This document shows, piece after piece, positions 1-64,000 of a DNA stretch of 64,000 nt. Under the pieces are notes generated by a model. It made no database searches, was not told the DNA's origin, and worked only from the letters and a program-made list of their open reading frames with translations. Location of the stretch: NCBI GenBank assembly GCA_002269645.1, contig NIVC01001549.1, forward strand, positions 62,001 to 126,000, written 5' to 3'. How positions within the stretch are numbered: the stretch's first letter is position 1; every line of letters begins with the position of its first letter. The stretch is from Macrostomum lignano. Taxonomy: Eukaryota. The position numbers and the translations under genes are program-made.

Positions 1-346
1 AAGCTTCTTGAAACGAAACTTTTAGATTAAAAATAGATTTCACTAACGTCAAAGGGTGCAAAGAAGACCAGTTTAAAGGCAGAAAACAAGCGCCGTAGTA
101 CAAAAGCGCCTCTCACCCAGCTCAGCATGCCCCACCCCATGCTCTCAGCATGAGAAGTTTCTCTATATACGTTTCACCTGGCAGGTGACTCAGCTAAAAA
201 TAAACCGGCCTCAAAATAGGCAAGTCCACACACTTGACAAAGACGCTTCACTATCACTTATCTATAGTTGGCTGCACAGGGGCACTTTTTGTGCTGCGAT
301 CAGATTAGGGAATTGTTTTACTTTCAAGCTGGTTTCCAGAGTCACC

Positions 347-501
347 GAATTGGATTCAGAAGGGGTGAATCGGATTCAGAAGGGGTGAATTGGATTCAGA
401 AGGGGTGAATTGGAGTCAAAATGGGTGAATTGGATTTAGAAGGGGTGAATTGGATTTAGAAGGGGTGAATTGGATTCAGAAGGGGTGAGTTGGTTTCAGA
501 A
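347..501 (+). repeat. 20-bp minisatellite (GAATTGGATTCAGAAGGGGT), about 8 copies
   Basis: Directly visible tandem copies with few substitutions. Confidence 0.9.
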
Positions 502-2313
502 ATTTGTGTTAACCCCCCTCCCTTATGGACGTGAGCACTCTTTCTAATAAAATAAGTTAAAAAACCGCCTCAGCGGCACTAAAATAGTCATATTTGTTTT
601 AGCACACGCCCAGCTCACTGGAGCCAGTCATACACTCTGCTACGAGTAATTAATTTCGATTATATTTTCTCAAGATGACGCAGTCGGAAACTAGAGAAAT
701 TGTATTTTTAGACATATTAATTTGCCCACAATGTGCCTGCGCAGAGCCTAAGAACTGCATGCAAACATTTACTCCGTCTGGTGCAGAGGTTTGGCATGAA
801 GGCAGATACGATAAGATTTTGTGCTAAATTTGCTTGCACACAAAATTGAAAAGCTTCACATAAGCTTCCCGAACCCTGCCGTTTGACGCAAATGGTCTCT
901 AAAAATAGATTTAGCAACGACAATCAGGAATATTGCTCGTAGAGCGACGCACAATAGCTCGTTTAAACAAAAAAAAGATTTTGTAGACTCGAGACTCGAG
1001 CACTCACCAAATTGAGGAGTGAACGTGAAACTTCTACTCTCGTATTTTCTTTTTAGCCTTACTGTCTGCGTCTGCGGCTTGATTATTGTTGCTTCTAGTT
1101 ACTCACATTAAACGCCCGTGGCATTTGGGTTTCATATGGATGGATTGCAGTGCTTAAACAGATGATGATTATTACTCAGAAAATGATTTAAAAAAAACAC
1201 GAATGACACAGATCGTTTTAGCTTGGGTCAAAACTGTGCGGCATTCAAGCAAGAAAACTTGATGCTTTTTTGGTCATTATTGACTCAAATAACCAACCCC
1301 CCCCCCGAGAAGCGACAAGTTAAGCAGATTTGGGAGCGGTTAGTACCAAACCGATTAGACTAATTGCGTCAACTTCCCAGACAACCTTCTTGGGACAGTT
1401 GCGTCCCACTCAGCACATTTAACACATTTAAACCATTTTTCATGTTGCAAGGATCACCTTGAAGTTAACCGTTAAATATCAGAACGTAACATTCGCTTCA
1501 TGTGGGCAATTCTTTAGTTATTTGATAACCTTACAAGTGTTATCACAAATTGTCAATATTTCTTCTTCAAAACAAGTAATATGCAGATCCACTAAATACT
1601 GTAGCTAATTTCTTTTTAAAATCTTTAGAAAGCGAATAAATTCGAAATTAATTTGTATTCTACAAACTTTTTTTCTTCAGAATGCATCGCGTCAACCACA
1701 ACCACAACCACAGGATATAAGTACAAAAGTCAATTAGCTAAAAAAGCATCTAGCAAGAAGCACCGCAAATTATGAGTACTGAATCTAACCTTGGTTTAAC
1801 CTAGAGTCTTCTAAATAACTAAAAAATAGGCGGCAGACAGATATCATGAATGAATTTGTTGATGGGGTGCGCCGTGTGAAACTGGGGCATTGTGCTTCAC
1901 ATCTTTCACATTTACTGTTCGAAATGCGTCTGCAGGTCTATTTTTAGAATGAAAAGTTTTGGAAGTCTTGCTATCACCGTGCAATCGCGTTTACTTCTGT
2001 TCAAAGCTTCTTTCCATTGCGATGAGCTATTTTTAGCCTGTGAATTGTCGCCCTGCCCCACAGCCAATGAGCTTGCGGTTGCCAGGGCCGACGTACTATC
2101 AACGAACTGCACACAATGCCAAATGTAGCTTGCATGGAAAACTCCGGAAAACTAGTATAAATACGAGCCGTCTTCGCTAGGCAAGCCCCTAAACCGAGTC
2201 CAGCGAAACCAGTTTTCAGCACTCTCACCCAGAAGAGACGAGAATAAAGCTATAAAGCACTTCTGCCAACTATTTTCTTAGCGAAAGCGCCCAAGGCAGT
2301 TAAAGAAGACTAA

Positions 2314-3935
2314 ATGGCACCAATCAAGGCTGTTCTCCGGTCAAAGTTAGACAAAACCGACAACGCAAAGTCGTTGCAGGAACTGCTAGTCGACAAGTAC
2401 GAACCGTAAGTAGCATTTTATATATTAGCATGCGTCTGATTTCTCATCAATCCTCATAGAGTCAGCAGTATGAAGATTGAGCACGCAATAAGTTGGCTAT
2501 CTAAGCCCAATCATTGAATGCATTTTGCTGCTGCTTTGTTCCAGTTTATCTGACGCCACCAGCGTCGTTTCCAGTGTGGACTATCAGACAACAAGCGACA
2601 GCGAGGCTGACGTATCAGACTACGAAAGCCTGCTGAGGCAGCAACAGGAACAGCAGCAGCAGCAGCAACCGCAGATGCCGATGCCTCAATGCTCACCTGA
2701 GCTGCTATCGCTAATCCACAGGCCGGTAGCAACTGGACCAGATGCAAACGCTGCTACATCGACCATCGAGCTGCCAACAGACTTTACGGCTCTTCACGAA
2801 GCACGTCTGCAGTACTTTGGCCACTTGATTTATCAGCGAATGCTACAGCAGCAGAACTTACCACCAGCTGAAGATCAACCTCTGAACCTCACCTGTCAGA
2901 ACGCTCTGAAACGACCGGCCCCAAAGTTTGAAGCCGTTATTGAGACGCAAAACTACCAGGTTGGCGACGAGCAGGAATGCAGCCAAGACGTGTTCGGCTC
3001 CACCGCCACTGAGCCGAAGCGATCCTGCCCAGACGCCACCGCTGCCCCGGCAACTCATCGGAAGAGGAAGCGATCCTACCGGTTAAGCGACAATGAGGAG
3101 ATTCGTGCCTACCAATTCTCCGCTCCTGAGTTGTTCATCTGGAATGGTGAGTTCTCACAGAGATTAGATCAGTGTCTTCAGTGTATTTCCAAGGCGTTTT
3201 ATAAGCTTGATGTTTTATTAACTTGCACAATTTGCAGGCCACAAACCGATGATTCATCAGTTCCTTTTGAAGCTACTCAACAACCCCAGCTGCTCAAGTC
3301 TGATCCGGTGGCTAGATCGTGAGAACCGACTGTTCAAAGTGCTGCATCCGGTGACTGTGGCTCGCCTGTGGCAGTTCATCAAGGGCAACAGGACTGACAA
3401 CTACGAGTGCTTTGCCAGAGGAATTCGGTAGGTCACCAAAGCTAAAATTTGTCAAAGTTATTTCAGTATTAGTTCAACTGTTCAGGTCTACATGGAACTA
3501 ACAAATCCGAATTTTTTAAACCATTGCAGCCACTCTCGCGACATTGGCAAATACTTTGAGGCGCATGAATTTCGCAAGAAGAAGGTGTACAAGTTCTCCG
3601 AGAAAGCTTTGAATCCGGAATCGGCCCAGATGAAAGTCCGGCTGGCTGCCGCCTCTGCTGAACCTTCAATTTCAACGTGCGACGCATTGAAACCGAAGCT
3701 GGAAGTGGCTCCTTCTAAAACCCAGCCATCGGCGAATTATCGGGACGCTGGCTCGAACTCTGAAGTTCTTGCCAAGCTCAAGATTGCACTGGCTGAAAGG
3801 ATGCAACAACAGCAGCAGCAGAAGCAGCAGCAACAGCAGCGGGAAGAAAAACTTCTGCTACGACGAGCTTCAGTCAAGGAAGAGCCAAGTTTCGACGAGT
3901 CACCGTTAGTGATAGCTGACTGCGAGTACCAGTGA
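2314..3935 (+). CDS. Divergent ETS-domain transcription factor, 4 exons (2314-2405, 2545-3146, 3238-3427, 3530-3935), poly-Q tracts
   Basis: GT-AG introns with matching phases (2,1,2). Spliced product reads MAPIKAVLRS...GHKPMIHQFLLKLLNNPSCSSLIRWLDRENRLFKVLHPVTVARLWQFIKGNRTDNYECFARGIRHSRDIGKYFEAHEFRKKKVYKF. This matches the ETS pattern (QFLL.LL, I.W, F, VA..W, Y....R..R, VYKF). Confidence 0.88.
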
Positions 3936-6179
3936 ACGCTAATGAAAGCAGCTGCATAGGCAGTTAATACGGTATAACAAAGCCTAACTGTTCAACCGTT
4001 CAGTTTAGTATTCTGATTTGTTTGATTCGCAAGAATATAGATTGCATTATATTATCAGATATCGCTATATTTTCCACTATAAATATTGCATTGCGCATTA
4101 TTGTGTACCGAGACAACTACTTGCTCTATTGTAATTTGCCTACTGCCTCCGAGTGCCAGAAATTCAACTGCAGTCAAACACAGATGCGTGCTCGATGTCT
4201 TGATGTATTTACCTGCCTGTTGCTTTGCTTTATCGGCTACGCTCAGAAAATTAATTGCTCAAACTTTGCTCATTATAACTATTATAGAAGATTCGTGAAA
4301 TGCGCCTTTGATTACTTTTTAAACTGCAACAGAAGTCCATGGCTTGATTCCAGCATTGACATTCTGGCAGCAACCGTATATGTGTGTCTCACATTTTTAT
4401 TATTTGTTCCAACTAAATATACTGATGCAATTACTAAATTATGAATTGAGTTTCGTCAATTGAAAACAACTAAATATTCTATCTACGCTTGGATAGCTTT
4501 ATAACGGACAAGATATCCTTAAGGTGCTACCCGCCGTTTGTTATTTCAAAAATGAATTCTACAGTGAGTAATTCAACATAACATTGAGGCCTCACTGTGC
4601 ACAGAGGCCCAACATATAAGGCTACAGATGAGGGTCACCCAGTGTCAATGTGTAGGTGGCCTCAATTTGAACTGCAGAACGGTTATTTACGCAATTTAAT
4701 GTCGTTTCCGCCCACAATACGCTCGTGTCATCCATCTGCACTCAGAAGCACCGCGGTTAAGCAGATATGCAGATATGCAGAAGCGTATATGCTACAAGTC
4801 TAACAATATGCTTGCTTTTTAGTGTAATCTCTTGCATTCTGTGAAACTGACTCATCCGCATAGGGCGGCGGTTGTGTTTTGAAAGCCGGATTACAGTGGG
4901 CAGCTACTGATGCATTATTCAGAGGGGGCGTTTACTCTTTTGCTGGGTGTGCATTTCAAGGTCACGGATAACCATGCAGCAGTAAAATTGGCATACTTTG
5001 GCAGAAACCATATTTTTCAAGAAAAATATTATTCAAGTAGGTTACGGGGGAATCGCTGAGATGTTGAGGCTGAGAGGTCAGAATTGCTACATGTACCTCA
5101 GTAGTTTATTAAAACTGTTTATTCCGTTCTTTGCTGCCTCCCTAACGGGTGTGGCTGATTGCTAGTCTCTTTCTAAAGCAAGATTCAAGTCGCTCGCACG
5201 AGTGCCATGGAAACTATACTAATCTAAATTAAAATGTGTTTAGCTAATTTTCGTTATCAGGTAGAGATTAGAAATTCTTCAAGTTCTTCAAAGCTGCCAC
5301 TCGTACAGGCACATTATCAGTGACAGTATATAGTGTCACAGTTATTGGTAACGCCTTAGTTACTTCACAAAGAACTTATAAGTTTAATGACGCAAATGAA
5401 GGGTCGAAGTACTTCTGATACAAGAATTTGTTTTAACTTGCATTCCTATAAAATCTCGTTTCCAAGGGCGTAGATAATGCCCCCTGCGAAACTTCTATTA
5501 ATACAAAACTCGGGCGTGACTTCTTGGTTTGCCGAATAGCACTGGCCAGACTTTGCGTGTAGCATTCGTTGTGCTCAACAGAAATTGAACCTGTGTCAAA
5601 GTCATATCAGGATTTTATCTGTTTTTTTTCTCCGGTTTGACCGTTGATATGCAGCATGCCGAGTGCCCATTTGCGTAAGCGGCAGCAGTTTTATAGCCTT
5701 TGTGCTCATACTGTAAAAGTACTCAGAAATGCATGCTAATTTCGTAGGAAGTATTATTAAATTCTAGTGTTGCTTAGCTTTCTGATTTCAGATGCAGCAT
5801 CAGCTTATAAATCATAGATATTCGTATATTTTTCATTTGTGAGTTTTTTTTCACTAATATGGACTATCGAATAGCTATATAAATTATATAGTTCTATATA
5901 CTGTTATGCACAACTGCATGTATATAGTCACAAAAAGTAAGCTACACTGCTGGGGGGGGGGATCAGAGAGAAGGCGAGAACCGAGACTCCACTTCATATA
6001 GATAATCCTATCTACATGCACATGCCTATGTAAGATAAATCGCAGAAGGTCAAACAGCTGGTGTACAATTGCTTAAATAAAAATCTTGCTGACTATATAG
6101 TAACATCCACGCACAGCCAGCGTGTCAACTTCTCGTATTAAAAAATATCACAGTTTCCATATCTGCGTCGTAAGTCGAG

Positions 6180-8640
6180 CGTCGGTCTAGTTGTTAACAC
6201 GCTGAAGACCAAGGTGCTGACTGTGCCGGCCGACATCCCAGCGGACCTGACATGCCGCAGCGGAGACGGGCAGACGACCATGCTCGCATGCTGCCAGCGG
6301 TTCAACCAACCCCACGTGGAGGGGCCTCACCTGGGTCTGGCAGAAGGCTGATCGGACCAGCTACCAGGCAGGCTCGAGGAATGGAGCGATGATCTCAGGG
6401 GTATCATCAAAAAACAAATCAACCGACTCTGCAAACGGATGTTTAAAGCCGCATGCGCCAGTATCCCGCTCAAGAAGGTCGCAGGAAACCAGAAACTTTA
6501 TTGCATACGCAATGAACGCAACCGGTTAAGGAGCCTAGGTGATCCGGAGGCCTGGCGCAACAAAAATGCTGAATCCAACAAGCGCTGTGCCGAAAAGAAA
6601 GCCGAGTTCTGGAAATCCTAGGTGCAGGAACCTCTCGTCCTGTCCGATGATCCAACCCAAAGAAGATTTGACGAACTATCGAGACTCTGGGGGCCGGAGG
6701 TAAGAACGCGTCAAAAAAAGAAAACCTGGTCGTCAAAAACCGCAAACATCTCACGGGCCTGGAAAGGGCCAGCGCTTTAGGGTGTTTTATGCCACCATCA
6801 GCTCCCTAAAACACGATGCTCATGACCGTACTTTCAAGGTCGAGACCGCGAAGAGATTAAAAGACTACCCAGTGGGCAACACTGATCACAAAGCTAGTTC
6901 ACCTTTAGGGAGCTGCTGTGCACCCTGTGCAAGTTGGATGTCACCAAGAAGTGCGGCCCGGACGACATCGAGGAGGCCATCTTCAAAAAGCTGCCGACAT
7001 CCTGGCAGTTGGCCTGGCTCAAGGTATTCAACCGCTGCTGGAGCCCTGGCCACTGCCCAGGAGTCTGGAAGAAGGCCACCATCGTGCCTATTCTTAAGGA
7101 CGGGAAAGACCCTTAAGACTGTTCCAGTTTCCGCCCCGTCAGTCTTACGTCCATCTGTGTTAAGCTCATGGAGCGTATGGTGCTGGACCGGCTGAGACTA
7201 GCTGCTAAGAGACTAGAGACTAACGGCACCCTACAGCCCTGGCAAGCGGGGTTTCAACGCGGCCAGAGCTGCGAGGAACAAATTGCTCGTCTTGTGCAAG
7301 AAATTCAGGACGGCTGGGGAAGGAGGCCCCACCACAAGACGCTGGCCGTCACGCTCGATTGCTCATAGCGTCTGGAGGGTCAAACATGGACGAGGGTCTG
7401 CCTGGCCGGATAATTTGTTTGTTTGCCAGCTTTCTTGAAGGGCGTCAAATCGCGGTGCGCGTCGGTGAGGCGGTCGGCAAGTGACGGCCCCTTCGCGAGG
7501 GGATGCCCCTGGGGCCTTCAGCTCTCCTATCCTGTTCGTCCTGTACAATAACGGCTGGCGGGAAAAACTTGTCCCACAAAGTCTACTACGGAGGATTTGC
7601 CGAAGACATCGGCATCTGGACTTCTGGACGGAATACTAGCGAGCTGAAAACTCGCATCCAGTCCGCGCTCAACCACATTGAAGACTAGGCCACTGACTTG
7701 AGAATCGACCTTAACCCCTCCAAGTCTGAGTGCTGCCTGTTCACGCGCGACCGTTGCGAGCGAAATCGTCCTCTCAACCTGTCGATACTCGGCATTCGAC
7801 TTCCCACCAAGAGAGAAGTCCGCTACCTCTCGGCATCTGTATAGACGATGACCTGACCTTCAAACGTCAGACGAACGAAGTTGTTGCGAAGATCCATCGT
7901 CGATGCAGCATCCTTCGCGCCCTGGCCCACAGAGAGTGGGGTTGGAACTGCGATACCCTTCTCACCGTCTACAAGGCGGTCGTCGAGTCCGTCGCCTGGC
8001 ATGCGGCCGCGGCTTGGATGCCATGGCTGCCCAAAACAAGGTTTGGAGAACTGGACCGGGTGCAGCAAGAAGCCTTGAGACTCACCGGCCTGCCCAAGTC
8101 GACCCCCTGCGAGGCTGTCTACAAGGAGGCTAAGTGCGTCCCGATCAGCGTTGAAGACAAACGGAGAGCCCTCATCGCCGTCGAAAAGGCAAAAAGAAGA
8201 CTGGCAAGCGACCCCTGGCGTCAGATATGTAAGCGCGAAGCCGACGTCCGTCTCAAAGCCAACCGCGGGGCCTCTGTGAGCAAGCCAACCCGAATGCTGA
8301 CCAATCTCCTCCCGTATGAGAGCTGCTCCCGAACTCCTGCTGGGTTCGCGCGTCCCCTGGGAGGCCAGCTAAATGGCTCGGAGCGACTCCGCCTCTTCCC
8401 TGAGTTCCTCCGGCCCTGTAGCAAGACTGACGACATCCAGGCCAGGCACGACCTCGTTGAGGACACCCGTAGGGAGCGCCTTCCTCACATTTGCTATTAC
8501 ACCGACAGATCGGCCACCAGCGGTATCCAGCATGTCTCGGAGCTGCTTGGATCCTGTACTGCAGGATCTGGTTATTCGATCTGGGTGTGCGGCGGCCGGC
8601 AGATAGTGTAGCTCCTCTGAAGCTGAGCTCCGCGCCCTCT
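6180..8640 (+). mobile_element. Decayed non-LTR retrotransposon (RT + RNase H), probably Ingi/I group
   Basis: Fragments WKKATIVPILKDGKDP, SFRPVSLTSICVKLMERMV, QAGFQRGQSCEEQ, TLAVTLDCS, FAEDIGIW (YADD-like), WGWNCDTLLTVYKAVVES and YYTDRS (RNase H start), broken by stops and frameshifts. Clade assignment is from motif resemblance only. Confidence 0.88.
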
Positions 8641-11600
8641 GCTAATGAACTAATCGTTTAAGTATCAAACTGGTTTAGACGGCTGTACTCCGATTTTAAA
8701 GAACTCCGATGTAAATCCTTAAACGGGATTCTCAATCAGACGGAAGACAGATGGACGGAAAGACAGCTTCTTAATTAATTAGTCATTTTATTACATGTAC
8801 GTATACGCCAGGCAACGATTTTAGTCTATGTATAAATCAAACGCACTGCTGTCAGTGTCTATACAATCGTTTCAATGCATCGTCGGCTAACCATAGACAT
8901 TTATACGTACAGTCGATACATCATCCTCTCTGAATATTTATATTGCATCTGCTGTATACGGCCAGATTTTTTATAGTAAATTACATAGTCGGTTATAATT
9001 AAGCGCTTGACTCTGGAGTCGAGGTCTAGATCGAGGTTGATTAAATGTGTACCAATTTCTATATGATCGTTTAAATGCCTATACGCGAACCGAGATCGAT
9101 TCAATACATGTGTTAATAATGTGCAGTATCGTGTCAATGCATCAATATTTTGACATACTCGTATAGTCAAAGTAATTCACTACAATTTAGACAGTATCAG
9201 TCTAACGCATTCTTATCATATATGCTCCGTTTTATTGCAATATCAAAGAACCATAGACAATTTATTGCATGCATTAAATTAACACTGCGCTTCTATTTAC
9301 AGGTATCACATACCAATTATAGAACTCCTTGTCACATACTCTCCCTCGAGGTCTCTTGCCCGTTACTGCGATATCGCCGTAGACATAGGTATGGATTTTA
9401 CCCCCTTGCGCCTATTTTTATACAAACCAAGGCAACACTGCGGGGAACCAAAAAATGGCGGGAAACACCAAGAAAAAATGACTTCGCCGTCGACCAATGC
9501 TTACTGTCGAAAAATTAACTGTGGATGGCTATTTTAATTCCTGCTAAGCAAGCATATCCAAGTGTAAATTCTGTTTAAATAGGTATCCCTAGTTCAAGAA
9601 TATATAAGGAACAAAAAACTGTCTGACTGTCACATGGGGCAAGCAAAACTGATCGTACGTTTTATTGCACCGGTACTTTTTTTAATGTTTAAAATGTCTT
9701 TTCCGTGCTCGTCTGCAAAAAAACAAAATGAACGCCTTAATTTTATAATTCTAGTTGATGTGCTCATTAGTAGACCATTAAGATATAAAAAACTAAAATT
9801 TGCTAATTTTCAACATACAGAAAAGTAGATTCGCGGTTGTGTGTGTGGACTAATCTTGTCAAACTTTTTTGTAAAGGCGGCAAAGCAAATTTGCGTTAAT
9901 TCCAGGAAGCGAATTTTTACTGTTATACAGCGGAAGTTTAATATGATCAACAGTAAATTCATATATATGCTTGGAGAATGGCTAAAGCTAATGCATTTGT
10001 ATTGTATGAGTATGACATGATAGCATATTTTCTATATGGCTAGGCTCTATACTAAAGTATAGATAGTATAATTTATTCACCAAATTTAAATTGAAATTTA
10101 GTGCATGACATCAATTAGCCATGCAACGTTTAGCAATTAGCGATAAGTAATTTTACCAAATGCATTGGAGCAGGAAGCCCATCCTCTTGCATATATATTT
10201 TTGGGATGTAGGCTAACTAACATGCATAATAATGTATTATATTATTATATTATTATGCAAGCTATTTGAATACATGTACAAGGTTTTTTATATACATTTT
10301 TGCACTAAAATATTTTACCTTAATTAATACCTAGTGGAAAGTAAAATATTCTATTTCAAGTATTGCTCTCAAACTTATTTCCTTTTTATATTCTTATACC
10401 TCTTGGCAATATTGAATTATAAATAATTAACTTTGTAGACACTATTTATAGTAGTTGTTGTAGAAAATATAATGAGTTTTATTATAAATTATGATAAAAA
10501 TAGCAATATATATTATAGCTTCAATATAGCATAGAATAGTTGCAAAATACTTTTTAGTTTTTCTCCTTAAAGACTGAAATATCCAACTTTCATTATTTTT
10601 TATTCAAAATAATTATTGCTATATTATATTAGCATAATTAAACTTTTACTTTATTGCATTAAAATTATTAATTAAAAGTGTTTTTGTTTTAGGAACTTTT
10701 TATTCTAAAAATGAATGCTTTCTAAAGGCTAAATTCTAATTATTTCAAATGGTATTTTAATAAAGGTCTATTATATTATCTTAAATCTTATTGTATTCCT
10801 AAATCCTTAGCCTATAGGGTACATAGGATATACTATAGGTCCTTTTTGCCTGGATTAGGACACTAATGCTCACAATTTAGTTTGGTTGGAAACTACCAAT
10901 GTGACCATCAATGCCAATCACTTTTAGCAACTCATTAGGATACAAAAGCTAGTATATAAGAAAGTAAATACTAAATACAATATATTAAAATCTTTCTCTA
11001 ACCTAGCTAAGTTGGCATTGGGACACATGAACTTTCCATAGCTCTTAGACAACTAGAAAAAATAACATAGCAATATACATGGCTAGCAATAATAGCTAAT
11101 ACCTAAGGCTAAGATGAAATAATAAGCCTTTTTTATCTTTGTTTATTTAATTGAGTACCAAATAGTCTATAAGACATAGCCAATGAAAACTAGTGACACA
11201 TGTGAACTAAAAAGGGTGTAAACTACTGGAAAAAGCTATAAATTCAAAGCCAACTGTGCCATAACCATGGCATTATTCATAGGGGGCCTAACTAAAGGAT
11301 AGGGTCCCTTTGCAGAGTAACAAAGTGCAACCTACAATATTCTCAAGAAATCTAAAAATGTGTATTTTTATAAATTATTATCATTTTATTTAGTAAAAAT
11401 TTCTGAAATAGGTAATAAAGTAGAATATGTTTTATCTTAATATTCGTGCTATTATTTCTATAAGTTTTTAATTAATAAATTAAGGTTTACTATTTAATTT
11501 AATTCTAGAATGTACAGAGACTATTTGCAGCAAATATAATAAATATGAGTTAATGATCTTGCATAAACTATTGTTTGATAGAAAGCTCATTATTAATTTT

Positions 11601-11987
11601 TTATATTTTATTGTACTATAAGATTTGTTGTTTGTCAAAAGTTTTTAAAAGAATATAAGTAAATTCTTAACAAATTTACTTCATCATAAAGATTTTTTTA
11701 GGTGCAGTAAATAAGTATGTTTATGCATCTAGTCTAGGATTCTAAATTCTGTGGCTCATGGGGGGAGGGTTGCTGAGATGCCCGAGGGTCAATTGGAAGT
11801 TGTTGGTAAGCCAAGGCAAAGGCAGATCAAAGGGACAGAGGTCAAAATCTACATGTAAATTATGAAAAAATCGATTCCTTTCTCTGTTGTTAGTGAGCAC
11901 AGTACGCATCTAGGGTTCCAACATCCTTAATCTAATGAACTATCTGGCATTTGAAGTAATCTGTTTGACCTCCTTTGACCACTCTTC

Positions 11988-14900
11988 ATGGCTCGGTCTG
12001 CCATTGACACCTCCAGCGTGTTCACCGCCGACTCTGGCATTGTGACGCGCGGCAAGCACAATCCGCTGCACAGAGCTGCATCGCTCAACCAGTCTCTCAA
12101 TCAGTCTTGGAATGGCGCACCGCCCGAGCTGAGCGGCTCCCAGCAGCAGCTGCCTGACGATGCCACGGTGCTCAGCGGCCAGACTGGCACTGTGGTCACC
12201 GCGTCGAGACTGGGCCCGGGCTCCACTCGCTACACCGCAGGCTCCGTTCGGGCACCATCAAGGGCCACCACTGGGTCACTTTATCGGAGAAAACGCGAGA
12301 GAATGTTTAAAATATTGTCTGGCCTGCTGATTGCGTTTGGATCGATAATTGCCATCTTCGAGATCTTTGCGCTTGGGTGAGTGAGATTGTTTTTCACCCC
12401 GAAGTCTGGTGCTGCTACTTAATTATTTATCTAAGAATCGCCCTGATCTCACACTGAGAATCGCCCTGATCTCACACTGGGAATCGCCTTGATCTCACAC
12501 TGAGAATCGCCCTGATCTCACACTGGGAATCGCCCTGATCTCACACTGAGAATCGCCCTGATCTCACACTGAGAATCGCCCTGATCTCACACTGGGAATC
12601 GCCCTGATCTCACACTGGGAATCGCCTTGATCTCACACTGGGAATCGCCCTGATCTCACACTGGGAATCGCCCTGATCTCACACTGAGAATCGCCTTGAT
12701 CTCACACTGGGAATCGCCCTGATCTCACACTGGGAATCGCCCTGATCTCACACTGGGAATCGCCCTGATCTCACACTGAGAATCGCCCTGATTTCACACT
12801 GAGAATCGCCCTGATATCACACTGAGAATCGCCCTGATCTCACACTGGGAATCGCCCTGATCTCACACTGAGAATCGCCCTGATCTCACACTGAGAATCG
12901 CCCTGATCTCACACTGAGAATCGCCCTGATCTCACACTGGGAATCGCCCTGATCTCACACTGGGAATCGCCCTGATCTCACACTGAGAATCGCCCTGATC
13001 TCACACTGGGAATCGCCCTGATCTCACACTGGGAATCGCCCTGATCTCACACTGAGAATCGCCCTGATCTCACACTGGGAATCGCCCTGATCTCACACTG
13101 GGAATCGCCCTGATCTCACACTGGGAATCGCCTTGATCTCACACTGGGAATCGCCCTGATCTCACACTGGGAATCGCCCTGATCTCACACTGGGAATCGC
13201 CCTGATCTCACACTGGGAATCGCCCTGATCTCACACCGAGAGCGGCCCTCACCCGCAGGTTCAAGCGAGACTACCAGGTGTACGGCAGCGGTATCTGGGT
13301 CGGCCTGCCCATCATAGCACTGGCAGGCCTCACACTGGCCAGCATAGGCAGAGGCCGGCAGTTCAATATCGCCTTGCTAGTCTGTGCCGCACTGCTGCTG
13401 CCAGTGCTAGCGGCAGGCCTAGCCATATCAGGCTACGAGTTGAACCTCGCCATGGTGAAGCTGTACGATATGCAATCCAAACAGGGCGGCTCAACCAATG
13501 ACTGCGGCAGCTGTGGAGAATTAGTCATGACCAAATGCAGCTTTGCTATTGTACTGTTCGTTGTGTCTGTGGTTTTCGTCTGTCTGATCATCTACAGGCT
13601 TAGCGTGAAACTGTGCGCCTGCTGCAAGCCCAGCCCGGAGGAGCTGAAGAGGAACGCCCTGACCCAGTCAGCTATCGACCAGCATAATCAAAGTTTAAGA
13701 GGCTCCAAGCCGCCGAGTGTCTATGCTCCAAGTGTCCGGTCGTATGCTCAGTCTCAGATTAGTCAGAGCGTGCCGGACCTGTATCCGGTATGGGGACTTG
13801 CTTACATGCTAATTGCTCACTGCTTTTGTGATAATTGTTCACAGTCTCATTGGGAATATCTGGGGCTCACACAGACTCTCATTGGGAATATCTGGAGCTC
13901 ACACAGACTCTCATTGGGAATATCTGGGGCTCACACAGACTCTCATTGGGAATATCTGGAGCTCACACAGACTCTCATTGGGAATATCTGGGGCTCACAC
14001 AGACTCTCATTGGGAATATCTGGGGCTCACACAGACTGTCATTGGGAATATCTGGGGCTCACACACTGTCTCATTGGGGAAATATTCACAGATACTAAAA
14101 TAACTAGATGGGCCACTCTAGTTATTCTAGTCTAGTATATATTCTAGTTATATTATTCTCACTATTTGCGTGTAAGCTACTTTCAGTTCAGTAGTAGGTT
14201 AGACAGAAGCATTTTAATGTACTTTTAAAGCCAAGACATTCATTGGCTCTTACGCCCCCCCCCCCCACTAGCTTAAACCCTCCAACCGCGCCTTTCCACA
14301 CTACCCACCCGCCCCAATTTTTATTGCCTTTCTCGGAATTCCAGCCTAAAGCTGCCATGTACATTTCAGTGGACTGGCAAATGTACATTATTACTGAAGC
14401 AATTAGCAAGCTGTTTATGCCTGCAAGCTTGGGGGCTTCTTAACTTATCAAAGTCATTTCAGCTGCCATTAATTTTATAAAATAGCTTATCTACTCGGAT
14501 TCTTCTTTGCTACTGAACTGAAATTAGAAAGCTGCTTTACTAAGTATATATGCCTGAGTGGCTCATCCAGTATTTTAGTATCTGTGATAATATTTGGGAC
14601 TCACCCAGCTGATCTTTGAAACTCGAAGCAACGCTAAATCTCCCCCCCCCGCAGCCCCGGGCGCCCAGCCAGTCGGCCAGCCAGTACCTGTACGACCCGA
14701 GGGCCTCCGGCGCTCCGCCGATGCCCCCGCCCCAGCCGCAGCAGCAGCCGCCGCAGCCGCAGAGACAGCCGATGCCTCAGGCCAAGCCTCGCAGCTCCGT
14801 GGCAACCAGCAGCCTGGCCGACCTGCCGCTGTCTAGGAATCAGCCGCCGCCAGCGCCGAAGCCTCCGCCGCCGCCGCAGGCGCTGCAAGCTCAGCCGATC

Positions 14901-15053
14901 TTGACTTCGAAGCCGCAGAATCGCAAGCCGCAGCAGCAGGCTCAGCAACAGCAGCGGCCGCCGCCGCAGCAGCTGGCCTCCCAGCGGGTCAGCCGGCCAA
15001 CATCCGGCTACCGACAGCGCTCCAGTTCTGGCAAGAGAGTCCCTCGGAATTAG
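11988..15053 (+). CDS. MS4A/CD20-like tetraspan membrane protein with Pro/Gln-rich C-tail, 3 exons (11988-12376, 13259-13787, 14655-15053)
   Basis: Phases match (2,0). Donors GTGAGT and GTATGG; acceptors CCCGCAG and CCCCGCAG. Four hydrophobic segments, YGSGIWVGLP motif at TM2, Cys pair in the loop before TM4. Confidence 0.75.
12435..13240 (+). repeat. 23-bp intronic minisatellite GAATCGCCCTGATCTCACACTG(A/G), about 35 copies
   Basis: Fills almost all of intron 1 of the MS4A-like gene. Confidence 0.97.
13845..14085 (+). repeat. 32-bp intronic minisatellite TCTCATTGGGAATATCTGGGGCTCACACAGAC, about 7 copies
   Basis: Tandem copies in intron 2 of the MS4A-like gene. Confidence 0.95.
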
Positions 15054-16999
15054 TAACGCGACGAAATATTGGGGTTAGCTGGGGCGAGAGAGACATGCAG
15101 GTGGCACACTTATATCCTCCCTCCCACATCCAGCACACAGCGGCCCCTGTGACTTTCTAATCGTCAGACATGTACACTCTCCGTGCCTTTGCGGTTGGCC
15201 CTCATGGCTGTCTGTGAATCACACAACAACCCCCCTCCTGAGTCAATTTTTCGTGTACACACAAGCCCCAGATGTGACCACGCACCGATTCAAACCAAGG
15301 ACCACTGAGCTGCCCTCTGCACCAGTCTTAAGAAATTCTGCAGTGTATTAACTGTGCCACCTCTCTCGGAAAGTACAGATTGAGACATTCTACACGTAGG
15401 TGTTTATTTAGTTTAATAACTACATGTACATGTACACGTGTTTTTACTTCATTGTTAAACCATTTTCGATCATTAGTGACGAGTCTGCAACAGGAAAGCT
15501 ATTAAAAATGTGAAAAGTTGAGCCTAGAGTTTCGTCAGGCATGTTCTACTAATTATCATGTACTTTTATATATCCTAAAATATTTATTGAAAAAGGAAAA
15601 TTTCGTTTCATAATGAATCTGAATGTTTAGTAATGATTTTATTATAGCTTTTTTATTTCGATGTAAAGATATGCATCGGGTGTTTTTTTGTTAATTGTCC
15701 GCTACATTTCATAGCTTTAGTCTTTTTGGCTGCTTTAATGATTATTATCAATAGTTTGTTTCCCTGTCTGAGTTTTTGTTAATTTCTTGTGAATAGAAAA
15801 AGTGTACGACACTAAACTGTAGCATTGTACATTGTTGCATACCTGTGCAGGCACAACTTAATTTTATAATATTTATCACTAAGACATTCCATTTTCAAAT
15901 CAGCGTTAAAATTTGTTTTATTTCTACTAATTTTTATTGGTATAAGAATAGGAAATCAAACCGTGAATTTTATAAATCGTTAGCATTGCCGTTGTTTTAA
16001 TTAATGCGCAGACGGATTAATTGTTTTAACGTGTTTATATTTCAATTATATAAAACCGTAACAACATTCCATTTATTGATTCAATGTTTTTGTGTACGTA
16101 AGCAACTGAAAAACTGCGTTTGCATTGCTGTATGGGATTTAAATTTTGTTATTTGTAGACAACGCCAAGAAAGTGTTTTAGTGATCTGGATATGTTTTTT
16201 ATTTAATTTTCGTGTTTAAACAATATATAGATTTTACGCACCAATTCAAAAGATCAGTGAATAAGAAATTACAGAAGTGTATTGCTAATCAATGGATTAA
16301 TGAAAATGTCAAAAAAGAATTAAAATGGTTGCTTTGATTTTAAAGGGTAAAGTGCCACACAATTTAAAAAAGGTAAGCCTTCACAGCGTATATATTTATC
16401 TTTATTAGTCAAGATCAAGATCAATAAATTCAAGCAACTACCAAGAGGTGCTGATTTAAAAACTCTGAATTACGTAATTAATTAAAAGGAAAACACAACA
16501 GAAAAAATCGACACTGTTTATTTATTCAAGCTTTAAAGATATGAGACTAAAAACTAATTTTAAAAGTTCTGAACTATAGAATAGTTTATTTATTGTACAA
16601 CAGAAAAGCATGCGATTAATATAAATTAAACAATTATACAAATAACATTAAGGACAATTTAGGCAGGGTTAGAACTGATAATAAAATAAAAGCTGATAAA
16701 TAAGTCACTGAATTTCTGAGTCACTGACGCTCGTGGGTCGTAGAATTGAACAATAAGTGGACAAAAACTTCGAAAACTACTGTTTAAAACTTTTATACAC
16801 ATAGCGTTATTTACATGAAATAAAATGAACATGTTCAGTTTTTTTAATTGTTGCAACTTTAAGTATACGAAATATAATAACTCTGAACTTATTACGAAAG
16901 TTGATTTGAGTAGATCGTTTATAACGAGTAGCCCAAATGAAAAGTTAACTAGCTACTTTAAATAGGTAATTAACAAAACATTCAGTATGCAGTTTCAGT

Positions 17000-21887
<4,888 letters not shown>

Positions 21888-22382
21888 TGTGTTTCAGCTG
21901 AGCGAGAAGGGAAAGAACAAAGAATTTCTGTTTAAAATGAAAACTCTATGTTGATTGTTGCACAACAAAACGAAATAACTTCTCCCTTTCTACTAAAAAG
22001 ATATAGAAAAGATAAAGTAGAAAATAATGTAAATAATAGTACCAAACCGTACAAAAAACTAAAAATTAAAGATTATCTACTGGTGTAACTGAATTTTTTA
22101 ATAATTATTTGGTTTTTTATTAACTAGCGAATATAAAAAATAAACTTAGTTTTAGTCTTAGTTATACTGTACACACTAAACAAAGCCGGAACAACTAAAG
22201 AGCTATAGTCTCAATGTATGGATGAAGAATTTTTTTTAATGAGCCATCTGCCGCACTAGTGATTATACCCGAGAACGACAAAAGTGGAAAGTCGGTTTCT
22301 GTGAAGTTAAAGTTTTAAGTACCGTTTTACAATATGTTGATGGCAGAGAGCTGAAGAGACTATAATCGATCAGGGACAACTA

Positions 22383-24820
22383 CCCGATCAAAAAGAAGTT
22401 GTCTTAAGACATCTTATAATTGTCTTAAGATGGCTAAAGACACCTCAAGACAATTTCAAGATATCTTTAACTTTGCTTCTACAAGCCATCCTGACGAAGC
22501 TGTCTTCAAGATGACTTAAAATTGACTTTTGTGAGATGTCTTGTTTAAGACATCTTTAAGACATCACCTTAAAGACAAAAAATTACATAAACTACTGTTT
22601 CTACTGTAAGTAGGAAATTTCAGATACAAATTTATCCAGATCACTAAATCGATAAAAAAGAAAATCAAGCACTATTGTGACGTTTATCGCTAATTTTCGT
22701 TGAATTGTAGTCTGTGGAAGGTTTGCTTATTTTAAATAACCCTTTAAGCTTTTTTGAAGCGCAATATATGCAATTTTTTATATTGGGTCGTTATAAACTT
22801 AAAGACAAAGTTTAATTACAACAATATTGATGATGGTAAAAATATTTACAAAAATCTAAACATCTCAGAATTAAAAATAGACAAAGATGCAATATATATT
22901 CTTATCGGTGATGCTTTTGTTCAAAACAGCCAAAAACAAAATGGCGGAACATCATTTTTAAAAAGAACTAAAGACAACCCCCCGCGGGCATGATTAATGA
23001 TCATCAATTAATGATTAGGGGCCTAATTGTCGAACACTTGTTTCTATCTTGTGTGATAAGTTTCGATTTTTCATTGGCTGCTATAGCCTATATAGATTTC
23101 TGGCCTAAGCCCTACCCTAGGTTTATCCTTACTTACTGTGATAGTGTATTAGTGATGATTTACATTTACTATCCTCAAGTTAGACCTTCCTAGTCTTTTA
23201 CTTAGTCCTTCCTTGGATAGCTTCCAGGATTTGATTTCCCATCCTAATGCCAGGTGCAAACAAAGAACCCAGAATATAGTTTTATATCTTTGTGCAATAG
23301 AATTGTAATATCCTGATTTCCAAATTATAATTTTAAATTAGACTAATCTAAAATATAAGTTAGGCCTTAAAAGATTCAGGCTTTAACTATGGCCTATAAG
23401 TATAAAGTGTTTTATTTACTTACTTCTGGTTTTTTATTTAAAGTTAGAATTTTATAGCTAGGCCTATTGATTGGCTTATCAAGACTAATTTTTTGTAGGC
23501 CTCTTAGCTTTATCCTTAAGCCTAAAAATTTTGTTTTGATTTTTATGTCAAAATTAAATAATTTCCTTGGGCTAAGCCTTAGGCTTAAGCCCTATATTAT
23601 TGCTTTTGCCTTTTTCTTTGCCTTTATTAGTGGCTAATGGCAATGTACATATGCTTTCAATATACTATATATATATTATAGGTGCCATTGTCTAAAGGCT
23701 AGGCCCCCTAGGCCAATGAAAATTAAAATAAAAAATAGATAGCCTAAAATGGCTATATATAGGCCTAGGCCTAATTTATTATATCATATTCAAAAATTGG
23801 ATTAGGCCTAGGCCTAATAGATTTAAAAATAGAGTTAGTTTACTTAGAAGTTAGAAGTTTTATAAAATTGGCATTCCAATCTTTTTATTTTGCCTTGAGA
23901 TTAGGCCCTAGGCCCTTAAGCCTTAGCCTACATATTTGAGCCTAAGGCTAAGCTATTGAATTTGTATAGCTTATAGATAATTTGTTTATAAATTTTTTAA
24001 AGTAGAATTATTCTTTATTTATTTTTTATTATCTAATTCTTTTTACTTATAAATTTGAAATTATTAAAACTCAACTATAAACTATAACCCTTTTTAAATT
24101 TATCTTTTTCAGCCACTGTTATCAACGCATGCTATTTATCATTGTGCAAGCTAACCTGGGTCTTGAATCTTCCTGGATTAAGCCAATTCTAAACTAGTAA
24201 TTGGCTAGCAAAGGATCAATTGACAGCAAGCTTTTTACCAAGCAATGAGCAACTTAGTCATTATTGCATTAACTAAGTCTTTCCATGCAATGACTGGGTA
24301 TGATGCATTATATATTTATACAATTGAGTATTTTTGCACTTTTATTAAATATTGTATTTTTACTTGTTTTCAATTCACCATTTTAATTGCTTTTGTGACT
24401 TTTAATCTGTACCTTTTATAAAATCAAAAAATAAATGATAAATTGCATTGAACCATAATTAGAAGCTCAAAAAGCTTTTCTTTAATATCAATGTTGCCTG
24501 AAATGAAACCAATAAAAGAGTGCTGTAATACTTTTTGTCATTTCTTTTAAACAATTTTGATTACCATGGTAACAGCATTTCTTAAATGATCTTGGGCAAG
24601 ACATCTTTTGCAAGTCATCTGGAAGATGTCTTTGAGCAGATTTTAAGATGTCTTGAAGATGTCTTAAGACGTCTTTAAGTTATCTCTAAGCTGTCTACAA
24701 GTGTTGCAAGGAGCCAATTTTTAGACCGAATTAAGTCAATTATAAGACGTCTTAAAGACATCTTTCTAGCTTATGCAAGACATCTTCAAGACATAATTAA
24801 GCCAACTTTTTTTGATCGGG
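22383..24820. mobile_element. Non-autonomous TIR element, CCC...GGG termini, TA TSD (CMC/EnSpm-like by terminus and TSD), AT-rich interior
   Basis: Left TA|CCCGATCAAAAAGAAGTTG, right CAACTTTTTTTGATCGGG|TA. Many subterminal AAGACATCTT-type repeats at both ends. The uninterrupted target (CAACTAAAACCC) is preserved in the opposite TIR at ~30325-30335. Confidence 0.9.
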
Positions 24821-26963
24821 TAAAACCCTCGGGACGCGAAACGAGCCAATTCATGGCAAAAAATCTGGGGGGCTCGCTTAAAAGTATTGTTCTATGGCTT
24901 TTTTCAAGTCTTCTCTGCTATCAAGCATTAACGGTTAGATTAAATAGTAAAGCGAGGCAATGTTGAGTATTTAATTTAAAGAATAGGAACCAGTGATATA
25001 ATTACAATGCATTTACAATAAAGTAACCGCCATATCTACAAAAAACTCTAACGGCAAGAAGATAAAAGATGAAAGCAAAGATATAATTCCAACGGCAAGA
25101 AGATAAAGGATGAAAGCGAAGATGAAACTCAAATGGCAAGAAGATAGAAGCAAATACGGAACTCCAAGGACAAGACGACACAAACAGTCAGTAGCTCGTA
25201 CATAAAGGAAACGCTGGAACTTCACCTACTGAGCATCTAACTTCCGAAGCTTTCTATCATGGGATGTCGTCGGTATTGGTGGGAGTTTTGACGAGCGTCT
25301 TACTAGTCCTTTGAAAAAAACGTTGGCTAGCCGACGGGACACACACTGTCCATGCTGAACTGTGTCTTAGTTGGAAAGTAAAAGTCCTTAATAACATAAA
25401 ACAGCTTCTGCACGCGAGTTGCGCACGTAGGAGAGTGCAGAATAAAACTGCTGTAGCAGAGGGATAAGTCTAACAGCCATTGTGGAGGATGACAAAGCTT
25501 TCCGTGAGATAACTCTTCAGTGAATTCGCTGGCTGGAATGCTCGTCTCTGATATCAAATCTGTTCCTTTGATGCCTTCTTTAGTCGCTGTATAACCTGTC
25601 AATTTCCAATAAAGCACGGTTTCAATTGTTTTTATGAGATTGTGTAAAACCTCGTTGTGAATTAAATTTTAATTAATATCCAGCTTACCTGCGATATAGT
25701 AGAGCGAAGCTGACTGTCGCACTAGTGAAATGTCATAGCGGCGATTGTTCCGATTTACTAGTGTAAGGCTAAGTTGTCGAATCAAAAACTGAAGCGACGG
25801 ATCCAAATCAGAGTCAGAATCTATATCATCACTGATTCTACTAAACAAACGCTTCTACTTCACGTTGGGGATTGGCGTCGGAATTTCTGCACCGCACGAC
25901 AACAGCATCCAGTTGCGACCAGCGCTTGAGTGTCGGTTGAAATCCCAACAAGTCTCGAACCGAAATCGGTGTATGCAGTTTGAATGCACGAATCAGAAAG
26001 TTGGGTGAGACAAAAATTCGAACAGACAGGTCTCCATCTTTATCTAACGTAAACAAGTAAACGTCTTCGTTCAGAATAGCTGTGTTCAGTGCATGTCGAG
26101 ATACGACATCCGAATTTTTCACCTCAGCTCGAAAACTTTCCCATGCCGGCAAAATGGGAAATCCAAGCAAATCCGGAAAATCCAAGCAGCTGAAAAGCGT
26201 CCATCTCATCGATGTCGCCGCACCTCGCGTCAGAAAGAACACCGCGCTTTTCGGCCTGTCGGTCCTGGTCTAAAATAAGAGTAAAAATAAAAGTAAGATA
26301 ATTGTGAGCGGCAAAATCGATATAGACGCTAAGTGTTGAGCAATCTTTAAGTTACGTACCTTGGTTCTGAACAAAACACGAGCTAGGAACTCCATTAAAA
26401 ACAGAAGGAGGATTAATTGGCCTTTCGGTAGAGTTTTTCTTGACCATTGGAGCATCGCTTGGCCAATGCTTTACGCACACGCCCATATTGTCAGTCACTC
26501 TCTAAAATAATAAATTTTGGGTTTCAAGTTGTTTGGACGAGACTGGCATGCAGAATTGAAGCGGAATTATGCAGCAGTAATGACAGCAAATGATCTGGTT
26601 TCTTACCTGGAGAATATTTGGCAGCGCCTTTCTCCATCGCTCTCGCTCCTGTGGATCTCTGGGAAACGCAAATGTCCGTGTTCGAACGGCTTCAGAGTTA
26701 TACACAGTGCTGGGCAAGTTAATCAATTTTTTTAACTCGTTAAAAGTTAAAAAGTTAATTTAATTGCTCCAAAAAAATTAACTGTAACTAGTTAATTATT
26801 TAACTTTTGCCCAAAATTTAACTTCTGAAAAGTTAAAAGTTAAAGTTAATAATTCCCTAACAGAAAAAGTGACATTTTCCTGGACATGTGTTCGGTGTGT
26901 TTTTTAAATTTCAAGTCGGCGTGGCGCAGCTGTGGCCAGGTCGCGGCGCCCTGGGGAGCTTGT

Positions 26964-27934
26964 CAGGGAATACTCCCCTGGGAATTAGACCGGGGACCCT
27001 GGGGAGAAAAAAAGCATTTTTAACTAAATTTTTGCCATTTAAATAAGAAAATCATTCACAGAAAGCTGATTGAAACTCTGTCTATGCTTTTTTACCACAA
27101 AACTGCTTATTTCAATGTATTATTTCAAACACAACACACGTTTGAATGGGGGGGGGTTCATAAGACCTAAATTTCACAACGCCGAAACACCATACTTCAC
27201 AAGACCGAAACTTCATAAGACCAAAATTTCACATTGTAGAAAACTTTACAATAAGGATTGTATTGCATGTAGAATTTTCGGCATTGTGAAATTTCGGTCT
27301 TATGAAATTAGCGACCTGTTTGAATGTTTTTTTCATTATGAGTCTTTCAATCAAGCAAATTGAATGTACGAGCGTAGAAACCTGTCAGGAAAAAGAAGCC
27401 TTACTGACTATTGTGTTGGTCTACGTTGACGGCTTGACACATTTGACGCAGGCACAGCGCCATATCCTGTGTCAGTCACTGACGCATAGGGGGGTGTCAT
27501 CAAATAACAAAATACTCCGTATTAGACAGGACAAAATGGTGATTTACATGTATCTGCAAGAAATTAAAATTCCGATTATAAAAACAGTCTCATTCATTAA
27601 TTATCCTCCCACGAGTGCAGCTGCTGAGTATGCATTTTCCGCCTCCGGAGTCTGGACCCTTTCTGATAAAGGTGCGCACACAATTTGGTGATGCCATGTT
27701 GTCAAATACAGTTTTAAACAAACATTGCTTAAAGTTTTTACCCTTGCGCCTTGAATATGTAGTCCATCCAAAGCTTTAATCAAAGTTTAAAAAATGCCAC
27801 TTAGTGACTTATAAAGATCTAAGTTATCCGCTGTTTTTTACTTATTTTTTTCCCCGGGTCCCCAGGGTCCCCGGGAATGACAGTAAATTCCCCAGGTCCC
27901 CGATAAGAAAATTCCCTGGGGAATCGACATCCCT
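26964..27934 (+). mobile_element. hAT transposase remnant (dimerisation-domain motif) with imperfect GC-rich ends, inside the hAT-like element
   Basis: PPTSAAAEYAFSASG at ~27604-27651 resembles the hATC motif (PATS..SER.FS.AG). Ends CAGGGAAT..TCCCC and GGGGAATCGACATCCCTA are imperfect; no TSD found. Confidence 0.55.
27148..27316. mobile_element. Small MITE, GG...CC termini, about 9-bp TSD (Mutator/Merlin-like)
   Basis: Arms TTCATAAGACCTAAATTTCACAACGCCGAAA and TTTCGGCATTGTGAAATTTCGGTCTTATGAA; flanks CGTTTGAAT and TGTTTGAAT (8 of 9 match). Confidence 0.65.
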
Positions 27935-28336
27935 ATGTACAACGATAACTTCTAGTAGTCCTTGGGTAGAATATCAATAGATAATAATTGAAGATTCCAG
28001 AATCTTCCGGAATATTCTATACATTATAACTTGTATTTGAAATATATACATGTAATAGTTTGTGACGCATTAAATAATGCTTAGAAAGATGTATTAATTT
28101 TACTTTTTAATGGCATACAAGCTGTTGAAACCCGCGGATTTTGAACCCGGGGAACTCCATTTCCCGGAATTATTAACTTTTGTCATTTAACTTTAACTTA
28201 CAGAAAAAAATTAACGATTTTTGTTAACTAGTTATTACATAAAAAAATTAACGAAAATTTAACGATTTTTAAAAAAAATTAACTAGTTAATTAACTAGTT
28301 AAACAATTAACTAGTTAACGCCCAGCACTGGTTATA

Positions 28337-30103
28337 CACCATTTTACCCTCGATTTTGAACAAGGAGAACTTCGAAACTGACAAACTCCTCTTCAATATT
28401 GACACTCTATGGTCGGGCACTCAAAATCTACAATCAATATTGACAGATCAAGCTTCAATTTTGACAAACTCTGGTTCAATTTTGACAATGCACGTTTAGT
28501 CAACTTCTCCTGGGAGAATTCGGTAACAAAGTAATCCAATGAAAGCCTGAACGGGGCTGAAGTGAGCTGTGCAAAATCAGCTTATTCTGACTTTGCTTTT
28601 TGGATCTACAAGTATTGATAAAAATTATTTTTCTCTATCCTTTACACACAGACTAAAATAGCCTGACTGGTTGGGCTGCAAAGTCTGATTCTATTTTGAC
28701 AGAGTTGCTTCAAAACTGACACTCTATGGTTTGTGTACCCAAAAAGTCCGCTTCATTTTTGACAACTCCGAATCAATATTGAACAGTTAACAATCGATTT
28801 TGACTAAGACATTTTTTGAAATAGATTTTGACAATTTTTACTAAGATTTCTCTCTTGAGGGGGGGTACTTGCTATTTGCGAGAGGGGGTACTGGCTGCAT
28901 GTATCTACGAGTACATGTATGGGAATATTTCTATTTAGGGATGCTTGCTAGAGTCCCTGCTCTCTCAAGGGACTCTAGCAAAAGGCCGGTCATTTAACAT
29001 CCCAAGACAGCAAGCATCCACCCAGATAGCAAGCATCCACCCAGATAGCAAGCATCCCCCAGATAGCAAGCATCCACCCAGATAGCAAGCATCCCCCAGA
29101 TAGCAAGCATCCACCCAGATAGCAAGAATTCACCCAGATAGCAAACATCCACCCAGATAGCAAGAATTCACCCAGATAGCAAGCATCCACCCAGATAGCA
29201 AGCATCCTGCAGATAGCAAGCATCCCTCAGATAGAAGCATCTACCCAGATAGCAAGCGTGCACCCAGATAGCAAGCATCCACCCAGATAGCAAGCGTGCA
29301 CCCAGATAGCAAACATCTTGCAGATAGCAAGCATCTTGCAGATAGCAAGCATCTTGCAGATAGCAAGCATCTTGCAGATAGCAAGCATCATCCAGGTAGC
29401 AAACATCCACCCAGATAGCAAGCATCCCCAGATAGCAAGCATCTTGCAGATAGCAAGCATCATCCAGGTAGCAAACATCCACCCAGATAGCAAGCATCCC
29501 TGGATAGAAATATTCCCATACATGTACTCGTAGATACATGCAGCCAGTACCCCCTCTCCCAAATAGCAAGTACCCCCCTCAAGAGAGAAATCTTAGTAAA
29601 AATTGTCAAAATCTATTTCAAAAAATGTCTTAGTCAAAATCGATTGTTAACTGTTCAATATTGATTCGGAGTTGTCAAAAATGAAGCGGACTTTTTGGGT
29701 ACACAAACCATAGAGTGTCAGTTTTGAAGCAACTCTGTCAAAATAGAATCGGACTTTGCAGCCCAACCAGTCAGGCGATTTTAGTCTGTGTGTGTAAAAT
29801 GATGGAGAAAAATAAATTTTATCAATACTTGTAGATCCCGAAAGCAAAGTCAGAATGAGCTGATTTTGCACAGCTCACTTCAGCCCCGTTCAGGCTTTCA
29901 TTGGATTACTTTGTTACCGAATTCTCCCAGGAGAAGTTGACTAAACGTGCATTGTCAAAATTGAACCAGAGTTTTTCAAAATTGAAGCTTGATCTGTCAA
30001 TATTGATTGTAGATTTTGAGTGCCCGACCATAGAGTGTCAATATTGAAGAGGAGTTTGTCAGTTTCGAAGTTCTCCTTGTTCAAAATCGAGGGTAAAATG
30101 GTG
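28337..30103. mobile_element. Foldback element with about 610-bp arms, CAC...GTG termini, TA TSD, minisatellite core
   Basis: Arms ~28337-28950 and ~29490-30103 are near-identical inverted copies: TA|CACCATTTTACCC ... GGGTAAAATGGTG|TA. Removal restores the THAP reading frame (AAT TAT AAC). Confidence 0.93.
28995..29500 (+). repeat. 18-19-bp minisatellite CCCAGATAGCAAGCATCC(A)
   Basis: Tandem array forming the spacer of the foldback element. Confidence 0.95.
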
Positions 30104-31250
30104 TAATTTGACGAGCACGGAAATACGCTGCACTTTCTTGGCATTTCATCAAGTGAATAAAAAATGCTTCTCTTGATATAGTTCAGCTTAGCTTCACTGC
30201 TGGCCGCAGCTAAGCAGTTTTAATTTGCTTGATAGCAGAGAAGACTTGAAAAAGCCATAGAACAATACTTTTAAGCGAGCCTCTCAGATTTTTTGCCATG
30301 AATTGGCTCGTTTCGCGTCCCGAGGGTTTTAGTTGTCCCTGATAATCGATATAAGAGTTAGAAATCTGAAGTTTTGACCCTAAGTTAGAAGATAGGTAGA
30401 AATTTATGAAATGCCCAGGCGCAGTGAAGGGCGAAGCAGAAAAGCACAATAGAGCCTCTAGTTACTTATGAGAACAGCCAACAGAAGCAGCTTTATTAAT
30501 CAACTGTCAAGTCAATTTGAATAGCCGAATTTAATAAAGCCCCTTTTCATTCCAGTCAGTAGCGTCACTCCGCCGCAGGAACAATGGCGACTAAACCGGC
30601 TGGGAAAAGCAAACTGAGCAGCGGCCAGCTTAGAGAACAACGCGGTTCTCTAAGCACGATGCTTAGAGAGCATCTTCTGGCGCACCCTGAGGGAGAAAAC
30701 GTGAGGCCCACCTACAGACTCCTATTCAACCTGAAGCGGCCCAAGAAGGCGAGATCAACCCCAAGCTGCCTGACAACCGAGAGAAACAGAGGACTGTTTA
30801 ATCATCAATGGACAGAGTTAAGAGACGGAAAATTAAGCTCTTTTTCTTTATATTTCTATCCCAAATTTTATCCAACTCAACACATAGATTTGCGAAACCC
30901 CGAATAATCTCTAACCCTCACACTTACAACAACAAAACAACAACAGAGTACGCTGCCAGATCACAAAAGCAGCGTCAGATGGCGCGCTTCAAAGCTTGGG
31001 CGCGAACAAAAGCCGCACCGCCGACAGAGTTAGCAACTTAGCAACCTACTAGAACTATCTAAATCCATGTACAACTAGGGGACTGTGTCCCAGATTGTTA
31101 TTGCTCAAAAAACCCCACCGTGTCGATACACAACTTGTGCCATAGACTAAAAAGCTTGGTGACCGGAGGGGTGGGTGGATTCTAAAAATCGGCTTCAGAT
31201 TTTCATCCTTATTGGCACTCTATACTAGGCGACCTCAATGTAACGATATA

Positions 31251-31339
31251 TACCGATTTTTTTCGGCAGCAATTGCGTAAGCTGAAGCCGCGTAGCGGCT
31301 GAAGCTTAGTAGAGCAATTGCTGCCGAAAAAAATCGGTA
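31251..31339. repeat. Long hairpin: 26-bp perfect inverted repeat around an inner GCCGC-GTA-GCGGC stem-loop
   Basis: TACCGATTTTTTTCGGCAGCAATTGC (31251-31276) and GCAATTGCTGCCGAAAAAAATCGGTA (31314-31339). Confidence 0.92.
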
Positions 31340-31347
31340 CATGTCAT

Positions 31348-32237
31348 TATTGTACCCTTTTGACTTCCCTTGTCTATGGCCCAGACATAGTGCGGATGCT
31401 GAGTATGAAATGCGATTGTTGCCGGAATGCGCTTTGAAAGGGTTGTAGAGATAATCAATCGTCTATGGCAAATTTAGTTGCTCTCTAAATGAAAGGGTTG
31501 TAGAGATAATTAATCGTTTATGGCAAATTTAAAGGACAGTGAAGACAGCTAGCCTGGCTGCCATGAGTTTATTCTCAAGTTGATTTTGAGCTTGAATTAA
31601 TTCTCCTATTCGGAGTGCAAATAGGAAAAGTAGCTATGATTCGCTACGCAAACATTCCTGGCGGAGAAATATGTGGACTCTCCACGGACGAGTTGGCTTT
31701 TGTCACCCGAGAGTCGAGCACGCGCTACGTTCTGGAGATGGACAACCTGGATGCGTCGTCCAGTTCCAACGGGCTGCCTGAGCTAGGTAGCGAAGATCTG
31801 GAAATGTTGGACCGACTTGAGAGTGACTCAGTGCCGAAATCGACCGAGACGCAACGGAAGCTTCACGTGGGTCCAAAGTCACCAAGATTGACGACGATGC
31901 GGAATCCACCATCGAAAGTGTGACAACTGGGTCTGATAGAGGCGAGCTGATGAAAGCACCCGAGGGCGGCCAAGACCTGCCGAGAAGCCTCTGTGGTGGT
32001 CAGTTCCACAACTGCACATTCAACTTTTACGGAAAGTAAAACAATTGATTCGATCGGTTTGTTCTTAAGAACTTTTTGTGACTATGAAACACTTTCGCCG
32101 TGTTGCTATTGTTGTTCCTTGTTTTGATAGCCAAATACATTCGTCTGAAATCCGGCAACAATCGAAAAAAGCCGACAAACAATTAAATTGTTACCGCAAG
32201 TATGAATGCCGGAAACCATAGACAAAAGGGAACAATA
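31348..32237 (+). mobile_element. Internally deleted Crypton-like element (copy A) with subterminal inverted repeats
   Basis: N-terminal-like LEMLDRLESDSVPKSTETQRKLHV joined to C-terminal-like GGQFHNCTFNFYGK*. Inverted repeats TATTGTACCCTTTTG..GTCTATGG (31348-31379) and CCATAGACAAAAGGGAACAATA (32216-32237). Confidence 0.55.
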
Positions 32238-32463
32238 CTCTTTGGTCACTACGTACTAAACTACTCTTGAGTCTTGTCGATAGGCGATAGAGCTCGCACT
32301 TTTTGAAATCCACTCCCTGAATTTACGTGTTCACATCAAAAATGATTTGTCTGCCTCGTAACATCTATGAATGTACGTCTTAATAAAAGTATAGGCTTCA
32401 GAAACACGAATGTAAGCTACTACGTAAATAATAAACGCCGTTTAATTCACATTCTGTGGTTAG

Positions 32464-33030
32464 AATGTCCGAGGCTGCATTTAATGGTCCCGAGGCGAGC
32501 AAAGCGAAATACAATATGGAAGTCTTAGAAGACGTCAATTTTGACGCTGCTGTCGGAATTGAGTCGACAACTCGAGTTTCTGCTGAGTCCCTGGACGAAG
32601 CTGCTCTAGAAAAAAAGAATCAAAGAAAGCTTGCCTGTCTCTACCAGAGCGAAGGAAAAATGGGCAATGAAGTTTTTTAATCTATGGAAAGAGACGCGCG
32701 TCAACCGTCTATTGGCAGGCGAAGATTCGGGACTTGTGGTTCTCAAGCCAACCGAGGATCTGATGTTCTGCAGAACGTTTCTGTCTCGTCTGGATCATCA
32801 GCCTCGTCTGGTGAATCGTCTGAGCAAACTCGTGCTGTCTTGGCGTCATCTGGTGAATCGTCTGAGCAAGTCGGCGCCGATCGAGTCACAGACAGGCGTC
32901 GTCTAGGTGTCAAGTCTATTGTCGTTGAAGATGGGCGGCTGGAAATAACGTTAACCTACAGAAAGTGCATTTCTCGCCTCTTTCGCAGTCTCATCCTTTT
33001 CCCGAGGAACAACAACTTCTATGGTAATTT
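32464..33030 (+). mobile_element. Internally deleted Crypton-like remnant (copy C)
   Basis: KEKWAMKFFNLWKETR parallels WAVRIFDQW of the long copy. It is followed by an S/E-rich linker and KSIVVEDGRLEITL, which parallels the long copy C-terminus (RLNINGNTNTVEIVF). Confidence 0.5.
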
Positions 33031-33042
33031 ATCGGTTGTAGA

Positions 33043-33099
33043 AGGACTGAGAACCATTTCTCAGTCCCCAAACGAGGCCTGAGAAATAGTTCTCAGTCC
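33043..33099. repeat. Hairpin with 22-bp arms (21 of 22 match) and 13-nt spacer TCCCCAACGAGGC
   Basis: AGGACTGAGAACCATTTCTCAG and CTGAGAAATAGTTCTCAGTCCT. Confidence 0.92.
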
Positions 33100-33181
33100 T
33101 GCTATAAACAGTTGTATTTAACAAATGTAAACCAACAACAGGAAGTTCAAATAGTAAGATTTAGAAGCGTCTTGTAAGCAC

Positions 33182-34499
33182 TCACTCGAAAACGATTTCA
33201 ACGGTGTTGGTGTTACCATTGATGTTAAGCCTCATTTTCTTTGCAGGATTAGCAGTCACTACGTTACTTTGTTCCATAGCTTCAACAGAGCGTTCAGGCT
33301 CGGTGTCAATAGACAGACTTGATGACTGACCACCAGATTGAAGAGCATGCGATACTTTAACATGGTCTTGTACGTCAAACTGAATATAGAGCTCAATAGC
33401 TGTCGAAGAGTGTCCTGTAACACGAGCGATATCCTCTCTAGCAAAGCCAGCACGGTGTAGAGTACTTGCGCAAGTCTTGCGTAGAGACTGATTAGTGTAC
33501 CTTTCAGTCACTCCAGTTAGGGGAGCCGTTAATTCACGAACAATACCGTCCAAGCTGTGCCGGCCGACGGGTGCGTTTTGGTACCACCTGCCTTGCTGGA
33601 TGCTGGCATCGCTACGCATCCAAGCCAGGAACAAATTCTGAACCGTACAGTTTTCCGATCTTTTGTCCACATACAGCTTGTAGATGCAGGGTAGACATCT
33701 ATCATGATCAGCAGTATGAGATGCTTTAACGGTTTTCAATGGAACAAAACGTCGCTTTATGCCAGCGTTGTTGGTCTTCGTGGCTCTGTTCTCACAGTAA
33801 ACTAGAAGTTCTTGACCGTCTTCATGCTGCAACTGGATCTCACAGCTATATCTCAGACCATGCAGCTCCGTGCCTCCACGCAAAGCGAACTGCTTGCCAA
33901 GGTAGAACACAAGCGTAAACAGCAGTAATTTCGGCGACGTTGTTGCAAGACGTCCTTTCTGCCACAACTCCTCCTCCAGAGTTGCGGGAATTGGGCTAGA
34001 CGCATTTGTCCCCGGAACTAGGCCCTCTCTAGTAGCTTCTTTCATGGCAGCATCCAATGCCATTCTTGCATCCCTGCACGCAGCGTCCTTCCAGAGATTC
34101 AGTTCTTTCTTGAGCGTGTACTGCAGATAGTGTTGCATCATGGAAAATATGTCCCTAAGGGTCGTAGCATTGTATTTAGTGCCATCGACTTTTCGCACCT
34201 CGAGAATGAACATCTTTAATAGATAGTTCCAATCGCAAGCGTTCCATTCATGACGCTCCTTCAACACGAGAAGGCCAGTTGTATCACCATGTAGAATTCG
34301 ATTGTGTCGCTGCTCAAACCACTGGTCAAAAATTCTTACAGCCCATAGTTCGCGTATTTGGTGGGATAGCAGCGTCCAGCTTCCCTTGTATTTCGTCAGT
34401 CGAGAGCGTAGCGAATCGATCACTACCAGCAGCAGGATTCGTTGCAGCGGATTCTTTACTTTCAAAATATCGTAGCACTAGATCTAAGTCGTCTTCCAT
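33182..34499 (-). mobile_element. Crypton tyrosine-recombinase gene (DUF3504-type, copy B), near full length with one frameshift at ~34350
   Basis: QFALRGGTELHGL, TKTNNAGIKRR, CLPCIYKLY, WYQNAPVG, TNQSLRKTCAS, ARVTGHSS..ELY (R / x-x-x-R / H / Y). The natural start MEDDLD...RFATLSTDEIQGKLDAAIPPNTR at 34499 is out of frame with LWAVRIFDQW. Confidence 0.88.
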
Positions 34500-35045
34500 G
34501 GTTCTATTATATATGCAAATGGATGGACTGCTCAGTGCTCCATCTAGGTAGACGATTTATAACACTTTAGCCAGTCAGTCACATAGCTTGTGCCATAGAC
34601 TAACTGTACTGGATATTGATGCGTATTTTTCTTTCAGTAAATTAAATATTTTCTCCTCCTTTTTCATATAAGCTCCTAGTTTTTGTCAAATAATCTCTCC
34701 AAAAATTACCATAGACAACACATTCTCGGCTCAGAATAGTACAAATTTTTAACGATTAAATAAGCAATCGTATTTTATATGCATGTAATATAAATTACAT
34801 GCACAAATTATAATTGGAATTACACACTTTAAACTCGATACATTTGGGCATATCTGTATATGTAATAGCTAATAGTCAACAATGAACAAATCATTTCAGT
34901 TGGTGTATATTCTCCTTAAATATTTAATAGTTAGGAAACCCTTTCATTAGTAACATTCATTAGTCTTATTCAGAATAGTAGCAAGTTCTGACGGCACAAT
35001 TCAGTAGGTACTCATAAACTCAGAGCTTTGCTCATGCCATGCACA

Positions 35046-38000
35046 TCAATTGGTTCCGGTGCGCACCAGGTGTCTGGCCAGCAGCGGATACTCATCTCGC
35101 GTCAACAGCAGATCAATCTGGAACAGGTGGCTGACATCGTTGGCCAGGAAGTAGCCCAGAAATTTTCTCTTGCTGTCGCGGTCCGATTTCGGTATTTGAG
35201 ACAGGCTCAGCGCCGCTGGAGGCTTGATCAGCACGTCGGCGAAGGTGTCAGCTTGGCGGGTATGAACAAGGTGGTTTGGATTGCCAAAGTCTCTGCTTTA
35301 TCTAATTAGTAATAATGAATCATAACTGATTAAATACACCTGCCCTAATGGGCAAATGTGCAACCGACAGCTCAGCTGAAGGCTGCGTACGGCTGTTCAG
35401 TCCAAGGACTGGGGGGTGGGGTCGCCACACACTCAATTACCCCAGCTAATGCTGGCACTTATTTTACAGGTGAACTAAAGCAATGCAGAGTTAAGCGTCG
35501 TGCTCAAGGACACGAATTGTTCCGGGTTGAGTCGAGAATTGAACCCCCGGCCTTTCAGTCGGGAAACCGACGCTCTAAACCACTAGGCTGCAACACCTAT
35601 TATATGTACATGTAATGACTTATTTGTCTACATTTACTATCACATTTACAAGCTCCTTAACTCACCAAAGAGTGGCAGATCAGTGTCATTCTCGGAGCTA
35701 TGGGAATGCACCAGCTTCAGGAATGTGATCAAATAGACGAACACGTTTGCATTGATCTCGGGAAGGCAGTTGTAAATCTGGAGGAAATTCATTGATATCC
35801 TAAACTGTGCAATGTGTACATTCATTAAATACATGTCTTAGTTAGTAATTTAGCAGATCAATGCCACATTCACTCGCAGCTAATGAGGAGGCAAGGAGTC
35901 ATGCCCATTCCATTCTACCTACCCGTGAGCACGTACACACAGCTAGACGGATGCATACAGTATTCAGGCAACAGGGTCGGTGTGCAGCATGTACACTTGC
36001 TGCGCCTTGGAAGTTGAACTAATGGTGCGAATCGAACACACGAAATCAAACTTCGGGGGTTACTTAACTGATCCGAGAGTGATTAAATATACAAATCAGT
36101 TTTGGCTTTTACTATGGGCGACCAAAAGTGAACATCGATCACGCACCTCAAGTGAGTTCTTGAAACTTTTTGACGCGTCCATAATAGTGGAGTAAAGCTG
36201 TGACGGAAACAGACTGTCGGGCAGGCAGTCGAAGAACAGCACAATCGCTTCCAGTATTGAGTAGGCGCTCACGCTCGAGATGCGACTCTCGGCATTCCAC
36301 GACTCGACATTGTCCAACAGCCAGCGAATCTCTTGCAGATCTCGATGATAGCCGCCGCGTCTGAACAGGTCCGGCTTCTTTAAACAGCTCCTGCGCGCCG
36401 TTTCAACCAGTATTTTGAGCTCTTTGGGGATTAGGAAACGATGCATCGGGGATGTTTGAGCAGTTCTCGACGGGAGTGCGTAGAATCGGTACTTGGCGCT
36501 CAGAGCGTGGCTTGGCGAGAGGCGAAAGCTGTTGCCGCATCCGGCACCGTCGTCCATGATGCCTCCAATGGCCGGCTGACGCTGGTCGGTGGCCTTCATC
36601 GGAGCATTGTTGACAGGATTTTGTGCCTGCCGCTGTTGCTGCTGCGGTACCTGCTGATTTTCCTGCTGCTGTTTGTCTTGCTGCTGCTGCTGACTTGATG
36701 GCTGAGCTTGTTGCTGAACCGATTGGCCTTGATGCTTGTTCGGCGACTGTTGATGCACCTGCTGTTGCTGCTGCTGTTGCAGCAATTGTTGCAGGGTGTC
36801 GGCCTGAGCAAATCTGCCCACTGGTTGGGCCAGCTGCACCAGCTCGTCCAGCGGCATGCCGTAGCAACTACGTCGATAGGCAATTCGAGGCTTAACAGTG
36901 TAATCGCCGCCCGTCATCACGTGAATGACGAGATGCTGCGTCAAGCAGGATGGATCGCGCAATACCTGCACATTGACTGTCTGCTTGAGCTTGATCAGCT
37001 GCACCCCGCCAGGAGGTATGATTCCATTTTGCGGCTGAATACGCATTCCGGGCGGTCCGTAGCGCATCGTGTCGTAGCAGGGGACGAAGCACCACTCGGC
37101 CGGCAGCATTCCGGGGTTTCGGAGCACAACAACGCCGTAGGCTTTCTCTAGGAAACTAACGGAACGATCAAAGTCAACCACTTGGTTGTCAATCACAACT
37201 CGAGGCATGTAGACGTCGCGAAGCATTACGGTTTCAAGGAGGACCTTCTCTGCTTCGGTGTCGAAGCAGATGTTGTTGCGGCCGCTGCGCTGTAATGCGT
37301 TTCGGATGCACAGGTGTCAGTTTGGTTGATATACTAATGACTAGAGAGGGCTTATTGAGGAGTAAAACCTACTTTAGAAACGTTGTATCCAAGGGTTTGT
37401 ACATGTACAAGTGATTAGAGCTTCGGACTCGCGACTGAAAGGTCCGGGGTTCGATTCTCGTCCCTCTCGGAACAAGTTGTGTCCCTGAGCAAGACACCCA
37501 TTTAAAATTGGTGCCAGTACTAGCTCGTGTGTTTGGCGAACCCGCCCCCAGTCCCTGGACTGAACAGCCGTACGCAACCTTCATATGCACCGCGCAATAG
37601 CTGCAGCTGAGCTGTCGAATGCACATCTGCCCATTAGCAATGTAGCATGTGCACAAACATGTGTTGCATTAATTCATATGTCTGAGGCATCAAATTACCA
37701 AGATATTACTGAGGGTAGTAAAGCTAAAATCCTACTGTAACCATTAAACTGTACGTAAGTCACCAAGATCAAGCCCAGCGTTCTCAGCCAATCAACAACT
37801 CACCACTATGGTGAACGCGGAAGTAAGCGACAAGTACTTCTGGGTGCAACTGTGCCTCGCGTATCTGGTCTCAAGTTTCGGATAGGGACTGTTATCAACA
37901 GAGTCAACGCGTACAAAAGCTTTAGCATTGCGTACAAATTTCGATGAATGATTTATGGCGTCCATGTTAGTGAGTTCGCGCGGCGTTTTCAGTTTCACTT

Positions 38001-39890
38001 CCATGAACCGTTTGTCCGACGGCATGTCGTTCCGATCGGTCATGAGGCCTCGCTGCATCGTGGACTGGATAGAATGAATTAATCAGGGTAAGTACGGTGA
38101 ATATAGACTGCTATTTTTTATGGCTTTGAGATGTAGCACATGCACATGTAAAAATCACATTTGCAACGGTAAGCAAGTAAGCTTTTATCATTTAATCAGG
38201 CAGACAATCTGAATTTGAACTTCAATCTGACACCTGAGAAGCACTCCATAATCACATTGAAAAGAACGACACATAAAAATTCATAAATTTTTGAAGGCGT
38301 CATTAAATAGCGAGAGATACTTTTCGCAAACAAACACAAACTTCGATAGTCTGCTAAAATCAGTTCGATTCAGCATAGACAAATCCCCTGAAAGGACACA
38401 GTTTTCACCCTTTTCTCTGACCTTTAATGATGTTTAGATGCAAATCTTTGCGGAAAAAATCGTGTTGAAATTATTGTCTGCTTAGCACGTTAAAGAGCTA
38501 CACAAAACTACACTTCAATACACAACTATAGAGATTAAAATTGCAGTTCAGTCCATGTAAGCCCATTACTTTTATGTAGCCAAGTAACTTACGACTAGAT
38601 CCTCCATTGTCTTAGCGTAGATGTTAGACCGATTAAAGTCCTTAGCAAAAGTCTCATTAAACGCGTCCAGCGGATCGGCAATTTTCGATTGCGGTACTCG
38701 AATCTGCGACTGCGAGCGACCTACAGAGCTAGTCTTGGCCACGTTGAAGCGACCGATGGAACTGTCGGCAAAGTCCTGATTGTCACTTGCTGCCTGAGTA
38801 CCAGAGAAATCAGTGTCGTAGCTTCGCTGTCTCTGCAGCATGTAGGAGGAGTGCTCGTCCGAGAACTGGCTCCGCTGACGGACGCTGCCACCGATGCCCG
38901 TGGCCGCCCGTTCACGTTCGACAATCTCTAGCAGGGTTGCCGTGACTGGGAACTCGCCGAACGCGAATATTATGCTGCGGGTAAATTGGCCAGTTAGTGA
39001 ACTGACTCTGAATAGGAGAGTGACTGACAGGGAGACTGACAGGGAGACTGACAGGGAGACTGACTGACAGCGAGCCTGATTGACAGGGAGACTGACTGAT
39101 AGGGAGACTGATTGAGTTTAGTAACTCACTGTTGATAGCTATTCTTCTTGCTAAACAAGGTTTGGTTGTGCAACCCATTGCTGGACACCAGCTCCAAGTA
39201 CTCGATATCGTCAGACCACACGGCCGAGTCGGCACCCTCCATGATCATCAGGAAGGTGAGCACGAGTTTCTGAGTTGAGCAGCGCAGTGCAAGCATGTCG
39301 TGACTAAGATAGCTCTGCCTACCACCCTTGATGTACACAAAAGCGTCCTTCTTCGTGATCAGAGTGAACAGCAGAATGGCGCTATTGCCGCAGACGAACT
39401 CGGCCAATTGACAATAAATTGTAGAAGACGACTCGCCATTGTTTATCTCGGCCAGAGCAACTTTCTTAATCTCGTCCAATTTAGCGCTGAGCCTGGAAGT
39501 TCGCACGCCTACGGCGATTAAATCGAACAGATCGTCCATAGAAAACTTCTCAGTGATGGGATCTTCTGGTTCCGTTTGTTTGGCGGCGTCAGATGTCTGG
39601 TCGAGCTTTTGCACTACTCGCCTGACAGCCATGGTCTCTAGCGGCGATAGAATGTCCAACCTGCTGATGGAGTCGTCCTTGCACTTGCAGTAAGACAGCT
39701 TCACGTTGAGCTGCATCTGCAGTTCAATCTCTTGAAATCTGTTGGCCAGTCGTCGCTGAAAGATGGACATAAAGCGCGTGTCCAGTGGCGGGTGGGTGGA
39801 CTCGAACGGGCTGGTGTTCAGCTGCAGCCGATCAAACAGCTCCCGGATGGGGTGGTTCATTGCGTACTGCTTTCTGGATTCGTCCGCCAT
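35046..39890 (-). CDS. OCRL/INPP5B-like protein (divergent PH-like N-terminus, ASH, RhoGAP) without a 5-phosphatase domain; 6 exons (39890-39130, 38974-38593, 38064-37804, 37289-36147, 35777-35666, 35251-35046), about 954 aa
   Basis: Strong Kozak GCCATGG, all phases match (2,0,0,0,1). ASH-like YMPRVVIDNQVVDF..LRNPGMLPAEWCF..NGIIPPG..LVIHV..RSCYGMPLDEL; RhoGAP IPKELKILV..PDLFRRGG..AYSILEAIVLFFDCLPDSL..LPEINANVFVYLITFL..FADVLIKPP, all paralleling OCRL/INPP5B. Confidence 0.85.
35364..35588 (-). mobile_element. tRNA-derived SINE in intron 5 of the OCRL-like gene
   Basis: Minus strand GCCTAGTGGTTTAGAGCG (A box) ... GGTTCAATTC (B box), GTGTCCTTGAGCA central block, tail shared with the copy at 37410. 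Confidence 0.8.
37410..37617 (+). mobile_element. tRNA-derived SINE (same family, opposite strand) in intron 3
   Basis: GTGATTAGAGC..GGTTCGATTC..GTGTCCCTGAGCAAGACAC..CAGTCCCTGGACTGAACAGCCGTACGCA. Confidence 0.8.
39012..39112 (+). repeat. Short 12-bp-type tandem repeat (GACTGACAGGGA) in intron 1 of the OCRL-like gene
   Basis: Direct observation. Confidence 0.8.
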
Positions 39891-40639
39891 GGCGCCGGTG
39901 GTGGATGCTTTGCTGTTTTACTTGTCTCTTGAAGATTAAAGTTATTAAAATGGCAATCTAGAAAAACTATTCGAGTCTTTCTTTAAAACTTCCTAACAGA
40001 TTATTCAGTGAGTCTTCAAGTAAGGATTCACCATAGATAACGGCCTTGACTTCAATATAGCTTAGAAGACGACCGTTATCGACCGTTTTTTTGCTTTGAA
40101 AACATTTTAGAGTGTTGATTTGTCTCTTAATTAATGCTTTGTGCGTGTTTCAAGGATTAAATGTGCATGGTTTAGTGTGTGTGCAGAACTCTCTTCATCT
40201 TCCTTCATTCCTCACCAAGCCTAATGTCTGTATCACTAGCCAAATTGAAGCAAAATTTATCTGCTCTTTCAAAGGCTGTGTATATTTAAATGTGAGCAGA
40301 CTCACCCCCCCCCACCAAAGCTAGACTTTTTACTGACACGTCGGTAGGTTTTACACTCAGCAACATCAAGACTAAGTCTTCAACCTCTCGCACATCTGCT
40401 TTCTCAATATTTATTTAGTATCTCTTGCAAGTTTTGGCCATAGACAACCGAAGATCATTTAATATCGAACATAGGCAAAACTGAAATCGTTATTAGGTTT
40501 GACTAGCAATCTTCGCCCCCCGTTGGGGGACATCTGTATAGAATCTCTGTTCTCTACAAGTAACAAAAAGATAGCCAAAAAAAGCCTTCACAAAGAAAAC
40601 AGACAAAATACTCAAAGGAAGTGCAATGCAGAAAGAAAT

Positions 40640-41045
40640 CATCCCAAGACAGCAAGCATCCCCCAGATAGCAAGCATCCTCTAGATTGCAAGCAACCCTT
40701 GGATAGCAAGCATCCCCCAGATAGCAAGCATCCCCCAGATAGCAAGCATCCCCTAGATAGCAACCATCCCCCAGATAGCAAGCATCCTCCAGATAGCAAG
40801 CATCCCCCAGATAGCAAGCATCCCCCAGATAGCAAGCATCCCCCAGATAGCAAGCATCCCCCAGATAGCAAGCATCCCCCAGATAGCAAGCATCCCTCAG
40901 ATAGCAAGCATCCCCCAGATAGCAAGCATCCCCCAGATAGCAAGCATCCCCCAGATAGCAAGCATCCCTCAGATAGCAAGCATCCCCCAGATAGCAAGCA
41001 TCCCTCAGATAGCAAGCATCCCCCAGATAGCAAGCATCCACCAGA
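40640..41045 (+). repeat. 18-bp minisatellite CCCCCAGATAGCAAGCAT, about 22 copies (same family as 28995-29500)
   Basis: Direct observation. Confidence 0.96.
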
Positions 41046-41124
41046 CAATAAGTAGCTAGTGCGACAATTTCCTTAGCATTATAGTGGCTCCTTTAAAATT
41101 CGCTTACTTTTACGTTTGAAATTG

Positions 41125-43265
41125 TGTAAATTTTATGTTTGACATGGTGGCTCTTTTATGTTCTACATGGCAACTCTTTTATGTTTGAAACAATGGCTTT
41201 TTAATGTCTGACATGGTGGCTCTTTAATGTTCGACAAAGTGGCTATTTAATGTTTGACAAGGTGGCTCTTTAATGTTCGACATGGTGGCTCTTTTGTTTT
41301 ACATGGTGGCTCTTTAATGTTCGAAATGGTGGCTCTTTAATGTTTGACATAAAGACACATATATGTTTGATATGGTGGGTCTTAAATGTTTGACATGGTG
41401 GCTCTTTAATGTTCTAAATGGTGGCTCTTTAATGTTTGACATGGTAGCTCTTTTATGTTCGACAGGGTGGCTCTTTTAGGTTTGACATGGTGGCTCTTTT
41501 AGGTTTGACATGGTGGCTCTTAAATGTTCGACATGGTGGCTCTTTTATGTTTAACATGGTGGCTCTTTAATGTTTGACATGGTGGCTCTTTAATGTTCTA
41601 AATGGTGGCTCTTTAATGTTTTACATGGTGGCTCTTAAATGTTTGACATGGTAGCTCTTTTATGTTGACATGGTGGTTCTTTTAGGTTTGACATGGTGGC
41701 TGGTTAATGTTCGGTATAATGGCCCTTTAATGTTCAACGTAGTGGCTCTTTAATATTCTACATGGTGGCTCTTTTATGTTTAACATGGTGGCTCTTTAAT
41801 GTTCGAAATGGTGGCTCTTTTGTTTTACATGGTGGCTCTTTAATGTTTGGCATGGTGGCTCTTTTTTGTTCGAAATGGTGGCTCTTTTTTGTTCTACATG
41901 GTAACTCTTTTATATTTGATACGGTGGCTTTTTTAATGTCTGACATGTTGGCTCTTTTATGTTTGACATGGTGGCTCTTTAATGTTCGACAAAGTGGCTC
42001 CTAAATGTTTGACATAGTGGCTCTTTAATGTTCAAAATGGTGGCTCCTAAATGTTTGAAATAGTGGCTCTTTAATGTTCAAAATGGTGGCTCTTTTATGT
42101 TCGACATGGTGGCTCTTTAATGTTCGAAATGGTGGCTCTTTAATGTTTAAAATAGTGGCTCTTTTATGTTCGACATGGTGGCTCTTTAATGTTCGAAATG
42201 GTGGCTCTTTAATGTTCAAAATAGTGGCTCTTTTATGTTCGACATGGTGGCTCTTTAATGTTCGAAATGGTGGCTCTTTAATGTACGACATAATGGCTTT
42301 TGAATGTTTGACATGGTGGCTCTTTAATGTTTGACATGGTAGCTCTGTTATGTTCGACATGGTGGCTCTTCTAGGTTTGACACGAAGGCTCTTAAATGCT
42401 TAACATGTTGGCTCTTTTATGTTTAACATGGTAGCTCTTTAATATTTTACATGGCGGCTACTTTATGTTCGACATGGTGGCTCTTTAATATTCTTCATGT
42501 TATAGCTCTTTCATGTTTGACAAGGTGGCTCTTTAATGTTCGAAATAGTGGCTCTTTAATGTTCGAAATGGTGGCTCTTTAATGTTTGACATAAAGTCAC
42601 ATATATGTTTGACATGGTGGCTCTTTATGTTTGACATGTTGGCTCTTTTATGATTGACATGTTGGCTCTTTTATGTTTGACATGGTGGCTCTTTAATGTT
42701 TGACATGGTGGCTCTTTTTTGTTCTACATGGTAGCTAACTCTTTTTATATTTGATACGGTGGCTTTTTAATGTCTGACATGTTGGCTCTTTTATGTTTGA
42801 CATGGTGGCTCTTTAATGTTCGAAAAAGTGGCTCCTAAATGTTTGACATAGTGGCTCTTTGATGTTCGAAATAGTGGCTCTTTTATGGTCGACATGGTGG
42901 CTCTTTAATGTTCGAAATGGTGGCTCTTTAATGTTCGAAATGGTGGCTGTTTAATGTTCGAAATGGTGGCTCTTTTATGTTTGACATAAAGTCACTTATA
43001 TGTTTTACATGGTGGCTCTTAAATGTTTGACATGGTGGCTCTTTATGTTTGACATAAAGTCACTTATATAGTTGACATGGTGGCTCTTTTATATTCTACA
43101 TTTTGGCTCTTTTAGGTTTGACATGGTGGCTCTTTAATGTTTGACATGGTGGCTCTTTATGTTTGACATGTTGGCTCTTTTATGTTTGACATGGTGGCTC
43201 TTTTATGTTCGATATGTTGGCTCTTTAATGTTCGACATGGTGGCTCTTCTATGTTTGACATTGCG
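41125..43265 (+). repeat. 22-bp satellite TCTTTAATGTTTGACATGGTGGC-like, roughly 95 diverged copies
   Basis: Direct observation; lies inside Helitron H1. Confidence 0.95.
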
Positions 43266-43327
43266 CTTCTTTTATGTTTAGCAGTTTTGTGTTTTTAAGG
43301 TGTTTTAATAAAAAAAAATCTTTTTTG

Positions 43328-43390
43328 CACCACTAAGATTCGAACCCAGGTCGCTACATTAGCATTCCAGTCTGTTCGCATCAGGGCTAT
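43328..43390 (-). pseudogene. Degenerate tRNA-like relic inside H1
   Basis: Minus strand ...GTAGCGACCTGGGTTCGAATCTTAGTGGTGCA followed by an A run and a T run. B box clear, A box weak, no convincing cloverleaf. Confidence 0.4.
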
Positions 43391-43859
43391 CTTTTTTAAT
43401 TGGAGAACTTGAATTGTGGCCCTTATAATTCAATTCTTACAGCAAGTCAATTGGAGTAGAAAGTTATGACATAATCAATTTCTCAGTCAGCCAGAATCAG
43501 TCTCAATTTAAGTTGGCAATATGGTTACGCAATTTCATTCAAGTCGTGTGTGCATTTCTTCGACACTGTTTTCAACTTGTTGTGATGCAATCTTTATCAC
43601 AATCGGAATTCAGCCAGTCAGTTTTTTCTCTAGCATTCTTACAATGCATTTCAAGTCGAAAATTTGGCTTGACCTTTGCAAAAAAGCATGTTTTTCGAAT
43701 ATTTAATCCCTTTAACATTGAGCAATTTCTTAGCCAGGATGCATGTACCGTGCCAGGAAAATTTCTGATCAAATAGTGCAAGTTTGAAGAAAATCGGTTG
43801 AGCCAATTTTTCTGAAATCTATCGCATACCGACAGACAACTCATTTTTAGTATATAGGA

Positions 43860-44332
43860 CTAGCTAATTAGAGCTGGCTGCCAGCATCCAGAATAATTTT
43901 TTATTGCCCCGCTTTAAGTGGAGCGGAGTGAGTTTTCTTATCAGTTGGCTCTGGCGCAATCAATTAAGATTGACTGTGAAGTTTCTCGCTGATAAAATTT
44001 GCATTGAATTCGCCCATTTAAAACTGTTTTTCGAATATTTAATCCCCTTAGCATTGAAGCAGATACAAGAAATTTTAACTGTCTTCTTTCCAGACAATTT
44101 TGAATCTTTTGGTGAAAACGCGATCAAAATCGGTGAAGAATTGCTCGCTCTAGAGCGTTATGGACATTCAAGCATACAAACAAATATTAGAGATTTAGTA
44201 TATTTAGATGAAGAATTGCAGTCTCTAGAGCGTTATGGACAAACATACAAACAAACCTTAGAGATTTAGTATATTTAGATTTAGAAGATGGACAAGCATA
44301 CAAACAAACCTTAGAGATTTAGTATATTTAGA
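43860..44332 (-). mobile_element. Short Helitron H2 (473 bp)
   Basis: 5' TCTAAATATACTAAATCTC; 3' hairpin GCTGG-CAG-CCAGC, then 9 nt, then CTAG. Confidence 0.85.
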
Positions 44333-44674
44333 TTAGCTAATTAGAGCTGGCTGCCAGCATCCAGAATAATTTTTATTGCCCCCACCCTTTAAGTGGGTCC
44401 AGTGAGTTTTCTTATCAGTTGGCTCTGGCGCAATCAATTAAAATTGACTGTGAAGTTTCTGGCTGATAAAATTTGCATTGAAAAAGCCCATTTAAAACAG
44501 TTTTTCGAATATTTAATCCCTTAAGCATTGAAGCAGATACAAGAAATTTTAACCATACAATCCCAGGCTGATTACAAATCTTTTGACGAAAACGCGATCA
44601 AAATCGGTGAAGAAATGCGAGTTCTAGAGCGTTATGGACAAGCATACAAACCTTAGAGATTTAGTATATTTAGA
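44333..44674 (-). mobile_element. Short Helitron H3 (342 bp, H2 family)
   Basis: Same 5' end and same hairpin as H2; ends in CTAA (fits CTRR). Confidence 0.82.
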
Positions 44675-45169
44675 CTAGCCATTTAGCCCCCCGCTGGGGA
44701 GCCCTAAAATGACACCAATTGGTTTTTATTTTGACACAAGAGTAACCTTACTATAATTATCCAAAATGTTGATTTCCATTAATAAAATATTACCTTTTCT
44801 CATTTTGGCAAAAATAAATTGCCATGAATCAGAACTTTCATCAGCCAAAAAAGTTTCCTTCATCAGCCCAAAACCCTTTCTCAATCAGCAAATAGTGCTG
44901 ATCCTTTCAAGCACAAACTCTTAGTGCATATCGTCGCTGGCCGGGGCATATTCTTATCCGCAGCAAATATGCAAATCACTGACGGCCTTAGACCCTCTCT
45001 TTTAATTAGCCTAAATCAAAGAATGAAACCTCTAATAAATGCGCTGGTATTTCCTATTAGCAGAAATCAGCATCACTTGTGTGTACTATTTCAATATCTG
45101 AACTACATGAGCTACTTCAGCCGTACTACCTGACTATCTGACAATCGCCCAACAACCTAACACCCCTAA

Positions 45170-47270
45170 CAATTCAGCCATCATCCATGAGCCTTGTCAT
45201 CTTAGCAATTCCCCCCAGTAAGCCTTGAAATCTCAGCAATTCTCCAAGTAAGCCTTGACAAGAATTGCTAAGAATTGCTAAGAATACTTAGCTAACAATT
45301 GCTAATACTTGCTAAGAATTGCTGAGAAGCCTCGAGATCTCAGCAATTCCCCCAGTAAGCATTGACATCTCAGCGATTCTCCCAGTAAGCCTTGAAATCT
45401 TAGCAATTCCCCCAGAAAGAATTCACATCTTAGCAATTGCCGCAGTAAGCCTTGAAATCGCTGCAATCCCCCCAGTAAGCCTTAACATCTCAGCAATTCC
45501 CCCAATAAGCCTTGACATCTGAGGAATTCCCCAGTAAGCCTTGAAATCTAAGCATTTCCCCAGTAAGCCTTGAAATCTCAGCATTCCCCCAGAAAGCCTT
45601 CACATTTTAGCAATTCCCAGTAAGACTTGACATCTTAGCAATTCCCAGTAAGACTTGACATCTCAGCAGTTCCCCCATTAAGCATCGACATCGCAGCAAT
45701 TAAACTCGAGCCTTGACATCTACGCAGTTCTCTCAGCTGAGTAAGCCTTGACATCCCAACAACCCAACTCCGCTCCCCCAAGAATTCAGCAATCCCCTTA
45801 TGAGCCTTGATATCTCTGCAATTTCTTCATAAGCCTTGTCAACTCAGTGATTCCATTCATGAGCTTTGATATCTTAGCAACTCCCATCTTAGCAAGTCTT
45901 TAGTTGATGGTTAACAGAGTGGTTATTCTATGATTGAACCAAAACTGACCCTAAGCCCCTAACCCTAACCCATAAGTGAGTCTTGGCATGTTAGCAATCT
46001 CCCCCGTGAGCCTTGAGCCTGAGCATTTAAGTAACTTCCTCATAAGCTTTGAAATATAAATTTCACCGAAAGCCTTGAACTGTCAGCAATTCCCTAAGAG
46101 CCAAAGCATATAACTAATTCGCCCCTTTAATCTTTGAAATTCCTTGATGAATCATTTATGATTGACACGACGATCGCTCTATAATTAAACTCAAATCCTA
46201 ACCCTTAACCTGCAGCCGAGTCACAGCATTTCAGCAACTCCCCCTCTCAGCCCAAGAATTTCAGCAATTCCCCAATGAGCTTTTGAAATCTTAGCAATTT
46301 TCCCATGAGCATGAAACTTTAGTGACTAACCTTTTGATATCTTGGCACTTTCACATGAGTCTTATGGTTGAAAACTAACCCTGCCAAGTCACAGCATTTC
46401 AGCAATTCCCACCGTAAACCACAGCATTTCGACAAATACCCAATGAACCTTGACATTTCGTGAATTTCAGCTATTCGCTTTAGGAGCCTTTGAAATCTCA
46501 GCCATTCCCCTGTGAACCTTAGCATCTCAGCAATACCCAAGAGTCACAGCCTACAGCATTACAGGGATCCCCCGTGAGCTTTGAAATCTCAGCTATTCCC
46601 CAATGAGCCTTGATATCTCAGCAACTCCTATTTGAGCCACAAAATTTCGGCAATATGAGCAGGTACTGCAATCACAACAATCCCCCTGAGCATTGAGCCA
46701 CATTATAATTCGGATATCCCCCCACGAGCCTTTACAACTTAGCAATTCCCCAATGAGTATTTAATGTTAGACAGGCCTATTCATTTATATGGTTTACGTC
46801 TTACTCTTACCCTAACAATGTCGGCAATTCCCTCAAGAGCCACAGCATTCCAGAAATTATTTCCATGAGCCTTGACAGCAAATAATTTTAATGAGCCTTG
46901 ATACCTCAGAAATTTCTCAAATGGAATTTGAAATCAAAGCAATTCTGCCCAGAATCACATCAGTATAGAAATTTCCCTCTGAGACTTGACAAGACATCTC
47001 AGAATTTCTCTCATGGGCCTTGATCTGGCCCATGGCCCAGTAAGCCTTGAAATCTCAATAATTCCCCAGTAAGCCTTGACATCTCAGAAATTCCCTCATT
47101 AAGATCGACATCGCAGCAATTGAACTTAAGCTTTGAAATCAAAGCAATTCTCCCCAGAATCACATCATTATAGCAATTACCGCTGAGCCTTGAGATCTTA
47201 GAAATTCTCCCATGAGTCTTGATATCACAGAAATTTTCCATACCAGCCTTGACATCTTAGCAATTCACAT
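45170..47270 (+). repeat. Degenerate ~31-33-bp minisatellite (CTTAGCAATTCCCCCAGTAAGCCTTGAAAT), cargo of each 5.17-kb unit
   Basis: Homogeneous at the left end and progressively decayed rightwards; repeated at ~50340, ~55510 and ~59860. Confidence 0.9.
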
Positions 47271-48812
47271 TGAGTATTTTATTCTCGACAGACCGCTTCT
47301 TTTATGGTTGACATGATGATTCTTTTGTCGCTTTTTCTTGTGTTGAGTTTTCTTCTGTTTAAAGTAGCATTTATTAAAAACTTACAGTGGTTTACCATCA
47401 CTTTAGCAATGGTTTACCATCACTTTAGCGATGGTTCACCAGCAATTTAGCAATGGTTCACCAGCAGTTTAGCAATGGTTCACCGGCACTGTTCCGCAAA
47501 ATCTGGGAGCAGATGGCTACTGATCTCCATATGCTTCTCAATAATCGAAACCATTTGAAATGTTTGCAACTTGCAGTTTAAAATTGATTTGCAATTCTCT
47601 TGCATATTTATTAATTCATTGTACGTCAGATTAGCACTGCTCACCCAGATTAGACCCTTTGCAAATTAGCACTTACAGCAGATTAGCACTGCTCTAGAAG
47701 ACTAACGCAGCCCCAGCAAAAGTATCTTTAAATTTAAGTGTTTACCATCTCCATGAATCTGCATAGGATGCAATCATTATTGTCACAGGTCACAAAGATA
47801 AATTCGCTGCTTCAATGCAGGCTCGAACTGCTGACATCAAAGCATTCTGTTTGCTTCTGCTTGATACTGCCTGCCTACTGCGGCGATTGTGCCTATTGAC
47901 ATGTGGTCGAAATAATCTAGTTTAGCAACTTCAGCCGTTTGAAGTTAACCCCCGGAAATCGGCATTTATCCCCACAACAACCTGAAATTATCCCTTCATC
48001 TAATCCCGCAAAAAGACTGCAGTTATTTCTTAGCAGCCGGCATTTATCATCCACTTTGCATTTTAAAACTTTTATTAAAATTAAGAATGCATACCCTCAG
48101 CGGCATAGAATTGTCCCCTTAGCCAAAAATATTTCACTTAGCAGCCGCAGAAATCCCCTAAACAACTTGTACTTAATCTTCCACAGTAAATATCCACTCA
48201 AAACTCAATAGTTAGTTATAAGCCTCAGAAGTCTGCCATTATCCTCTAATTAGTCCGCAGTTTTCCCTCTCAGCAGTCTGCAGCTATACGCTCATACGTC
48301 TGGAGGAACTACCTCAGCAGTTTGCAGTTGTTTCCCCTTTGCAATCTGCAATGATCCCTTCGACAGTCTGCAGTTCCCCTCAGCAGTCTGCAGTCATTTC
48401 ATTTTCAGTCTACAACTGTACCATTAACGATTTTCATTCATTCTCTCAGCAGCCTGCAGTTCTCCTCTCGGCCGGCTCCTCAGTCTCCTCTGCAAACTGC
48501 AATTTGCTCAGAATTTTACGGCTCACTAATCAATTTTCGATACATATCGGCAGTCTTGAAAAGCTCAGCATTTAGCAGCATTGTCTGCAGTTTAGTAATT
48601 TCGTACTTTTATGGAGCTAGACAATACCCATTGATGGGATCAGTTATACTCGAAGCAGTTTTTACAAATCAAATTTGATTAGTGGCTTGTGCCGAGTAGC
48701 AAAAAATGAATTGCTAATTAATAAAAAAATGTTTCAATTGAAATTAAATAAAAATGTTTCAATTAGTCCAGGCACAAGCTATAAATTATTGAATTATTTG
48801 AATTTTTATTAT

Positions 48813-48895
48813 CCGCCGGGGAGGCAGACTCGAACCTTGGACCTTACGTCTAGCCTAAACCTAGTCCTAAGTGCCTACACTGCGGCTACTCCGCC
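48813..48895 (-). pseudogene. tRNA-like (Pol III A/B box) relic, repeated in every unit (also 53984-54066, 59163-59245, 63517-63599)
   Basis: GGCGGAGTAGCCGCAGTGTAGGC (A-box/D-arm-like) ... AAGGTTCGAGTC (B box), followed by an A-rich tail; T and acceptor stems pair poorly. Confidence 0.5.
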
Positions 48896-49828
48896 TATTG
48901 ATGGGAGGACAACAAAATCAGCCATATATGCTTCAGAACTGCAGTTAAAATACATAGCAGTGATAGGCTGCTCAGTGTGTAGGCGTGCAGGCGGAGCCAA
49001 TGCACAGTTGATTGAGTGAAATCTATAAATAGCAATTTTCTATGGAGTCCGCCAGTCAGAGCCAGGGTCAGAATGTACACACGCAGCCACTGAGCATTTT
49101 CTCTCCTTGCACACTGCAACCAGTATTGAAGCTTACACAGTGGAGAGAGAAAAGTTATGGCGCAATCATAATTGGAATTGGAATTCAGCCAGTCCAGTCA
49201 AGAATTCAACCTAGTTTGCCCTACCATTAAAAGCATTGGGAAAACTCGTTTTTCGAATATTTAATACCTTTAGCATTAAAGCCGATTAAAGAAATTTCAA
49301 CTGTCTTCTTTCCAGATAATTACAAATCTTTTCGTAAAAACGCGATTAAAATTGGTCAATGGTTCTATCTCTAGAACGTTACACGAATACTAACACAAAT
49401 TCTCTTCGAGTGAAAGTCACACGAAGCAGCTATGACATAATCAAATACTCAGGCAGTCAGCATCAGTCTCAATTAAAGTTAGCAATATGGTTACGCAATT
49501 TCTGTCTTTCAACTTGGCACAGTGTTTTCAACTTGTTGTGATGCAATCTTTATCAAAATCAGAATTCAGTCAGTCGGTTTTTTCTCTAGCATTCTTACAG
49601 CGCATTTCAAGTCGAAAGAGCTGCTTGACCTTTGCAAAAAAGCATGTTTTTCGAATATTTAATCCCTTTAGCATTGAAGCAGATTAAAGAAATTTTAACC
49701 GTCTTCTTTCCAGACAATTTTAAATCTTTTGACGAAAACGCGATCAAAATTGGTGAAGAATTGCAATCTGTAGAGCGTTATGGACATTCAAGCATACGAA
49801 CAAACCTTAGAGATTTAGTATATTTAGA

Positions 49829-52800
49829 CTAGCCATTTAGCCCCCGCTGGGGAGCCCTAAAATGACACCAATTGGTTTTTATTTTGACGCAAGAGTAACC
49901 TTACTATAATTATCCAAAATGTTGATTTCCATTAATCAAAAATTACCTTTTCTCATTTTGGCAAAAATAAATTGCCATGAATCAGAACTTTCATCAGCCA
50001 AAAAAGGTTCCTTCATCAGCCCAAAACCCTTTCTCAATCAGCAAATAGTGCTTATCCTTTCAAGCACAAACTCTTAGTGCATATCGTCGCTGGCCGGGGC
50101 ATATTCTTATCCGCAGCAAATATGCAAATCATTGACGGCCTTAGACCCTCTCTTTTAATTAGCCTAAATCAAAGAATGAAACCTTAATAAATGCGCTGGT
50201 ATTTCCTATTAGCAGAAATCAGCATCACTTGTGTGTACAATTTCATTATCTGAATTACATGAGGTACTTCAGCTGTACTACCTGACTATCTGACAATCGC
50301 CCAACAACCTAACACCCCCAACAATTCAGCCATCGTCCATGAGCCTTGTCATCTTAGCAATTCCCCCAGTAAGCCTTGTCATCTTAGCAATTCCCCCAGT
50401 AAGCCTTGAAATCTCAGCAATTCCCCAAGTAAGCCTTGACAAGAATTGCTAAGAATTGCTAAGAATACTTAGCTAACAATTGCTAATACTTGCTAAGAAT
50501 TGCTGAGAAGCCTCGAGATCTCAGCAATTCCCCCAGTAAGCATTGACATCTCAGCAATTCTCCCAGTAAGCCTTGAAATCTTAGCAATTCCCCCAGAAAG
50601 AATTCACATCTTAGCAATTGCCGCAGTAAGCCTTGAAATCGCTGCAATTCCCCCAGTAAGCCTTAACATCTCAGCAATTCCCCCAATAAGCCTTGACATC
50701 TGAGGAATTCCCCCAGTAAGCCTTAAATCTAAGCATTTCCCCAGTAAGCCTTGAAATCTCAGCATTCCCCAGAAAGCCTTCACATTTTAGCAATTCCCAG
50801 TAAGACTTGACATCTTAGCAATTCCCAGTAAGACTTGACATCTCAGCAGTTCCCCCATTAAGCATCGACATCGCAGCAATTAAACTCGAGCCTTGACATC
50901 TACGCAGTTCTCTCAGCTGAGTAAGCCTTGACATCCCAACAACCCAACTCCGCTCCCCAAGAATTCAGCAATCCCCTTATGAGCCTTGATATCTCTGCAA
51001 TTTCTTCATAAGCCTTGTCAACTCAGCGATTCCATTCATGAGCTTTGATATCTTAGCAACTCCCATCTTAGCAAGTCTTTAGTTATGGTTAACAGAGTGG
51101 TTATTCTATGATTGAACCAAAACTGACCCTAAGCCCCTAACCCTAACCCATAAGTGAGTCTTGGCATGTTAGCAATCTCCCCCGTGAGCCTTGAGCCTGA
51201 GCATTTAAGTAACTTCCTCATAAGCTTTGAAATATAAATTTCACCGAAAGCCTTGAACTGTCAGCAATTCCCTAAGAGCCAAAGCATATAACTAATTCGC
51301 CCCTTTAATCTTTGAAATTCCTTGATGAATCATTTATGATTGACACGACGATCGCTCTATAATTAAACTCAAATCCTAACCCTTAACCTGCAGCCGAGTC
51401 ACAGCATTTCAGCAACTCCCCCTCTCAGCCCAAGAATTTCAGCAATTCCCCAATGAGCTTTTGAAATCTTAGCAATTTTCCCATGAGCATGAAACTTTAG
51501 CGACTAACCTTTTGATATCTTGGCACTTTCACATGAGTCTTATGGTTGAAAACTAACCCTGCCAAGTCACAGCATTTCAGCAATTCCCACCGTAAACCAC
51601 AGCATTTCGACAAATACCCAATGAACCTTGACATTTCGTGAATTTCAGCTATTCGCTTTAGGAGCCTTTGAAATCTCAGTCATTCCCCGTGAACCTTAGC
51701 ATCTCAGCAATACCCAAGAGTCACAGCCTACAGCATTACAGGGATCCCCCGTGAGCTTTGAAATCTCAGCTATTCCCCAATGAGCCTTGATATCTCAGCA
51801 ACTCCTATTTGAGCCACAAAATTTCGGCAATATGAGCAGGTACTGCAATCACAACAATCCCCCTGAGCATTGAGCCACATTATAATTCGGATATCCCCCA
51901 CGAGCCTTTACAACTTAGCAATTCCCCAATGAGTATTTAATGTTAGACAGGCCTATTCATTTATATGGTTTACGTCTTACTCTTACCCTAACAATGTCGG
52001 CAATTCCCTCAAGAGCCACAGCATTCCAGAAATTATTTCCATGAGCCTTGACAGCAAATAATTTTAATGAGCCTTGATACCTCAGAAATTTCTCAAATGG
52101 AATTTGAAATCAAAGCAATTCTGCCCAGAATCACATCAGTATAGAAATTTCCCTCTGAGACTTGACAAGACATCTCAGAATTTCTCTCATGGGCCTTGAT
52201 CTGGCCCATGGCCCAGTAAGCCTTGAAATCTCAATAATTCCCCAGTAAGCCTTGACATCTCAGAAATTCCCTCATTAAGATCGACATCGCAGCAATTGAA
52301 CTTAAGCTTTGAAATCAAAGCAATTCTCCCCAGAATCACATCATTATAGCAATTACCGCTGAGCCTTGAGATCTTAGAAATTCTCCCATGAGTCTTGATA
52401 TCACAGAAATTTTCCATACCAGCCTTGACATCTTAGCAATTCACATTGAGTATTTTATTCTCGACAGACCGCTTCTTTTATGGTTGACATGATGATTCTT
52501 TTGTCGCTTTTTCTTGTGTTGAGTTTTCTTCTGTTTAAAGTAGCATTTATTAAAAACTTACAGTGGTTTACCATCACTTTAGCAATGGTTTACCATCACT
52601 TTAGCGATGGTTCACCAGCAATTTAGCAATGGTTCACCAGCAGTTTAGCAATGGTTCACCGGCACTGTTCCGCAAAATCTGGGAGCAGATGGCTACTGAT
52701 CTCCATATGCTTCTCAATAATCGAAACCATTTGAAATGTTTGCAACTTGCAGTTTAAAATTGATTTGCAATTCTCTTGCATATTTATTAATTCATTGTAC

Positions 52801-54999
52801 GTCAGATTAGCACTGCTCACCCAGATTAGACCCTTTGCAAATTAGCACTTACAGCAGATTAGCACTGCTCTAGAAGACTAACGCAGCCCCAGCAAAAGTA
52901 TCTTTAAATTTAAGTGTTTACCATCTCCATGAATCTGCATAGGATGCAATCATTATTGTCACAGGTCACAAAGATAAATTCGCTGCTTCAATGCAGGCTC
53001 GAACTGCTGACATCAAAGCATTCTGTTTGCTTCTGCTTGATACTGCCTGCCTACTGCGGCTATTGTGCCTATTGACATGTGGTCGAAATAATCTAGTTTA
53101 GCAACTTCAGCCGTTTGAAGTTAACCCCCGGAAATCGGCATTTATCCCCACAACAACCTGAAATTATCCCTTCATCTAATCCGCAAAAAGACTGCAGTTA
53201 TTTCTTAGCAGCCGGCATTTATCATCCACTTTGCATTTTAAAACTTTTATTAAAATTAAGAATGCATACCCTCAGCGGCATAGAATTGTCCCCTTAGCCA
53301 AAAATATTTCACTTAGCAGCCGCAGAAATCCCCTAAACAACTTGTACTTAATCTTCCACAGTAAATATCCACTCAAAACTCAATAGTTAGTTATAAGCCT
53401 CAGAAGTCTGCCATTATCCTCTAATTAGTCCGCAGTTTTCCCTCTCAGCAGTCTGCAGCTATACGCTCATACGTCTGGAGGAACTACCTCAGCAGTTTGC
53501 AGTTGTTTCCCCTTTGCAATCTGCAATGATCCCTTCGACAGTCTGCAGTTCCCCTCAGCAGTCTGCAGTCATTTCATTTTCAGTCTACAACTGTACCATT
53601 AACGATTTTCATTCTCTCAGCAGCCTGCAGTTCTCCTCTCGGCCGGCTCCTCAGTCTCCTCTGCAAACTGCAATTTGCTCAGAATTTTACGGCTCACTAA
53701 TCAATTTTCGATACATATCGGCAGTCTTGAAAAGCTCAGCATTTAGCAGCATTGTCTGCAGTTTAGTAATTTCGTACTTTTATGGAGCTAGACAATACCC
53801 ATTGATGGGATCAGTTATACTCGAAGCAGTTTTTACAAATCAAATTTGATTAGTGGCTAGTGCCGAGTAGCAAAAAATGAATTGCTAATTAATAAAAAAA
53901 TGTTTTAATTGAAATTAAATAAAAATGTTTCAATTAGTCCAGGCACAAGCTATAAATTATTGAATTATTTGAATTTTTATTATCCTCCGGGGAGGCAGAC
54001 TCGAACCTTGGACCTTACGTCTAGCCTAAACCTAGTCCTAAGTGCCTACACTGCGGCTACTCCGCCTATTGATGGGAGGACAACAAAATCAGCCATATAT
54101 GCTTCAGAACTGCAGTTAAAATACATAGCAGTGATAGGCTGCTCAGTGTGTAGGCGTGCAGGCGGAGCCAATGCACAGTTGATTGAGTGAAATCTATAAA
54201 TAGCAATTTTCTATGGAGTCCGCCAGTCAGAGCCAGGGTCAGAATGTACACACGCAGCCACTGAGCATTTTCTCTCCTTGCACACTGCAACCAGTATTGA
54301 AGCTTACACAGTGGAGAGAGAAAAGTTATGGCGCAATCATAATTGGAATTGGAATTCAGCCAGTCCAGTCAAGAATTCAACCTAGTTTGCCCTACCATTA
54401 AAAGCATTGGGAAAACTCGTTTTTCGAATATTTAATACCTTTAGCATTAAAGCCGATTAAAGAAATTTCAACTGTCTTCTTTCCAGATAATTACAAATCT
54501 TTTCGTAAAAACGCGATTAAAATTGGTCAATGGTTCTATCTCTAGAACGTTACACGAATACTAACACAAATTCTCTTCGAGTGAAAGTCACACGAAGCAG
54601 CTATGACATAATCAAATACTCAGGCAGTCAGCATCAGTCTCAATTAAAGTTAGCAATATGGTTACGCAATTTCTGTCTTTCAACTTGGCACAGTGTTTTC
54701 AACTTGTTGTGATGCAATCTTTATCAAAATCAGAATTCAGTCAGTCGGTTTTTTCTCTAGCATTCTTACAGCGCATTTCAAGTCGAAAGAGCTGCTTGAC
54801 CTTTGCAAAAAAGCAAGTTTTTCGAATATTTAATCCCTTTAGCATTGAAGCAGATTAAAGAAATTTTAACCGTCTTCTTTCCAGACAATTTTAAATCTTT
54901 TGACGAAAACGTGATCAAAATTGGTGAAGAATTGCAATCTGTAGAGCGTTATGGACATTCAAGCATACGAACAAACCTTAGAGATTTAGTATATTTAGA
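49829..54999 (-). mobile_element. Helitron H5, second tandem unit (5171 bp)
   Basis: Near-identical to H4, same termini, exact CTAG|TC junctions. Confidence 0.87.
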
Positions 55000-57900
55000 C
55001 TAGCCATTTAGCCCCCCGCTGGGGAGCCCTAAAATGACACCAATTGGTTTTTATTTTGACGCAAGAGTAACCTTACTATAATTATCCAAAATGTTGATTT
55101 CCATTAATCAAAAATTACCTTTTCTCATTTTGGCAAAAATAAATTGCCATGAATCAGAACTTTCATCAGCCAAAAAAGGTTCCTTCATCAGCCCAAAACC
55201 CTTTCTCAATCAGCAAATAGTGCTTATCCTTTCAAGCACAAACTCTTAGTGCATATCGTCGCTGGCCGGGGCATATTCTTATCCGCAGCAAATATGCAAA
55301 TCATTGACGGCCTTAGACCCTCTCTTTTAATTAGCCTAAATCAAAGAATGAAACCTCTAATAAATGCGCTGGTATTTCCTATTAGCAGAAATCAGCATCA
55401 CTTGTGTGTACAATTTCATTATCTGAATTACATGAGGTACTTCAGCTGTACTACCTGACTATCTGACAATCGCCCAACAACCTAACACCCCCAACAATTC
55501 AGCCATCGTCCATGAGCCTTGTCATCTTAGCAATTCCCCCCAGTAAGCCTTGTCATCTTAGCAATTCCCCCCAGTAAGCCTTGAAATCTCAGCAATTCCC
55601 CAAGTAAGCCTTGACAAGAATTGCTAAGAATTGCTAAGAATACTTAGCTAACAATTGCTAATACTTGCTAAGAATTGCTGAGAAGCCTCGAGATCTCAGC
55701 AATTCCCCCAGTAAGCATTGACATCTCAGCAATTCTCCCAGTAAGCCTTGAAATCTTAGCAATTCCCCCAGAAAGAATTCACATCTTAGCAATTGCCGCA
55801 GTAAGCCTTGAAATCGCTGCAATTCCCCCAGTAAGCCTTAACATCTCAGCAATTCCCCCAATAAGCCTTGACATCTGAGGAATTCCCCCAGTAAGCCTTA
55901 AAATCTAAGCATTTCCCCAGTAAGCCTTGAAATCTCAGCATTCCCCCAGAAAGCCTTCACATTTTAGCAATTCCCAGTAAGACTTGACATCTTAGCAATT
56001 CCCAGTAAGACTTGACATCTCAGCAGTTCCCCCATTAAGCATCGACATCGCAGCAATTAAACTCGAGCCTTGACATCTACGCAGTTCTCTCAGCTGAGTA
56101 AGCCTTGACATCCCAACAACCCAACTCCGCTCCCCCAAGAATTCAGCAATCCCCTTATGAGCCTTGATATCTCTGCAATTTCTTCATAAGCCTTGTCAAC
56201 TCAGCGATTCCATTCATGAGCTTTGATATCTTAGCAACTCCCATCTTAGCAAGTCTTTAGTTAATGGTTAACAGAGTGGTTATTCTATGATTGAACCAAA
56301 ACTGACCCTAAGCCCCTAACCCTAACCCATAAGTGAGTCTTGGCATGTTAGCAATCTCCCCCGTGAGCCTTGAGCCTGAGCATTTAAGTAACTTCCTCAT
56401 AAGCTTTGAAATATAAATTTCACCGAAAGCCTTGAACTGTCAGCAATTCCCTAAGAGCCAAAGCATATAACTAATTCGCCCCTTTAATCTTTGAAATTCC
56501 TTGATGAATCATTTATGATTGACACGACGATCGCTCTATAATTAAACTCAAATCCTAACCCTTAACCTGCAGCCGAGTCACAGCATTTCAGCAACTCCCC
56601 CTCTCAGCCCAAGAATTTCAGCAATTCCCCAATGAGCTTTTGAAATCTTAGCAATTTTCCCATGAGCATGAAACTTTAGTGACTAACCTTTTGATATCTT
56701 GGCACTTTCACATGAGTCTTATGGTTGAAAACTAACCCTGCCAAGTCACAGCATTTCAGCAATTCCCACCGTAAACCACAGCATTTCGACAAATACCCAA
56801 TGAACCTTGACATTTCGTGAATTTCAGCTATTCGCTTTAGGAGCCTTTGAAATCTCAGCCATTCCCCTGTGAACCTTAGCATCTCAGCAATACCCAAGAG
56901 TCACAGCCTACAGCATTACAGGGATCCCCCGTGAGCTTTGAAATCTCAGCTATTCCCCAATGAGCCTTGATATCTCAGCAACTCCTATTTGAGCCACAAA
57001 ATTTCGGCAATATGAGCAGGTACTGCAATCACAACAATCCCCCTGAGCATTGAGCCACATTATAATTCGGATATCCCCCACGAGCCTTTACAACTTAGCA
57101 ATTCCCCAATGAGTATTTAATGTTAGACAGGCCTATTCATTTATATGGTTTACGTCTTACTCTTACCCTAACAATGTCGGCAATTCCCTCAAGAGCCACA
57201 GCATTCCAGAAATTATTTCCATGAGCCTTGACAGCAAATAATTTTAATGAGCCTTGATACCTCAGAAATTTCTCAAATGGAATTTGAAATCAAAGCAATT
57301 CTGCCCAGAATCACATCAGTATAGAAATTTCCCTCTGAGACTTGACAAGACATCTCAGAATTTCTCTCATGGGCCTTGATCTGGCCCATGGCCCAGTAAG
57401 CCTTGAAATCTCAATAATTCCCCAGTAAGCCTTGACATCTCAGAAATTCCCTCATTAAGATCGACATCGCAGCAATTGAACTTAAGCTTTGAAATCAAAG
57501 CAATTCTCCCAGAATCACATCATTATAGCAATTACCGCTGAGCCTTGAGATCTTAGAAATTCTCCCATGAGTCTTGATATCACAGAAATTTTCCATACCA
57601 GCCTTGACATCTTAGCAATTCACATTGAGTATTTTATTCTCGACAGACCGCTTCTTTTATGGTTGACATGATGATTCTTTTGTCGCTTTTTCTTGTGTTG
57701 AGTTTTCTTCTGTTTAAAGTAGCATTTATTAAAAACTTACAGTGGTTTACCATCACTTTAGCAATGGTTTACCATCACTTTAGCGATGGTTCACCAGCAA
57801 TTTAGCAATGGTTCACCAGCAGTTTAGCAATGGTTCACCGGCACTGTTCCGCAAAATCTGGGAGCAGATGGCTACTGATCTCCATATGCTTCTCAATAAT

Positions 57901-60900
57901 CGAAACCATTTGAAATGTTTGCAACTTGCAGTTTAAAATTGATTTGCAATTCTCTTGCATATTTATTAATTCATTGTACGTCAGATTAGCACTGCTCACC
58001 CAGGTTAGACCCTTTGCAAATTAGTACTTACAGCAGATTAGCACTGCTCTAGAAGACTAACGCAGCCCCAGCAAAAGTAGCTTTAAATTTAAGTGTTTAC
58101 CATCTCCATGAATCTGCATAGGATGCAATCATTATTGTCACAGGTCACAAAGATAAATTCGCTGCTTCAATGCAGGCTCGAACTGCTGACATCAAAGCAT
58201 TCTGTTTGCTTCTGCTTGATACTGCCTGCCTACTGCGGCTATTGTGCCTATTGACATGTGGTCGAAATAATCTAGTTTAGCAACTTCAGCCGTTTGAAGT
58301 TAACCCCCGGAAATCGGCATTTATCCCCACAACAACCTGAAATTATCCCTTCATCTAATTCCGCAAAAAGACAGCAGTTATTTCTTAGCAGCCGGCATTT
58401 ATCATCCACTTTGCATTTTAAACTTTTATTAAAATTAAGAATGCATACCCTCAGCGGCATAGAATTGTCCCCTTAGCCAAAAATATTTCACTTAGCAGCC
58501 GCAGAAATCCCCTAAACAACTTGTACTTAATCTTCCACAGTAAATATCCAATCAAAACTCAATAGTTAGTTATAAGCCTCAGAAGTCTGCCATTATCCTC
58601 TAATTAGTCCGCAGTTTTCCCTCTCAGCAGTCTGCAGCTATACGCTCATACGTCTGGAGGAACTACCTCAGCAGTTTGCAGTTGTTTCCCCTTTGCAATC
58701 TGCAATGATCCCTTCGACAGTCTGCAGTTCCCCTCAGCAGTCTGCAGTCATTCCATTTTCAGTCTACAACTGTACCATTAACGATTTTCATCTCTCAGCA
58801 GCCTGCAGTTCTCCTCTCGGCCGGCTCCTCAGTCTCCTCTGCAAACTGCAATTTGCTCAGAATTTTACGGCTCACTAATCAATTTTCGATACATATCGGC
58901 AGTCTTGAAAAGCTCAGCATTTAGCAGCATTGTCTGCAGTTTAGTAATTTCGTACTTTTATGGAGCTAGACAATACCCATTGATGGGATCAGTTATACTC
59001 AAAGCAGTTTTTACAAATCAAATTTGATTAGTGGCTAGTGCCGAGTAGCAAAAAATGAATTGCTAATTAATAAAAAAATGTTTTAATTGAAATTAAATAA
59101 AAAATGTTTCAATTAGTCCAGGCACAAGCTATAAATTATTGAATTATTTGAATTTTTATTATCCTCCGGGGAGGCAGACTCGAACCTTGGACCTTACGTC
59201 TAGCCTAAACCTAGTCCTAAGTGCCTACACTGCGGCTACTCCGCCTATTGATGGGAGGACAACAAAATCAGCCATATATGCTTCAGAACTGTAGTTAAAA
59301 TACATAGCAGTGATAGGCTGCTCAGTGTGTAGGCGTGCAGGCGGAGCCAATGCACAGTTGATTGAGTGAAATCTATAAATAGCAATTTTCTATGGAGTCC
59401 GCCAGTCAGAGCCAGGGTCAGAATGTACACACGCAGCCACTGAGCATTTTCTCTCCTTGCACACTGCAACCAGTATTGAAGCTTACACAGTGGAGAGAGA
59501 AAAGTTATGGCGCAATCATAATTGGAATTGGAATTCAGCCAGTCCAGTCAAGAATTCAACCTAGTTTGCCCTACCATTAAAAGCATTGGGAAAACTCGTT
59601 TTTCGAATATTTAATACCTTTAGCATTATATGCAGCAAATATGCAAATCATTGACGGCCTTAGACCCTCTCTTTTAATTAGCCTAAATCAAAGAATGAAA
59701 CCTTTAATAAATGCGCTGGTATTTCCTATTAGCAGAAATCAGCATCACTTGTGTGTACAATTTCATTATCTGAATTACATGAGGTACTTCAGCTGTACTA
59801 CCTGACTATCTGACAATCGCCCAACAACCTAACACCCCCAACAATTCAGCCATCGTCCATGAGCCTTGTCATCTTAGCAATTCCCCCCAGTAAGCCTTGT
59901 CATCTTAGCAATTCCCCCCAGTAAGCCTTGAAATCTCAGCAATTCCCCAAGTAAGCCTTGACAAGAATTGCTAAGAATTGCTAAGAATACTTAGCTAACA
60001 ATTGCTAATACTTGCTAAGAATTGCTGAGAAGCCTCGAGATCTCAGCAATTCCCCCAGTAAGCATTGACATCTCAGCAATTCTCCCAGTAAGCCTTGAAA
60101 TCTTAGCAATTCCCCCAGAAAGAATTCACATCTTAGCAATTGCCGCAGTAAGCCTTGAAATCGCTGCAATTCCCCCAGTAAGCCTTAACATCTCAGCAAT
60201 TCCCCCAATAAGCCTTGACATCTGAGGAATTCCCCCAGTAAGCCTTAAAATCTAAGCATTTCCCCAGTAAGCCTTGAAATCTCAGCATTCCCCCAGAAAG
60301 CCTTCACATTTTAGCAATTCCCAGTAAGACTTGACATCTTAGCAATTCCCAGTAAGACTTGACATCTCAGCAGTTCCCCCATTAAGCATCGACATCGCAG
60401 CAATTAAACTCGAGCCTTGACATCTACGCAGTTCTCTCAGCTGAGTAAGCCTTGACATCCCAACAACCCAACTCCGCTCCCCCAAGAATTCAGCAATCCC
60501 CTTATGAGCCTTGATATCTCTGCAATTTCTTCATAAGCCTTGTCAACTCAGCGATTCCATTCATGAGCTTTGATATCTTAGCAACTCCCATCTTAGCAAG
60601 TCTTTAGTTAATGGTTAACAGAGTGGTTATTCTATGATTGAACCAAAACTGACCCTAAGCCCCTAACCCTAACCCATAAGTGAGTCTTGGCATGTTAGCA
60701 ATCTCCCCCGTGAGCCTTGAGCCTGAGCATTTAAGTAACTTCCTCATAAGCTTTGAAATATAAATTTCACCGAAAGCCTTGAACTGTCAGCAATTCCCTA
60801 AGAGCCAAAGCATATAACTAATTCGCCCCTTTAATCTTTGAAATTCCTTGATGAATCATTTATGATTGACACGACGATCGCTCTATAATTAAACTCAAAT

Positions 60901-63900
60901 CCTAACCCTTAACCTGCAGCCGAGTCACAGCATTTCAGCAACTCCCCCTCTCAGCCCAAGAATTTCAGCAATTCCCCAATGAGCTTTTGAAATCTTAGCA
61001 ATTTTCCCATGAGCATGAAACTTTAGTGACTAACCTTTTGATATCTTGGCACTTTCACATGAGTCTTATGGTTGAAAACTAACCCTGCCAAGTCACAGCA
61101 TTTCAGCAATTCCCACCGTAAACCACAGCATTTCGACAAATACCCAATGAACCTTGACATTTCGTGAATTTCAGCTATTCGCTTTAGGAGCCTTTGAAAT
61201 CTCAGCCATTCCCCTGTGAACCTTAGCATCTCAGCAATACCCAAGAGTCACAGCCTACAGCATTACAGGGATCCCCCGTGAGCTTTGAAATCTCAGCTAT
61301 TCCCCAATGAGCCTTGATATCTCAGCAACTCCTATTTGAGCCACAAAATTTCGGCAATATGAGCAGGTACTGCAATCACAACAATCCCCCTGAGCATTGA
61401 GCCACATTATAATTCGGATATCCCCCCACGAGCCTTTACAACTTAGCAATTCCCCAATGAGTATTTAATGTTAGACAGGCCTATTCATTTATATGGTTTA
61501 CGTCTTACTCTTACCCTAACAATGTCGGCAATTCCCTCAAGAGCCACAGCATTCCAGAAATTATTTCCATGAGCCTTGACAGCAAATAATTTTAATGAGC
61601 CTTGATACCTCAGAAATTTCTCAAATGGAATTTGAAATCAAAGCAATTCTGCCCAGAATCACATCAGTATAGAAATTTCCCTCTGAGACTTGACAAGACA
61701 TCTCAGAATTTCTCTCATGGGCCTTGATCTGGCCCATGGCCCAGTAAGCCTTGAAATCTCAATAATTCCCCAGTAAGCCTTGACATCTCAGAAATTCCCT
61801 CATTAAGATCGACATCGCAGCAATTGAACTTAAGCTTTGAAATCAAAGCAATTCTCCCAGAATCACATCATTATAGCAATTACCGCTGAGCCTTGAGATC
61901 TTAGAAATTCTCCCATGAGTCTTGATATCACAGAAATTTTCCATACCAGCCTTGACATCTTAGCAATTCACATTGAGTATTTTATTCTCGACAGACCGCT
62001 TCTTTTATGGTTGACATGATGATTCTTTTGTCGCTTTTTCTTGTGTTGAGTTTTCTTCTGTTTAAAGTAGCATTTATTAAAAACTTACAGTGGTTTACCA
62101 TCACTTTAGCAATGGTTTACCATCACTTTAGCGATGGTTCACCAGCAATTTAGCAATGGTTCACCAGCAGTTTAGCAATGGTTCACCGGCACTGTTCCGC
62201 AAAATCTGGGAGCAGATGGCTACTGATCTCCATATGCTTCTCAATAATCGAAACCATTTGAAATGTTTGCAACTTGCAGTTTAAAATTGATTTGCAATTC
62301 TCTTGCATATTTATTAATTCATTGTACGTCAGATTAGCACTGCTCACCCAGATTAGACCCTTTGCAAATTAGTACTTACAGCAGATTAGCACTGCTCTAG
62401 AAGACTAACGCAGCCCCAGCAAAAGTAGCTTTAAATTTAAGTGTTTACCATCTCCATGAATCTGCATAGGATGCAATCATTATTGTCACAGGTCACAAAG
62501 ATAAATTCGCTGCTTCAATGCAGGCTCGAACTGCTGACATCAAAGCATTCTGTTTGCTTCTGCTTGATACTGCCTGCCTACTGCGGCGATTGTGCCTATT
62601 GACATGTGGTCGAAATAATCTAGTTTAGCAACTTCAGCCGTTTGAAGTTAACCCCCGGAAATCGGCATTTATCCCCACAACAACCTGAAATTATCCCTTC
62701 ATCTAATCCCGCAAAAAGACTGCAGTTATTTCTTAGCAGCCGGCATTTATCATCCACTTTGCATTTTAAAACTTTTATTAAAATTAAGAATGCATACCCT
62801 CAGCGGCATAGAATTGTCCCCTTAGCCAAAAATATTTCACTTAGCAGCCGCAGAAATCCCCTAAACAACTTGTACTTAATCTTCCACAGTAAATATCCAC
62901 TCAAAACTCAATAGTTAGTTATAAGCCTCAGAAGTCTGCCATTATCCTCTAATTAGTCCGCAGTTTTCCCTCTCAGCAGTCTGCAGCTATACGCTCATAC
63001 GTCTGGAGGAACTACCTCAGCAGTTTGCAGTTGTTTCCCCTTTGCAATCTGCAATGATCCCTTCGACAGTCTGCAGTTCCCCTCAGCAGTCTGCAGTCAT
63101 TTCATTTTCAGTCTACAACTGTACCATTAACGATTTTCATTCATTCTCTCAGCAGCCTGCAGTTCTCCTCTCGGCCGGCTCCTCAGTCTCCTCTGCAAAC
63201 TGCAATTTGCTCAGAATTTTACGGCTCACTAATCAATTTTCGATACATATCGGCAGTCTTGAAAAGCTCAGCATTTAGCAGCATTGTCTGCAGTTTAGTA
63301 ATTTCGTACTTTTATGGAGCTAGACAATACCCATTGATGGGATCAGTTATACTCGAAGCAGTTTTTACAAATCAAATTTGATTAGTGGCTTGTGCCGAGT
63401 AGCAAAAAATGAATTGCTAATTAATAAAAAAATGTTTCAATTGAAATTAAATAAAAGATGTTTCAATTAGTCCAGGCACAAGCTATAAATTATTGAATTA
63501 TTTGAATTTTTATTATCCGCCGGGGAGGCAGACTCGAACCTTGGACCTTACGTCTAGCCTAAACCTAGTCCTAAGTGCCTACACTGCGGCTACTCCGCCT
63601 ATTGATGGGAGGACAACAAAATCAGCCATATATGCTTCAGAACTGCAGTTAAAATACATAGCAGTGATAGGCTGCTCAGTGTGTAGGCGTGCAGGCGGAG
63701 CCAATGCACAGTTGATTGAGTGAAATCTATAAATAGCAATTTTCTATGGAGTCCGCCAGTCAGAGCCAGGGTCAGAATGTACACACGCAGCCACTGAGCA
63801 TTTTCTCTCCTTGCACACTGCAACCAGTATTGAAGCTTACACAGTGGAGAGAGAAAAGTTATGGCGCAATCATAATTGGAATTGGAATTCAGCCAGTCCA

Positions 63901-64000
63901 GTCAAGAATTCAACCTAGTTTGCCCTACCATTAAAAGCATTGGGAAAACTCGTTTTTCGAATATTTAATACCTTTAGCATTAAAGCCGATTAAAGAAATT
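55000..64000 (-). mobile_element. Helitron units H6+H7 fused by an ~835-bp deletion at 59628-59632; runs off the window end
   Basis: Marker ORFs recur at 45319, 50500, 55675 and 60022 (spacings 5181, 5175, 4347). Junction TAGCATTA-tat-GCAGCAAAT lacks the terminal sequences. Confidence 0.85.

Follow-up and report, generated by a model that had tools for sequence, protein, structure and literature searches.

What remains of an OCRL/INPP5B-type protein when the inositol 5-phosphatase is missing and an Arg stands at the arginine-finger position of the RhoGAP-like domain? In vertebrates, the RhoGAP-like domain of OCRL is a dead GAP. A gene that raises this question lies on the minus strand of the 64-kb stretch of Macrostomum lignano DNA analysed here (the window), and an earlier note, made from the sequence alone, had read it as a case of "inverted enzymology". 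On balance, we favour the view that this is a lineage-restricted, two-copy M. lignano gene from the OCRL/INPP5B family, which has retained the ASH and RhoGAP-like scaffold and most likely encodes a non-catalytic adaptor.

Gene structure and selective constraint

A protein of 954 aa plus its stop codon is encoded by six minus-strand exons between positions 39890 and 35046 (2865 nt in total), with GT...AG borders at all introns:

39130-39890, minus strand: exon 1, aa 1-254 (codon 254: first two bases), with the ATG at 39890; orphan N-terminal region
38593-38974, minus strand: exon 2, aa 254-381; orphan region rich in Ser, Gln and Arg, probably disordered
37804-38064, minus strand: exon 3, aa 382-468; orphan; a weak, non-significant resemblance to the final part of a 5-phosphatase domain falls here
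36147-37289, minus strand: exon 4, aa 469-849; linker helix, ASH, Q-rich linker and first half of the RhoGAP-like domain
35666-35777, minus strand: exon 5, aa 850-887 (codon 887: first base); L885 lies at the p50RhoGAP Asn391 position
35046-35251, minus strand: exon 6, aa 887-954 and the TGA; contains D888 and D892, the p50RhoGAP Val394 and Pro398 positions

An in-frame TAA is found at 39920-39918, 30 nt upstream of the ATG. The chain splices cleanly, in agreement with the 6-exon ORF of about 954 aa first proposed, and its translation is identical to GenBank PAA66575.1 (BOX15_Mlig025224g2, "hypothetical protein"), which belongs to an M. lignano annotation derived from RNA-seq (PMC5730564). The protein was found in one species only, M. 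lignano.

The genome contains a second copy, g1 (PAA94475.1), that differs from PAA66575.1 (g2) by 3 aa. Comparison of the two revealed 8 synonymous and 3 non-synonymous changes (dN/dS ≈ 0.11, binomial p = 6e-4), indicating that the gene is under constraint and that purifying selection acts on it. For the orphan N-terminus alone, the synonymous:non-synonymous count is 6:3 (p = 0.006). Indels between the copies are confined to introns, and both have kept an intact 954-codon ORF.

The C-terminal half is an OCRL-type tandem by homology and predicted fold

OCRL homology becomes detectable at a helix that precedes the ASH domain, and from there on, homology searches and structure prediction alike identify residues ~475-954 as an OCRL-type ASH and RhoGAP-like tandem:

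36813-37271, minus strand: pre-ASH helix and OCRL-like ASH, aa ~475-627
36438-36803, minus strand: Gln-rich low-complexity linker between ASH and RhoGAP, aa 631-752, 30% Q, mostly predicted disordered
35121-36437, minus strand: RhoGAP-like domain, aa 753-930, across exons 4, 5 and 6 with introns 4 and 5 included

Pfam places OCRL-like_ASH (PF21310) at aa 501-600 (E 1e-7) and RhoGAP (PF00620) at aa 756-898 (E 2e-15), and the top PDB match by phmmer is the OCRL ASH-RhoGAP structure 3qis/2qv2 (E 1e-24). An AlphaFold model of aa 470-954 reached pLDDT 82-94 in the ASH and RhoGAP-like domains. Foldseek matched this model best to 3qis_A, the entire OCRL tandem (E 1e-20, TM 0.86). The presence of this tandem upholds the earlier proposal of an OCRL/INPP5B-derived gene. 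In the shared region, identity to every OCRL is 24-31%.

As in OCRL/INPP5B (3qis, 2qv2, 3qbt), a linker helix, an ASH beta-sandwich and a RhoGAP-like domain follow one another. The M. lignano protein differs in having a ~120-aa Gln-rich insert between ASH and RhoGAP and an orphan N-terminal 470 aa, in lacking both the PH domain and the 5-phosphatase, and in having a finger Arg rather than Gln.

No recognisable 5-phosphatase

The motifs GDLNYR and P.W.DRIL are absent from the 954-aa protein, and no 5-phosphatase domain was returned from the N-terminal region by Pfam at E values up to 10. At the same threshold, the PH domain that metazoan family members have at the N-terminus and that arthropod relatives carry (INPP5B_PH, PF16776) gave no Pfam match in aa 1-283, and aa 1-470 gave no credible Pfam or PDB match of any kind. 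Hidden phosphatase exons were considered and rejected: tblastn with OCRL homologues 700 aa or longer detected no phosphatase-like segment in the 64-kb window, all matches outside the ASH/RhoGAP exons having E > 0.1. The intergenic DNA upstream consists mostly of tandem repeats. Thus, as first read from the exons, no recognisable phosphatase is present by motif, Pfam, profile (below) and tblastn searches.

Relatives of the N-terminus were likewise not found among the top 150 HMMER matches from 1.84 billion representatives. A word-index search with aa 1-468 gave zero matches; as it missed even the query protein, it carries no weight. Residues 281-400 have a hydrophobic fraction of 0.24 and a disorder-like composition. 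Full-length single-sequence AlphaFold prediction gave a mean pLDDT of 35, which makes it unusable for the N-terminus. Among the 150 relatives listed from the 1.84-billion-protein library, all those of at least 600 aa carry at least one 5-phosphatase motif, and those without a motif are fragments of at most 500 aa that start in or just before the ASH or RhoGAP domain.

Could residues ~140-470, instead of being new or foreign, derive from the original 5-phosphatase by heavy degeneration, so that the protein would be a diverged OCRL orthologue or duplicate with a dead catalytic core? The ~475 aa before the linker helix are comparable in length with the pre-ASH region of OCRLs. When aa 1-474 were compared with a 44-sequence OCRL profile by hhalign (local, global and greedy), greedy global alignment produced collinear weak motif echoes with roughly conserved spacing: ATGIGG..SVRQRSQF opposite GTGIMGkmGNKGgVaiRF, SDNQDFAD opposite RRNQDYnD, DPLDAF opposite GDLNYR, and RYARHS...LTSAFTIV opposite vYRSH..SDHKPVSalF. 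However, the local alignment had E 0.32, global and greedy scores equalled those of shuffled sequences, an ASH-anchored hmmsearch extension with 300 shuffles gave z of -0.1 to 1.0, and a flatworm-only profile was also at chance. Because no profile test against the N-terminal halves of OCRLs did better than shuffles, we do not claim the echoes, and a relic phosphatase in aa 1-474 was rejected as a candidate. The disorder-like stretch at 281-400 also speaks against it, and the catalytic motif residues would all be replaced anyway. We regard a decayed phosphatase in place as unlikely.

A decaying OCRL duplicate that survives as a non-functional remnant, or else an artefactual gene model that misses its true 5' phosphatase exons, would fit the extreme divergence from every OCRL, the orphan N-terminus, the low-complexity insertion and the highly duplicated M. 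lignano genome (PMC5730564). Against this stand the intact ORF and indel-free exons of both copies, the low dN/dS, the uniformly canonical splice sites of an RNA-seq-based model, the stop codon just ahead of the ATG and 24 kb of upstream DNA within the window that contain no phosphatase-like sequence. An explanation of this sort is very improbable.

The arginine finger and the other RhoGAP determinants

The earlier note had put an Arg at the arginine-finger position, and three alignments agree on it:

36360-36362, minus strand: Arg778 codon (AGA) in the arginine-finger column, followed by Arg779 at 36359-36357

Arg778, the first R of DLFRRGG, pairs with the OCRL Gln (DLFQTPG) and the ARHGAP5 Arg (LYRVSG) in the alignment of PDB matches, aligns with Arg85/Arg282 of p50RhoGAP (in a sequence identical to 1am4_A), and falls in the finger column of the family alignment of 150 listed sequences. 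Its local context, LFRRGG, is a good one, with IFRRSA as the p50RhoGAP counterpart.

A canonical RhoGAP is defined by the pair Arg282 and Lys319 (Lys122 in alternative numbering), and the GAP inactivity of p85 has been put down to the loss of Arg323, Asn391, Val394 and Pro398 as well as of conserved residues around the arginine finger (reviewed in PMC8305018). In the M. lignano protein the finger is present and all of the other residues are replaced: K319 by V818, R323 by D822, N391 by L885, V394 by D888, and P398 by D892. Lys319 and Asn391 are absent from OCRL as well. The idea of inverted enzymology is weakened by this comparison, as the determinants beyond the Arg are lost in the manner of GAP-dead p85.

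The Arg itself is not particular to this gene. It occupies the finger column in 7/7 retrieved neodermatan OCRLs, from 4 trematodes and 3 cestodes (Calicophoron, Heterobilharzia, Paragonimus, Clonorchis, Sparganum, Hymenolepis, Mesocestoides), in the form ELFRQ, ELFRR or DLFRQ, and also in several protist OCRL-like proteins. The neodermatan proteins, which belong to the same phylum, share with the M. lignano protein the lack of Lys319, Arg323 and Asn391, but they keep the 5-phosphatase (PF22669 in all, PF03372 in most, and a GDxNYR-type motif). The supposition that the Arg marks an enzymatic inversion specific to the gene is accordingly not supported. Its conservation in all seven hints that the residue may have some function. 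Among the 150 family sequences listed, the finger column holds Q in 37, L in 29, S in 11, V in 10 and R in 8; such variability suggests that catalytic constraint at this column is unlikely in the OCRL family.

These observations bear on a reading in which the protein, having lost its phosphatase, would mainly be an Arg778-dependent GAP for a Rho-family GTPase. Agreement of the three independent alignments on the Arg, its conservation across neodermatan OCRLs, purifying selection on the gene and a confidently predicted RhoGAP fold (TM 0.75-0.80 to the active GAP domains of Myo9b, DLC1 and MgcRacGAP) are in its favour. On the other hand, the family shows great variability at the finger column, the Arg also occurs in proteins with a phosphatase, and five determinants have changed to dissimilar residues, a kind of loss that inactivates p85. 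Since all five are substituted, an active GAP is the less likely outcome, and we judge this reading rather unlikely. The sequence evidence points against canonical GAP activity, and we infer that the RhoGAP-like domain probably lacks GAP activity; a non-canonical GAP mechanism is possible.

A further scenario, to which we would give quite a low probability, is that the OCRL RhoGAP-like domain of flatworms still has, or has regained, a functional arginine finger and that Macrostomum went further and detached the module from the phosphatase. The product would be a non-canonical RhoGAP or effector trap that works on its own, with a new region for targeting at the N-terminus. If true, the scaffold function of OCRL would have been naturally separated from its enzymatic function.

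Partner-contact residues and the adaptor reading

Human OCRL numbering was checked through F668 and W739. OCRL F668, which contacts Rab8 and whose change to Val abolishes Rab8A binding (PMC3392109), corresponds to T599 (codon 36899-36897). W739, the single residue of the F&H surface that was examined, corresponds to K760; W739A lowers F&H peptide binding (PMC6743453). By these residues, neither the Rab-binding ASH surface nor the F&H surface is preserved. The suggested localisation to endosomes or cilia finds no support here. The neodermatan OCRLs differ in retaining F668 and, where human OCRL has W739, an aromatic residue; the GGKDYF motif is present in the flatworm OCRLs of the alignment used for structure prediction. 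Because the two best-documented interaction residues of OCRL have changed, the adaptor role is a reading adopted by default.

In the favoured reading of a non-catalytic adaptor, a ~470-aa region for which no relatives were detected would stand in for the PH and inositol 5-phosphatase modules, while the ~120-aa Gln-rich linker separates ASH from RhoGAP; the result may be called a "pseudo-phosphatase-less pseudo-GAP". The tandem of ASH and RhoGAP-like domains would bind other proteins, possibly a small GTPase, of Rho/Rac type or other, in its GTP-bound state, and the new N-terminus may supply different partners or a different localisation.

There are partial parallels. The p85alpha/beta BH domain, ARHGAP36, DEP1/2 and FAM13B also use a RhoGAP fold as a non-catalytic interaction module, and the Arg323, Asn391, Val394 and Pro398 positions are substituted in p85 and the M. 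lignano protein alike. These pseudo-GAPs, however, have an unrelated context (SH3/SH2 and others) and no ASH, so the likeness is one of inactivation mode, not of ancestry. Dictyostelium Dd5P4 is an example of OCRL architecture that functions despite a lost module, in its case the PH domain, but its 5-phosphatase is still present and its F&H-binding surface is conserved (PMC6743453), whereas the M. lignano protein has no phosphatase and W739 is replaced.

Origin and relation to other OCRLs

In a neighbor-joining tree built from 322 ASH and RhoGAP columns (200 bootstraps), the protein lies on a long basal branch beside the outgroups, apart from the neodermatan OCRLs, and grouped with flatworm OCRLs in 2/200 bootstraps. 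The basal position is likely due to long-branch attraction, and we therefore claim no phylogenetic placement. We infer that the gene descends from a flatworm OCRL in which the finger Arg was already present; as the tree does not group them, the grounds for this are taxonomy and the Arg they have in common. A canonical M. lignano OCRL was not retrieved by a flatworm-profile search, cluster look-ups of 20 representatives or the supplements of M. lignano papers.

The finger Arg in 7/7 neodermatan OCRLs raises the prospect that OCRL may not be a "dead GAP" everywhere. RNAi by soaking has been used in M. lignano. Transgenesis is feasible in the species (PMC5730564), and with both approaches at hand the scaffold question is testable in vivo. 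The combination of OCRL 5-phosphatase and ASH-RhoGAP core has been described as exceptionally conserved across eukaryotes (PMC6743453). Given that every long relative surveyed keeps it, a constrained scaffold-only gene would be a natural experiment, bearing on the role of ASH-RhoGAP without lipid phosphatase activity and relevant to the missense mutations of Lowe syndrome in this region.

Introns and intronic repeats

Introns 2 and 3 measure 528 and 514 bp, and intron 3 contains a SINE-like repeat, matching the earlier description of two introns of ~0.5 kb between exons 2 and 4, one with a SINE. Neither Rfam nor ARAGORN made a tRNA call for the intronic SINE-like repeats, and a tRNA origin was rejected. 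The two copies are ~66-70% identical:

37415-37637, no strand assigned: SINE-like repeat copy within intron 3
35345-35578, no strand assigned: second, diverged copy of this repeat within intron 5, in inverted orientation

Gene structure and public records

The OCRL/INPP5B-like gene lies on the minus strand of the window, and reading its exons as a joined coding sequence (CDS) gave the following chain:

Exon 1: 39890-39130, minus strand
Exon 2: 38974-38593, minus strand
Exon 3: 38064-37804, minus strand
Exon 4: 37289-36147, minus strand, starting at aa 469
Exon 5: 35777-35666, minus strand
Exon 6: 35251-35046, minus strand

All introns have GT...AG borders, and the joined CDS of 2865 nt encodes 954 aa followed by TGA, with an in-frame TAA (39920-39918) 30 nt 5' of the ATG. 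The translation is identical to GenBank PAA66575.1 (BOX15_Mlig025224g2, Macrostomum lignano, contig NIVC01001549.1), in agreement with the six-exon ORF of about 954 aa described in the earlier note. Because the translation matches this annotated protein and the Mlig_3_7 annotation was made from RNA-seq transcript assemblies (PMC5730564), the six-exon chain has indirect transcript support. The gene is already deposited, as a hypothetical protein, and we found no literature on it. A 213-aa M. lignano UniRef entry named "Reverse transcriptase domain-containing protein" (A0A1I8GNS8) falls into the same 90%-identity cluster as this protein; its name is probably a mislabel carried from an older annotation.

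An OCRL-type C-terminal half

Pfam placed an OCRL-like_ASH domain at aa 501-600 and a RhoGAP domain at aa 756-898, and the top PDB sequence match of the protein was the human OCRL ASH-RhoGAP structure 3qis/2qv2 (E 1e-24). An AlphaFold model of aa 470-954, for which the input alignment consisted of eight OCRL homologues, had pLDDT values of 82-94 in both domains, with the Gln-rich linker between them mostly disordered. With this model, Foldseek returned as its top match the complete OCRL tandem 3qis_A (E 1e-20, TM 0.86), followed by ASH domains of OCRL and a variety of RhoGAP domains. The parallel to the ASH and RhoGAP regions of OCRL/INPP5B drawn from the sequence was thereby upheld. In hhalign against a 44-sequence OCRL profile, reliable OCRL homology began at about aa 475-482, which is the linker helix C-terminal to the phosphatase in OCRL and lies a few residues inside exon 4.

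The N-terminal half and the missing phosphatase

A motif search of aa 1-470 (exons 1-3) found neither GDLNYR nor P.W.DRIL, as the earlier note had reported for the exons. Pfam gave no match to the N-terminal half at E values up to 10, and a PDB search with it gave nothing better than E 0.74. A word-index search with aa 1-468 (E up to 10) returned zero matches and missed even the protein itself, which the full-length query had found, and so was given no weight. Introns 2 and 3, put at about 0.5 kb each in the earlier note, measure 528 and 514 bp, and tblastn with homologues of at least 700 aa detected no phosphatase-like segment on either strand of the 64-kb window.

Collinear echoes of phosphatase motifs were seen at aa 140-474 in a greedy global alignment and were significant in 0 of 4 tests. 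For a decayed phosphatase in this segment, local hhalign gave E 0.32, global and greedy hhalign scores equalled those of shuffles, an ASH-anchored hmmsearch extension with 300 shuffles gave z values of -0.1 to 1.0, and against a profile built from flatworms alone, 35 shuffles in 100 scored as well as the real sequence. Single-sequence AlphaFold of the N-terminal region stayed below pLDDT 50 throughout, too low to inform on the fold. The 5-phosphatase is therefore absent from the protein as a recognisable entity. The N-terminal half may be a phosphatase that decayed in place or foreign sequence that replaced it.

HMMER, run in full over 1.84 billion cluster representatives, identified 376 relatives. 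Among the best 150 of these, matches were confined to the ASH and/or RhoGAP region, every protein of at least 600 aa carried at least one 5-phosphatase motif, and the motif-less relatives were fragments of at most 500 aa whose start lies within ASH or RhoGAP or immediately ahead of either. Within this survey of the best 150, the phosphatase-less architecture is unique.

The arginine finger and other GAP residues

Codon 778 is AGA (36362-36360), the first R in DLFRRGG. In the PDB-match alignment Arg778 pairs with the Gln of human OCRL (DLFQTPG) and the catalytic Arg of ARHGAP5 (LYRVSG), and it also pairs with Arg85/Arg282 of p50RhoGAP (the sequence used is identical to 1am4_A), placing it at the arginine-finger position as proposed. 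From this Arg the earlier note had inferred a paralogue with inverted enzymology, possibly an active RhoGAP.

In a 150-sequence family alignment the finger column holds Q 37, L 29, S 11, V 10, R 8, I 8 and M 7 times; among the members with Arg are two OCRLs from trematodes and several sequences from protists. A profile from the trematode pair retrieved five additional flatworm OCRLs, giving seven neodermatan sequences (Calicophoron, Heterobilharzia, Paragonimus, Clonorchis, Sparganum, Hymenolepis and Mesocestoides). All seven have Arg at the finger column (ELFRQ, ELFRR or DLFRQ), whereas Q, E or T occupies this column in the representatives checked from arthropods, vertebrates and priapulids. 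Each of the seven has 5-phosphatase Pfam domains or motifs, unlike the M. lignano protein, in which none is recognisable. The finger Arg is not specific to the phosphatase-less gene.

The pair Arg282 and Lys319 defines the RhoGAP domain, and the inactivity of p85 has been ascribed to the loss of Arg323, Asn391, Val394 and Pro398 (PMC8305018). In the M. lignano protein Lys319 of p50RhoGAP aligns with V818, and the four positions lost in p85 are occupied by D822, L885, D888 and D892, respectively; the neodermatan OCRLs likewise lack Lys319 and Asn391. Because the GAP residues other than Arg778 are replaced, canonical GAP activity is unlikely. An active RhoGAP is a minority possibility and a rather improbable one. 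The idea of inverted enzymology is weakened on two counts: the Arg is flatworm-wide in phosphatase-bearing OCRLs, and the remaining determinants are missing.

Partner-binding surfaces

The numbering offset of the 3qis alignment was confirmed via F668 and W739. OCRL F668V loses Rab8A binding (PMC3392109), and W739A binds F&H-adaptor peptides more weakly (PMC6743453). In the flatworm OCRLs examined, Phe is retained at the 668 position and an aromatic residue at 739, whereas the M. lignano protein has T599 and K760. The ASH-RhoGAP scaffold has probably switched partners, and nothing in our analysis supports the endosomal or ciliary role once considered.

Selection on two genomic copies

The second genomic copy of the gene (g1, contig NIVC01000010.1) is ~99% identical to the window copy over the gene, and its protein, PAA94475.1, differs at three residues. 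Of the 11 exonic substitutions between the copies, 8 are synonymous and 3 non-synonymous, and the exons are free of indels; the introns also contain 11 substitutions, as well as two indels, of 75 bp and 1 bp. Counting 648 synonymous and 2214 non-synonymous sites gives a dN/dS of ~0.11 (binomial p = 6e-4 for the synonymous excess), and the orphan N-terminus alone has a 6:3 synonymous to non-synonymous ratio (p = 0.006). The excess is significant for both the whole CDS and the N-terminus, and therefore purifying selection acts on the protein sequence of both halves.

With this architecture the gene represents a new variant within the OCRL family. Its product would be a constrained, non-catalytic adaptor derived from OCRL, which is the best-supported reading and a reasonably probable one. 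Its architecture is out of the ordinary, and M. lignano lends itself to experiment.

Origin

Over 322 aligned ASH and RhoGAP columns, identity between the protein and each OCRL is 24-31%. In a neighbour-joining (NJ) tree it sat on a long basal branch; the neodermatan clade, with six of the seven sequences retained, was recovered in 200/200 bootstraps, and together with the M. lignano protein in 2/200. The basal position is most likely long-branch behaviour, so we claim no placement. Flatworm-profile search, cluster look-ups and M. lignano paper supplements did not retrieve a canonical M. lignano OCRL.

Repeats and neighbourhood

Introns 3 (37415-37637) and 5 (35345-35578) each hold a ~230-bp copy of one repeat. 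The two copies are inverted relative to each other and share 66-70% identity, and a core of 46 nt shows 85% complementarity; the window contains no additional copies. The repeat reported in an intron between exons 2 and 4 is thus present, while its label as a SINE is only plausible, because neither ARAGORN nor Rfam recognised a tRNA. Intron 1 contains a minisatellite at ~39010-39110 (CAGTCTCCCTGT-like units), whose array is 75 bp longer in the g1 copy.

About 0.6 kb downstream of the stop, where the public record annotates no gene, an intronless 427-aa ORF (33182-34465, minus strand, inside ~32424-34778) matches DUF3504 (E 3e-20), QRICH1 and, weakly, Phage_integrase; the element looks like a Crypton-like, tyrosine-recombinase-derived one. 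The surrounding ~2.36-kb stretch is missing from the g1 copy, so this is an insertion difference between the copies. An Asteroid/XPG-like gene lies 5.3 kb upstream at the g1 locus; for the window copy, the annotation shows no gene in the 10 kb upstream.

Tandem repeats dominate the ~5 kb upstream of the ATG, where the first two arrays listed create long spurious ORFs in several frames:

40643-41045: 18-mer x22 array, upstream intergenic
41131-43279: 23-mer x93 array, upstream intergenic
29005-29500: related 19/37-mer array

Within 45300-64000, a recurring set of short tandem arrays is found at 45327, 50508, 55683 and 60030, as well as at 47388, 52564, 57743 and 62091; this spacing indicates four tandem copies of a ~5.2-kb unit, the last of ~4.3 kb.
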